The translations under genes were made by a program, and so were the position numbers. Under the pieces are notes generated by a model, which was given only the letters and a program-made list of their open reading frames with translations, was not told the origin of the DNA and did not search any database. From assembly GCA_965203445.1 (NCBI GenBank), contig OZ241883.1, positions 1,844,315-1,908,314 of the forward strand: a stretch of 64,000 nucleotides of DNA, given 5' to 3'. The number at the start of each line of letters is the position of its first letter. Position 1 is the first letter of the stretch. Shown in pieces: positions 1-64,000 of the stretch. Origin of the DNA: Candidatus Oxydemutator sp. Lineage in GTDB: Bacteria; Pseudomonadota; Gammaproteobacteria; Poriferisulfidales; Oxydemutatoraceae.

Positions 1-887
1 AGGCATTCCTCTTCGAGCAGGCAGGCTATTTCCTGAACGGCGGGGAATAAGACCCCCATTCTTTCGCAATAATATCCGTCAGCCACCTTCTGTAGCAGGA
101 AGTTGCTCGACGGATAGGCAAATTGAAAGTTGCCAAAGTCCGCGTCTTTGGCGACGGCTGTTTTTTCGGCCAGGATAAGAGCGGCGGCGTTCAGAGGATT
201 GGAATCATGACCCCACGGTTCGTTGACCAGTATGTTGAAGCCGTTTCTTTCCAAGGCCGTGGGCAAATTTTTGACGTACCCGTGATGGAGCATTCTTTGC
301 CGTTGCTCGTCGCAGGCGAGTTCCCAGGATGGTTCTATGAGCAAGGCATATTTTCGGGTGACTCTGTTAAGCTCCCGGCAGATAGTATCTTCCATGCCTC
401 CGTTGGGTTCGATGGCATGGTGGGTCATGACCAGGTCCGTGGAGTTTTCAGCCAGCGAGATTCCGGTCAAGTTGGAGGTGAACAACCTGGGCATTCGCAC
501 TTTTTTATCCCGCAGGAACGACTTGGCATATAGCAGCCTGCTGATGGAAATATCGAAAGCGGCAAACTCTATGTCTTCCCTCGTACAGTTTGGAACCACG
601 TTCGCCAGGATGGTCGCCTCTCCCGTGCCCGCGTCCAAAACCGTGCCGGGCGATATTTCCTCTATAAATCGGGCAATTTTTTTCCCCGATTCACGATAGG
701 CATGCCTGATTGACTCGGAATTGCAATAATCTTTTGTGTAGGAACCAGCCTGTATATCGTAGGACAACGCAATTCTGTCCTCCAGACTTACATCGTGCTC
801 TTTGTGCTTTTCGAGATATTCGATAAGGTTGGCACGTCGAGAATACAAGGCCTTGCATTGCTCGACCAAGCCTTTGATATTTTTCAT
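1..887 (-). CDS. class I SAM-dependent methyltransferase (3' end runs off the left window edge)
   Basis: Not in the ORF track because there is no stop inside the window. My translation of the minus strand from the ATG at 885-887 gives MKNIKGLVEQCKALYSRRANLIEYLEKH...ARFIEEISPGTVLDAGTGEATILANVV... 'VLDAGTGEA' fits SAM-binding motif I. The frame stays open to position 1. The start overlaps the stop of the upstream gene (ATGA at 884-887). Confidence 0.7.
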   Translation of the reverse strand, partial: MKNIKGLVEQCKALYSRRANLIEYLEKHKEHDVSLEDRIALSYDIQAGSYTKDYCNSESIRHAYRESGKKIARFIEEISPGTVLDAGTGEATILANVVPNCTREDIEFAAFDISISRLLYAKSFLRDKKVRMPRLFTSNLTGISLAENSTDLVMTHHAIEPNGGMEDTICRELNRVTRKYALLIEPSWELACDEQRQRMLHHGYVKNLPTALERNGFNILVNEPWGHDSNPLNAAALILAEKTAVAKDADFGNFQFAYPSSNFLLQKVADGYYCERMGVLFPAVQEIACLLEEEC

Positions 888-2329
888 TTGCACGTCAACC
901 CGGCGCTCCGTGCGTCGTCTTCGGGATTATCACGGTTCGGCTGGTCGGGAGAAACATTCGGCGATCCAACTCGTGCGGCCGGAGATCGGTCGCGCACAAG
1001 GCCCGTATGACGACCCGTGTGCACAATCGCATTGATTACATTGGCCAGAGCACGTCCATTTTCTTCCCCGGATATGTTTCTGACCAACTCTTTGTACCTG
1101 TAGTCCACGTTGGTTATTACGTCGACTGCGTTGTGCAGCAGGTGCGCGTATGCCTGCTCAAACTCCTCATGCGAGAAGTTGATCGCCATAATGTCCTCAA
1201 GCGTCAAATCCCGGCGATAGGAGACGACGCCCGGAAAATTTTTATAGGGCGCATTGCCGAAAATCAGCACCCGCTTGCCGAAACTCAAGGCGTCCAAACC
1301 AACGCTGCCCGTTATGGTAGAGACGAATCTGCATCGTTCGATCAGATCATAAGTGTCGGTTTCTTTGCTGACGTAGTGCAGATTGGGGATCTTCGCCAGT
1401 CTGCTGTAGAACAAGCGCCCACGCGAATGAAACGTCTGATAAGGATGCTCTTTGACGACGATGGGCCAGTCGTACGGCAACAACAATCGCAGGCATTCAA
1501 GCGCCAATGCCTGATCGACAAAGATACCGCCGAGGCTGGTAGTGCTGAGCTCGGGCTGAAGGTGCAACGCAAAATAGACGAAATTTTCCGAGGGCGGATG
1601 CTGCGCCAGGAATTGCCGGTAGTTCTTTTTGAATCTTGCATTTCTGGCCAAGGCCTGCAAGCGGTGGAGAAACAGGTTCAGGTTGTGTCTGAAAAAGGCC
1701 GCCGAGATCAGTTTGACAAACAAGTTTGTCTTGATCGGCTTGTTCAGATAGTGATATTTCTTTCGGTAGTTTCTTTCCAGCTTGACTGGATCAATCTCCG
1801 TTTTGCCGACGTCCAGCGAACCGATGTTTTCGATATCGTCCATGACAAGCGACTTGCCGTGTACCGGTGCAGGTAGAAACACGTAGGTTTTGACGCCCAG
1901 GGCTTTGGCGACCAGATAGAGAAGATAGTCGGCATGATGAGGGACTACCTCGAAGAACACGTAGTGAATGTCGTTCGACTTCAGCAGGTCAATGTAGAAG
2001 TGGATATAGACGTGGAAGGCGTCCATCATGTCTATGTAGTCGTTGGCTCCGTAGAGAACGGGGCGGCGGCAGTACATGTTCAGGAAAGTGTCCATGTGCT
2101 TTCTGATGGCCGGATATATTTCGAGAAACTCTTCGCGGTAGCGGTAGTTGATTTTCAGCCGATTCTTTTTGAAGAGCAGCGAGCGGTAGAAGTCCTCGCG
2201 CGCCAGCGTCGTGACCTTGTTTTTCTTTCTGCCGATCCATACTTTGATGTCAATCTCGTCGTCGAGATATTTGTGAACATCACTCGTATGCCATTGGGAA
2301 AAATCGTTGAGCAGGATGTTTTTGGGCAT
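884..2329 (-). CDS. capsule polysaccharide biosynthesis-like protein (Capsule_synth / KpsS-LpsZ-like family, from memory)
   Basis: 481-aa ORF in lower-GC DNA. The stretch 'VYFALHLQPELSTTSLGG ... PIVVKEHP ... VSTITGSVGLDALSFGKRVLIFG' resembles capsule-synthesis family proteins. The last ~40 codons (884-1010) are GC-rich and low-complexity. Translationally coupled to the downstream methyltransferase. Confidence 0.55.
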   Translation of the reverse strand: MPKNILLNDFSQWHTSDVHKYLDDEIDIKVWIGRKKNKVTTLAREDFYRSLLFKKNRLKINYRYREEFLEIYPAIRKHMDTFLNMYCRRPVLYGANDYIDMMDAFHVYIHFYIDLLKSNDIHYVFFEVVPHHADYLLYLVAKALGVKTYVFLPAPVHGKSLVMDDIENIGSLDVGKTEIDPVKLERNYRKKYHYLNKPIKTNLFVKLISAAFFRHNLNLFLHRLQALARNARFKKNYRQFLAQHPPSENFVYFALHLQPELSTTSLGGIFVDQALALECLRLLLPYDWPIVVKEHPYQTFHSRGRLFYSRLAKIPNLHYVSKETDTYDLIERCRFVSTITGSVGLDALSFGKRVLIFGNAPYKNFPGVVSYRRDLTLEDIMAINFSHEEFEQAYAHLLHNAVDVITNVDYRYKELVRNISGEENGRALANVINAIVHTGRHTGLVRDRSPAARVGSPNVSPDQPNRDNPEDDARSAGLTCK

Positions 2330-2389
2330 TTTCGCTGTTGGTGTGCCGAGATTTGTCGAGGCTCGCCAGGGTTTGCAGGAGTTCGCCGG

Positions 2390-3250
2390 CTATGGCAGCA
2401 GTCTCGAGCGCCACGGGGTGAAGCCGCCGTACTGCCAGAACGACAGTACAGTATGCCATATCGCCGCCTGCTTTCCGTCCGCGCCGGCGTCCAGAAGTTC
2501 GTGTGGGCCGAAGCGGTCAATATACAGCACGCGCAAATCGCGCAGATCGAAGAACTTCTTGATGAACGGGACGCGCACCCGGGCGCGCGCCGAGCGGTCG
2601 TAATCAATGAAGGTGAACGTCGCCCGCTCTATTGCGCGCGCCGACGGCGCGTTTGGCGTGTCCACCAGAATGTTGATCGTCTGCGGATCGCCGTGCCGGA
2701 AGCCGGCCTCGTGCAGCCGCCGGATTTCCCCAAGCACCTTTTCCCGCACGCCTTCCAGCAGCCGCTCGGCGTCGTCGCCATGGTTTTCCCGGACGGCGCG
2801 GCACAGGTCGGCCAGCGACTGCTCGCCCGGTATTTTCTCGTAGAGAAAGAAGCTTTTTGCACCGAACAACCCGCGCCCTTTGGTACTCCAATACGCGAGC
2901 GGCCTGGCGACGGGCAGCCCGGCTTCGCGCATCGCGTGGCAGCGCAGAAACGCATTGCGATTGTAGTCCTTGCCGAGCAGCCGGCGGATCAGCAGATCGA
3001 GCCTGCGCGAGCGTTTGTAGCGCGGGTCTATCTGAAATACCTTCATCACGACGTCGCCTTGCGCGACAGGCAGATGGAAACTGTACAGGCGATTGCGGCG
3101 CCGGCCGTGGCGTTTGAGCAGATGTGTTTCCTCTTCGTAACGCGCGAATCCCTGCCCGCTTATCCATGCGACAAGTTCGCGCGGCACGGCGCCGGCCACA
3201 AGATAACGCCCCGCCGCGTACTTGCCGCGCAGGATCGCTTGCCCGCTCAC
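2390..3250 (-). CDS. Kdo/WaaP-family lipopolysaccharide kinase-like protein
   Basis: Kinase motifs are present in the ORF 2390..3448: 'DVVMKVFQ' (Lys), 'HEAGFRHGDPQTINILV' (catalytic loop) and 'FIDYDR'. I place the start at the GTG at 3248-3250. At the duplicated copy of this junction (3839-3841) the same GTG overlaps the ATPase stop as GTGA. The longer ORF-track start reads through a REP element. An alternative start is the GTG at 3283. Confidence 0.7.
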   Translation of the reverse strand: MSGQAILRGKYAAGRYLVAGAVPRELVAWISGQGFARYEEETHLLKRHGRRRNRLYSFHLPVAQGDVVMKVFQIDPRYKRSRRLDLLIRRLLGKDYNRNAFLRCHAMREAGLPVARPLAYWSTKGRGLFGAKSFFLYEKIPGEQSLADLCRAVRENHGDDAERLLEGVREKVLGEIRRLHEAGFRHGDPQTINILVDTPNAPSARAIERATFTFIDYDRSARARVRVPFIKKFFDLRDLRVLYIDRFGPHELLDAGADGKQAAIWHTVLSFWQYGGFTPWRSRLLP

Positions 3251-3263
3251 GTCAGGATTTTTC
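3173..3263. repeat. direct repeat copy A (~91 bp; 5' end of the kinase gene plus upstream nucleotides)
   Basis: Aligns with 3764-3854 at a 591-bp offset. I count 8 substitutions and one 1-nt indel. The last 38 nt (3223-3260 versus 3814-3851) are identical. Confidence 0.85.
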
Positions 3264-3286
3264 TCGCCCGGAGTTTCTTTCACTGT

Positions 3287-3400
3287 TCTCCCTCTCCCTC
3301 TGGGAGAGGGCCGGGGTGAGGGCCAGAGTGAGGAAATTACCTTCCCCCTTTCCCTCACCCGGCCTTCGGCCACCCTCTCCCAGAGGGAGAGGGTTTCATT
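3287..3400. repeat. GC-rich palindromic REP-like element, copy 1
   Basis: Left arm is ccctctccctctgggagagggccggggtgaggg. Right arm is ccctcacccggccttcggccaccctctcccagagggagaggg (imperfect inverted repeat). The right arm is nearly identical to 6757-6803. Confidence 0.75.
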
Positions 3401-3468
3401 GTAAGACCTTTCCGCCATCCACGTGGATTCAGGTATCATTTCCATCATAATTCTCTATAATTGGCTTT

Positions 3469-3726
3469 ATGGCATCCACGGCACAACATTTCGACACTCT
3501 GCGCACGGCGGAGGCCCTCCGCGAGGCCGGCCTGGAAGAGCATGCGGCCAAGGCCATCAGCTTGGCTATTGATCAAGGTCGAGAAAGCGGCGACTTGGTC
3601 ACTCAACCGATGCTTAAGGCGGAACTCGCCAGCCTTGAAATCAGGCTGATCAAGTGGATTGTGGCGATAGTGCTGGGCGCGGCCGCCACCACAATCGCCG
3701 CGGTCAGACTGATAGTGGGCAGCTGA
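3469..3726 (+). CDS. small C-terminally membrane-anchored coiled-coil protein (DUF1640-like, from memory)
   Basis: 85-aa ORF reading MASTAQHFDTLRTAEALREAGLEEHAAKAIS...LEIRLIKWIVAIVLGAAATTIAAVRLIVGS. It has an N-terminal helical region and a C-terminal hydrophobic helix. It lies inside the segment bounded by the 91-bp direct repeats. Confidence 0.5.
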   Translation: MASTAQHFDTLRTAEALREAGLEEHAAKAISLAIDQGRESGDLVTQPMLKAELASLEIRLIKWIVAIVLGAAATTIAAVRLIVGS

Positions 3727-3841
3727 CCACGGCACAGCATTTCGGTCCGGTCATCCAACAAAAAAGTTCGCGCGGCGCATCGCCGGCCACGAGGTAGCGC
3801 CCCGCAGCGTACCTGCCGCGCAGGATCGCTTGCCCGCTCAC
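3704..3841 (-). pseudogene. 5' remnant of the Kdo/WaaP-like kinase gene (duplicated start region, then unrelated sequence)
   Basis: From the GTG at 3839-3841 it reads VSGQAILRGRYAAGRYLVAGDAPRELF, against VSGQAILRGKYAAGRYLVAGAVPRELV in the intact gene. It then diverges and stops at 3704. It overlaps the 3' end of the DUF1640-like gene on the other strand. Confidence 0.55.
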
Positions 3842-3854
3842 GTCAGGATTTCTC
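3764..3854. repeat. direct repeat copy B (~91 bp; spans the ATPase stop / kinase-start junction)
   Basis: See copy A. It contains the TGA of the ATPase gene (3838-3840) overlapping the GTG (3839-3841). Confidence 0.85.
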
Positions 3855-4998
3855 CGGCCCAAAGTTTGTTCAGAAAATCCGGCCAGTGGAGGCAGTGGAT
3901 GCCGTCCTTCAGGCGGGCGGTTTTGTCCTCGCTGACCAGGAAAAACTTCTTGACGACGCCCTCCTCTTGCAGTGCTCGCAGTCCTTTCCAATCTTCGCGC
4001 GCCACCCTGCGCGTGGCCTTGATCTCGATGGCGGCCACGTCGTCCACCACCAGATCCACCTCGTATCCCGTCCGGGTGCGCCAATAGCACAGGGGAAGAT
4101 CCAGCATTCGGTAACCGATGTAGGCCCTGATCTCGTGAACCAACCAGGTCTCGAGGCAGTTTCCGAAAATATCGGAGTTTCTTTCGACGCTTTTGATTGC
4201 TTTGAGAGTGTTCAGAACTCCAGTGTCGAAGAAGTAGAACTTCGCGGTGCCGACGGCCTTTCTTTTTCGGGATTTGTCCCAGGGTTCGAGCAGCACGCCG
4301 ATGAACGTCTCCTGCAGGATGGAGTAATACTCGCGCACCGTGCTCGGCGACATAGCGTAATCCCGTCCCAGTTTGTCGAAGTTCAAAATCCGGCCGTTGC
4401 AAAGGGCCGCGGCTTGCAGGAATTTTGCGAACTGGGGAATTTTCCTGACCAGGCCCTCGAGTTGAATTTCCTGCGCGATGTAGTTCGTCACGTAGGCCTG
4501 CAATTCCTCGTGCGGTTCATCGCTCAGATACACCGCGGGCAGGCCGCCGTAACGCAGATACTTGAGCAGATCGAAATCCGGCATCTCTTTCCAGGTCAAC
4601 GGATAAAGGTCCTGGTTCCACGCCCTGCCGGCCAGGAGGTTGACTCCGTGCCGGTGCAGCTTGCGCGCCGAACTGCCGGTCAGCAGGAACCTCCATCTCC
4701 TGCCCTCGATGAGGCGGTGCACCTCGTCGAGCAGAGAGGGAAGTTTCTGTATCTCGTCAATGACGATATACACGGGGGCGTCGGGTTCGCCGATCTGCCC
4801 TTGCACCATTTCTTCCATGTCGGAAGGATTGGCCGAGAGCGACAGGAAGGTGCCCGCGTTCAGCAGATCGAAAAAGATGGCCTTCCCGCCCAGTTGCCTG
4901 CGGGCCAGCCAGGTTTTGCCGGTGCCGCGAGGCCCGAACAGAAAGAAAGACTTGCGCGCAAGCAGACCCGGCAGCCGGATTTCTCGTTGCAGTTCCAT
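3838..4998 (-). CDS. AAA+ ATPase (AAA_14 + DUF4143-type architecture, from memory)
   Basis: 386-aa ORF. Walker A is 'LFGPRGTGKTW'. Walker B-like is 'VYIVIDEIQKLPSLLDEVHRLIE'. The C-terminal half resembles the DUF4143 domain of this widespread orphan ATPase family. Confidence 0.85.
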   Translation of the reverse strand: MELQREIRLPGLLARKSFFLFGPRGTGKTWLARRQLGGKAIFFDLLNAGTFLSLSANPSDMEEMVQGQIGEPDAPVYIVIDEIQKLPSLLDEVHRLIEGRRWRFLLTGSSARKLHRHGVNLLAGRAWNQDLYPLTWKEMPDFDLLKYLRYGGLPAVYLSDEPHEELQAYVTNYIAQEIQLEGLVRKIPQFAKFLQAAALCNGRILNFDKLGRDYAMSPSTVREYYSILQETFIGVLLEPWDKSRKRKAVGTAKFYFFDTGVLNTLKAIKSVERNSDIFGNCLETWLVHEIRAYIGYRMLDLPLCYWRTRTGYEVDLVVDDVAAIEIKATRRVAREDWKGLRALQEEGVVKKFFLVSEDKTARLKDGIHCLHWPDFLNKLWAGEILT

Positions 4999-5149
4999 AG
5001 TGGGGAATGGGATTATAGCCCGATATATAAAAATCCGCAGTAATAATACGGATATTTAATGGTAAAACGTAATATACATGAGGCATAATAATAAATGTAT
5101 TATAAATTGATTTAGGCATTAAATGTCCATACTTTCTATAACTTTTCTA

Positions 5150-5178
5150 TTGACCTAAAATGATATATGCCCTATGAT
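5150..5178 (+). promoter_or_regulatory. candidate sigma70 promoter for the XRE-family gene
   Basis: TTGACC (5150-5155), a 17-nt spacer, then TATGAT (5173-5178). It sits in a very AT-rich spacer, with SD AGGAGG at 5214-5219 and the ATG at 5225. Confidence 0.4.
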
Positions 5179-5224
5179 GCCTTCCACAGCATAATGCTGG
5201 TTCACAAAAGCATAGGAGGCAATT

Positions 5225-6424
5225 ATGAATAGAATTAACCCCAAAAGATTAAAGGAAGCCCGTGCGGGCAAAGGCCGCGGCAAAGGGTGGTCGCGCCGGC
5301 AGCTTTCTGACAGAGCCAAGATTTCTGCCCGCCAGATAGCACGGATCGAGGCTTCAGAGACGGATGTGGCGGTTCGAGAAAATACTGCGGATCGTCTCGC
5401 CAGGGCGCTGCAAGTCAGCGTCCAGGCCCTCTCAGGCGATGAACCGCTTGATCCCGGTCAGCAGGACAAACTGCCTGGTGGCGGTCAGCGTTTCTCTCCG
5501 CCAGAAGTTCAAATCGGCTGCAAAATTGATCCTCACGTGTTGCTTGCATACGACCTGGTGAAGCGTCGTTACGGCCCGACCTACACGGACGTCATCTACT
5601 TGGCACCGCTCCTTTTCGTGTTGCTTGCCGAAGGTTCTCTTGCGTGGCGTCGGCGAGGCCTTGAGAAATTTGAGGAAATAGAGAAGACAATAGAGGAGAC
5701 ATGTTCTGATAGCCACCTTTTCTTCGCGCAGATGGCTGTTAACACGGATAGGGTCATGAACGCCGCTTATGCTGAGCAGGAGTCCATCGAAAAAGCCGAT
5801 CTTCGCGGCACTATGATCAGAGACAGAGACGATTCCAATGAATTATGGCTCCCCCCGTACGAAACCAATCCTTTTATGGATTATCTGGCCATACTATCGA
5901 AAGATGATCTTAAGCTCGACGACCTCGAGATTAACCATGTATCCGTTGTGGATAATTGGCTTGTTAGAGAGGATGATCCGAATACGTGGAAGGCCGACTA
6001 TTCTCTCTGCGGAAAGGAGCTGAAGGAGATTGCGGGGAATTCCTGGAAGGCCAAGGGGGCCTTGAGGCAGGGCGACGTGCGCTTGTCCGATATTCCCGAG
6101 GAACTCATGACGGAAGAGAGGAAAGACGAGCGTGTCAAATGGCTCGAAAGTAAATACAAGAGAAACAAGAGAACAGGCTTTCAATGGCAGGGTACTGCGA
6201 AAAAAGAATTCCGGCTGGAGGCGATAAACGCCGTCCTCAAGCAGGACAATAACTCTGACTGCGCCGAGAAATTGTCGGCGGAAGATTTACTACTAAAATG
6301 GGCGCACGACGACCGTGTTGTAAAGGAATACCGGCGTCTTATGAAAGAACGCGATCTTGCGCTTTCTTTAGAAGAGGTTGTCAATTTGTACAGTGACGGT
6401 GAGTCAAATGCCAAAAATCAGTGA
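5225..6424 (+). CDS. XRE-family helix-turn-helix protein with a ~320-aa uncharacterised C-terminal region
   Basis: The N-terminus 'LKEARAGKGRGKGWSRRQLSDRAKISARQIARIEASETDVAVRENTADRLARALQVSVQALSG' is a Cro/C1-type HTH. The rest includes a hydrophobic segment (VIYLAPLLFVLLAEGSLAW) and highly charged regions, with no motif I recognise. There is a strong SD. Confidence 0.75.
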   Translation: MNRINPKRLKEARAGKGRGKGWSRRQLSDRAKISARQIARIEASETDVAVRENTADRLARALQVSVQALSGDEPLDPGQQDKLPGGGQRFSPPEVQIGCKIDPHVLLAYDLVKRRYGPTYTDVIYLAPLLFVLLAEGSLAWRRRGLEKFEEIEKTIEETCSDSHLFFAQMAVNTDRVMNAAYAEQESIEKADLRGTMIRDRDDSNELWLPPYETNPFMDYLAILSKDDLKLDDLEINHVSVVDNWLVREDDPNTWKADYSLCGKELKEIAGNSWKAKGALRQGDVRLSDIPEELMTEERKDERVKWLESKYKRNKRTGFQWQGTAKKEFRLEAINAVLKQDNNSDCAEKLSAEDLLLKWAHDDRVVKEYRRLMKERDLALSLEEVVNLYSDGESNAKNQ

Positions 6425-6623
6425 TCATGCCGTATGCCGGTATCTGGAACGAGAGGCAGGCGTTGATATTGAAGCACACCGCCGGCAACTCGAAGAAAAA
6501 GTATCGAGCGCGTCCCTGCAACGGGTCATTGGCTTCGCGGGCAATGCTGGTTTCAAAGTGCGCATTGACGGGGTTACATACTGCTTCCGAAACGGAGTGA
6601 TGACCACCTGCTATCCGGAGTAG
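6408..6623 (+). CDS. small protein (71 aa), 'SDHAVxRYLER' N-terminal motif; function unknown
   Basis: Reads MPKISDHAVCRYLEREAGVDIEAHRRQLEEKV...IDGVTYCFRNGVMTTCYPE. The ATG at 6408 lies 17 nt inside the 3' end of the XRE gene (stop at 6422-6424). The ORF-track start at 6378 is also possible. The motif recalls small phage/TA-associated proteins (DUF4258-like), but I have not verified this. Confidence 0.5.
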   Translation: MPKISDHAVCRYLEREAGVDIEAHRRQLEEKVSSASLQRVIGFAGNAGFKVRIDGVTYCFRNGVMTTCYPE

Positions 6624-6663
6624 CCACGTAGCTCCCGTCGCCGATGAGGCGGAGACCGTCTTA

Positions 6664-6806
6664 TTCTCCCCCTGGGAGAGGGCATCTTCATCCCCCCTCT
6701 CCCTCTGGGAGAGGGTTGGGGTGAGGGCCGTTTGAGGGCCATTGCACAACCTTCCCGCCCTCACCCGGCCTGCGGCCACCCTCTCCCAGAGGGAGAGGGT
6801 TTCATT
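6664..6806. repeat. GC-rich palindromic REP-like element, copy 2 (composite)
   Basis: It contains 'ctccccctgggagaggg', then ccctctccctctgggagagggttggggtgagggcc, then ccctcacccggcctgcggccaccctctcccagagggagagggtttcatt. It lies between the small gene and the radical SAM gene. Confidence 0.75.
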
Positions 6807-6825
6807 ATTTCTACGGCAACTACAA

Positions 6826-8211
6826 TCACAGAAAATAATCCCGGCGTTCGTCAGCCGTTGTTAGCGATTCGAGTTTGTGGGGGTTGCGGATCAGGTCTTC
6901 TATGAACCAGTTGGCGTGGTTGTAGAGGCAGGTTACGTCCTTGCATTCGGCGGCGGCGTCGAAGGCCTCGATCAGGCGCAGCACGTTGTCGCGCGTTTCG
7001 CGGTAGGCGTCGTCGGTCGCATAGGCGTGTTTGCCGCCGATCAGCGCCTGCGGCACGTGGCGATAGACCGGGCAGTTGAACACTCCCAGCGGGCTTACGA
7101 CCTGGCGGAAGAACTGCATGTGGCAGTTGTGCGGCTGCTCGGTGTAGTCTTTGTAACTGCCGTTTTCCAGCACCCTGAGGTTGGTGCTTTCGATCACCTT
7201 GAACGCGGCGTCCTCGTGCCGCTTCGCCAGCGCGATTTGCTCGCGGATCGCCTCCATCACGCCGCCGACGTGCGTATCGTCCTTCACCAGGTCCACGATC
7301 TCGGCGTTGTTTTCCTCGGCGCGCGTCAAGAAAGGCTTTAGCGAGATATAGTCGAAGCGGTAGCGTTTCGCGCGCGCGGCCGCGGCCTCGATCTCGGCGA
7401 CGTTCTCGACGATGTCGGCGTCGTTGGTGTGGCAGTCGCGCCACACGATGATGTAGCTGAAGCCGATTTGCAATCCCGGGTTGGCGTCCTTGATCGGCGG
7501 AATCTGTTCGCAGATCCAGTCGAGCGTGCACTTTTTGTTGACCGGTTTGTGCATCGCGCGGAAGGTCTCGTTGGTCGCCGAGTCGAGCGACAGCCGCACC
7601 CAGTCGCCCTTGCCGAAGGCGTCCGCCACCTGGCCGATCTTCTTCATCAGGCTGCCATTGGTGACGACGCCGATCTGGATGTCCCGTTCCTTCAGGTGGC
7701 GCACGACGTCGCCAAAACCGGGATACGCGGTCGGCTCGCCGCCGCCGATCAGAATCACCGAACGCAGCCCCTTGTCGGCCATTTGTGACAGCGCGTCCTT
7801 CAGGCGGTCGTGGTCGTAGCGGATGCCGGTGTTCAGGATGTCCATGTCCACGCAGTGGTCGCAGCGGTAGTTGCACGCCGTCGTCAGGTCGAGGTTGATC
7901 GAAAGCGGCGCATAATCCGGCGCCGTCGCCAGCGCCTCTTCGAACGCCAGGCCATTGGCGTAGCCTTCGCGCCACGCCGCCTGCCAGCGCACGTATTCGG
8001 CGAGACGCCCGACGACGCTCGGTTGCAGCAGCTTGCTCATGAAGTCGTGGATCGGCGACAGCTCGGTCTGGCGCCTGCGCGCCGCGTCGTCGCGCGCGCG
8101 CACGTGCAGCGGCGTACCTTCTGGCGCGCCGTTTGTCTTTGATTTGCGGAAGTCAATCAGCGGCGAGACGTGCAGCAACACGTCGCCGGAGTCGGAATGT
8201 ATTTTTTGCAT
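6826..8211 (-). CDS. radical SAM domain protein with a ~110-aa N-terminal extension
   Basis: 461-aa ORF with the canonical CxxxCxxC in 'NLDLTTACNYRCDHCVDMD', a GGGEP-type motif 'VILIGGGEPTAYPG', and C-terminal Cys residues. I do not see a clear SPASM CxxCxxxxxCxxxC motif. Confidence 0.85.
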   Translation of the reverse strand: MQKIHSDSGDVLLHVSPLIDFRKSKTNGAPEGTPLHVRARDDAARRRQTELSPIHDFMSKLLQPSVVGRLAEYVRWQAAWREGYANGLAFEEALATAPDYAPLSINLDLTTACNYRCDHCVDMDILNTGIRYDHDRLKDALSQMADKGLRSVILIGGGEPTAYPGFGDVVRHLKERDIQIGVVTNGSLMKKIGQVADAFGKGDWVRLSLDSATNETFRAMHKPVNKKCTLDWICEQIPPIKDANPGLQIGFSYIIVWRDCHTNDADIVENVAEIEAAAARAKRYRFDYISLKPFLTRAEENNAEIVDLVKDDTHVGGVMEAIREQIALAKRHEDAAFKVIESTNLRVLENGSYKDYTEQPHNCHMQFFRQVVSPLGVFNCPVYRHVPQALIGGKHAYATDDAYRETRDNVLRLIEAFDAAAECKDVTCLYNHANWFIEDLIRNPHKLESLTTADERRDYFL

Positions 8212-8226
8212 GACGGGCGCGGACCT

Positions 8227-9216
8227 TCAGTCGAGGCTGACCAGCCGGTGCAGCAGACGCAGGCCGTGGACGAGGTCGGCGCCGTCGCCGGCGTCCCCTT
8301 CGATTTGCTTGACAAAGCTTCTCGCGGATTGGATCAGCGGATCCTGCATCGTGATTTGTCTGTCCCCGGCGGCCAATGATAGCACGTAATTTTTCATCGC
8401 CACGCGCCGCTCGACGGCGTTGCCGTTGATCGCGTAGCCGGCGGCGCGCGGTTGGCGCGTGCTCTGCACAAGCGACAATCGCACGCGCGTCGTGCCCGCC
8501 TGGTGCCGATAGCCGAAGGCCGCCTCGGCGCGGCTTCGGGCGCCGTCGCCCCAGCGCAATTCCGGGTTCTCGACCTCGCCCGTCCCGAGCAGCGCCTGCA
8601 ACATGCTGACCAGGTGCGGCGCGCTGTCCAGGATCATGGTTTTGCCGCGGCTTGCCGGCGACAGGCGCATGTCGAACGACGTGATCCGCGCGGCGTCCTC
8701 GGGCCGCATGGGCAGCGGAGGCAACGGATGCAGTCGCCGGTAGCAGGCAAGCGTGAACGGCCACTGCAAGTTGACGCCGACGTGCAGCTTCGCCGCCGCC
8801 GCACTCTCCAGCAGGCGCGCCGCCTCGCGGGTGACGCCGGCGGCGTCTTCGGGTATTTCCGACAACGGCGGAAACCACAACGGCTTTTCACAGAAAACGT
8901 GGCAACCGGCGTCCAAACCCTGGCGCAGATACCGCAGGTGCGTATCGTGCGGGCTGGCTATGACCAGCACGTCCACGTTTTGTTCGCCCAACAATTCGGC
9001 GGGGTCGGTATAGCCCGCCGCCCGTATATGGTAGTCTTTTTGCAGCCTCCGCTGCGCCTGCGCGACGCTTGCGCGCGACGTGCCGACGATGCCGCAAACG
9101 TCGTGCCCCAGCCGCGCGAACGCCGCCGCGAGATAAGGCCCCGTTCCCTGGCGCACGCGCCGCGCGCCGACAATGGCGATTCGGTGTACCATGTATCGCA
9201 GGTTTAATGGTGGCAT
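8227..9216 (-). CDS. Gfo/Idh/MocA-family NAD(P)-dependent oxidoreductase
   Basis: Rossmann N-terminus 'HRIAIVGARRVRQGTG', and '...VDVLVIASPHDTHLRYLRQGLDAGCHVFCEKPL' is typical of the family. The start may instead be the internal ATG at 9192. Its stop lies 15 nt upstream of the radical SAM start. Confidence 0.8.
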   Translation of the reverse strand: MPPLNLRYMVHRIAIVGARRVRQGTGPYLAAAFARLGHDVCGIVGTSRASVAQAQRRLQKDYHIRAAGYTDPAELLGEQNVDVLVIASPHDTHLRYLRQGLDAGCHVFCEKPLWFPPLSEIPEDAAGVTREAARLLESAAAAKLHVGVNLQWPFTLACYRRLHPLPPLPMRPEDAARITSFDMRLSPASRGKTMILDSAPHLVSMLQALLGTGEVENPELRWGDGARSRAEAAFGYRHQAGTTRVRLSLVQSTRQPRAAGYAINGNAVERRVAMKNYVLSLAAGDRQITMQDPLIQSARSFVKQIEGDAGDGADLVHGLRLLHRLVSLD

Positions 9217-9310
9217 ATAAGCACGTGCGACAACGACCCTTCACCCGTGACGAGGCGTTCGGGTCGTGTTTTCGCACGGCTTTTCCATCCCATGGACGTC
9301 AGGAATGCGA

Positions 9311-9517
9311 ATGAGTATAAATGTAAAGGGTCAAGTCCAGAAATTCCTCTGGAAATTCGGCTACGACGTCGTCAAAGACGAGTGGACGTTCCATGAAATA
9401 CACACGTTCATGAACGAAAAATCCTATAGCCTGGTGGCAATCGTGAACGTGTTCGACGACGAAGAGACCGGCCAGATACTGCAAGTGGACGGCATTTTTC
9501 ACCGCTTCCACGCGTGA
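9311..9517 (+). CDS. small hypothetical protein (68 aa)
   Basis: Lower-GC ORF reading MSINVKGQVQKFLWKFGYDVVKDEWTFHEI...ILQVDGIFHRFHA. AGGA lies 7 nt upstream of the ATG at 9311. Its stop is 9 nt before the next gene. The ORF-track start at 9266 is an alternative. Confidence 0.35.
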   Translation: MSINVKGQVQKFLWKFGYDVVKDEWTFHEIHTFMNEKSYSLVAIVNVFDDEETGQILQVDGIFHRFHA

Positions 9518-9526
9518 CGCCGCCGT

Positions 9527-10210
9527 ATGAAAATTCCCTCCGTGCCTATAGTGACGGCCTGGCGCCGGAGAAAGCGCACCGGCGAGGTTCCGCCGCCGCC
9601 GTTGCCCGATGGAGTGGAGGCTAGCGGCTACATCGCCGAGGGTTCGCGTTCGCACGTCTATGAAGGCCGCTACCGCGGCGAGCACGCGGTCATCAAGGTC
9701 TATAAGCCGTACCAGATCGCCAGATACCGCAGGCGCTACCGCGTCCATATCGCGCAATTCGAGTACGAGCGCAATCTGGCGTTTTATTCGATTGCCGCGT
9801 TGAGGCGCCACGTCTCGATGCCACTGGCGTACGCCCCCGGCGACGGCGCCGGCGAGGCCGCTTTTCTGGTGCAGCGCTTCGCCAGCCGCCTGACGGTCTG
9901 GCAGGCGCTGCAAGACAAGCACGAGGGCATCACGCTTGCGCAGGTCGTCGCCTTCGTCGAGTTTGTCATCGGCGAGGCCGCGGCGCACGGCCTGCATGAT
10001 CTCGACTTGCACTCGAAAAACACCGTGCTGGCCAAGGACGAACGCGGCTGGAAGCCGGTGATCGTGGATTTCAACCGGATGCCGCAATACCGGCACCCGC
10101 CCAACCCGTGGATGGCCGCCGCCTTCCGCCTCGGCCTGCGCGACAAGGCGCACCGCGACCGCCGCAACATCCGCGCCCACCGCAACCTGCTTGCCCGCGG
10201 CGGGATATAA
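9527..10210 (+). CDS. protein kinase-like fold protein (Kdo/WaaP / RIO-like)
   Basis: 227 aa. 'HAVIKVYK' is a VAIK-like Lys motif. 'HGLHDLDLHSKNTVL' fits the HxDLxxxN catalytic loop. 'VIVDFN' is DFG-like. Confidence 0.65.
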   Translation: MKIPSVPIVTAWRRRKRTGEVPPPPLPDGVEASGYIAEGSRSHVYEGRYRGEHAVIKVYKPYQIARYRRRYRVHIAQFEYERNLAFYSIAALRRHVSMPLAYAPGDGAGEAAFLVQRFASRLTVWQALQDKHEGITLAQVVAFVEFVIGEAAAHGLHDLDLHSKNTVLAKDERGWKPVIVDFNRMPQYRHPPNPWMAAAFRLGLRDKAHRDRRNIRAHRNLLARGGI

Positions 10211-10228
10211 TAGGCGCGGAGCCGACCT

Positions 10229-10579
10229 ATGGAACAAGAAAAAGACGAAACGGTGATCAACTGGGAAGTGTGCCACTATCAGAACGAGCAGTTGCACGAA
10301 CTTTCCCTCAAATACCGCGACGACAAAAACTATCGCGACAAGGCGAAGAACGATTCCGGCGCATTGCTGAAGTCGTTGGGCGTGGTGCTGCCGGAGGGGA
10401 TAGACGCGCGGTTTATCGTCAACACCAACAAGACCTGGTATTTCGTGATGCCGCGAAGGCCGAGGACGAGGACGCACGTGCACCGCCGCGGCAAAACCGC
10501 CGGCGTCGGCGACGTGGACCTGATCAACGCCGCAAGTTTTTTCGCTTCGCTGGCGTCGGTTCGCGGCCGCGCGCGGTGA
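10229..10579 (+). CDS. NHLP (nitrile-hydratase-like leader peptide)-type domain protein; possible RiPP precursor or remnant
   Basis: '...NDSGALLKSLGVVLPEGIDARFIVNTNKTWYFVMPRRP' matches the remembered NHLP leader pattern (...P.a.l.e.G..lPegvevkvveet..tlylVLP..P). The codons after ~10450 switch to GC-rich, Arg-rich sequence. Confidence 0.45.
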   Translation: MEQEKDETVINWEVCHYQNEQLHELSLKYRDDKNYRDKAKNDSGALLKSLGVVLPEGIDARFIVNTNKTWYFVMPRRPRTRTHVHRRGKTAGVGDVDLINAASFFASLASVRGRAR

Positions 10580-10594
10580 GCAACGCCGCCGGCG

Positions 10595-11029
10595 CTACCG
10601 CCACGCCGGTCCGATCACGACCAGCAGCACGATTGCGATCAGGGCCGCGGTCGGCACCTCGTTGAACCAGCGATACCAGACGTGGCCGTGCCGGTTGGCG
10701 TCGCGCGCGAATGCCGCCACCAGCAGACCGCACCACACGTGGTAGCCCGCCAGCAGCGCGACCAGCGCGAGTTTCGCGTGCATCCATCCGGCGTCGGCGT
10801 ACGAGGCCGGGCTCAGCGCGTAGGCACCGGCGCCAAAGACGACGGTCAGCACGCCGCCCGGCGTCATGATGCCCCAGAACAGCTTGCGCTCCATGATCTT
10901 GAAACGTTCGATGCCGGCGGCGTCCGCGGCCGTCGCGTGATAGACGAACAGCCGCGGCAGGTAGAACAGCCCGGCGAACCAGGTGACCATGAAGATCAGA
11001 TGCAGTGCCTTGAACCAGTAGAATGCCAT
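10595..11029 (-). CDS. hemJ: protoporphyrinogen oxidase HemJ (UPF0093/CopD-like)
   Basis: 144 aa. 'MAFYWFKALHLIFMVTWFAGLFYLPRLFVYH' is the characteristic HemJ N-terminus. Confidence 0.85.
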   Translation of the reverse strand: MAFYWFKALHLIFMVTWFAGLFYLPRLFVYHATAADAAGIERFKIMERKLFWGIMTPGGVLTVVFGAGAYALSPASYADAGWMHAKLALVALLAGYHVWCGLLVAAFARDANRHGHVWYRWFNEVPTAALIAIVLLVVIGPAWR

Positions 11030-11157
11030 GTTCGCAAAACGTCGGAAACGGGGAAATCATACCAGAACCGGGTACAATCGGCGGTTGCAATCCATCGCAG
11101 ATTGCGTTGTCGGGGCGCGCTTCCGCGTCACGCCAAGTCGCCGACTTGAACGCTGAC

Positions 11158-12192
11158 ATGATACGCGCGGCAGTTATCGGGGGCGCCGGTTACACCGGCC
11201 TGGAGTTGGTGCGCCTGCTGCTGGGTCATCCGCAGGTCGCGCTGGCGTGCGTCGTCTCGCGCAGTCGCGCGGGGGAGGCGCTCGCGTCGGAGTTTCCGGC
11301 GTCGCGCCGTCGCCTCGCGCTGCGCTACAGCGCGAGTCTCGAGGCCGCGACCAAGTCCGAACTCGACGTCGTCTTTTTTGCGACGCCCAACGGCGTGGCG
11401 ATGAAGCAGGTGCCGGAGTTGCTGTCGGCGGGCGTGCGCGTGATTGACTTGGCCGCCGATTTTCGCTTGTCCGACGCCGCCGAATGGCGACGCTGGTACG
11501 GCTGCGAGCACGCCTGTCCCGGCTTGCTGGCGGACGCGGTCTATGGGTTGCCGGAGTTGCACAGAGACGCGATCCGGGGCGCCCGTCTGGTGGCCAATCC
11601 GGGCTGCTACCCGACCTCGGTAATCCTCGGTTTCAAGCCGGTGCTGGAGGCGCAAGGCGCCGACGTCTCGTGCCTGATAGCCGATTCGAAGTCCGGCATA
11701 AGCGGCGCCGGGCGGCGCCCCCAGAGCGGCCTGCTGTTCGGCGAATGCAGCGAGAACTTCAAGGCCTACAAGGCGTCCGCACATCGCCACTGGCCCGAGA
11801 TCAAACGGCATCTCGACGCGCTCGCGGGCATTCCGACCGGTCTCAGCTTCACGCCGCACCTGCTGCCGATCGTGCGCGGCATTCATTCGACGCTGTATTT
11901 TCGCACCTCGTCGCCGCCGGCGGAGTTGCAGGAACGTTTCGAGCGGGCGTACGCAAACGAACCTTTTGTCGAGGTGCTGCCCGCCGCCAGCCACCCGCAG
12001 ACGCGCTGGGTGCGCGGCAGCAACACGTGCCTGATGGCGGTGCACAAGCCGCCGACGGCGGACGTGGCCAAAGTCCTGGTCGTCATTGACAACCTGGTCA
12101 AGGGCGCCGCCGGTCAGGCGGTGCAGAACATGAACCTGATGTTCGGTCTCGACGAGGGGCTTGGTTTGCGCGGCTGGTTCCCGGTGTTTTGA
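11158..12192 (+). CDS. argC: N-acetyl-gamma-glutamyl-phosphate reductase
   Basis: From the internal ATG it reads 'MIRAAVIGGAGYTGLELVRLL'. The active-site region 'LVANPGCYPTSVILG' is present. 344 aa. Confidence 0.9.
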   Translation: MIRAAVIGGAGYTGLELVRLLLGHPQVALACVVSRSRAGEALASEFPASRRRLALRYSASLEAATKSELDVVFFATPNGVAMKQVPELLSAGVRVIDLAADFRLSDAAEWRRWYGCEHACPGLLADAVYGLPELHRDAIRGARLVANPGCYPTSVILGFKPVLEAQGADVSCLIADSKSGISGAGRRPQSGLLFGECSENFKAYKASAHRHWPEIKRHLDALAGIPTGLSFTPHLLPIVRGIHSTLYFRTSSPPAELQERFERAYANEPFVEVLPAASHPQTRWVRGSNTCLMAVHKPPTADVAKVLVVIDNLVKGAAGQAVQNMNLMFGLDEGLGLRGWFPVF

Positions 12193-12195
12193 GCG

Positions 12196-12933
12196 ATGCC
12201 GTTGCGACGTTTTTTCCCGTGGCTCACGTTTCGCTTTCAGCTGTTGCTGATCAATCTGGGCGGGCGCTCCTACGGCAAGACGCTGCTCGCGGCCCTGGTC
12301 GTACTGTTCTGGTCGGCCGCGTTTTACTACCTGGGCCACGTCGTCGAGCACAATCGCTTCGACGAGGCGTTCGCGGAGTTGGCGCTGGTGGAGGGTTTCG
12401 AGGACGTGCTCGAGGGGGAGGGCACGGCGCTGAAGCTGCATGCGATCAAAACCCAGGCAAACCTGCTGCGTGAGACCGCTCGCCAGATGCGCGGCGAGCT
12501 GGTCCGGAAGGAGCGCGACTTGGCCGAGGCCAGGGAGCAGCTCTATTTTTACCGCAGGGTCATCGCCCCCGAGGAGCTGCCGAAAGGCGTCTCGATTCTA
12601 TCGGCGCAACTGGAGCAATCGGCGGACGACGGGCATTTTCCGTTTGAGCTGGTTCTGCGCGCGAGCGGCGCCAACGGTGAGACGAGCAAAGGCAGCGTCC
12701 GGCTGCGCATGACCGGCACCATGGGCGGCGTCGAGCAACGGCTGCCGATGGACACTTTTTATCAGGGCGATGACCGCTTCGCGTTCAAGTATTTTCAGCG
12801 CCTGAAGGGACGGATTGCCGTGCCTGGCGGCTTTGCGCCGGCCAGCGTCGAGGTCAGCGTGCGGGCGGCGCGGTTCGATCCGGTGTCGCGCTCGTTCGCG
12901 TGGCACAGCCTGCTGAGTTCGCCAGACGGGTAA
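12196..12933 (+). CDS. membrane-anchored hypothetical protein (coiled-coil; DUF6776-like, from memory)
   Basis: 245-aa ORF starting 3 nt after the argC stop. It has an N-terminal TM segment ([19 protein letters not shown]) followed by a coiled-coil. Confidence 0.55.
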
Positions 12934-12952
12934 GAACGGCACATATGCTATC

Positions 12953-13036
12953 GGCCCTCACCCCAACCCTTTCCTAAGGGGGAGAGGGTTACATTACGGG
13001 TTTGCGGACAACTTCTCCCTCTGGGAGAAAGGGTGT
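12953..13036. repeat. GC-rich palindromic REP-like element, copy 3 (degenerate)
   Basis: ggccctcaccccaaccctttcctaagggggagaggg ... ttctccctctggGagaaaggg. These are the same motifs as copies 1 and 2, in an intergenic position upstream of erpA. Confidence 0.6.
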
Positions 13037-13072
13037 ACGGCCTATGTTATACTAAGTGGAAGGAGCGATGCC

Positions 13073-13414
13073 ATGAGTGAAATGCAAGCCCTGATTTTTA
13101 CCGAGGCCGCGGCGGCCAAGGTCAAGTCGCTGATCGAGGAGGAGGACAACGCCAACCTCAAGTTGCGGGTTTTCGTCTCCGGCGGCGGCTGCGCCGGCTT
13201 CCAGTACGGTTTCACCTTCGACGAGAACGCCCAGGAGGGCGACGCCCGGGTGGAGAAAGGCGGCGTCACGCTGCTGGTGGATCCGATGAGCCACCAGTAC
13301 CTGATGGGCGCCGAGATAGACTACACCGAGGGTCTCGAAGGCGCGCAGTTTGTGATTCGCAACCCGAACGCGACCACCACCTGCGGCTGCGGCTCTTCTT
13401 TTTCCCCCGCCTGA
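13073..13414 (+). CDS. erpA: iron-sulfur cluster insertion protein ErpA
   Basis: 113 aa with '[21 protein letters not shown]' and the C-terminal 'CGCGSSF' motif. Confidence 0.9.
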
Positions 13415-13442
13415 GGACTCGCGCGGGGCGCGACATATCCGC

Positions 13443-14531
13443 CTACGCCGGCGGCAGATAGACGGCGCCCAACACCGCCGCGCGTCCGGCGCCGGTCGCC
13501 TCGGGGACGACGCCGCTGGCGCCGGCCACGCGCATGCTCGCAAGCCACGCGAACGCGAGCGCCTCGACGTAGTCGGGATCAAACCCCTCGGTCTGCGTGT
13601 CGCGCACGTCCAGATCGCCGAGCGCGGCGAGCCTTTGCATCAGGTGGCGGTTGTGCGCGCCGCCGCCGCATACCAGCAGCGTGCGCGCGCTGGCGGCGTG
13701 GCGCTGTAGCGCGCCGACAATTGCCGCCGCGCTCCATTCGGCCAGCGTCGCCTGCACCGCGGCCGCCTCGATACCGCGCGGCAGACGCTCCTCGAGCCAG
13801 CCGATGGAAAGCTGGCTGGTGCACAGACTCTTCGGCGGCGCCAACGCCAGGAACGGATGCTCGAGCAACGTCTTAAGCAGCCCGCGGTCGACCTCGGCGC
13901 TGGCCGCCCAGCGGCCCTCGTCGTCGAACGCCCGCCCGTTGTGCCGCAGAATCCATGCGTCCATCAGGCAGTTGCCGGGGCCGGTGTCGAAGCCCAGCAC
14001 GCCGTCGCCGTCGAACACCGTCAGGTTGGCGATGCCGCCGACGTTGACGACCGCCGCGTGTTCCATCCGCCCGAACAGCTTTTTGTGGAAGGCCGGCGTC
14101 AGCGGTGCCCCCTGGCCGCCGAGGGCCACGTCGGCGCGCCGGAAATCGGCGACGGTCGCGAGGCCGCTTCTGGCGGCGACGACGTTGGGGTCGCCGAGCT
14201 GCATCGTGAAGGGGCGGTCGCCGTGCGGTCGGTGCAACAGTGTCTGCCCGTGCAGGCCGACGGCGGCGACGTCTTTGGCGGCCAGGTGTTCGCGCGCCAG
14301 CAGATCGAGCACCGCGTCGGCGAACAGGTGCCCGAGTTCGCAGTCGAGCCGCGCCAGTTCCGCAACCGGCGCGGGCGCGATTTGCAGGCGCGCGACGCGC
14401 CGCGCGATTTCCCGGTCTATCGGATAATTTGCACGGGCGACCTGCGCGACGCCGTTGCCGAAGTCCGCGGCCGCCACGTCCACCGCATCCAGGCTGGTGC
14501 CGGACGACACCCCCAGATAGATGGCCGCCAT
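13443..14531 (-). CDS. anmK: anhydro-N-acetylmuramic acid kinase
   Basis: 362 aa with the N-terminus 'YLGVSSGTSLDAVDVAA' and 'NVGGIANLT...DTGPGNCLMD'. Confidence 0.9.
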   Translation of the reverse strand: MAAIYLGVSSGTSLDAVDVAAADFGNGVAQVARANYPIDREIARRVARLQIAPAPVAELARLDCELGHLFADAVLDLLAREHLAAKDVAAVGLHGQTLLHRPHGDRPFTMQLGDPNVVAARSGLATVADFRRADVALGGQGAPLTPAFHKKLFGRMEHAAVVNVGGIANLTVFDGDGVLGFDTGPGNCLMDAWILRHNGRAFDDEGRWAASAEVDRGLLKTLLEHPFLALAPPKSLCTSQLSIGWLEERLPRGIEAAAVQATLAEWSAAAIVGALQRHAASARTLLVCGGGAHNRHLMQRLAALGDLDVRDTQTEGFDPDYVEALAFAWLASMRVAGASGVVPEATGAGRAAVLGAVYLPPA

Positions 14532-14534
14532 CGG

Positions 14535-15977
14535 TCAGCGCGCGCCCGGCTGGTCCAGCGATGCGACGTAGGCGTTGTTGATGCGTTCGAGCCTGGCAAG
14601 CACCGCGCGCGTGGCCTTGCGGAAATGAGCCATCTTCGCTTTCGGCAGCGGGCGCGAATCGGGAAGCTTGACCGTGATCGGGTTCTTGTGGACGCCGCCG
14701 ACGCGGAACTCGTAATGCAGATGCGGGCCGGTCGAAAGCCCGGTCGACCCGACGTATCCGATGACCTGCTTCTGCCTCACGTAAGAGCCGGTTTTCTGGC
14801 CGCGCGCGTAGCGCGAGAGGTGCGCGTAGAGCGTGCTGTAGTTGCGGTGATGGCGAATGACGACGGTCTTGCCGTAGCCGCCCTTGCGCGCGCGATGGAT
14901 AATCCTGCCGTCGCCGGTGGCGTGCACCGGCGTGCCGCGCTTGGCCGCGTAGTCCACGCCTTTGTGCGCGCGGATCGTATGCAGCACCGGATGCCTGCGC
15001 CGCGGGTTGAAGTGCGAGCTGATGCGTGAGAACGCAAGCGGACTGCGCAGAAACGGTTTTTTCATTTTGCGCCCGCTGGCCGAGTAGTAGTCGGTAGCGC
15101 CGGCGTCGTCGGTGTAGCGCACGACGCGGTACGTCTTATTGCGGTTCAAAAACTCGATCGCGACGACGTGGTTGTCCTTCCATTTTTCGCCGTTGACGTG
15201 GCTCTCCTCGTAGAGCACGGTGAAGCGGTCGTCCTTGCGTATGCCATAGACAAAGTCAACGTCCCAGCCGAGGATGTTAGCCATCTCGACGATGATCTTG
15301 TCCGACAGGCCGCTTTTTTTGCCGGCAAGGTAGAGCGAATCGTTGATTGCGGCGGACGCGAAAGCCTCGCGCTTCTCCACTTCGGTCACGTGCCTGGCGA
15401 GGCGGTAGCCGCCGTCTTCGCGCCGCGATACAGTGACGCGCTCGACCGTCGTCGGGCGATACGTCAGCCGCACCAGCGTATCGTCGCGCACCTCCAGTTC
15501 CAGCGGGCGCCCCGGCAATAGACGCGCCAGGACTTTTCTTTCCTTCTCGTCGAGTGCCAGCAGATGGCGCATCACCGACGGCAGTTTGTAGCGGCCGAGT
15601 ATGCCGGAGAGCGTGTCGCCGCGCTGAATCTCGTAGCGGTGTACGATTGTTTCGTTGTCGCGCGCCTCGGCGGGCGGCGGATTCGCCAGCGCCAGCGCGT
15701 GTGGCGGGAACAGCGGTTGCGGCCGCGCCGGCGGCGCGCCGCCGGCGTTTCCGGCGGCCGCGGTTGCGGCGACGGGAGCCGCGACCGCTGGTTCGGCGGC
15801 CCTGGCTTGGCCTTCGCTTGGCGGCAGTTGCGTCGCGTGCGTCGAGATCAGAAAGGCGACGACGCCGGCCAGCAGCACCGCGCTGGAGGCAAAACGCAGG
15901 CGCCCGCCACGCCTGCCGTGCGCCTCGAAACGGCGCTTATAAACGCTTTGGCGCGGCCCCGGCTTGTTTTCGATCAT
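14535..15977 (-). CDS. M23-family peptidoglycan DD-metalloendopeptidase (MepM/YebA-like, with a LysM/OapA-like segment)
   Basis: 480 aa. 'YEIQRGDTLSGILGRY' is LysM-like. 'HKGVDYAAKRGTPVHATGDGRI' and 'GSTGLSTGPHLHYEF' are the M23 motifs. Confidence 0.85.
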   Translation of the reverse strand: MIENKPGPRQSVYKRRFEAHGRRGGRLRFASSAVLLAGVVAFLISTHATQLPPSEGQARAAEPAVAAPVAATAAAGNAGGAPPARPQPLFPPHALALANPPPAEARDNETIVHRYEIQRGDTLSGILGRYKLPSVMRHLLALDEKERKVLARLLPGRPLELEVRDDTLVRLTYRPTTVERVTVSRREDGGYRLARHVTEVEKREAFASAAINDSLYLAGKKSGLSDKIIVEMANILGWDVDFVYGIRKDDRFTVLYEESHVNGEKWKDNHVVAIEFLNRNKTYRVVRYTDDAGATDYYSASGRKMKKPFLRSPLAFSRISSHFNPRRRHPVLHTIRAHKGVDYAAKRGTPVHATGDGRIIHRARKGGYGKTVVIRHHRNYSTLYAHLSRYARGQKTGSYVRQKQVIGYVGSTGLSTGPHLHYEFRVGGVHKNPITVKLPDSRPLPKAKMAHFRKATRAVLARLERINNAYVASLDQPGAR

Positions 15978-16072
15978 GGACGGACAAGAGAATTGTTTGA
16001 ATTAACAAGCGGCTAAAGATACCCTTAATCATTGGTTTGTCAATCTGTGGCGGCAAACCCCGAACAAAGCGG

Positions 16073-17269
16073 ATGAAAAACAACCTGGAAGAATTGTTGC
16101 GCGGCACCGCCGAAGTGCTGCTGCCGGAGGAACTTGAAAAGCGCTTGGCCGCGGGCAGACCGCTGGTGGTCAAGGCCGGTTTCGATCCGACGGCGCCCGA
16201 CCTGCACCTGGGACATACGGTGTTGATCAACAAGTTGCGGCAGTTTCAGCGGCAGGGGCACGCGGTCAAGTTCGTGATCGGCGATTTTACCGGCATGATC
16301 GGCGACCCGAGCGGGCGCGACAAAATGCGCCCGCCGCTGACCAGGGAGCAGGTCGAGGAAAACGCCGCGACCTACGCCGGGCAGATCTACCGGATACTCG
16401 ACGAGGACGCGACCGACGTCTGCTTCAACTCGAAATGGCTGGCGGCGCTGTCGGCGGAAGACATCGTGGCGCTGGCCGCGCGCCACACCGTCGCGCGCAT
16501 GTTGGAACGCGACGATTTCCAGAAACGCTACAGCGGCGGACGGGCGATCGGCATCCACGAGTTTCTGTACCCGTTGCTACAGGGCTACGACTCGGTCGCT
16601 TTGCGCGCCGACGTCGAGTTGGGCGGCGTCGATCAGAAGTTCAACCTGCTGGTCGGCAGGGAATTGCAGAAAGACTACGGCCAGCCGCCGCAGGTTGTGA
16701 TGACGATGCCGTTGCTCGAGGGGCTGGACGGCGTGCGCAAGATGTCGAAGTCGCTGGACAACCACGTCGCGGTCGCGGCGTCGCCGGCGGAGACGTTCGG
16801 TCGGCTGATGTCGGTGTCGGACGAGTTGATGTGGCGCTATTTCGAGTTGCTGAGCCTGCGCCCGGGCGCGGACGTCGCGCTGCTCAGGCAGGCGGTCGCG
16901 GACGGACGCAACCCGCGCGACGTCAAGTTCGAGTTGGCCGGGGAGATCGTCGCGCGTTTTCACGACGCGCGCGCCGCGGCCGCCGCGCGCGACGATTTCA
17001 TCGCGCGTTTTCAGGAGCGCGCGACGCCGGACGACCTCGAGACGCGCGAGGTGACGATTGCCGAAGCGCGGGTGCCGTTGGCGGTGTTGCTGCGCATGTC
17101 GTCGCTGACCGCGTCGTCATCCGAGGCGCGGCGCATGATTCGGCAGGGCGCGGTGCGCGTGGACGGCGAGAAGATCGAGGACGCCGATCTTGAGGTCGAG
17201 GCCGGCAGCGAGCGCGTGTACCAGGTGGGGCGCCGCCGCTTTCAGCGTATCCGCGTAATCAGGTCCTGA
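16073..17269 (+). CDS. tyrS: tyrosine--tRNA ligase
   Basis: HIGH-type motif 'PDLHLGHTV', KMSKS motif 'KMSKSL', and a C-terminal S4-like domain. The start is placed at the internal ATG ([11 protein letters not shown]). Confidence 0.9.
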
Positions 17270-17874
17270 CCGCGCAGCTCGCGGTGGATCGTGAGATCGC
17301 GGTGCAGCCGCTCGATCCGGCGCCGCAATTCTTCCAGGTCGCCGTTGTTGTCCAGCACCACGTGCGCGGCTTGCAGCCTCTCGTCGCGTCCGGCCTGGGT
17401 CGCAAAGATTTTGCGCACCGCGGCCTCGTCGCAGCCGTCGCGCTCGATGATGCGCGTCGTCCGCGTGCGCTCGTCGCAATCCATGACGACGACGACGTCC
17501 ACCAGGTCGTCCATGCCGGCCTCCAACAGCAGCGGCGCACTGATGACGCAGTATGCGTGGTCGGCGTCGAGCGCCGCGGTGCGCCGCTCGATCTCGCGCC
17601 GCACCGCGGGATGCAAAATCGCGTTCAGCCGCCGTCGCGCGTCGGTGTCGTCGAAGATCAGGCGGCGCAATCGCGCGCGCTCCAGGCGCCCGTCCTGGTC
17701 GAGCATTTCGTCGCCGAACGCGGCGCTGATCTTCTCGAGGTGCGGGGCGCCCGGGCGCGTCAATTCGCGCGCGATTTCGTCGGCGTCGAGCAGCGGCGCG
17801 CCGTGTGCGCGAAACATCGCGCCGGCCTCGCTCTTGCCGCAGCCGACGCCGCCGCTCAGGCCGACGCGGATCAC
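17242..17874 (-). CDS. coaE: dephospho-CoA kinase
   Basis: From the GTG at 17872-17874 it reads '[18 protein letters not shown]' (P-loop). 210 aa. The GTG overlaps the pilD stop (GTGA). The 3' end overlaps tyrS by 28 nt in convergent orientation. Confidence 0.85.
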
Positions 17875-18716
17875 TGTAGGCTCCCGTTTGCGAGCAGCAG
17901 CCGCAGCGGGTTTTTGAAGGCGTCGGCGGACAGCAGGCACAGCCAGCCGGCGAGCGCCAGATGTGGGCCGAACGGAATCCGGGTTGCGCGCCGCCACTTG
18001 CCGGCGGCGATCATCGAAAGGCTTGCCGCGAGACCGCTGAGCGAAGCCAGCAGCACGATGCCGGGCAGCACCTGCCAGCCGAACCAGGCGCCGAGCGCGG
18101 CCAACAACTTGACGTCGCCTCCGCCCAGTCCCTGCCGTTTTCTGAGTGCCGCGTACGAGCGCTCGAGAACGAAGAAGGAGAGGTAGCCGGCGATCGCACC
18201 CATGATCGCCGACTGCGCGTCGGCAAACGTCGCCAGGCCGTTGACGGCGAGACCGAACCACAGCAGCGGCAGCGTGATTGCGTCGGGTAGCAGGCCGTCG
18301 CGCAGGTCTATCGCCGCCAGCGTCGTCAGACACGCGGCGAGTACGACGCCGGCTGAAAACTGCGGCCACGCGTCGTGGGCGAGCGCGACGCCGACGCAAG
18401 CCAGCGCCGTCGTCAGTTCGACTATCGGGTAACGCGGGCTGATCGGCGTCCGGCAGTGTGCGCACCGACCCTTCAAAAGCAGATAGCCCAGCAACGGCAC
18501 GTTGTGGCGCCATGCGATCGGTTGCCGGCAGGCGGGGCAGTGCGACGCCGGCGTCGCCAGCGACAGATGGTCGTAGCCGTCGTCGCCCGGTTCGTCGTCC
18601 GGCTCGCGCTGCGACGGCATCAGCGGCAGACGGTAGATGACGACGTTCAAGAAACTGCCGAGTATCAGCCCGCCGCCAAAAACGGCGGCCAGCCATGGCC
18701 AGGAGGAGTCGAGCAT
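17871..18716 (-). CDS. pilD: prepilin peptidase / N-methyltransferase (A24 family)
   Basis: 281 aa. The Cys motifs 'CPACRQPIAW...GRCAHCRTPI' are present, with multiple TM segments and 'GGGDVKLLAALGAWFG'. Confidence 0.9.
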   Translation of the reverse strand: MLDSSWPWLAAVFGGGLILGSFLNVVIYRLPLMPSQREPDDEPGDDGYDHLSLATPASHCPACRQPIAWRHNVPLLGYLLLKGRCAHCRTPISPRYPIVELTTALACVGVALAHDAWPQFSAGVVLAACLTTLAAIDLRDGLLPDAITLPLLWFGLAVNGLATFADAQSAIMGAIAGYLSFFVLERSYAALRKRQGLGGGDVKLLAALGAWFGWQVLPGIVLLASLSGLAASLSMIAAGKWRRATRIPFGPHLALAGWLCLLSADAFKNPLRLLLANGSLQ

Positions 18717-18997
18717 ACCGGATTATAGGGCAACCGCTGTTCGTGTTCACCGATGCACCGGCAAAAGGTCGTCGGTTTGTCAGGCGTTTCTTTCTCGAGC
18801 GCCCGCTGCGCCCGGAACGTCGCAGTAAATCAGATGAGTGTTATCCCTCGTGGTATGCCTCCAAAATACAGGTTTCAGGGAAACCCCGTTCCGGCGGCGC
18901 ATCAGTGAACCTTTACGGGAATGACGGACTCAAGGGGGCGGCGGGGCAGGTGGGGGGTCGCATTGATTAAAGTTCGGCTATGCCATATGCTAATCGG

Positions 18998-19669
18998 ATG
19001 AGATTGTCTTCCTTTCCGGCGGTTCGGGCGGTGTTCGCGGCCGTTTGTCTGGTCGGGCTTTGTCGGGGTTCGGCGGCACTGGCCGAAGCGGAGGACACCA
19101 GCGCCTCGAGCTACGACGACTGCACCCGAATCGAGCTGGATTTGGAGGCGGCAGCCGGGGCGCTCACCGACGAGGAGAAAATTGCGCTGATGGATAGGGA
19201 GTTTTATGAATCTTTGGCGCGCTTTGACCGTTGCCAGGCTTCGTTCTCGTCCGATGACGGCGGCGGTAGCGATGGCGGCGGTAGCGATGGCGGTGGTAGC
19301 GATGGCGGCGGTAGCGACGGTGGTCAGGGCGGCGGAGTACAATCGGTGCCGTCCGCGTCCGTTTCCGGAACCGACCCGGAAAAAGCCTCGGAAGAGGAAC
19401 CGAAAGAGGGCCGCGAACCGGGGACGCCCGCAGTGCAGCCGGCGACCGCGGAGCACTCGTCCACGCCGCGGGACAACGGCAAGACACCCGACGACATTCC
19501 TCCCGCCAACAACGACGACATAATCGCGCGGGGGCTGCGCGAGGTCGCGGAAAATGAAAAGAATCCCGAGGAAAGAGAGAAGCTATGGAACGAGTACCGC
19601 AAATACAAAAACCTGCCCGTCAAGGAGGCGCCCTCGGAAGAGCGGCCCGCACCAAAGCAGTCCCGATGA
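18998..19669 (+). CDS. secreted acidic repeat protein (hypothetical)
   Basis: Signal-peptide-like N-terminus MRLSSFPAVRAVFAAVCLVGLCRGSAALA. It has four GGGSD repeats and an acidic, Pro-rich C-terminus. The ORF-track start at 18980 is an alternative. First gene of an 8-gene co-directional cluster. Confidence 0.55.
   Translation: MRLSSFPAVRAVFAAVCLVGLCRGSAALAEAEDTSASSYDDCTRIELDLEAAAGALTDEEKIALMDREFYESLARFDRCQASFSSDDGGGSDGGGSDGGGSDGGGSDGGQGGGVQSVPSASVSGTDPEKASEEEPKEGREPGTPAVQPATAEHSSTPRDNGKTPDDIPPANNDDIIARGLREVAENEKNPEEREKLWNEYRKYKNLPVKEAPSEERPAPKQSR
19256..19315 (+). repeat. 15-nt coding tandem repeat x4 (gayggcggyggtagc = DGGGS)
   Basis: Four consecutive in-frame units read directly from the sequence, with a partial fifth unit following. 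Confidence 0.85.
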
Positions 19670-20895
19670 GATACCGGTTGTCGCGGGCGGCGTTGGTGCC
19701 GTTGACGTTGCTGCTTTCGGCGTGCGTCACCACCGGAAGTTTCCCTGGTTTCGGCGCGGGCCAAGGCGCCGCGGTCGGCCCCGGCAGCATCGAAGACGAT
19801 GCCGTCTCCGCCACCGCCGGCTTGCCGGCGAACACTCCTAGACTGGACGTCGTCATTCCGGTTTTCGACCCCGGTTTGCCGCAAGATCCCGACGATTACG
19901 CGGACAGCGGCGTGTGGCCGGAGCTGCGCCGTGCCGAGGCCAACCGCTTCGCGTTGAAGATGAAGGAGGCGCTCGAGAAAACCGAGGCCTTCGGCGCGGT
20001 GCGTGTGACCCCCGACAAGACCGCGGTCGGAGACCTGTACATATTAGGCGCCATCGAGGAATCCAACGGCGAGGACGTTGAGATCCGTATCGAAGCGGTG
20101 GCCATGTCCGGCAGGCGCTGGCACGCCGAGACTTATGAGCATCGCGTCAAGGAGGCGTTCTACCAGGACCCGCGCAGCAAGGGCGAAGACCCGTACGCGC
20201 CGGTGTTCGCCGAGGCCGCCGCCGACGTCGTGTCGAAGTTGCGCAAGAAGTCCGGCGACGAGCTGGCGCGGTTGCAGGCCGTAACCGAGATGCGTTTTGC
20301 CGCGTCTCTGTCGCCGGGCGCGTTCGGCGAGCATCTCAAGCAAAGAGGCGACACGTTCACGCTGGCCAGCCTGCCGGCGGAGGCGGATCCGATGCTTGCC
20401 AGGACGCGCGCCTTGCGCGTGCGCGACCAGTTGTTCGTCGACCGTTTGCAGAAACATTACGAGGACTTCGACACGCGCATGGACGAGAGCTATTCGGTTT
20501 GGCAGAAGGAAAGTTTTCAGGAGGTGAAGGCGGCGCGCGCGGCTTCCAGAAAGGCGTGGTTGGAGGGGCTGGCAGGCGCGGTGATCGTCGGTCTTAGCGT
20601 GGCGGCCGCGGTCAGCAGCGACAACCCCAATACCGGGGACGTGGCCCAAGTCGGCGCCGTCGCCGGTGGGCTCCTGATAGCAAAGAGTTTCCAGACGCGG
20701 GAGGAGATGAAGATCCACCGCGAGGCCCTGGCCGAGCTGGGCGAGTCCATCCATACCGAGCTTGCGCCGGCGGTGTTGGAGTTCGAGAACAAGACGGTTA
20801 CGCTTACCGGCAACGTCGAGGAACAGTTCGCCCAATGGCGGACTTATCTGAGGCGCATATACGAGCAGGAGGCGACGCCGGAAGTTCGTATGTAA
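19666..20895 (+). CDS. lipoprotein (hypothetical, 409 aa)
   Basis: MRYRLSRAALVPLTLLLSAC has a lipobox (LLSAC). The ATG overlaps the upstream stop (ATGA at 19666-19669). There are C-terminal Gly/Ala-rich hydrophobic segments (GLAGAVIVGLSVAAAVSS, VGAVAGGLLIA). Confidence 0.6.
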   Translation: MRYRLSRAALVPLTLLLSACVTTGSFPGFGAGQGAAVGPGSIEDDAVSATAGLPANTPRLDVVIPVFDPGLPQDPDDYADSGVWPELRRAEANRFALKMKEALEKTEAFGAVRVTPDKTAVGDLYILGAIEESNGEDVEIRIEAVAMSGRRWHAETYEHRVKEAFYQDPRSKGEDPYAPVFAEAAADVVSKLRKKSGDELARLQAVTEMRFAASLSPGAFGEHLKQRGDTFTLASLPAEADPMLARTRALRVRDQLFVDRLQKHYEDFDTRMDESYSVWQKESFQEVKAARAASRKAWLEGLAGAVIVGLSVAAAVSSDNPNTGDVAQVGAVAGGLLIAKSFQTREEMKIHREALAELGESIHTELAPAVLEFENKTVTLTGNVEEQFAQWRTYLRRIYEQEATPEVRM

Positions 20896-20903
20896 GGCCG
20901 GCG

Positions 20904-22427
20904 ATGGGAAGCCCCGTTGCAGAAAAAGTCGCGGCCGCGGCGGCCGCGAGCGCCACTAGAAAAAAGATCGTCGGGTTCCTGGCGGCCGTTGTTTTTGTCG
21001 TCGTCGCGGTCGTCGCCGCGGCCTACTTTATCTGGTCGCCGCCCGAGACCCGCGTTGCGACGCCCGCGCACGTCGTCGGCGGCGCGGACACGGGCGCCGG
21101 CGAGGGTGCGGGCGCCGGCGGGGGTGTGGGCGCCGGCGGGGGTGCGGGCGCCGACGGGGGTGCGAGCGCCGGCGGAGTCGGCGCCGACGAAGATGCCGAC
21201 GCGCTGAGGCGGGAGTTCAAAAGGCTGCTCAAATCGTTTCAGTCGGAGCTGGAGCCGGCCTTGCGGCGGGTATCCGTCGCCGCGTGGGACGCCGCCGCCC
21301 ACGACGATATATTTTCGCGCAAAGAAAAAGCGTTGCGCGCCTTTGGCGCGGGCAATTATTCGTCCGCCGTCCACCTGCTGCAAGGCGCCTCGGAGGTCGC
21401 CGCCGAGATCCTGCGCTTGGCCGAGCGGAGTTTTCGTTCGAGCATCGAGGCCGCGGCACGCGCCCTGCATGCGAACGACGTCGCCGTCGCGCGCGCGAGC
21501 ATAGCGCGGGCGTTGTTGATAAAGCCGGACGCGGCGGAGGCTTTGGCCCTGCGGGCGCGCATAGCGGTTCTGCCCGAAGTATTGCGGCTGCTGGAAGCGG
21601 CCGATGCGGCGCGTATCGAGAACGATGACGCGCTGCATCGGGCGCGGCTTCAGGAAATCGTGCGCCTGGACGCGGCGCGCGAGGACCTCAAGGAGCGGCT
21701 GCGCGTATTGTCCGAGAGGATGATCGAGCGCGAGTTCACGGGCTACGTCGCCGCCGGCGTGGACGCCGTCGCCAAACGCGACCTGGCGGCCGCGACGCGG
21801 TCTTTGCGGCGCGCGCAGGAGATCCATCCGGCGCGCGAGGAAGTCGCGTTGTTGGAGCGCGACGTGCGGCGACTTGCGCGCCGGGTCGCGCTCCAAGAGC
21901 ATCTGCGCGCGGCCGCCGCGGCCGTGGCCGACGACGACTGGGCGCGGGCGCATCGGCGTTTCCGCGAAGCGGTCGCGGTCGACGCCACCGCGGACGCGGT
22001 CGACGGCGAGAAACTTGCCGCGCGCGTCATCGCCGCGCACGAGGAGATCGCCTCCTATCTGGCGCGCCCGCGCCGGCTGTCCTCGCCAAACGTCGCGGCC
22101 GTGGCCGAGACCGCGCTGCGCGCGACCCGCGATCTGCATCGGGCAAGCCCGTCGCTGGCGCGCCAAGCCGGTATGCTTGAACGGTTGGTCGCCGATTACG
22201 CCACGCCGGTGCCGGTGCTCGTGCGCTCCGACAACCGCACCGAAATCCTCGTGCGCGGCGTCGGCAGAATCGGCAAGATCGGCGAGAAAGTCGTCGACCT
22301 GAGGCCGGGCGCCTACACTTTCGAGGGCAAGCGCCAGGGCTACAGGTCGAAGCTGATCCGCATCGAGGTGGCGCCTCGCCAGCGGCCGCCGGAAGTGACG
22401 CTGATTTGCGATGAGCGCCTGCGATGA
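20904..22427 (+). CDS. membrane-anchored protein: TM, Gly/Ala-rich linker, Ala/Arg-rich helical repeats, C-terminal PEGA-like domain
   Basis: From the ATG at 20904 it reads MGSPVAEKV...IVGFLAAVVFVVVAVVAAAYFIW (TM). The C-terminus 'VLVRSDNRTEILVRGVGRIG...LRPGAYTFEGKRQGYRSKLIRIEV' is PEGA-like. Its stop overlaps the next start (ATGA). Confidence 0.6.
   Translation: MGSPVAEKVAAAAAASATRKKIVGFLAAVVFVVVAVVAAAYFIWSPPETRVATPAHVVGGADTGAGEGAGAGGGVGAGGGAGADGGASAGGVGADEDADALRREFKRLLKSFQSELEPALRRVSVAAWDAAAHDDIFSRKEKALRAFGAGNYSSAVHLLQGASEVAAEILRLAERSFRSSIEAAARALHANDVAVARASIARALLIKPDAAEALALRARIAVLPEVLRLLEAADAARIENDDALHRARLQEIVRLDAAREDLKERLRVLSERMIEREFTGYVAAGVDAVAKRDLAAATRSLRRAQEIHPAREEVALLERDVRRLARRVALQEHLRAAAAAVADDDWARAHRRFREAVAVDATADAVDGEKLAARVIAAHEEIASYLARPRRLSSPNVAAVAETALRATRDLHRASPSLARQAGMLERLVADYATPVPVLVRSDNRTEILVRGVGRIGKIGEKVVDLRPGAYTFEGKRQGYRSKLIRIEVAPRQRPPEVTLICDERLR
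21092..21181 (+). repeat. 18-nt coding tandem repeat x5 (gggcgccggcgggggtgy = GAGGGV/A)
   Basis: Units are at 21092, 21110, 21128, 21146 and 21164 (the last is degenerate), read directly from the sequence. Confidence 0.8.
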
Positions 22428-24448
22428 ACACATTTGACGCGCGCTTGCGCTCGGCGCGCGCGCGCCAGCGTCGCGTGTTTGCGTTCGTCGTTCTCGGCGC
22501 GGTCGCGGCCGTGGTTCTGGTGGTGGCGTTCTGGGCTTCGACCCAGGGCGTATCGCTGATCGTAACACCGCGCGCGGCCGCCGATACACTCGAGTTGCGA
22601 ACCCTGCAGGGGTTCGGGTTCACCGCCGCGACCAGCGTCTACGCCTTCGGCGACGTGGTTGTCGAGGCGCGGGCACCGGGCTTTGTCACCGAGCGGATCG
22701 CGGTCGCATCGGGCAAGCAGAGCACGTTTCTTGAGGTCGCGATGCGCGAGGCGCCGGCATCGTTGCAGGTAACGACCGTGCCTGAGGCCGACGACACCGG
22801 TTGGTTTTTGAACGGCGCGCCGGTCGCGACGTCGCGCAGCCTGTCGTTGGAGACCGCGGCCGGCACGCATACCATAGTCATTAACCATCTTTATTATCAG
22901 AAAGCCGCGCTTGAGGTTTTCGTCGGTCGCGGCCAACGCTTTCGCCGGGAAGTGCGGTTGGCGCCGTTGCGCGGCGAGATCCGAATCCGCACGACGCCGC
23001 CGGGTGCAATGGTCTCGATGGACGGTGCGATCCGCGGCGCCGCTCCCGGCGTCTATCCGACGGCCGGCGGGCGCCGCACCGTTCGCGTCACCCATCCGGG
23101 TTATGAGGAGGTGCGCGACACCATAAATATCACCAACGCGGCCGCCGTCGTCGTAAGAAACTACCGGTTGCGGCCGCAGGGCGCGTTCGTGCGTTTTCGG
23201 TTGCACCCGCCGGGCGGGCGGCTGACGTTGGACGGCAAGCGCGTGGACGCCGCCGGGCGCGTGCGGGTGGACTCGATGCGCGAACACGTGGCGTCTTATT
23301 TCAAGCCGGGCTGGCTGGCGCAAACCGAGACCTTCACGCTGCCGCCGTCGGGCGAGCGCGAAGTGCATCTTTCGCTGCGCGAGGAAATCGGCGTCGTCGA
23401 GGTCGTGTCGAGACCGCCGGCCACGGTGTCGGTCAACGGCGAGAGCGCCGGCGTCACGCCGCTGACCCTGCGCTTGCGCGCCGTCATGCACGAGATCACC
23501 GTCGCCAGAGAGGGCTACCGCAGTGTTACGCGCAAGTTGACCCCCGCCTCCGGCGCCGCCAGGAAGGTGGACGTGACGCTCGTCGAGGAGGCGTCGGCGA
23601 GATTGGCGGAAAGTCCCGCCGTGTACAAGAACAGCATCGGCATGACGCTGCGTTTATTCCGGCGCCCGGGAGTCTTCGAGATGGGGGCGCCGCGTCATGA
23701 ACGAGGCCAGCGCGCCAACGAGTTCCGAAGAAAGGTGCGGCTTGAAAAGGCGTTTTACGCGGCGACGCACGAGACGACCGCGGCGCAATACGCACGATAC
23801 AAGGGCGGCGGCGGCGCGCCGTCGGGGTCGCCGGGCGTGCCCGCGACCGGCGTCACGTGGCTTCAGGCGGCGGCTTTTTGCAACTGGTTGAGCGCCCGGG
23901 AGGGACTGCGGCCTTTTTATCGGTTGCAGCACGGCCGTTATCTCGGCGCCGACGTGCGCGCCGACGGCTACCGTCTGCTCACCGAGGCCGAGTGGGAATG
24001 GCTCGCGCGCAAGGCCGGGCGCGCACGCCAGACCCGCTTTACCTGGGGCGACGCCGACGCGGTGCCGGCGGCGGCGGGCAATCTGGCGGATCGCTCGGCC
24101 AAGGGGAAGCTCCAGTCCTACATTCCAAACTATAGCGACGGCTACGACGGCCTCGCGCCGGTGGCGAGCTTCGCCGCCGATCGGTCGGGACTGTACGACC
24201 TGTCGGGGAACGTCAGCGAGTGGGTACACGACGTATATTCGTTGGCACCGCCCGCGCCCGGCGTCGAAGTGGATCCGGTCGGCCGCGCCGTCGGCCAGGC
24301 CCACGTGTTCAAGGGCTCCAACTGGCGTTCCGCCACGATTACCGAGTTGCGGGCGTCTTTTCGGGAGACCGCCGCCGCCGGACGCGACGATTTGGGTTTT
24401 CGTGTGGCAAGATATTTGTACGGAGGAGAAAACACCGATGATCAATAA
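22424..24448 (+). CDS. membrane-anchored multi-PEGA protein with a C-terminal FGE-sulfatase (SUMF1/EgtB/PvdO-type) domain
   Basis: 674 aa with an N-terminal TM (VFAFVVLGAVAAVVLVVAFWA). PEGA-type repeats include 'IRIRTTPPGAMVSMDG...VTHPGYEEV' and 'VEVVSRPPATVSVNGESAGVTPL...VAREGYRSV'. The C-terminus has 'VTWLQAAAFCNWLS...YRLLTEAEWEWLARK...YDLSGNVSEWVHD...GFRVARYL'. Confidence 0.8.
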   Translation: MNTFDARLRSARARQRRVFAFVVLGAVAAVVLVVAFWASTQGVSLIVTPRAAADTLELRTLQGFGFTAATSVYAFGDVVVEARAPGFVTERIAVASGKQSTFLEVAMREAPASLQVTTVPEADDTGWFLNGAPVATSRSLSLETAAGTHTIVINHLYYQKAALEVFVGRGQRFRREVRLAPLRGEIRIRTTPPGAMVSMDGAIRGAAPGVYPTAGGRRTVRVTHPGYEEVRDTINITNAAAVVVRNYRLRPQGAFVRFRLHPPGGRLTLDGKRVDAAGRVRVDSMREHVASYFKPGWLAQTETFTLPPSGEREVHLSLREEIGVVEVVSRPPATVSVNGESAGVTPLTLRLRAVMHEITVAREGYRSVTRKLTPASGAARKVDVTLVEEASARLAESPAVYKNSIGMTLRLFRRPGVFEMGAPRHERGQRANEFRRKVRLEKAFYAATHETTAAQYARYKGGGGAPSGSPGVPATGVTWLQAAAFCNWLSAREGLRPFYRLQHGRYLGADVRADGYRLLTEAEWEWLARKAGRARQTRFTWGDADAVPAAAGNLADRSAKGKLQSYIPNYSDGYDGLAPVASFAADRSGLYDLSGNVSEWVHDVYSLAPPAPGVEVDPVGRAVGQAHVFKGSNWRSATITELRASFRETAAAGRDDLGFRVARYLYGGENTDDQ

Positions 24449-24578
24449 CGGGATTTTTTACGCGGCGTTGGCGCTCATCGTGATCGTCGCGCTGGCTTAT
24501 CTGGCGGGGGACATTGCCGCCCGCGGCGCGCCGACGGTGGGCTTGAACTCGCCGACCACGTTTCCGGTGGACATCTGA
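24438..24578 (+). CDS. 46-aa single-TM mini-protein (hypothetical)
   Basis: Below the ORF-track size cut-off. Reads MINNGIFYAALALIVIVALAYLAGDIAARGAPTVGLNSPTTFPVDI. GGAGGAG lies 8 nt upstream. The start overlaps the 3' end of the previous gene, and the stop is 1 nt before the next start. Confidence 0.35.
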   Translation: MINNGIFYAALALIVIVALAYLAGDIAARGAPTVGLNSPTTFPVDI

Positions 24579-24579
24579 C

Positions 24580-25347
24580 GTGCGCCTGGATCACCGCGGC
24601 ATCTGGGTCAACGTGCTGATCCTGATCGCCGTGTTCGTCGTCGTGCATCTTGTGTACCTCGGGCTGATTCGCCCGCAGGCCGAGTTGGCGCTGGAAGCCG
24701 CGCGCCAGGCCGGACAGTCGGCGCCCCGGGATCTGTTCGTGATTTTGAAGGACCTGGAGCAGGAGATCTGCATCGTGCTGATGATTTACGGTCTCTATCT
24801 GATGTCGGTCAAGTACGCGAGCCTGGTGTCGCGGCGTTATCTGTTCACGGTGGATCTGCTGCAAGACGCCGGCGCCGACGAAGGTAGCCTGGGCAACGTG
24901 CTCGAGGAACTGGAGAAGCTGCCGCGACACGTCGGCGAGACGCCGCTGGTCGAGACCCTGAAGGCCAGCTTGCGGCGCTACCTGATAACCCGCGACGTGC
25001 AGAATACCTCGGACGCGATCAGCGCCAGCGTCGAGGCGCAGGGGGTGCGTCTCGAGGCCGAAAATTCGACCATCCGCTACCTGATCTGGGCGATCCCCTC
25101 GATTGGTTTCATCGGCACCGTGCGCGGCATCGGACAGGCGTTGTCGCAGGCCGAGAAGGCCCTGGCCGGGGACATTGCGACGATGACCGACAGCCTGGGC
25201 GTGGCCTTCAATTCGACCCTCGTGGCGCTGCTGATCAGCATTTTCCTGATGTTCTTCCTGCACCAGTTGCAACGCGCCCAGGACGGCTTGCTGGTCGAGA
25301 CCCAGGCCTACTGCGAGAAGTTTCTGCTCAATCGCATCAGCAGCTAG
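24580..25347 (+). CDS. MotA/TolQ/ExbB-family proton-channel protein
   Basis: 255 aa with a GTG start. The C-terminal channel signature is 'IRYLIWAIPSIGFIGTVRGIGQAL ... MTDSLGVAFNSTLVALLISIFLMFFLHQL'. Confidence 0.8.
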   Translation: MRLDHRGIWVNVLILIAVFVVVHLVYLGLIRPQAELALEAARQAGQSAPRDLFVILKDLEQEICIVLMIYGLYLMSVKYASLVSRRYLFTVDLLQDAGADEGSLGNVLEELEKLPRHVGETPLVETLKASLRRYLITRDVQNTSDAISASVEAQGVRLEAENSTIRYLIWAIPSIGFIGTVRGIGQALSQAEKALAGDIATMTDSLGVAFNSTLVALLISIFLMFFLHQLQRAQDGLLVETQAYCEKFLLNRISS

Positions 25348-25355
25348 GTGCGGTC

Positions 25356-26417
25356 GTGCGCAGACGCCGAAAAACCGAGGGCTTCAACCTCGCCTTTTTG
25401 GACATCATGTCCTGCGGCCTGGGTGCGGTCATACTTATTTTTCTGATAGTCAAGCACAACGTGGACAAGGGTTCGGTCGAGGCCGACGTCACGTTGTCGG
25501 AACTGGCAGCGATGGAGCAACGGGAGCGGCAACTGCAAAAGGAGGTCGAGACCGCGAGGCGGGACAACGCCGAGGAGCGTAGGCGCGGCGCCGAACTGGC
25601 GAAAAAACTGCATGCGATACGCGCCGCGACGGCCGCGCTCGAGCGCCAGGCGGCGGCGCAGCAGCGCAGCAACGAGCACCTGCAAGACGCGGTCGACGAG
25701 GCCGCGGCGCGGCGCGCCGCCGACGTGGTGGCGGATGAGGACGCGGGCGAAGAGGAGTATCTGATAGGGCTTGCGGTCGAGGGCGAGCGCGTCGCAATTT
25801 TGCTCGACCGCAGCGCCTCGATGACCGACGAGAAACTGGTGGACGTCATCGTGCGCAAGACGCGCGACGCCGCGCGCAAGCGCGCCGGCCCGAAGTGGCG
25901 CCGCGCCCAAAAGACCGTGCGTTGGTTGCTGAACCGCCTGCCGCGCCAAAGCCGCGTGTCGCTGATCGCGTTCAACGACAAGGCCGAGGTTTTCGGCGAC
26001 GCCACGTGGAACGACGCCCGTGACGCGACCGCCGTCGGCTCGCTGTTCGCCGACGTCGCCAAACTGACGCCCACCGGCGCGACCAACCTGCAAGCCGGGC
26101 TCGAGCGCTTGCGCAAGCTGCGCCCGCGCGCGACCGACGTTTATCTGATAACCGACGGCTTGCCGACCGAGGCCGTATCCAAACCCTCGCGCCTCGGCAA
26201 GTGCGGTTCCTTGTTCGGCAAGAGCAACAACGTCTCCGGCGCCTGCCGCGAGCTGCTGTTCCAGGAAACCCTGCGCGAGTCGGCGCCGAACGGCGGCGAG
26301 GAAGTCAACGTGATCTTGTTTCCATTGGAGGGGGATCCGGCGGCGGCCACCCATTTCTGGAAATGGGCCGCCGCCACTGGCGGTATGGTGATGACGCCCG
26401 CGGCGGGGTGGCCGTGA
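25356..26417 (+). CDS. ExbD/TolR-like TM-Asp anchor + coiled coil + von Willebrand factor A domain protein (paralog 1)
   Basis: 353 aa. The N-terminus is 'RRRRKTEGFNLAFLDIMSCGLGAVILIFLIVK'. An Arg/Glu/Ala-rich coiled coil follows. The MIDAS motif is 'VAILLDRSASM'; also '...SLIAFNDKA...TPTGATNL...VYLITDG'. Confidence 0.8.
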   Translation: MRRRRKTEGFNLAFLDIMSCGLGAVILIFLIVKHNVDKGSVEADVTLSELAAMEQRERQLQKEVETARRDNAEERRRGAELAKKLHAIRAATAALERQAAAQQRSNEHLQDAVDEAAARRAADVVADEDAGEEEYLIGLAVEGERVAILLDRSASMTDEKLVDVIVRKTRDAARKRAGPKWRRAQKTVRWLLNRLPRQSRVSLIAFNDKAEVFGDATWNDARDATAVGSLFADVAKLTPTGATNLQAGLERLRKLRPRATDVYLITDGLPTEAVSKPSRLGKCGSLFGKSNNVSGACRELLFQETLRESAPNGGEEVNVILFPLEGDPAAATHFWKWAAATGGMVMTPAAGWP

Positions 26418-26427
26418 GGGGGCGGTC

Positions 26428-27369
26428 GTGAAGCGGCGCGAAAGGAGCGGCGATATTTTCAGCATGTCGCTGTTGGACGTCGTCTCGTGCGGTTTCGGCG
26501 CGATGATCCTGTTGTTGCTGATAACCAAATCGGGTTTCACCGAAGCCGACGTCAACGTTGACCTGAGCGCGTTGCTTGACCGCACTTTTCAAACCGAGGA
26601 CAGTATTCGAAGGTTGTCCGAGGAACTCGACGGGTTGCGACGCGAACTTGCCGAGAACCGGCGCGCCAACCAGGACGCGCTCGCTAGGCAAGACGCGCGA
26701 CGACGCGAACTCGAACGCAAACGAGCCGCGGGCGCAAGCCTCAGGCGCGAAGGCCAGGGTCTGGAGAACGTGCGGCGCACTTTGCAGCGCGCCTCGATCT
26801 CGCGCGCCACCACCGACGAACGCGATACCGAGGTCGGCGGCATACCGGTGGACAGCGACCACGTCATTTTCATCATAGATACCTCGGGCAGCATGCAAAG
26901 CATCTGGGACAAGGTCACGCGGACGATAGAGAATATCCTGGACGTCCATCCCCAGGTGCGCGGCTTTCAGATACTCAACGACAACGGTTTCTATCTGGTC
27001 GGCGGCTACCGCGGAAAATGGATAGCGGACACGCCGAAAAGAAGGAAAAGCATACTGAACGCGGTGCGTTCCTGGGGCGCGCTCTCGAACAGCAGCCCGG
27101 TCGAGGGCCTCGAGGTCGCACTCAAGACGTATGCCGGCAAGCGCGACAAAATATCCATCTACATATTCGGCGACGACTTCGCCGGTTCGTCCTACGATAC
27201 GGTCATTCGCACCATAGAGAAGCTGAACACCGACAAGATCAGCGGTGCGCCGATTGTCCGGGTTCACGCGGTCGGCTTTTCCTCGGGCGGCGTCCCCGAG
27301 CGCTTCGGCATCCTGATGCGCGAGGTAACCGGAAAAAACAACGGCGTGTTCCTGGCGTTGCCGCCGTGA
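26428..27369 (+). CDS. ExbD/TolR-like TM-Asp anchor + coiled coil + von Willebrand factor A domain protein (paralog 2)
   Basis: 313 aa. The N-terminus is 'KRRERSGDIFSMSLLDVVSCGFGAMILLLLITK'. A coiled coil follows. The MIDAS motif is 'VIFIIDTSGSM'; also '...IYIFGDDF'. Confidence 0.8.
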   Translation: MKRRERSGDIFSMSLLDVVSCGFGAMILLLLITKSGFTEADVNVDLSALLDRTFQTEDSIRRLSEELDGLRRELAENRRANQDALARQDARRRELERKRAAGASLRREGQGLENVRRTLQRASISRATTDERDTEVGGIPVDSDHVIFIIDTSGSMQSIWDKVTRTIENILDVHPQVRGFQILNDNGFYLVGGYRGKWIADTPKRRKSILNAVRSWGALSNSSPVEGLEVALKTYAGKRDKISIYIFGDDFAGSSYDTVIRTIEKLNTDKISGAPIVRVHAVGFSSGGVPERFGILMREVTGKNNGVFLALPP

Positions 27370-27397
27370 GCGGCGCCTCGCGTTCGCCGGTCGCGTT

Positions 27398-28591
27398 TTA
27401 CAGCGCGAAGCCGAGATTGAATATCGGCAGGTACATCGTCGCCACGATCCAGCCGACGGTGCCGGCTATCAGCAGAATCAGCAGGGGTTCGGTCAGCTGG
27501 ATCACGCGCTCGGATGTAGCGGCGATGCGCTCGTCGTAGAACTCGGCGATCTGGCGCAGCGCCTCGTCGAGGCGTCCGCTGTTTTCGCCGATGCGTATCA
27601 CGCGCCGAAAGAAACGGTCGAAAAAGCCGGCGCTGCGTACCGCCTCGGAGAATCCCGCGCCTTCCTCCAGGCGTGCCGAGACGCGCTCCAGCGCCTTGCT
27701 GAAAACCGGATCGGAGGTCGCGTCGCCCAGCCACTCGACGGCGGTGGCGAGGGGCACGCCGGCGTCGTAGGCCGGCGCGACGACGGTTGCGAAGAGGCGG
27801 CACAGATACGCTTTTTTCAAGGTTCCCGCGAACGGCAGCCACAACGTCGCGTACGCCAGCGCGTAGCGAAACCAGCGCGCGTTGCGACGTAGCAACGCGA
27901 GACCCGCGCACAGCAGGGCGAGCAGCGCGCCGGCGTCGGCGCCGTGTTCGGAAAGAAGCGAGAACAAGCGCAGGGTCAGCTTCGTCGAGGCCGGCAGCTC
28001 GCCGCCGAAATCGGCGTAGAACGATTCGAATTGCGGCATCATTGTAAGCAGCAGCAGCGCCACGACGGCGCCCGACGCGACCAGCACCGTGACCGGGTAG
28101 GTCGCGGCCCGTTTCAGCTTCTTATGGATCTTTTCATGTTTTTCCCGTTGCGACGCCAGTTCGAGTGCCAGTTCCGCGAGGCGCCCGCTGTCCTCGCCGG
28201 CTTGCAGGATGCGGAAGACGTAGCGGTGGCGCGGGTGCAGGTACGGTGCGATACTCCGCGCAAGGCCGCCGCCGGCCTCGACGTCCTGCCAGATCAGCGT
28301 CAGCGTCCGTTGCAGGCGCGGTTGCGCCTGGCGGCGCAGCAGGTCGAAGACGTCGCCCACGGGCAGCGTCGCGCGCAACAACGTCGCAAGTTGCCGCAAC
28401 AGCGCCGTGACGTCGCGCCCGCCGAGGCGCCGCACGCGCCCGCCGGCTGAGATTTTTATCGGGATAACGTCTTGCGTTGCAAGGAATTGCCTGAGTTCGT
28501 CCTTGTCGCGCGCGGCGCGCACTCCGCTTATGATCTCGCCCGAGGGCACGAGACCGCGCCACCGGAAGCATTTTTTGGCGTCCTCGGCCAA
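27398..28591 (-). CDS. pilC: type IV pilus assembly platform protein PilC (GspF family)
   Basis: 397 aa with two GspF-type repeats ('AGEDSGRLAELAL', 'IGENSGRLDEAL') and three TM regions. The TTG start is 3 nt after the pilA stop. Confidence 0.9.
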   Translation of the reverse strand: MAEDAKKCFRWRGLVPSGEIISGVRAARDKDELRQFLATQDVIPIKISAGGRVRRLGGRDVTALLRQLATLLRATLPVGDVFDLLRRQAQPRLQRTLTLIWQDVEAGGGLARSIAPYLHPRHRYVFRILQAGEDSGRLAELALELASQREKHEKIHKKLKRAATYPVTVLVASGAVVALLLLTMMPQFESFYADFGGELPASTKLTLRLFSLLSEHGADAGALLALLCAGLALLRRNARWFRYALAYATLWLPFAGTLKKAYLCRLFATVVAPAYDAGVPLATAVEWLGDATSDPVFSKALERVSARLEEGAGFSEAVRSAGFFDRFFRRVIRIGENSGRLDEALRQIAEFYDERIAATSERVIQLTEPLLILLIAGTVGWIVATMYLPIFNLGFAL

Positions 28592-28594
28592 GGT

Positions 28595-29068
28595 TCAACG
28601 GCATTGCGCCGGCAGGTATTTCGAGTCGAGACGCTTGTCCTTGTCGTCGTCCGTGCCGCACTCCCATTTGAGAACGTCGGTGGCCGGGGCCGCTTTCAGC
28701 AGCAGCACCTTGCCGCCGGCCTCGCCGCCGATGGCCTGGTCGAGGGTGATCTTGAGGTTGCCGGCCGCGGCCGTTTTCTTTTGTTTGTTCGCCGCGATCC
28801 TTTCGTATTCGATGCCGGACACGTAGTCGCTGGTCACACTCGTGTCTATGCCGGCCTTGTCGGCGGTCTCCGGCAGCTGCCCCTCGCTGACGTAATATTC
28901 GCCGATCATGATTTTTATCGAGCTCGCCAGGTTCAGGGCCTCGGCGATTTTGGCGCGCACGGTATAATCCTGGTACGCCGGCAGCGCCAGCGACAGCAGG
29001 ATGCCGACGATGGCGATGGCGATCATCAGCTCGATCAACGTGAAGCCCTTGAGACCGTTGTTTTTCAT
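28595..29068 (-). CDS. pilA: type IV major pilin (PilA-type)
   Basis: MKNNGLKG/FTLIELMIAIAIVGILLSLALPAYQDY is the class III signal with the conserved Glu at +5. There is a C-terminal Cys pair (WECG...PAQC). Confidence 0.9.
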   Translation of the reverse strand: MKNNGLKGFTLIELMIAIAIVGILLSLALPAYQDYTVRAKIAEALNLASSIKIMIGEYYVSEGQLPETADKAGIDTSVTSDYVSGIEYERIAANKQKKTAAAGNLKITLDQAIGGEAGGKVLLLKAAPATDVLKWECGTDDDKDKRLDSKYLPAQCR

Positions 29069-29164
29069 AATCGTTCCTCCCGCGTGGATAGTCGCCGGCA
29101 GGGTAGGCGCGCCCGCGCCCGCGTCGCGCCCGCGCGCCGACGAACGGCGTCAATTCGCCGATGA

Positions 29165-30820
29165 ATGACCATGGAGGCCCCGTTGCGTATCGCGCTGGCG
29201 CAGCAGAATTTCGTCGTCGGCGACCTGCGCGGCAACGCCGCCAGGATTACGCGCCTGACGCGCGCGGCGCGTGGGCGCGGCGCGCGCCTCGTTGTTTTTC
29301 CCGAACTGTCGCTGACCGGGTATTCGCCCGAGGATCTGCTGCTGCGCGACGACTTCCTGGCCGCGGTCGAGGACGCGCTCGGGCAAGTCGCGCGCGAGGC
29401 CGCCGGCATAGACGTGATCGTCGGCGCGCCGGTGCGCGATCGCGGCGCCTTGTTCAACGCCGCGCTGCACTTGTCGCACGGGAGTATCGCGCATCGCTGT
29501 TACAAGCGCAGCCTGCCGAACTACGAGGTGTTCGACGAGAAGCGCTATTTCAGCGACGGCCCCGACGCGGCCTGCGTGTTCGCCGTCGAGGGCGTGTCGT
29601 TCGGGCTTACCGTGTGCGAGGACATTTGGCGGCCGCAGGCGGCGGCGGCCGCGGCGCGCGCCGCGGCCGACTGTCTGATCAACGTCAGCGCGTCGCCGTT
29701 CGACGTCGCCAAACAGCGGCGGCGCGACCGCGCGTTGCAGGCGCGGGTGCGCGAGACCGGCCTGGGTTTGTTGTACGTCAACCAGGTCGGCGGCCAGGAC
29801 GATCTGGTATTCGACGGCGATTCGAGGGCCTATGATCGTTCCGGCGCCTGCGTGCTGCGCGCGCCGTCGTTCGAGGAAGGCGTCTATTACTGCGAAGCGA
29901 CCCGCGCCTCGCTGGTTTGCGACCAGGCGCCGTCGCCGCCGCCGGCGCCGCTCGAGATCGTCCGCCGCGCACTGGTCACGGGTCTGCGCGACTACGTCGT
30001 CCACAATGGTTTTGGCGGCGTCGTCGTCGCGTTGTCCGGCGGCATAGACTCGGCGCTGACGTTGACGCTCGCGGTCGACGCGCTCGGCGGCGCGCGCGTC
30101 AAGGCGGTGATGATGCCTTCCCCCTACACGTCGCGGCAAAGCTTGGCGGACGCGCACCGGCTCGCGCGCGCCGAGCGCGTCGAGTTGTTCGAGATTCCGA
30201 TCACGCGCGTTTTCGAGACGATGCTGGGAGAACTGGCGCCGATCTTCGACGGCCGTGCGCGCGACGTCACCGAAGAAAACGTGCAGGCGCGCATACGCGG
30301 CGGTCTGTTGATGGCGTTGTCGAACAAGCTGCGTCTGATGCCGCTGGCGACGTCGAACAAAAGCGAACTCGCGGTCGGTTACTCGACCTTGTACGGCGAC
30401 ATGGTGGGCGGCTACGCGCCGCTCAAGGATCTGTTCAAGAAACGCGTCTATGAATTGGCCGCACACGTCAACCGCGCACGCGAACGGATTCCGCGCGGCG
30501 TGATCGAGCGCGCACCGTCGGCGGAACTGGCGCCGGGACAGCTCGATACCGACCGCCTGCCGCCGTATCCGGTGTTGGATGCGATACTGGAGCAACTGGT
30601 GGAGAACGACGCCTCCGCCGCCGACCTCGCGCGGCGAGGTTTCGACGCCGCCTTGCTGCGGCGCGTGCGCAACATGCTCATGAAAAGCGAATACAAAAGA
30701 CGCCAGGCGCCGCCGGGCCCGAAGATCACGCGGCGCGCGTTCGGCCGGGAGCGCCGCTATCCGATCACCAGCCTGTACGACGCCGTCGCGCCAAGCGCCG
30801 CGGACGCGGCCGATCAATAG
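29165..30820 (+). CDS. nadE: glutamine-dependent NAD+ synthetase
   Basis: 551 aa with an N-terminal CN-hydrolase domain (FPELSLTGY, CEDIW) and a C-terminal synthetase domain with 'VVALSGGIDSAL'. Confidence 0.9.
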   Translation: MTMEAPLRIALAQQNFVVGDLRGNAARITRLTRAARGRGARLVVFPELSLTGYSPEDLLLRDDFLAAVEDALGQVAREAAGIDVIVGAPVRDRGALFNAALHLSHGSIAHRCYKRSLPNYEVFDEKRYFSDGPDAACVFAVEGVSFGLTVCEDIWRPQAAAAAARAAADCLINVSASPFDVAKQRRRDRALQARVRETGLGLLYVNQVGGQDDLVFDGDSRAYDRSGACVLRAPSFEEGVYYCEATRASLVCDQAPSPPPAPLEIVRRALVTGLRDYVVHNGFGGVVVALSGGIDSALTLTLAVDALGGARVKAVMMPSPYTSRQSLADAHRLARAERVELFEIPITRVFETMLGELAPIFDGRARDVTEENVQARIRGGLLMALSNKLRLMPLATSNKSELAVGYSTLYGDMVGGYAPLKDLFKKRVYELAAHVNRARERIPRGVIERAPSAELAPGQLDTDRLPPYPVLDAILEQLVENDASAADLARRGFDAALLRRVRNMLMKSEYKRRQAPPGPKITRRAFGRERRYPITSLYDAVAPSAADAADQ

Positions 30821-31665
30821 CGCAGTTTGTCCAGCAGGTTGTCCGCCAAGTCGCCGAGTCTGGTCAGCCAGCCGCGCTTCGCCAAGTGCGGCGCGCCGGC
30901 TTTTTTCAGGTCGTCGTCCAGGTAGTCGGGGTAGTTGTGCTTCAGTACCCTGAGCGTGTCCCGTGCCAGGTCGTCGGCGCCGAGCCGCCGGTAGGCCTCG
31001 GCCATCAGATAGAGCGCGTCGGGGGTGTTCTGGGCGCCGTCGTATTTCTCGAGCATGTAGCGGATGCGGTTGACGGCCGCTATGTAGCTGCCCTGGCGCA
31101 GATAGAAGTCGGCGACCCGTATCTCGTACACCGCCAGCAGGTTGCGCAGCACGACCAGGTGTTCGCGCGCGCTTTCGCGGTAGCGGCTGCCGGGAAAGTT
31201 GCCGTGCAGGTGCTGGAAGGCCGTGAACGACTTTGCCAACGGGCGCGGATCCTTGGTCGTACGGTCTCTCGGCACCACCTTGTTGAGCAGGCTTTTGCCG
31301 TAGTGGAAGTAGGCCAGCCCCTTCAGGTAGTAGGCGTAGTCGAGATGGGAATGGTTCGGGTTGTTCTTGATAAAGCGCTCGACCATGATCGTCGCGCTCT
31401 CGTTGTCGTCTATTTTGTAATGCGCGTAGGCCGACTCGAGCAGCGCCGCCTGCGCGTAGCGGCTGAACGGGTAGCTGCTCTCCAGTTTCTGGTAGTTCTC
31501 TATCGCGGTCGCGTAATAGCCGTTCTGCAGGCTGGTCTTGGCGGTGGTGTAAAGGTAGTCCGCCTGGCGCGCCTCTTTGTCCTGGTCGTCGCCGAACGTC
31601 GCGCAGCCGGAGGCGCCCGCGAGCAAAGCCGCCGCCAAAATCGCCGATACGTGGCGCCTGAACAT
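30814..31665 (-). CDS. bamD: outer membrane protein assembly factor BamD
   Basis: From the ATG at 31663-31665 it reads MFRRHVSAILAAALLAGASGC (lipobox), followed by TPR-like repeats. 283 aa. Divergent from rluD, as in E. coli. Confidence 0.9.
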   Translation of the reverse strand: MFRRHVSAILAAALLAGASGCATFGDDQDKEARQADYLYTTAKTSLQNGYYATAIENYQKLESSYPFSRYAQAALLESAYAHYKIDDNESATIMVERFIKNNPNHSHLDYAYYLKGLAYFHYGKSLLNKVVPRDRTTKDPRPLAKSFTAFQHLHGNFPGSRYRESAREHLVVLRNLLAVYEIRVADFYLRQGSYIAAVNRIRYMLEKYDGAQNTPDALYLMAEAYRRLGADDLARDTLRVLKHNYPDYLDDDLKKAGAPHLAKRGWLTRLGDLADNLLDKLRY

Positions 31666-31748
31666 CCGGCTATTATACTTCGGCGCACGAACCGGCACAC
31701 AAGCGGCGCGTGTGCCGCCGGCCCCGTAAGGCGTTACAATTTCCGCCG

Positions 31749-32711
31749 ATGGGTGATCTTTTGCGAGCCGTAATCGGCGAGGCGCAATCCGGCGCGCGCC
31801 TCGACAAGGCGATGGCCGAGCTGTTCTCCGGCTATTCGCGCAGCTTTCTGCAAGACTGCATACGGCGGGGGTGCGTGCTGGTGAACGGCGGCGTGCCGAA
31901 AGTTCGCGACCTGGTGTCGGCCGGCCAGCACGTCGCCTTTCGCCCGCCGGCGGCGCCGGCGAACGCCGCCGTCGCCGAACCGCTGCCGCTGACGATAGTC
32001 CACGAGGACGACGAGCTGTTGGTGATAGACAAGCCGCCCGGCATGGTCGTGCATCCGGCCGCCGGACACGCGCGCGGCACCGTTGTGAACGCGGTGCTGC
32101 ACCACTGCCCTCAGGCCGGCGCGCTGCCGCGCGCCGGTCTCGTGCATCGCCTGGACAAGGACACCAGCGGTCTGATGGTCGTGGCCAAGACGCGCGGCGC
32201 ACATCAATCGCTGAGCGCGCAGTTGCGCGCGCGCTCGGTCAAGCGTAGTTACCTGGCGCTGGTGCGCGGGCGCGTCATCGCCGGCGACACCATAGAGGCG
32301 CCCATCGGACGTCATCCGCGCGACCGCAAACGCATGGCGGTGCGCGACGGCGGGCGCGCCGCGGTGACCCGCTATCGCGTCGCCCGTCGTTTCGCCGCGC
32401 ATACGTTGCTCGAGGTCGAGCTTGCGACCGGGCGCACGCACCAGATTCGCGTGCACATGGCGCATATCGGCCACGCGGTTTTCGGCGATCCGGTGTACGG
32501 CGGGCGTCAGCGACCGCTCGTGGGCGCGCCGCCGCGCGTCCGGCGGATGGTGCGCGCGTTCGGACGCCAGGCGCTGCACGCCGCCGAGTTGTCGTTGTTG
32601 CACCCCGGCAGCGGAGCGCCCTCGGCTTGGCGCGTCGAACCGCCCGACGATATGCGCCGGTTGCTCGACTCGCTTGTGCAAATGGAAGCGATGGGTGGCG
32701 GCGACGGATAG
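31749..32711 (+). CDS. rluD: 23S rRNA pseudouridine synthase RluD
   Basis: S4 domain (ARLDKAMAELFSGYSRSFLQDCI) and the catalytic 'GLVHRLDKDTSGLMVVAK'. 320 aa from the ATG at 31749. Confidence 0.9.
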   Translation: MGDLLRAVIGEAQSGARLDKAMAELFSGYSRSFLQDCIRRGCVLVNGGVPKVRDLVSAGQHVAFRPPAAPANAAVAEPLPLTIVHEDDELLVIDKPPGMVVHPAAGHARGTVVNAVLHHCPQAGALPRAGLVHRLDKDTSGLMVVAKTRGAHQSLSAQLRARSVKRSYLALVRGRVIAGDTIEAPIGRHPRDRKRMAVRDGGRAAVTRYRVARRFAAHTLLEVELATGRTHQIRVHMAHIGHAVFGDPVYGGRQRPLVGAPPRVRRMVRAFGRQALHAAELSLLHPGSGAPSAWRVEPPDDMRRLLDSLVQMEAMGGGDG

Positions 32712-32727
32712 AATTCGCGGCGGTATA

Positions 32728-33462
32728 GTGCATCCGTGCTGGCGCGCACCGGTGCGCGTTCACGCGGCGGTATCCACGCGCAACGGCGGTTGCAGCGCGC
32801 CGCCTTTCGACAGCTGCAACGTTTCCGAAGGCGTCGGCGACGATACCCGTGCCGTCGCCGAGAACCGCCGCCGCCTGCGCGAGCGCCTGGGTCTGCCGAG
32901 CGAACCCGTCTGGCTCGACCAGGAGCACGGCTGCGGCGTCGTCGCCGCCGAGAACGCACCGGCGCGGCGCCGTGCCGATGCGTCGGTGTCGTTCGCGTCG
33001 GGGACGGTATGCACCGTTACCGTAGCGGATTGCCTGCCCGTGTTGTTTTGCGACCGCGACGCCACCCGCGTCGCCGCGGCCCATGCCGGTTGGCGCGGCT
33101 TGGCCGGCGGCGTGCTCGAGGCGACCGTCGCCGCGCTCGATTGCGAGCCGCGGAAATTGATCGCGTGGCTGGGGCCTGCGATAGGGCCGCATGCTTTTCA
33201 CGTCGGCGACGACGTGCGCGAACGCTTTGTCGGGCAGGATGAGGAGTGTGCCCTGGCTTTTTTGCCCGACAATACCGGCGCGTGGTTGGCCGACTTGTAC
33301 CAACTGGCGAGGCTGCGTCTGGCGCGCCTGAACGTGGGCGAGGTGAGCGGCGGCTTCCATTGCACGTTCACGAACGAGCGGCACTTCTTCTCCCATCGGC
33401 GCGATGGCCGCACCGGACGCATGGCCGCCTGCGTCTGGCTTGCGCGCACGGCCGCCGCGTGA
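32728..33462 (+). CDS. pgeF: purine nucleoside phosphorylase/laccase-domain protein PgeF (YfiH)
   Basis: 'AAVSTRNGGCSAPPFDSCNVS...TVADCLPVLF...AAAHAGWRGLAGGV...CTFTNERHFFSHRRDG'. The start is uncertain. I chose the GTG at 32728 by analogy with the E. coli YfiH N-terminus. Confidence 0.8.
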   Translation: MHPCWRAPVRVHAAVSTRNGGCSAPPFDSCNVSEGVGDDTRAVAENRRRLRERLGLPSEPVWLDQEHGCGVVAAENAPARRRADASVSFASGTVCTVTVADCLPVLFCDRDATRVAAAHAGWRGLAGGVLEATVAALDCEPRKLIAWLGPAIGPHAFHVGDDVRERFVGQDEECALAFLPDNTGAWLADLYQLARLRLARLNVGEVSGGFHCTFTNERHFFSHRRDGRTGRMAACVWLARTAAA

Positions 33463-33686
33463 GAAGCCCCGGATGCCGGCGCGGTAACGCCGCCACGCCC
33501 GGGCGCCACCGGCGGCGCCCGTGGACGCAAAACGATTGCCGTCCGTGGTGGCTAAGGCGATAACCAGGCGGCGGCGCGGTTCAAGCCACGGAGCGGTGCC
33601 GGATCACCTGTGGAGACGCTGGCGGGGAGACCCTGAAAACGCCAAGCGCTGCCGGCAATAGGACATCTGTGCTTTGGTTTGACACA

Positions 33687-33715
33687 TTGACAATCCTGTA
33701 TTATTCAGCCATAAT
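33687..33715 (+). promoter_or_regulatory. candidate strong sigma70 promoter of the tRNA-tuf transcription unit
   Basis: TTGACA (33687-33692), a 17-nt spacer, then CATAAT (33710-33715), 12 nt upstream of tRNA-Tyr. A second overlapping TTGACA lies 8 nt upstream. Confidence 0.55.
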
Positions 33716-33727
33716 ACGCTGTTTCCC

Positions 33728-33812
33728 GGAGGGGTACCCAAGCGGTCAACGGGGGCAGACTGTAAATCTGCTGGCTATGCCTTCGTAGGTTCGAATCCTA
33801 CCCCCTCCACCA
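33728..33812 (+). tRNA. tRNA-Tyr (GTA)
   Basis: 85 nt. The acceptor stem is GGAGGGG/CCCCTCC and the anticodon loop is ctGTAaa. It has a long variable arm, a GTTCGAATC T-loop and an encoded CCA. Confidence 0.9.
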
Positions 33813-33909
33813 TGAAAATGCAGGAGGGGGTAGCCGGGAATAACCGGGGTGGCCATGAGCGCGGAAATGGCAGTCGCAACCGGATTGCAGGAGGCCGGAA
33901 CGATTCCGT

Positions 33910-33983
<74 letters not shown>

Positions 33984-34010
33984 GCGAAGCGCAGGGACGC
34001 CCTGAGCCGC

Positions 34011-34085
34011 GCCCATATAGCTCAGTGGTAGAGCACTTTCTTGGTAAGGAAGAGGTCACCGGTTCAATCCCGGTTATGGGCTCCA
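34011..34085 (+). tRNA. tRNA-Thr (GGT)
   Basis: 75 nt. The acceptor stem is GCCCATA/TATGGGC and the anticodon loop is ctGGTaa. It has a GTTCAATCC T-loop and an encoded CCA. Confidence 0.9.
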
Positions 34086-34113
34086 ATTCACCAACCGTTC
34101 GCAGGAAAACACG

Positions 34114-35294
34114 ATGTCGAAAGAGAAATTTGAGAGGACGAAGCCGCACGTAAACGTAGGCACGATAGGCCACGTGGATCACGGCAAGACGACGCTGACG
34201 GCGGCGCTGACGAAGGTGTTGTCGGAGAGTCAGGGCGGGGAGTATCGTTCGTATGATCAGATAGACAACGCGCCGGAGGAGCGCGAGCGAGGGATCACGA
34301 TAGCGACGGCGCACGTGGAGTATGAGTCTGCGGGTCGTCATTACGCGCACGTGGACTGTCCGGGGCACGCGGACTACATCAAGAACATGATAACGGGCGC
34401 GGCGCAGATGGACGGGGCGATATTGGTGGTGAGCGCGTCGGACGGACCGATGCCGCAGACGCGGGAGCACATATTGCTGGCGCGTCAGGTGGGGGTGCCG
34501 CACGTGGTGGTGTATTTGAACAAGGCGGACATGGTGGACGACAAGGAGTTGATGGAGTTGGTGGAGATGGAGGTGCGGGAGTTGCTGACGAGTTACGAGT
34601 TTCCGGGGGAGGAGGTACCGATAGTGTCGGGTTCGGCGCTGAAGGCGTTGGAGGGAGACGAGGGTGAGCACGGATCGGGTTCGATCATGAAGTTGGTGGG
34701 GGCGATGGATGAGTATATTCCGGAGCCGGAGCGGGCGGTGGACGGTGATTTTCTGATGCCGGTGGAGGACGTATTTTCGATTTCGGGCCGGGGCACGGTG
34801 GTGACGGGTCGTATAGAGCGTGGAGTGGTGAAGGTGGGAGACGAGGTGGGTATAGTGGGCGTGCGCGAGACGACGTCGACGACGTGCACGGGAGTGGAGA
34901 TGTTCAGGAAGTTGTTGGACGAGGGACGCGCGGGGGACAACGTGGGGGTGTTGCTGCGCGGGACGAAGCGCGAGGAGGTGGAGCGGGGTCAGGTATTGTG
35001 CAAGCCGGGGTCGATCACGCCGCACGTGGAGTTTGAGTCGGAGGTGTACGTGTTGTCGAAGGAGGAGGGTGGTCGTCACACGCCGTTTTTCAAGGGTTAT
35101 CGTCCGCAGTTTTATTTTCGGACGACGGACGTGACGGGCGAGGTGGAGTTGGAGTCGGGAGTGGAGATGGTGATGCCGGGGGACAACGTGAAGTTCAAGG
35201 TGAGGTTGATAGCGCCGATAGCGATGGACGAGGGACTGCGATTTGCGATTCGCGAGGGCGGGCGCACGGTCGGCGCCGGCGTCGTCACCAAGGT
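34114..35294. repeat. 1181-bp duplicated block (tuf CDS), copy 1
   Basis: Matches 50208-51388 at an offset of 16094. The only difference I found is 35250 t versus 51344 c (synonymous). Identity starts exactly at the ATG. Confidence 0.85.
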
Positions 35295-35304
35295 GTTGAA
35301 GTAA
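34114..35304 (+). CDS. tuf: elongation factor Tu (copy 1)
   Basis: 396 aa with [15 protein letters not shown] and NKAD motifs. It sits at the tufB-type position after the tRNA cluster. Confidence 0.97.
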
Positions 35305-35378
35305 TGCCGCGCGGTGTCATCGGCGGTGTCGTGGCGGATGCCGTCGCACCGAAGACTTCGCCCAGGGGTTTGCACGAC

Positions 35379-35454
<76 letters not shown>

Positions 35455-35482
35455 TTTTCTGACGGAGCAGGGCGCAAATACC

Positions 35483-35854
35483 ATGGCGGGCAAGACGGCC
35501 GAGCGCGGGTTCACGTTTCAGGATCAGGCAAAGCTGGCGGTGGCGGCGATCGCGCTGGTCGTCGGCATCGGCTTGTTCTACTACCTCGAGGAGCAGGGAT
35601 TGTTCATTCAGGTGCTGGCGCTTCTAGCGATGACCACGCTTGCGATCGTGCTTTTTTTCATGACCGCACCCGGCGGCGAGGCCGCGGAGTTTATGAAAGG
35701 TTCGCGCATCGAGCTGCAAAAAATGGTGTGGCCGGGGCGCAGCGAGATTCTGCACTCGACGCTGCTGGTGTTCGCCGTCATCTTCATCGTCGCGTTGTTT
35801 TTGTGGCTGTTGGACATGTTCCTGGCGTGGTTCATGCAGTTGTTGATCAAGTGA
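35483..35854 (+). CDS. secE: preprotein translocase subunit SecE
   Basis: 123 aa with three hydrophobic segments. The C-terminal 'ELQKMVWPGRSEILHSTLLVFAVIFIVALFLWLLD' is typical, and it lies upstream of nusG. Confidence 0.9.
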   Translation: MAGKTAERGFTFQDQAKLAVAAIALVVGIGLFYYLEEQGLFIQVLALLAMTTLAIVLFFMTAPGGEAAEFMKGSRIELQKMVWPGRSEILHSTLLVFAVIFIVALFLWLLDMFLAWFMQLLIK

Positions 35855-35860
35855 ATCGCC

Positions 35861-36439
35861 GTGAACGAGGTCGCGTCCGCTGATGAACGAAGCGCCGGCA
35901 CCGTGTCCGGCCTGGAGTGGTACGTGGTGCACGTTTATTCAGGCTACGAGGCGCGCGTCATGCAGTCTCTCGAAGAGCGCATCGGACGTTACGGGATGCA
36001 GCAGAGGTTCGGGCGTATCATGATGCCGAAAGAGGAGATCGTCGAGATGCGCTCGGGCCAGAAGCGCAAGGTCACGCGCAAGTTTTTCCCGGGCTATCTG
36101 CTGGTCGAGATGAAAATGGACGAGGACACGTGGCACCTGGTCAACAACGTGCCGCGCGTGATGGGTTTCATCGGCGGTTCGCGCGAGAAGCCGTCGCCGG
36201 TGCCGCAGGATGAGGTGGATGCGGTGCTCAATCGCCTGAAGGAGGGCACCGGCAAGCTGCGCCCGCGCGTGTTATTCGAGGTCGGCGAGGTGGTGCGCGT
36301 GATAGACGGCCCGTTCAACGACTTCGAAGGCAGCGTCGAGGAGGTCAATTACGAGAAAAGCCGGCTATTGGTACGGGTGCAGATTTTCGGGCGTCCGACG
36401 CCGGTCGAGCTGTCTTTCGACCAGGTCGAGAAGACCTGA
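35861..36439 (+). CDS. nusG: transcription termination/antitermination factor NusG
   Basis: '[14 protein letters not shown]...[12 protein letters not shown]' (NGN domain) plus a KOW domain, '[21 protein letters not shown]'. Confidence 0.93.
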
Positions 36440-36452
36440 CGGCGGCCGTTTC

Positions 36453-36884
36453 ATGGCTAAGAAAATCGAGACGTACATCAAGATGCAGGTTCCGGCGGGC
36501 GACGCCAATCCAAGCCCGCCGGTCGGCCCGGCGCTCGGCCAGCATGGTCTGAACATCATGGACTTCTGCAAGGCGTTCAACGCGCGCAGCAAGGAGCTTG
36601 AAAAGGGTTTGCCGGTGCCGGTAGTCATCGCCGTGTACAGCGACAAGAGTTTCACTTTCGTCATCAAGTCGCCGCCGGCCTCGGTGCTGCTGAAAAAAGC
36701 CGCGGGCGTGGACAAGGGCAGCGGCACGCCGAACCTCGAGAAGGTCGGCAAGGTCACCCGCCGGCAGCTGGAGGAAATCGTCGCCCAGAAGGAGCCCGAC
36801 CTGACCGCGGGCGGTATGGACGCGGCGGTGCGCACGATCGCCGGCAGCGCGCGTAGCATGGGCCTCGAGGTGGAGGACGCATAG
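36453..36884 (+). CDS. rplK: 50S ribosomal protein L11
   Basis: 143 aa: [43 protein letters not shown]. Confidence 0.96.
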
Positions 36885-37583
36885 ATGGCGCGGCGCTTGT
36901 CGAAGAGGGGCCGACGCATCGCCGAGCAGTGCGATCGCTCCTGCTCCTATGCTCCGGCTGAGGCGTTCAAGTTGTTGAAGCAGTGCCCGCCCGCGAACTT
37001 CGGCGAGTCGGTTGACGCCAGCGTCAGGCTTGGCGTGGACGCGCGCAAGGGCGACCAGATGGTGCGCGGTGCCGCGAGTCTGCCGCACGGTCTCGGCAAG
37101 CCGGTGCGCGTCGCGGTCTTTGCCGAAGGCGACCAGGCCGCCGCGGCCGAGCAGGCCGGTGCCGACGCGGTCGGCCTCGACGATCTGATCGCGCGCGCGC
37201 GCGACGGCGATTTCGACTATGACGCGGTGGTCGCGGCGCCCGCGGCGATGCCCGCGCTCGGCAAGATCGGGGCGCTGCTGGGGCCGCGCGGGCTGATGCC
37301 GAATCCCAAGGACGGCACCGTGACCGACGACGTCGCCGCGGCGGTGCGCGGCATCAAGCAGGGCCGCGCGCGCTACCGCATAGACAAGGCCGGCGTCGTT
37401 CATTGCAGCATCGGGCGGCTCGACTTCGACGTCGCTCAGCTGGAAGAAAACTTGAACGCGCTGGTCGCCGCACTCGTGCGCGCCAGGCCGGCGGCGGCCA
37501 AGGGCGTTTATCTCAGGAAAGTGTCGGTTTCCTCGACCATGGGGCCGGGGCTGGTGATCGATCAGGGCGCGTTGAGCTACTGA
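36885..37583 (+). CDS. rplA: 50S ribosomal protein L1
   Basis: 232 aa. Position and sequence (GLMPNPKDGTVT) support the call. Confidence 0.95.
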   Translation: MARRLSKRGRRIAEQCDRSCSYAPAEAFKLLKQCPPANFGESVDASVRLGVDARKGDQMVRGAASLPHGLGKPVRVAVFAEGDQAAAAEQAGADAVGLDDLIARARDGDFDYDAVVAAPAAMPALGKIGALLGPRGLMPNPKDGTVTDDVAAAVRGIKQGRARYRIDKAGVVHCSIGRLDFDVAQLEENLNALVAALVRARPAAAKGVYLRKVSVSSTMGPGLVIDQGALSY

Positions 37584-37598
37584 CGGGAAGAGTATGAG

Positions 37599-38129
37599 AT
37601 GGCGCTGAATCCGGAAGGCAAGAGACGGGTCGTGGCCGAGGTCGCCGCGGCCGCGGCCCAGGCGACGTCGGCGATCGCCGCCGACTACCGCGGTCTGAGC
37701 GTGGTCGAGATGACCCGCCTGCGCAGGCAGGCGCGGGAGCAGGGAGTGTATCTGCGCGTCGTCAAGAACACGCTGGCGCGTCGCGCACTGGCGGACACGC
37801 CCTTCGCGTGCATGGAGGCGGCGCTCGGCGGGCCGCTGCTGCTTGCGTTTTCCTACGAAAACATAGGGGCTGCGGCCGGACTGATCCGGGATTTTTACAA
37901 GGACGGCGGCCTGCCCGAGGTCAAAATTATCGCTTTCGACGGCGAATTGCAGGATTTGTCGCAGGTGGAGCGCCTGGCCACGCTGCCGACGCACGAACGG
38001 GCGCTCGGCGCGTTGATGGCCGTGCTCAAGGCGCCGCTCGAGAAACTGGCGCGCGCACTGGCGGCGCCCGCGTCGAAGTTGGCGCGCACGCTGGCCGCGC
38101 TGCGCGACGACAAGCAGAAGTCGGTGTGA
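37599..38129 (+). CDS. rplJ: 50S ribosomal protein L10
   Basis: 176 aa with 'ADYRGLSVVEMTRLRRQARE..VYLRVVKNTLARRAL'. Confidence 0.95.
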   Translation: MALNPEGKRRVVAEVAAAAAQATSAIAADYRGLSVVEMTRLRRQAREQGVYLRVVKNTLARRALADTPFACMEAALGGPLLLAFSYENIGAAAGLIRDFYKDGGLPEVKIIAFDGELQDLSQVERLATLPTHERALGALMAVLKAPLEKLARALAAPASKLARTLAALRDDKQKSV

Positions 38130-38185
38130 GCGCCGGACGCGCGTCATAGAATTACCCAAGCCCACTCAAGCAAGGAGAAAACACG

Positions 38186-38563
38186 ATGGCCCTATCCAAA
38201 GAAGAAATACTGGACGCAATTTCCGCGATGTCCGTGATGGACGTGGTCGACCTGGTTTCGGCGATGGAGGAGAAGTTCGGCGTCTCGGCGGCGGCCGTCG
38301 CGGCCGCTCCGGTGGCGGCGGCTGCCGGCGAAACGGCGGAGGAGACCGAAAAGGACGAGTTCACCGTCGTTCTGGCCGGTATCGGCGACAACAAGGTGGC
38401 CGTTATCAAGGCAGTGCGCACGGTCACCGACCTCGGCCTCAAGGAAGCCAAGGAGTTGGTCGAAGGCGCGCCGGGCACGCTGCGCGAGGGCGTGGCCAAG
38501 AAAGAAGCAGAGGAGATCAAGAGCAAGCTCGAAGAAGCGGGCGCTTCGGTTGAGCTTACATGA
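38186..38563 (+). CDS. rplL: 50S ribosomal protein L7/L12
   Basis: 125 aa with an Ala-rich hinge and '[27 protein letters not shown]'. Confidence 0.96.
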
Positions 38564-38709
38564 GCCGCGAACGGCGGCGCGGCGCCGCGTCCTGGTCACG
38601 CCTCTGGCACGAAGAGGCACGGGAAAAGTCCGCCTGCATTCCTGCCGCGTTCTCTCTCCGGCACGGCCCGGGGACGAGGACGCGCCGTAACTGAGCCTGG
38701 AGGGAACGC

Positions 38710-42807
<4,098 letters not shown>

Positions 42808-42838
42808 CGCGCGTCGCGAACACCAAGCCGGAGAAAAC

Positions 42839-47011
<4,173 letters not shown>

Positions 47012-47061
47012 CTGAGTAGGCGCCGGATTTTGCGCTGCCCGGATCGGGGTACGGTGTTCCA

Positions 47062-47088
47062 ATGCGCCTGGGACGCGCATGTCCTTTT
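47062..47088 (+). terminator. weak candidate intrinsic terminator after rpoC
   Basis: Stem atgcgc / gcgcat (47062-47067 / 47075-47080) with a 7-nt loop, followed by gtcctttt. The stem is short and there are only four T residues. Confidence 0.25.
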
Positions 47089-47114
47089 ACTTCTGGTTGA
47101 CTTCCAGTTATAAT
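47086..47114 (+). promoter_or_regulatory. candidate sigma70 promoter of the str operon
   Basis: TTTACT (47086-47091), a 17-nt spacer, then TATAAT (47109-47114), about 65 nt upstream of the rpsL ATG. Confidence 0.35.
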
Positions 47115-47179
47115 AACTGGCTACTTTGTCCTTTCCCGCCGAGGCGCGGGAGAGGCCGTATTTGTCAACGTTCAAGGAC

Positions 47180-47554
47180 ATGGCGACTATCAACCAGCTG
47201 GTGCGCAAGCCCAGAAAGCGCAAGATGGAAAAGAGCGGCGTGACCGCGCTCGAGAGCTGCCCGCAAAAGCGCGGTGTCTGCGTCCGCGTCTATACGACGA
47301 CGCCGAAGAAACCGAACTCGGCGTTGCGCAAGGTCGCGCGCGTGCGCCTGACGAACGGCTATGAGGTCACCACCTATATCGGCGGCGAGGGGCACAACCT
47401 GCAGGAGCACTCGGTCGTGTTGATTCGCGGCGGGCGCGTCAAGGATCTGCCCGGAGTGCGTTATCACACCGTGCGCGGCAGCCTCGATACGCAAGGCGTC
47501 GAAGGCCGCAGGCAGGGACGCTCCAAATACGGCGCCAAGCGCCCCAACGCATAA
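47180..47554 (+). CDS. rpsL: 30S ribosomal protein S12
   Basis: From the internal ATG it reads [15 protein letters not shown]... 124 aa. Confidence 0.96.
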
Positions 47555-47566
47555 AGAGGCCGCCCG

Positions 47567-48094
47567 ATGTCGCGCCGCAAAGAAGTTCCGAGAAGGCAGA
47601 TCACGCTCGATCCGAAATACCAGGATGAGACGGTCGCCAAGTTCATCAACCTGGTGATGCGCGCCGGCAAAAAGTCGGGTGCCGAGAAGATAGTGTATCG
47701 CGCCCTGAACAAAGCATCCGACAAGGCGTCCGAGGCCTTGCCCGAGGCGGCGTCCAAAGAGGTTCCCGCGGGCGCCGCCGGCGGCGTCGCCGAGGAACTG
47801 GAGATTTTCAAGACCGCGCTGCAAAACGTGAAGCCGCGCGTCGAGGTCAAGTCGCGGCGCGTCGGCGGCGCCACCTACCAGGTGCCGGTCGAGGTGCGTC
47901 CGGTGCGCCAGTTGACGCTGGCGATGCGCTGGGTCATCGAAGCCGCGCGCAAGCGCGGTTCGCAATCCATGATCGAGAAGCTGGCGGCGGAGTTGGCCGA
48001 CGCCTACGCCAACAAAGGCGCCGCGGTCAAGCGGCGCGAGGACACGCTGAAAATGGCCGAGGCCAACAAGGCCTTTTCCCACTACCGGTGGTGA
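47567..48094 (+). CDS. rpsG: 30S ribosomal protein S7
   Basis: 175 aa with '[24 protein letters not shown]'. It carries a ~19-aa Ala/Glu-rich insertion relative to E. coli S7. Confidence 0.95.
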
Positions 48095-48095
48095 C

Positions 48096-50195
<2,100 letters not shown>

Positions 50196-50207
50196 CCAGG
50201 AGCGACC

Positions 50208-51388
50208 ATGTCGAAAGAGAAATTTGAGAGGACGAAGCCGCACGTAAACGTAGGCACGATAGGCCACGTGGATCACGGCAAGACGACGCTGACGGCGGCG
50301 CTGACGAAGGTGTTGTCGGAGAGTCAGGGCGGGGAGTATCGTTCGTATGATCAGATAGACAACGCGCCGGAGGAGCGCGAGCGAGGGATCACGATAGCGA
50401 CGGCGCACGTGGAGTATGAGTCTGCGGGTCGTCATTACGCGCACGTGGACTGTCCGGGGCACGCGGACTACATCAAGAACATGATAACGGGCGCGGCGCA
50501 GATGGACGGGGCGATATTGGTGGTGAGCGCGTCGGACGGACCGATGCCGCAGACGCGGGAGCACATATTGCTGGCGCGTCAGGTGGGGGTGCCGCACGTG
50601 GTGGTGTATTTGAACAAGGCGGACATGGTGGACGACAAGGAGTTGATGGAGTTGGTGGAGATGGAGGTGCGGGAGTTGCTGACGAGTTACGAGTTTCCGG
50701 GGGAGGAGGTACCGATAGTGTCGGGTTCGGCGCTGAAGGCGTTGGAGGGAGACGAGGGTGAGCACGGATCGGGTTCGATCATGAAGTTGGTGGGGGCGAT
50801 GGATGAGTATATTCCGGAGCCGGAGCGGGCGGTGGACGGTGATTTTCTGATGCCGGTGGAGGACGTATTTTCGATTTCGGGCCGGGGCACGGTGGTGACG
50901 GGTCGTATAGAGCGTGGAGTGGTGAAGGTGGGAGACGAGGTGGGTATAGTGGGCGTGCGCGAGACGACGTCGACGACGTGCACGGGAGTGGAGATGTTCA
51001 GGAAGTTGTTGGACGAGGGACGCGCGGGGGACAACGTGGGGGTGTTGCTGCGCGGGACGAAGCGCGAGGAGGTGGAGCGGGGTCAGGTATTGTGCAAGCC
51101 GGGGTCGATCACGCCGCACGTGGAGTTTGAGTCGGAGGTGTACGTGTTGTCGAAGGAGGAGGGTGGTCGTCACACGCCGTTTTTCAAGGGTTATCGTCCG
51201 CAGTTTTATTTTCGGACGACGGACGTGACGGGCGAGGTGGAGTTGGAGTCGGGAGTGGAGATGGTGATGCCGGGGGACAACGTGAAGTTCAAGGTGAGGT
51301 TGATAGCGCCGATAGCGATGGACGAGGGACTGCGATTTGCGATCCGCGAGGGCGGGCGCACGGTCGGCGCCGGCGTCGTCACCAAGGT
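50208..51388. repeat. 1181-bp duplicated block (tuf CDS), copy 2
   Basis: See copy 1. Confidence 0.85.
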
Positions 51389-51398
51389 TATCCAATAG
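50208..51398 (+). CDS. tuf: elongation factor Tu (copy 2)
   Basis: 396 aa, identical to copy 1 except for the last two residues (..VIQ versus ..VLK). It sits at the tufA-type position after fusA. Confidence 0.97.
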
Positions 51399-51422
51399 GC
51401 GCACCGCGACGGGTATAGACGC

Positions 51423-51749
51423 ATGGCGCAGACCGACCAGACCAGCCAGAGTATCCGTATCCGCCTGAAGGCGTTCGACTATCGCCTGCTCGACAAGTCG
51501 GTGCGCGAGATTATCGAGACGGTCAAGCGCACCGGCGCCCGCATCAAGGGGCCGATTCCGCTACCGACGCGCATCGAGCGCTTTACCGTGCTGATTTCTC
51601 CGCACGTGGACAAGGACGCGCGCGATCAGTACGAAATCCGCACCCACAAACGCATCATTGATATTCTCGACCCGACCGAAAAGACCGTGGACGCGCTGAT
51701 GAAGCTCGATCTCGCGGCCGGCGTCAACGTGCAGATCAAACTGAGCTGA
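51423..51749 (+). CDS. rpsJ: 30S ribosomal protein S10
   Basis: 108 aa: '[29 protein letters not shown]'. Confidence 0.96.
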
Positions 51750-51755
51750 GGGGGG

Positions 51756-52391
51756 ATGATGGCGCTCGGATTGATAGGCGAGAAGATCGGGATGACGCGC
51801 GTATTTTCGGAGGATGGGCGCTCGCTGGCGGTCACCGTCGTGCACGCGCCGGTCAACCGCGTAGCGCAGGTCAAGACCGCCGCCAAAGACGGTTATCCGG
51901 CGATGCAACTGGTCGCCGGCGGGCGCAAGCCGTCGCGGGTATCGAAACCGCTGGCCGGCCATTTCAAGAAGGCCGGCGTCGAGGCCGGCGGCGTGATCCG
52001 CGAGTTTCGCGTCGGCGAGGACGAATTGAGGCAGGTCGGCGAGACCGTCGGCGTCGACATATTCGAGCCGGGGAGCATGGTCGAAGTGACCGGCACCAGT
52101 CGCGGCAAGGGGTTCGCCGGCGCCATCAAACGCCACCATTTCCGCAGTCAGGACGCGAGCCACGGCAACTCGCTGTCGCATCGTGCGCTGGGTTCGGTCG
52201 GCCAGTGTCAACTGCCGGGGCGCGTGTTCAAGGGCAAGAAAATGCCTGGACGCATGGGCGGCGTGCGCGTTACCACGCGCAACCTCGAGGTCGTGCGCGT
52301 GGACCTGGAGAGAAATCTGCTGCTGATCAAAGGCGCGATTGCCGGCAGCCGCGGCGGCACCGTCATCGTGAGGCGACGGCATGGAACTTGA
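51756..52391 (+). CDS. rplC: 50S ribosomal protein L3
   Basis: 211 aa: '[13 protein letters not shown]'. Confidence 0.96.
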
Positions 52392-52983
52392 ACTGGAGGG
52401 CGGAGGCACGATGCCGATATCCGAAGGCGTGTTCGACCGCCACTACAACGAGAGTCTTGTGCATCAGGCGCTGGTCGCGTTTCTCGCGGGCGCGCGCCGT
52501 GGCAGCAAGGCGCAGAAGAGCCGCGCCGACGCCGCCGGCGGCGGGCGCAAACCATGGCGCCAGAAAGGCACCGGCCACGCGCGCGTCGGCACCAACCGCA
52601 GCCCGCTGTGGCGTGGCGGCGGGCGCACCTTCGCGGCGCGTCCGCGCGACTTCGGCAGGAAGATCAACCGCAAGATGTACCGCGGCGCGCTGCGCTCGCT
52701 GCTGTCCGAGCTGTACCGGCGCGGCCATCTGCACGTGGTCGAGGAATGGAGCATTCCCGAACCCAGGACCAAACTGCTGGCGGCGAAGCTCAGGGCCTAC
52801 GACTGGGATTCGGTGCTGATTGTGACCGCCGAATACGACGACAAGCTCATGCTCGCGGCCAACAACCTGCCGTACGTCGGCGTGTTGCCGGCGACGCGCC
52901 TCGATCCGGCCAACCTGCTGCGCTTCGGACACGTGCTGGTCACGCGCGCCGCGGTCCTCAAGATACAGGAGTGGCTCGCGTGA
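52381..52983 (+). CDS. rplD: 50S ribosomal protein L4
   Basis: 200 aa: '[28 protein letters not shown]'. Confidence 0.95.
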
Positions 52984-53285
52984 AAGTAACCTTGCCCGAC
53001 GAGAGGCTGCACAAGGCGATCATCGCGCCGCACGTCTCCGAGAAAGCCACCAACGTCATGCGCGACAACCAGCACGTGTTCCGCGTGCTGCCCGACGCGA
53101 CGCGCGCGCAAGTGCGCGCCGCGATCGAGAACGCCTTCGACGTCAAGGTCACAAAGGTCAACCTGGTGCGCGTCAGGGGCAAGCGCAAGGGTAGCGGGCG
53201 CAGCAGGGGGCGACGCGTGGACTGGAAGAAGGCCTACGTCACGCTGGCAGCCGGCAACAGCATCAACCTGACCGCGTCGGAATAA
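52980..53285 (+). CDS. rplW: 50S ribosomal protein L23
   Basis: The GTG at 52980 overlaps the L4 stop (GTGA). '[15 protein letters not shown]...[16 protein letters not shown]'. 101 aa. Confidence 0.93.
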
Positions 53286-53287
53286 CG

Positions 53288-54112
<825 letters not shown>

Positions 54113-54113
54113 C

Positions 54114-54395
54114 GTGGCCCGTTCATTGCGCAAAGGCCCGTTCGTGGACGACCACCTGATGAAAAAGGTGCAGACGGCGCTCGACTCGAACGACAAGAAA
54201 CCGATAAAGACCTGGTCGCGGCGTTCGATGGTCGTGCCCGAGATGATCGGGCTTACCATCGCGGTACACAACGGGCGCGTCCACGTGCCGATCCACGTCA
54301 ACGAGCAGATGGTCGGCCACAAGTTGGGCGAGTTCGCGCCGACGCGCACCTTCAAGCAACATTCCGGCGACCGCAAGGTCAAAGGCGTCAAGTGA
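54114..54395 (+). CDS. rpsS: 30S ribosomal protein S19
   Basis: 93 aa with a GTG start: '[18 protein letters not shown]...[13 protein letters not shown]'. Confidence 0.96.
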
Positions 54396-54406
54396 GCCGG
54401 ACGACG

Positions 54407-54739
54407 ATGGAAGTTACCGCCAAATTGAGGGCCTGCCGGGTATCGGCGCGCAAATGCCGCCTGGTTGTAAATCGCGTGCGCGGACTTGCGGTCGGCGACG
54501 CGCTCGAACTGTTGCGCTTCGGGCGCACGCGCCCGGCGTTTTACGTGATGAAGGTTCTCAAATCCGCGATCGCGAACGCCGAGAACAACGAGGGCGCCGA
54601 CATAGACGAGCTGAGGATCAAAAGCATCACGGTGGACCAGGGGCCGACGATGAAGCGCTTTCGCGCGAGGGCCAAAGGGCGCGCGGCGAGCATCGCCAAG
54701 CGCACCAGCCACATCGCCCTGGTGCTGGGAGACGGCTGA
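54407..54739 (+). CDS. rplV: 50S ribosomal protein L22
   Basis: The ATG at 54407 gives [20 protein letters not shown]..., collinear with E. coli METIAKHRHARSS. 110 aa. The ORF-track GTG at 54392 is an alternative start. Confidence 0.94.
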
Positions 54740-54746
54740 GGACGCG

Positions 54747-55421
54747 ATGGGACAGAAAGTGCATCCGACGGGTTTCCGGCTGGGGATTGCGACCGAATGG
54801 TCGTCGAAGTGGCTCGCCGAGCGCGGCGAATACACGCGCATATTGCACAGCGACCTTGAAATCCGCGCGTTTCTGCGACGCAAGCTCGCGCATGCGTCGG
54901 TCAGCCACGTCCAGATCGAGCGGCCGACGGACGCCGCGCGCATCGTCATACACACCGCGCGCCCGGGCATCGTCATCGGCAAGAGGGGCGCCGACATTGA
55001 CGATCTGCGCCGCGAACTGGCGCGCTTGATGGGGCTGAATCTGGCGAACGTGCGCCTGAACATCGAGGAGGTGCGCAAACCGGAAATGGACGCGACCCTG
55101 GTCGCCGAGAGCGTCGCCAAGCAGCTGGAAAGACGCATCATGTTCCGTCGCGCGATGAAACGCGCGGTGCAGAACGCGATGCGCTTAGGGGCCCTGGGTA
55201 TCAAGATCGCGATCTCCGGACGCCTGAACGGCGCTGAGATCGCGCGTTCGGAATGGTACCACGAAGGGCGCGTGCCGTTGCATACGCTCAATGCGTTTAT
55301 CGATTACGGTCTGGCCGAAGCCAAGACGACGTACGGCGTCATCGGTGTCAAGGTTTGGATCTACGAGGGCGACGTCGCCGGCGGAGCGGGGCGTTCCAGC
55401 GACAAGCGCGGTTTGATCTAG
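54747..55421 (+). CDS. rpsC: 30S ribosomal protein S3
   Basis: 224 aa: [14 protein letters not shown]... Confidence 0.97.
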
Positions 55422-55434
55422 GAGCGGTACGGTC

Positions 55435-55848
55435 ATGTTGCAACCCAAGAAAACCCGCTACAGGAAGCAGCACAAGGGCCGCAACCGCGGCCTGGCGCTG
55501 AACGGCAACAAGGTCAGCTTCGGCGAGTACGGCATGAAAGCGACCACGCGCGGGCGCGTCACCGCCCGCCAGATCGAGGCGGCGCGGCGCGCAATGACGC
55601 GCTACGTCAAGCGCGGCGGCAAGATATGGATACGCATTTTCCCGGACAAGCCGATCACGAAAAAGCCGCTCGAGGTCAGACAGGGGAAAGGCAAGGGCAA
55701 CGTCGAGTACTGGGTCGCGCAGGTGCAGCCCGGCAGGATGCTCTATGAAATCGAGGGCGTCAGCGAGGACGTAGCGCGCGCCGCGTTCCGCCTGGCCGGC
55801 GCCAAGCTGGCGGTGCAGACGAGTTTCGTCGCCCGGGGCATCCTCTGA
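55435..55848 (+). CDS. rplP: 50S ribosomal protein L16
   Basis: 137 aa: [19 protein letters not shown]... Confidence 0.97.
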
Positions 55849-56054
55849 TGAAGGCCGGGGAACTGAGACAAAAGGACGACGACGCGCTGCGGCGCGAACT
55901 GCTGGAGTTGTCCGAGGCGCGCTTCAAGCTCGGCTTGCAGGGACGCAGCCAGCAGACCAAGCATCCGCACCGCTTCCGCCGGATTCGCCGCGACCTCGCC
56001 AGGGTCAGGACGGTGCTGCGCGAGCGCCTGGGCGCGGCCGGGGAGACGAAGTGA
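55848..56054 (+). CDS. rpmC: 50S ribosomal protein L29
   Basis: 68 aa: [28 protein letters not shown]. The start overlaps the L16 stop. Confidence 0.93.
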
Positions 56055-56368
56055 ACGAGACGGTGAAGCCGGCGGAGTCGGGCGGAAACGACGCCGGTGC
56101 CGCCGCAAGGCGGCGCACGCTGACCGGCACGGTCGTAAGCGATCGCATGGACAAGACCGTCACGGTGCTGGTGCGGCGTCGTTTCCGGCATCCGATGTAC
56201 GGCAAGTACGTGACGCGCACGACCAGGCTCAAGGCGCACGACGCGAGCAACGAATGTCGCGTCGGCGACGTGGTCGCGATCACGTCGTGTCGGCGCTTGG
56301 CGAAGTCCAAGTCGTGGCGTCTGTCGGAGATCGTCGAGCGGGCGCAGGATCGAGGGGGCGCGACGTGA
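56051..56368 (+). CDS. rpsQ: 30S ribosomal protein S17
   Basis: 105 aa: '[33 protein letters not shown]'. The GTG start overlaps the L29 stop (GTGA). It has a ~20-aa N-terminal extension relative to E. coli. Confidence 0.92.
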
Positions 56369-56733
56369 TACAGATGCAGACGCTGCTGGCCGTCGCCGAC
56401 AACAGCGGCGCGCGCAAGGTGCAGTGCATCAAGGTGCTGGGCGGCTCGCGCCGGCGCTACGCCAATATCGGCGACGTCATCAAGGTCAGCGTCAAGGACG
56501 CGATCCCGCGCGGCCAGGTCAAGAAGGGCGAGGTGTACAACGCCGTGGTCGTGCGCACGCGCAAGGGCGTGCGCCGCGGCGACGGTTCGCTGATCCGCTT
56601 CGACGGCAACGCCGCGGTGCTGCTCAACAACCAGCTCCAGGCCGTCGGCACCCGTATCTTCGGTCCGGTGACGCGCGAGCTGCGCACCGAGCGTTTCATG
56701 AAGATCATCTCGCTGGCGCCGGAGGTGTTGTAG
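56365..56733 (+). CDS. rplN: 50S ribosomal protein L14
   Basis: The GTG at 56365 overlaps the S17 stop. It reads (M)[26 protein letters not shown]. 122 aa. Confidence 0.96.
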
Positions 56734-57051
56734 GTGAACAAGATACGCAAGGGCGACGAGGTCGTCGTCATCAGCGGGCGCGACAAGGGGCGCCGCGGGC
56801 GCGTGCTGCGCGTGTCCACTACCGACGGCAAGGTGCTCGTCGAGAACGTCAACGTGGTCAAGAAAACCATGCGCCCGAATCCGAACACCGGCGAGGCCGG
56901 CGGCATCGTCGAGCAGGAGCGCATGCTGGACGTCTCGAACGTGCTGTTGTTCAATTCCGAAACGGGCAAGGGCGACCGCGTGGGTTTCAAAATCGGCGAG
57001 GACGGGCGCAAGGTGCGCTACTTCAAGTCCGACGGCAGGGAGGCGTCGTAA
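56734..57051 (+). CDS. rplX: 50S ribosomal protein L24
   Basis: 105 aa: '[24 protein letters not shown]' (KOW). Confidence 0.95.
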
Positions 57052-57590
57052 TGGCGCAACTGGAACAAACGTACCGGCGCGAAATCGTGCCCCAGCTGAT
57101 GCGCGAACTGGGACACAAGAACCCGATGCAGACGCCGCGCCTGGTCAAGATCACCCTGAACATGGGGCTGGGGGCCGCGGCCCGCGACCGCAACGCGATG
57201 GCGGCCGCGATGGACGATCTGGCGCTGATCGCCGGCCAGCGGCCGTCGGTGACGCGCGCGCGCAAATCCATCGCTGGTTTCGGCATACGCGGCGGTTGGC
57301 CGGTCGGCTGCCGGGTGACGCTGCGCCGCGCCAGGATGTACGGTTTCTTCGAGCGCCTCGTGAACGTCGCGATACCCAGGATCAGGGATTTTCGCGGCTT
57401 GAGCCGCAAGTCGTTTGATGGACGCGGCAACTTCAGCCTCGGCATCGCCGAGCACATCGTATTCCCCGAAATCGACTACGACAAGATCGAGCAGTTGCGC
57501 GGGCTGGACGTCGCGATCACGACCAGCACCGCGTCCGACGAGGAAGCGCGCCGTCTGTTGGCGGCCTTGCGCTTTCCCTTCAAGGATTGA
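57051..57590 (+). CDS. rplE: 50S ribosomal protein L5
   Basis: The ATG at 57051 overlaps the L24 stop by 1 nt (TAATG). It reads [39 protein letters not shown]. 179 aa. Confidence 0.96.
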
Positions 57591-57609
57591 ACCAGCGGAG
57601 ACTTACGGC

Positions 57610-57915
57610 ATGGCCAAGACGTGCATGATAGAGAGAGAAAAGAAGCGGCGCCAGACCGTCGCCAAGCTCGGCAAGAAGCGCTTGGCGTTGAAGGCCGCGC
57701 TGAAGAACCCCGCGGCCAGCCGCGAGGAGCGGATGGGAGTCATCGCGCGCCTGCAGAAGTTGCCGCGCAACGCGAGCCCGTGCCGTTTGCGCAACCGTTG
57801 TCGGATCACCGGCAGGGCCAAGGGTTATTACCGCAAGTTCGGCCTGGGCCGCAACAAGCTGCGCGAATACGCGATGCTCGGCTACATTCCCGGGCTCGTC
57901 AAATCGAGTTGGTGA
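57610..57915 (+). CDS. rpsN: 30S ribosomal protein S14
   Basis: 101 aa: [17 protein letters not shown]...[26 protein letters not shown]... Confidence 0.95.
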
Positions 57916-57925
57916 GGGGCGCGCG

Positions 57926-58324
57926 ATGAGCATGAGCGATCCGGTGGCGGACATGCTGACGCGCATACGCAACGCGCAGCGGGCGCACCTGCCCGAGGTG
58001 GCGATGCCGGCCTCGAAGATGAAGGCGGCGATCGCAAAGACGTTGCAGCGGGAGGGTTACATCGCCGGCCACCGCGAGCACGCCGACGACGCCGGGCGCA
58101 AGCTGCTTACGATCACGCTGCGCTACTATGAAGGCAAACCGGTGATTTCGGCGATTCGGCGCGTCAGCACGCCCGGGCTGCGCGTCTATCGCAAGGGGGA
58201 TCAACTGCCCGTGGTGCTCGGCGGCATGGGCACGGTGGTCGTGTCGACGTCGAAAGGCGTGATGAGCGGGCGCGAGGCCCAGGCCACGGGACACGGCGGC
58301 GAGATCGTCTGTGAGGTCGAGTAG
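57926..58324 (+). CDS. rpsH: 30S ribosomal protein S8
   Basis: 132 aa: MSMSDPVADMLTRIRNAQRA. Confidence 0.96.
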   Translation: MSMSDPVADMLTRIRNAQRAHLPEVAMPASKMKAAIAKTLQREGYIAGHREHADDAGRKLLTITLRYYEGKPVISAIRRVSTPGLRVYRKGDQLPVVLGGMGTVVVSTSKGVMSGREAQATGHGGEIVCEVE

Positions 58325-58328
58325 CGGC

Positions 58329-58847
58329 ATGTCGAGAATCGCAAAAAAACCGGTTGCGATTCCGCGGGGCGTCGAGGTGCGCGTGGAGGAACGCGAGGTT
58401 CACGCGCAAGGCCCGCGCGGCGCGGGCAGCGTCTCGGTGCACCAAAGCGTCGGCTTCGAACGGCACGACGACCGTATCGAATTTACCGCCGCCGACGCGG
58501 CCATGGGCGGCACGATGCGCGCGCTCGTGGCCAACCTGATGACCGGCGTAAGCCGCGGCTTCGAACGCAGGCTCGAGCTGGCCGGCGTCGGCTTTCGCGC
58601 GCAGGTCAAGGGCGACGTGCTGAACCTGCAAATCGGTTATTCGCACCCGGTCGACTACAGGATAGACGAGGCCGTCGTCGTAGAGACGCCGAGCGCGACC
58701 GAGATCGTCGTCACAGGCGTGGACAAGCAGAAGGTCGGCCAAGTGGCCGCCGAGATCCGCGGTTTGCGCCCGCCCGAACCCTACAAGGGCAAAGGCGTGT
58801 GCTACAGCGGAGAGCGCATCCGCCGCAAGGACGCGAAGAAGAAATAA
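58329..58847 (+). CDS. rplF: 50S ribosomal protein L6
   Basis: From the internal ATG it reads [19 protein letters not shown]... 172 aa. Confidence 0.95.
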
Positions 58848-58876
58848 CGTGAACCGAAGAAATAACGTGAACCGCA
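58841..58876. repeat. 18-bp tandem duplication x2 spanning the rplF stop / rplR start
   Basis: gaaataacgtgaaccgaa (58841-58858) is followed by gaaataacgtgaaccgca (58859-58876). Each copy carries TAA plus GTG. Confidence 0.85.
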
Positions 58877-59211
58877 AGACCGCCAGATTGAGACGCGCGC
58901 GCAAGACCAGAAGCCGCGCGCGGCGTCGCGCCGTGCACCGCCTGTGCGTGCACCGCACGCCGCGTCACATCTACGCCCAGATCATCGCGCCGGACGGCGC
59001 CGGCACGCTGGCTTCGGCCTCGACGCTGGAGAAAAACATGGTCGCGCCCGGAGGCCGCAAGCAAGCGGCGAGCCGCGTCGGCGCCGCGATCGCCGAGCGC
59101 GCCCTGGCGAAGGGCGTCACCAAGGTGGCTTTTGATCGCTCGGGCTTTCGGTATCATGGGCGCATCAAGGCCCTGGCCGAAGCCGCGCGCGGCGGCGGCC
59201 TCGCCTTATAA
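58867..59211 (+). CDS. rplR: 50S ribosomal protein L18
   Basis: The second GTG gives (M)[34 protein letters not shown], collinear with E. coli MDKKSARIRRATRARRKL. The first GTG at 58849 (ORF-track start) has an identical upstream context because of the duplication. Confidence 0.93.
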
Positions 59212-59225
59212 ATCTGGAGCAGACG

Positions 59226-59732
59226 ATGTCAAACGTCGAAAAAGCGGAATTGACCGACGGCCTGCTTGAGAAGCTGGTCACCATCAATCGCGTCGCGAAG
59301 GTCGTCAAGGGCGGGCGCCAATTCGGCTTTACCGCGTTGACCGTCGTCGGCGACGGCAACGGCAAAGCCGGCATCGGCTACGGCAAGGCGCGCGAGGTGC
59401 CCGTCGCGATACAAAAGGCGATGGAGATCGCGCGCAAGCAGATGGTCGAAATATCGCTTGACAACGGCACGCTCTACTACCCGTTGATCGGCAGGCACGG
59501 CGCTTCCAGGGTCTATATGTCGCCGGCTTCCGAGGGCACCGGTATTATCGCCGGCGGCCCGATGCGCGCCGTGTTCGAGGTGCTGGGCGTGCACAACGTG
59601 CTTGCCAAGTGCCTGGGGTCGAGGAATCCGATCAACGTGGTCAACGCGACTTTCGAGGGATTGCAGAGCATGCAGTCGCCGCACCGGATCGCCGCCAAGC
59701 GCGGCAAGAACGTCGAGGAGCTGAGGCAATGA
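59226..59732 (+). CDS. rpsE: 30S ribosomal protein S5
   Basis: 168 aa: '[44 protein letters not shown]'. Confidence 0.97.
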
Positions 59733-59917
59733 GCGCAAAACGCCTCAGGGTGACGCTGGTCAGAAGCGCGGCCGGGCGCCTGCGCGCGCACAAGGCGTGC
59801 GCCGCGGGGCTAGGCCTGCGGCGCACCGGCAGCAGCGCGCTCGTCGCCGACACTCCCGAGAACCGCGGCATGATCGCCAAAATATCGTATCTGCTGGAGG
59901 TCGAGGAGCATGCGTGA
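59729..59917 (+). CDS. rpmD: 50S ribosomal protein L30
   Basis: The ATG at 59729 overlaps the S5 stop (ATGA). It reads [32 protein letters not shown]. 62 aa. Confidence 0.92.
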
Positions 59918-60374
59918 GCGGCTGCCCGAAGGTCTGCGTCGCGGCCTCGACTTGAACGAGGTAGAGCGCGGCTATTGGCGCGCCTCGCGCAAGCGCGTCG
60001 GGCGCGGCAACGGTTCCGGGCGCGGCACCACGTGCGGGCGCGGCAGCAAGGGCCAGAAGTCCCGTTCCGGCGGCTACCACAAAGTTGGCTTCGAGGGCGG
60101 CCAGATGCCGTTGCAGCGGCGCCTGCCGAAAATCGGTTTTCGTTCGAGGAACAAGGACGACGGCGGCGAAGTGCGCCTCGACCGCCTGGAGGCCGCCGCC
60201 GGCGACCTCTTCGACCTCCAGACGTTGATCGACAAGAAGCTCGCGCCGCGTCGCGCCAAGCGCGTCAAGATCATCGCCTCGGGCCAGATCAAGCGCGCCG
60301 TTACCGTGCGCGGCGTCGCCGTGAGCGCGGGCGCGCGCAAGGCGATAGAGGCCGTCGGCGGCAAGGTCGAGTAG
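59910..60374 (+). CDS. rplO: 50S ribosomal protein L15
   Basis: 154 aa: '[25 protein letters not shown]...[17 protein letters not shown]'. The N-terminus is ~11 aa longer than in E. coli, so the true start may be downstream. Confidence 0.93.
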
Positions 60375-60378
60375 AACG

Positions 60379-61707
60379 ATGGCGGCTACGGCTTCGAGCA
60401 TTGCCAGCATGGCGAATACGGGACGCTTCACCGAGCTGCGCAAGCGCATCGGCTTTGTGCTGATGGCGCTGGTGATCTTTCGTCTGGGTAGCTTTATTCC
60501 GGTGCCCGGCGTGGATCCGGTGCAGATGGCGCAGTTCTTCGAGCAGCAGAGCGGCACGATACTGGCGATGTTCAACATGTTCTCCGGCGGCGCGCTCGAG
60601 CGGCTCAGCGTCTTCGCCCTCGGCGTGATGCCGTACATCTCCGCGGCCATCATCATGCAGTTGATGACCGCGATCGTGCCGACGCTGAAGGAGCTGAAGA
60701 AGGAAGGCGAGCAGGGACGCCGCACGATCATGAAATACACCCGCTACGGCACCGTCGCCCTGGCGACGTTCCAGGCCGTCGGCGTGGCCGTCGCGCTGCA
60801 AGGACAGAACGTCGCGTACATCGCGGGCCCGACCTTCATCCTGACCGCGGCCATCTCGCTGGTGACCGGCACGATGTTCCTGATGTGGCTGGGCGAACAG
60901 ATCAACGAGCGTGGCATCGGCAACGGCATATCCATCATCATCTTCGCCGGTATCGTCGCCGGCCTGCCGTCGGCGGCCGGCGGTACGCTCGAGCTGGCGA
61001 ACACCGGCGAATTGTCGGCGCCGCTGGTGATGCTGATTTTAGGGCTTGCCGTCGGCGTGACCGCCTTTGTCGTGTTTGTCGAAAAGGGCCAGCGCCGTCT
61101 GATAGTCAACTACGCCAGACGCCAGCAGGGACAGAGAATCTACGCCGCGCCGTCGAGCCACCTGCCGCTGAAGCTGAACATGGCGGGCGTCATCCCGCCG
61201 ATCTTCGCGTCGAGCATCATCCTGTTTCCGGCGACGCTGGGACAATGGTTCGGGCGCACCGAGGGCATGGGTTGGCTGGGCCAGATTTCCAACACGCTGG
61301 CGCCGGGGCAACCGCTGTACATTGCGTTCTACGCGCTGGCCATCGTCTTCTTCTGCTTTTTCTACACCGCCATCGTGTTCGACGCGCACGACACCGCCGA
61401 TAACCTGAAGCGCGGCGGTGCCTTCATCCCCGGCATTCGCCCCGGCAACCAGACCGCCTTTTACATCGACCGCGTGCTGAGCCGGCTGACGGTGATGGGA
61501 GCGGTGTACATCACGCTGGTGTGCCTGCTGCCGGAGTTTTTGATACTGTCGTGGAACGTGCCGTTTTATTTCGGCGGCACCTCGCTGCTGATCATCGTCG
61601 TCGTGATCATGGATTTCATGGCGCAGGTGCAGAATCAGCTGTTGTCGCAGCAGTACGAGGGTCTGCTGAAGAAGGCCAACCTGAAGGGCATGAGACGGCG
61701 CCAATAA
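60379..61707 (+). CDS. secY: preprotein translocase subunit SecY
   Basis: 442 aa: '[28 protein letters not shown]', with 10 TM-like segments. Confidence 0.97.
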
Positions 61708-61724
61708 GTTCGCGGGAGACGATT

Positions 61725-61838
61725 ATGAAAGTCAGAGCCTCGGTCAAGCGCATTTGCCGCAACTGCAAGCTGGTACGGCGCAAGGGCGTCGTGCGGGTAA
61801 TCTGCACCGACCCTCGTCACAAACAACGCCAGGGTTGA
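61725..61838 (+). CDS. rpmJ: 50S ribosomal protein L36
   Basis: 37 aa: [37 protein letters not shown]. Confidence 0.95.
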
Positions 61839-61919
61839 TGCGCCTGCGTACTCCCCATCCGAGGTGGCGGCGACGGCCACCGCCCGACGTGCTACAATAA
61901 CGGGCTTTGAGTTACTTAG

Positions 61920-62276
61920 ATGGCACGTATCGCAGGCATCAACGTTCCCGACCGCAAGCACGCCGAGATTGCCCTCACCGGCATTTTCGGCATCGGCAGA
62001 AATCTTGCCCGTAAGATTTGCGAACAGAGCGGCGTGGACGCCGCTGCGCGCATCAAGGACCTGGCCAACGAGGACCTGGAGAAATTGCGCGGCGCGGTGG
62101 CGCAATACGCGGTCGAGGGCGACCTGCGGCGCGAGATCAACTTGAACGTCAAACGTCTCAAGGATCTTGGCTGTTACCGAGGCATCCGCCACCGCCAAGG
62201 CCTGCCGGTGCACGGACAGAGAACCCGCACCAACGCGCGCTGCCGCAAGGGGCCGCGCCGCCTGATCAAGAAATAA
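61920..62276 (+). CDS. rpsM: 30S ribosomal protein S13
   Basis: 118 aa: [26 protein letters not shown]. Confidence 0.97.
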
Positions 62277-62286
62277 GAGACGAGCC

Positions 62287-62676
62287 ATGGCAAAGACAGC
62301 GACGCGTAGCCGCAAGAAAGCGAAGAAAAACGTTCCCGACGGCATCGCCCACATCAGCTCGTCGTTCAACAACACCGTGATTACGATCACGGACGCGCAG
62401 GGCAACGCCCTGTGCTGGTCGAGCGCGGGCGCCGCCGGCTTTCGGGGGTCTCGCAAAAGCACGCCGTTTGCGGCGCAGGTCGCGGCCGGCAAGGCCGGAC
62501 AGGCGGCGTTGGAGCACGGCGTCAAAAACCTCGAGGTCAACGTGCGCGGGCCCGGACCCGGGCGCGAGTCGGCGATTCGCGCGCTGCACGCCGCCGGCTT
62601 CAAAATTACCCGCGTGATGGATACGACGCCGTTGCCGCACAACGGTTGCCGCCCGTCGAAGAAACGCAGGATCTGA
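62287..62676 (+). CDS. rpsK: 30S ribosomal protein S11
   Basis: 129 aa: '[43 protein letters not shown]'. Confidence 0.97.
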
Positions 62677-62685
62677 GGCGCGACC

Positions 62686-63306
62686 GTGGCGCGGTATCGC
62701 AAGTCCACCTGTAAGTTGAGCCGGCGCGAGGGCACCGACCTGATGTTGAAAGGTCGCGCCCGCTCGCTCGAGGAGAAATGCAACATGGCGAAACTGCCGG
62801 GGCAGCACGGCGACCGTCGCCCGCGGCTGTCCGACTACGGCCTGCAGTTGCGCGAGAAACAGAAGCTGCGTCGCATGTACGGCGTGCTCGAACGTCAGTT
62901 CCGCAACTACTACCGCAAGGCCGCGGCGCAACGCGGTTCCACCGGCGAGAACTTGCTGCAAATGCTGGAAGGTCGGCTTGACAACGTCGTCTATCGGATG
63001 GGTTTCGGCGTGACCCGCGCCGAATGTCGCCAGTTGATCAGCCACAAGGCGATTGCCGTCAACGACCGCGTCGTCAACGTGCCCTCGTACCAGGTGCAGC
63101 CGTCCGACGTCGTCTCAATCGCGACGCGCGCCAAGCAGCAGCTGCGCGTGCAAGAGGCGCTGCACGTCGCCGAGCAGATCGGTTTTGCCGATTGGGTCGA
63201 AGTGGACGTGAAGAATATGACCGGAACGTTCAAGAGCCGTCCGGAGCGCTCCGAACTGCCTCCGGAAATCAACGAATCCCTTGTCGTTGAGCTGTATTCC
63301 AAATAA
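62686..63306 (+). CDS. rpsD: 30S ribosomal protein S4
   Basis: 206 aa with a GTG start: [18 protein letters not shown]... Confidence 0.96.
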
Positions 63307-63330
63307 GCCGGGCAATTCGGGAGAGGGGTT

Positions 63331-64000
63331 TTGAGCAATTACGTGAACAACTTGCTGAAGCCGCGCATGGCGGACGTGCAGAATATATCCGACACGCAGA
63401 TGCGCGTTGTATTGGAACCGCTGGAGCGCGGCTTCGGTTATACCCTGGGCAACGCGCTGCGCCGCGTTCTGCTGTCCTCGATTCAGGGCGCGGCCGTGGT
63501 CGAGGCGAGGATAGACGGCGTGTTGCACGAGTATTCGACGATCCCGTCGGTGCAGGAGGACGTCGTTGACATCCTGCTGAATCTAAAGGGCCTGAACCTC
63601 AGGCTGCACGACAAGGACGAGGCCAAGGCCAGCCTGCACAAGGTCGGCAAGGGCGTCGTCACCGCCGCCGATATCGTGACCGACGGCAGCGTCGAAATCG
63701 CGAACGAGGATCACGTCATCGCCCACGTCATGGACAAGGGCGAGCTCAACGTGATGCTGACGATAGAACGCGGCTGCGGCTATCGTCCGGCCTCGGCGCA
63801 CGGCTCGGCCGAAGAGGGCGACGCCGTTGGCACCCTGCTGCTGGACGCGAATTTCAGCCCGGTCAAGCGCGTCACCTACAGCGTCGAGAGCGCGCGCAAG
63901 GGCGGGCGCACCAACCTCGACAAGCTGATCGTGGAACTGGAGGCCGACGGCACGATAGGCGCTGAGGAATTGATTCGCCAGGCGGCCACTATCCTTTACT
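63331..64000 (+). CDS. rpoA: DNA-directed RNA polymerase subunit alpha (5' part; runs off the right window edge)
   Basis: Not in the ORF track because there is no stop in the window. My translation from the TTG at 63331 (SD gggagagggg upstream) gives [88 protein letters not shown], collinear with E. coli RpoA. Confidence 0.93.

Follow-up and report, generated by a model that had tools for sequence, protein, structure and literature searches.

A putative proton-driven motor with paired vWA-headed subunits in a conserved eight-gene cell-envelope operon of Candidatus Oxydemutator sp.

The window, a 64-kb stretch of DNA from Candidatus Oxydemutator sp., contains an eight-gene operon on the + strand (18980-27369; genes g1 to g8 in operon order). 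Its last four genes probably encode the inner-membrane engine of a self-contained cell-envelope system, in which a MotA/ExbB-family channel subunit (g6) and two paralogous vWA proteins (g7 and g8) would act as a proton-driven motor with a vWA-headed axle pair, working the periplasmic products of the upstream genes. The original prediction had described a three-gene module preceded by a small ORF. ORF calling places all four of these ORFs on the + strand at 24438-27369, and the motifs quoted for them are found verbatim in the translations. The genes are real, but they are the 3' tail of the longer operon, which the prediction had not recognised. The four upstream genes encode an acidic secreted protein, a lipoprotein, a protein of the TM-TPR type and a TM-PEGA protein that bears an FGE-sulfatase-like domain. 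The junctions, said to be 1-10 nt or overlapping, measure 1, 8 and 10 nt between g5, g6, g7 and g8, and the start of g5 overlaps the end of g4 (24448) by 11 nt.

The system is widespread, being carried by at least 591 species-level genomes. Searches with operon proteins returned more than 900 homologues each, and the homologues at E ≤ 1e-30 form 314 clusters at 50% identity. The loci come from seven major lineages (Alpha-, Beta-, Gamma- and Zetaproteobacteria, Desulfobacterota, Nitrospirales and Binatia). The order of the eight genes is complete in 61 of 84 loci, and no flanking gene family is common to more than 8 of 82 loci; the flanks differ by genome and are mostly housekeeping. Most of the loci lacking the full order are cut by contig ends.

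The first gene of this order, g1 (18980-19669), encodes a secreted protein of 229 aa. Its N-terminus resembles a signal peptide, and it also contains a small Cys-pair domain and a long disordered linker that is acidic and rich in Gly and Ser. A Pfam search with g1 gave no match, and its family alignment reveals a conserved linker motif (SVASSxMSGTE) and a conserved C-terminal helix (NGKxPxDIPxADNDSVLEAQIR...LWNEYRKYKGLP). In the lipoprotein g2 (19666-20895, 409 aa; probable ATG at 19666, longest ORF from 19585) the lipobox Cys is invariant and the N-terminal alpha/beta domain is conserved; the protein also has a long helical hairpin, whose tip is hydrophobic and Gly-rich, and a small domain at the C-terminus. 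None of its more than 900 homologues contains a Pfam domain, and their source names read just 'hypothetical' or 'lipoprotein'. The AlphaFold2 model of g2 has a pLDDT of 72 (above 85 in the N-domain), and Foldseek yields weak matches to the TolB N-domain, LptE, HpaA and PqiC (E 5e-3 to 5e-2). The TM-TPR protein g3 (20835-22427; the true start may be 20904) has an N-terminal TM anchor, a Gly-rich spacer and TPR-like helical repeats; of 15 family members, 4 match a TPR model in Pfam. Its C-terminal beta domain (SDNxTxIxVRGVGxxG...LxPGxYxFEGxRxGY) is conserved. In g4 (22424-24448) an N-terminal TM anchor is followed by PEGA repeats (Pfam PEGA, 88.8 bits) and a C-terminal FGE-sulfatase-like domain (Pfam FGE-sulfatase, 114.9 bits). 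As in PorK/GldK, this domain probably serves for binding or as a scaffold and is not an enzyme, since the g4 family has no conserved Cys at the positions that we take to be those of the catalytic pair of human FGE.

The small protein g5 (24438-24578 from an ATG; the longest ORF starts at a GTG at 24402) is a single-pass membrane protein of 46 aa, and the prediction of such an ORF directly in front of the channel gene extends to the related loci: g5 is found in nearly all 84 of them (absent from about 5), always directly 5' of the MotA-like gene, its C-terminus (sLNSPxsFPVDI) is conserved across 56 aligned sequences, and its stop lies 1 nt ahead of g6. The product of g6 (24580-25347, 255 aa) is a divergent MotA/TolQ/ExbB-family channel subunit. 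Its residues 124-238 match Pfam MotA_ExbB (PF01618) with 52.3 bits against a cutoff of 22.9, and the match expected for this gene recurs in 25 of 25 family members. Hydropathy and domain position predict four TM helices with cytoplasmic parts of about 80 and 27 residues; the protein thus differs from ExbB/TolQ by an extra N-terminal TM helix in a MotA-like four-TM layout. In an alignment of 61 sequences two motifs are invariant, G179-T180-V-R-G183 (T180 at 25117-25119) and N211-S212-T213 (T213 at 25216-25218), whose threonines presumably match T145/T178 of TolQ and T148/T181 of ExbB (motifs GTVWGI and ATA). The similarity to MotA (6YSL) is weak (E 0.31), and so are the matches to the exbB2, tolQ and ZorA equivalog models, which we count against the motor reading.

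The first vWA protein, g7 (25356-26417, 353 aa), begins with a basic N-terminus and a TM helix (FNLAFLDxMxCGLGA) bearing the invariant Asp16 (25401-25403), from which a helical stalk runs to about residue 118. The vWA domain that follows scores above the Pfam cutoffs for both VWA_2 (43.7 bits, cutoff 27) and VWA (24.2 bits, cutoff 23.8). Its full MIDAS, comprising D151-x-S153-x-S155 (25806-25820), T243 and D267, is invariant; Cys283, Cys297 and the end of the protein (...PAxGWP) are conserved. In the AlphaFold2 model of g7 a single uninterrupted helix spans residues 22-118, the vWA fold reaches a pLDDT above 90, and the top Foldseek matches are all vWA proteins (CLCA1, PilB pilin, BatA/BatB). 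The second protein, g8 (26428-27369, 313 aa), likewise has a basic N-terminus, a TM helix (LSFLDxIxCGFGA) with the invariant Asp17 (26476-26478) and a helical stalk, about 90 residues long in both proteins. Its vWA domain is divergent: against VWA_2 it reaches 17.2 bits, below the cutoff, and sub-threshold matches are seen in 7 of 31 family members. The identification of this domain is based on the paralogy with g7, which hhalign detects with a probability of 99.5% (E 2.6e-22) over 268 columns covering TM helix, stalk and vWA domain. The proposed pair of paralogous vWA genes is borne out at the level of paralogy, with Pfam recognising the vWA domain of g7 and not that of g8. The DxSxS motif described for both proteins is present in each; in g8, D151-T-S153-G-S155 (26878-26892) and the last Asp (G248-D249) are conserved and the MIDAS Thr position aligns, with some uncertainty, to a conserved Glu.

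Both vWA proteins are predicted from sequence to be anchored N-in by a single TM helix with the Asp near its cytoplasmic end. Each has one hydrophobic segment of about 22 residues, preceded by an N-terminus with a mean net charge of +3.3 (g7) or +2.4 (g8), and the Asp is conserved in 66 of 66 relatives of g7 and 80 of 80 of g8. Across phyla the core motifs FLDxMxCGLGA and FLDxIxCGFGA show a conservation of at least 95% and the helix face is near-invariant, unlike in any signal peptide; the helices are not the cleaved signal peptides that the original prediction had named as one way in which it could fail; loss of the Asp or of the gene triplet was another, and both are kept in homologous loci. 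The likeness to ExbB-ExbD and TolQ-TolR lies in the MotA_ExbB channel, in the N-in single-TM partner with one essential-looking Asp near the cytoplasmic side and in the periplasm-directed output. The description of the helices as ExbD/TolR-like holds for this architecture and does not extend to detectable sequence homology: full-length g7 and g8 do not match the ExbD Pfam family (PF02472), nor do their isolated N-terminal peptides, even at E ≤ 10, jackhmmer searches from E. coli TolR and ExbD do not reach them, and a crude ExbD/TolR TM profile gives no enrichment of their helices. They are thus ExbD/TolR-like by analogy, in architecture alone. The periplasmic part differs too, as the ExbD-type alpha/beta domain is absent from g7 and g8, which have the long helix and vWA domain instead, and the partner would be a heterodimer of paralogues with coiled-coil stalks and vWA heads. 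Neither the window nor any of the related operons encodes an ExbD/TolR/MotB homologue, and no OmpA-like peptidoglycan-binding domain is matched in Pfam, NCBIfam or PADLOC.

These results agree with the original idea of a 5:2-type motor. In the proposed mechanism g6 would form an ion-conducting ring enclosing one g7 and one g8 (5:1:1), the N-terminal helices of which would stand in for ExbD/TolR/MotB, each bearing an ion-relay Asp. Proton flow would turn the ring relative to the g7-g8 heterodimer, and the two stalks, about 90 residues or some 12 nm long and presumably paired, would take the vWA heads across the periplasm, where their MIDAS sites might hold on to a partner through one of its acidic residues. 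This partner is likely to be found among g1 to g4, the co-conserved periplasmic proteins that the fixed eight-gene composition points to as candidates, and the output could be envelope maintenance or the moving or exporting of something at the outer membrane. The MotA_ExbB matches above cutoff in g6 and all 25 relatives, the invariant T180/T213 and the N-in helix with an invariant Asp in both vWA proteins argue for this reading, as does the lack of any ExbD/TolR homologue in the window or the operons. Further support comes from the paralogy of g7 and g8 over TM helix, stalk and head, from their always adjacent genes, from a tightly constrained and similar spacing between TM-Asp and MIDAS-Asp (134-146 residues in g7, 125-141 in g8), and from the conserved order of the eight genes amid unshared flanks. 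The g7 model, with its long helix, confident vWA fold and full MIDAS, also fits, as does an independent, published AF3 model of a system of the same architecture that places the Asp helices inside a TolQ-like pentamer, ringed by Thr (PMC12204202). Against it count the stalk lengths of g7 and g8, which do not covary (r = -0.1), the lack of detectable homology of the TM helices to ExbD/TolR, and the sub-threshold vWA domain of g8 with its uncertain MIDAS Thr position.

The roles of ring and axle could also be reversed. MotB anchors to peptidoglycan, and TonB and TolA ride on ExbB and TolQ; similarly, the vWA heads might anchor the heterodimer to a static scaffold (g2-g4, the cell wall or the outer membrane) while the ring moves and drives riders at its rim, for instance g5 or the anchoring TM helices of g3 and g4. 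That g3, g4 and g5 are single-pass and always co-encoded, and that g5 is translationally coupled to g6 across the 1-nt gap, would suit such an arrangement, and so would the expanded operon variant of Microbulbifer and relatives, which is adjoined by a gene for a TPR and TonB_C-like protein. We nevertheless regard it as unlikely, as the family alignments show no sequence conservation and no SHLS/His motif in the TM segments of g3, g4 and g5, unlike TonB/TolA, and g6 exposes so little to the cytoplasm that no rotor partner is evident there. The core operon also differs from Ton and Tol in lacking a TonB/TolA-type transducer with an SHLS helix.

It is very unlikely that there is no rotary motor at all, with g6 serving only as ion channel or sensor and g7 and g8 as independent periplasmic scaffolds of the BatA/BatB type, their adjacency reflecting a shared envelope process rather than a complex. 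BatA and BatB are indeed paired TM-anchored periplasmic vWA proteins and structurally among the closest vWA matches of g7, and the TM helices show no sequence homology to ExbD/TolR, which also fits this reading. However, a simple anchor would hardly account for the membrane-buried invariant Asp and the near-invariant helix face that both paralogues keep across phyla, and Bat anchors have neither an invariant Asp helix nor a long stalk. Bat operons encode MoxR ATPase and DUF58 proteins, both hallmarks absent here, and contain no MotA-like gene. We know of no MotA/ExbB-family protein that functions without a pore partner, and the operon encodes no candidate other than g7 and g8. A Zorya-type anti-phage defence, with a MotAB-like envelope sensor triggering an effector, is hardly credible: it would account for a MotA/ExbB-family ring outside motility, for the weak domain-level PADLOC/NCBIfam match of the MotA domain to ZorA (17 bits, E 4e-4) and for the one genome in which a Shedu-domain gene, a toxin-antitoxin pair and Tn7-like genes adjoin the operon, but there is no long ZorA tail, no OmpA-like peptidoglycan-binding ZorB domain, no ZorC/D/E, nuclease, helicase or other cytoplasmic effector, all products except g6 and the tiny g5 are predicted to face the periplasm, the flanks are unrelated between genomes and mostly housekeeping, and no copies were found on plasmids or phages.

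Among the known systems compared, PorK/L/M/N (GldK/L/M/N) shares with the operon as read here the combination, in one operon, of an FGE-sulfatase-like non-enzymatic envelope protein with an inner-membrane motor of ring and dimer, a bitopic dimer subunit with a long periplasmic extension, and the gene order of FGE-like protein, ring subunit and axle subunit(s). In contrast, the GldK, GldL, GldM and GldN equivalogs are all below cutoff here: g4 reaches 72 bits against the NCBIfam GldK cutoff of 350 and is therefore not a GldK equivalog, and GldL, GldM and GldN give no match. Moreover, the ring subunit belongs to MotA_ExbB by true homology and has Asp/Thr chemistry, there is no evident T9SS translocon or substrate, and the operon is carried by hosts outside the Bacteroidota. 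More tentatively than for the motor itself, the eight genes may represent a new class of trans-envelope machine, driven by protons and separate from Mot, Ton, Tol, Agl/Glt, T9SS and Zorya, in which the vWA-headed coiled-coil heterodimer would be the axle of a 5:2 motor working an assembly of PEGA/FGE (PorK-like), TPR, lipoprotein and acidic proteins in a new outer-membrane function.

The literature search found no experimental work on the system, and the statement that no characterised system has this architecture holds. The architecture was, however, not new to the literature, its core having been proposed in silico as TPH-vWA, a TolQ-like pentamer with paired Asp-helix ('transpore-helix') vWA proteins derived from synteny and AF3 and seeded on Idiomarina loihiensis (Mol Biol Evol 2025;42:msaf138, PMC12204202). 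By the description in that paper, which offers no experiments, TPH-vWA shares with our loci a tolQ/MotA-like gene, a cluster free of tolR/exbD/motB, a heterologous vWA gene pair, an N-terminal helix with a conserved Asp, conserved Thr in the channel subunit and a Proteobacteria-centred distribution. The other five conserved genes go unmentioned there, a text search for 'sulfatase' and 'PEGA' giving 0 occurrences. The system is thus real and uncharacterised, and this is not its first sighting. If the motor reading is correct, it would be the first 5:2 motor in which the pore dimer is not a relative of ExbD/TolR/MotB, that dimer being instead a metal-dependent adhesion (vWA) pair that would couple ion flow directly to MIDAS-mediated grip. 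To our knowledge, the 5:2 ion-driven motors that are understood are a handful (flagellar stators, Ton, Tol, gliding/T9SS and Zorya), and each opened a field. The presence of the operon in cultured strains makes the system directly testable; carriers include Magnetovibrio blakemorei MV-1, Aestuariispira insulae, Sneathiella spp. and, with the expanded variant, many Microbulbifer spp.

As far as its observation is concerned, a MotA-like gene followed by two vWA genes, the original prediction of a stator-like module is borne out by the ORFs, the Pfam matches and the conservation, and all of the motifs it cited were found in the window sequence. Four densely packed ORFs lie at 24402-27369 on the + strand, separated by gaps of 1, 8 and 10 nt. 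The first, g5, encodes a small membrane protein that spans the membrane once, has a conserved C-terminus and comprises 46 aa if translation starts at the ATG at 24438 or 58 aa if it starts at the GTG at 24402. It is followed by the MotA-like protein g6 (24580-25347, 255 aa) and the two vWA proteins g7 (25356-26417, 353 aa) and g8 (26428-27369, 313 aa). A promoter and terminator scan yielded nothing informative.

The Pfam model MotA_ExbB matches residues 124-238 of g6 with 52.3 bits, above the cutoff of 22.9, which agrees with the channel assignment originally made for 24580-25347. Equivalog models for ExbB, TolQ and ZorA score weakly (13-21 bits against cutoffs of 135-500), so that g6 is, judged by these scores, a divergent member of the superfamily and not an orthologue of any named motor. 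Sequence searches of the PDB with g6, g7 and the lipoprotein g2 returned one marginal MotA match and otherwise nothing useful. Across 61 sequences of the g6 family, G179-T180-V-R-G183 and N211-S212-T213 are invariant, and the motifs containing T180 and T213 presumably correspond to the pore-lining Thr positions of E. coli TolQ and ExbB (GTVWGI, ATAIG). Four TM helices are predicted from hydropathy and from where the Pfam domain lies, with a conserved periplasmic loop of 32 residues (KDxEQEIC) and a cytoplasmic part of only about 80 + 27 residues. Because of this small cytoplasmic mass, a g6 ring probably does not drive a rotor in the cytoplasm and its output should be periplasmic.

The Pfam model VWA_2 matches g7 with 43.7 bits and g8 with only 17.2 bits (cutoff 27). 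A profile-profile comparison aligns the two families over 268 columns (99.5% probability, E 2.6e-22), a match which spans the N-terminus, the TM helix and the stalk and continues into the vWA domain, and which therefore marks g7 and g8 as paralogues at the sequence level. In alignments from the related loci, the TM Asp of the original prediction is invariant (D16 in 66/66 g7 sequences, D17 in 80/80 g8 sequences) and the surrounding helix nearly so (FNLAFLD[IV]M[SA]CGLGA in g7, LSFLD[VI]I[ST]CGFGA in g8), whereas signal peptides behave in the opposite way, which argues against reading these N-terminal helices as cleaved signals. The segment preceding the helix is basic (mean net charge +3.3 in g7 and +2.4 in g8) and each protein has one hydrophobic segment, hence the predicted topology is N-in with a periplasmic C-terminus. 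In the AlphaFold2 model of g7 an unbroken helix (22-118) leads to a vWA domain with pLDDT >90, and a Foldseek search of the PDB with it yields only vWA domains among the best matches, namely CLCA1, the Streptococcus pilin PilB and BatA/BatB. The full MIDAS is invariant in g7 (D151, S153, S155, T243, D267); in g8, DxSxS and the last Asp (D249) are conserved, and a conserved Glu is aligned with the MIDAS Thr of g7. At this position GATNL in g7 stands against a conserved SNSSPVEG in g8 (residues 220-226, window 27085-27105). The g8 head may accordingly coordinate metal differently or be a pseudo-MIDAS. The spacing from TM Asp to MIDAS Asp is 134-146 residues in g7 and 125-141 in g8; covariation of the two stalk lengths across genomes, tested as evidence for paired stalks, was not found (r = -0.1). 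One helical turn past the Asp, both proteins carry an invariant Cys in a DxxxC arrangement (D16/C20, 25401-25415; D17/C21, 26476-26490). Two further cysteines are invariant in g6, Cys64 (24769-24771) and Cys245 (25312-25314), and all of these residues lie in or near the membrane.

The description of the g7 and g8 helices as ExbD/TolR-like holds for their layout and fails as a claim of homology, which was dropped. The Pfam ExbD model matched neither full-length g7 and g8 nor their isolated N-terminal peptides at E<=10, and no ExbD, TolR, MotB or OmpA-like domain was detected in g5, g6, g7 or g8 with Pfam, NCBIfam and PADLOC. Jackhmmer searches started from E. coli TolR and ExbD never reached the two vWA proteins and recovered only one unrelated ORF pair, which lies in the flank of a single locus. 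A crude TM profile built from three sequences did not rank the two helices above background among about 21,000 ORF segments. In light of these negative tests, the likeness to ExbD/TolR is one of function and architecture only. Nor did the jackhmmer searches find an ExbD/TolR homologue anywhere in the 64 kb of the window or within the related operons. Since we know of no MotA/TolQ/ExbB-family member that works without a pore partner, g7 and g8 are left as the only candidates for this role in g6.

Gene neighbourhoods of three distant homologues contain the same upstream gene set, and relatives turned up in at least 591 genomes when one genome was scanned per species. Of 84 related loci, searched iteratively with the window's proteins, 61 have the complete g1-g8 order, so that the gene triplet is conserved in homologous loci; the others are mostly cut by contig ends, and a few have a split g4 or one unassigned gene. 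The loci come from Gammaproteobacteria (Arenicellales, Methylophaga, Amphritea), Alphaproteobacteria (Sneathiella, Magnetovibrio blakemorei MV-1, Aestuariispira insulae), Nitrosomonadaceae, Zetaproteobacteria (Mariprofundus), Desulfobacterota, Nitrospirales and Binatia. Conserved neighbours outside the operon were not found, with no flanking family common to more than 8 of 82 loci, and plasmid and phage records hold no copy of the operon, which is thus a self-contained chromosomal unit (window 18980-27369).

All products except g5 and g6 are predicted to face the periplasm. The secreted, acidic, low-complexity g1 (18980-19669) has conserved termini and a conserved SVASSxMSGTE within a disordered acidic linker; speculatively, an exposed conserved Glu in such a flexible segment could be the kind of ligand that a MIDAS binds. 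For the lipoprotein g2 there are more than 900 homologues, none with a Pfam domain, and in the structure predicted from database homologues the confident N-terminal domain bears a weak likeness to the TolB N-domain and to the LptE and PqiC lipoprotein folds. A TM anchor is present both in g3, which is TPR-like and ends in a beta domain that is conserved, and in g4, which combines PEGA repeats with an FGE-sulfatase-like domain lacking a conserved Cys pair at what we take to be the FGE catalytic positions.

Searched against 1.84 billion representatives, the g7 profile finds 314 clusters (50% identity) at E<=1e-30, a number that rises to 841 at E<=1e-10. In the remoter relatives the Asp helix is retained along with the MIDAS and the C-terminal motif. 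Those of Microbulbifer and other Cellvibrionales, like those on a TARA contig, reside in an expanded operon, in which an additional, unannotated protein of about 434 aa is encoded after the MotA-like gene and before the first vWA gene (8554-9858 in locus L086, 8707-10011 in L087, 20-1336 in L085); no Pfam or PDB sequence match was found for it. Downstream follow two small ORFs together with an M48 peptidase, and a protein with TPR and a TonB_C-like match (23 bits, slightly below cutoff) is encoded upstream.

The motor interpretation of the original prediction is plausible but supported only in part, and a 5:2-type motor is the best-supported model and a likely one. A g6 ring would surround a g7/g8 heterodimer whose Asp residues would relay protons, and the stalks would project two MIDAS heads far into the periplasm; there the heads might grip a partner encoded in the same operon. 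That the same complex forms with the vWA heads serving as a static anchor appears rather unlikely, and that g6, g7 and g8 form no physical complex is improbable. A Zorya-like defence role was rejected as highly improbable, since the ZorA domain match that suggests it is weak and copies on plasmids or phages are missing. For the motor, the PorK-like g4, the gene order (FGE-like protein, ring, axle) and the presence of M48 peptidase and TonB_C-like genes beside the expanded variant lead us to infer a possible outer-membrane or envelope process.

A full-text literature search identified one relevant paper, which describes a TM-tethered vWA family that tightly co-occurs with tolQ homologues, has no tolR/exbD nearby and occurs in heterologous pairs (Mol Biol Evol 2025;42:msaf138, PMC12204202). 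This family has a "transpore helix" with a conserved Asp, and AF3 models place these helices inside the pentamer, ringed by Thr; the study is in silico and reports no experiments (PMC12204202). By the paper's description the architecture is the same as in the window, but the PEGA/FGE-sulfatase, TPR and lipoprotein genes present in the window operon are not mentioned. The system is real, widespread and experimentally untouched, with its core idea published in 2025. To this the present analysis adds the full set of eight genes, statistics on their conservation, the negative result on ExbD/TolR homology and a list of cultured carriers, among them Microbulbifer, Sneathiella, Magnetovibrio and Aestuariispira.

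In the window, the + strand operon is bordered by pilC (27398-28591) and pilA (28595-29068) on one side and by pilD (17871-18716) and coaE (17242 to about 17860) on the other, all on the - strand, an arrangement that resembles an insertion into a pilC-pilD-coaE string. As pil genes adjoin the operon in 0/84 related loci, the linkage to type IV pili is specific to this genome. The CoaE match of a 502-aa ORF (17242-18750, - strand) is confined to residues 296-473 and its upstream part overlaps the pilD (Peptidase_A24) ORF in a different frame; the ORF is probably over-extended. In one Rhodospirillales genome (L001/L002, 13467-20566) the operon adjoins a PhdYeFM antitoxin, Shedu (SduA_C) and Tn7-like tniB/tniQ, a defence and mobile-element neighbourhood that was not seen in the other loci. 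Elsewhere in the window, Rfam places four clustered tRNA genes at 33728-35451, and strong GC-skew peaks occur at 34-36 kb and 50-52 kb.
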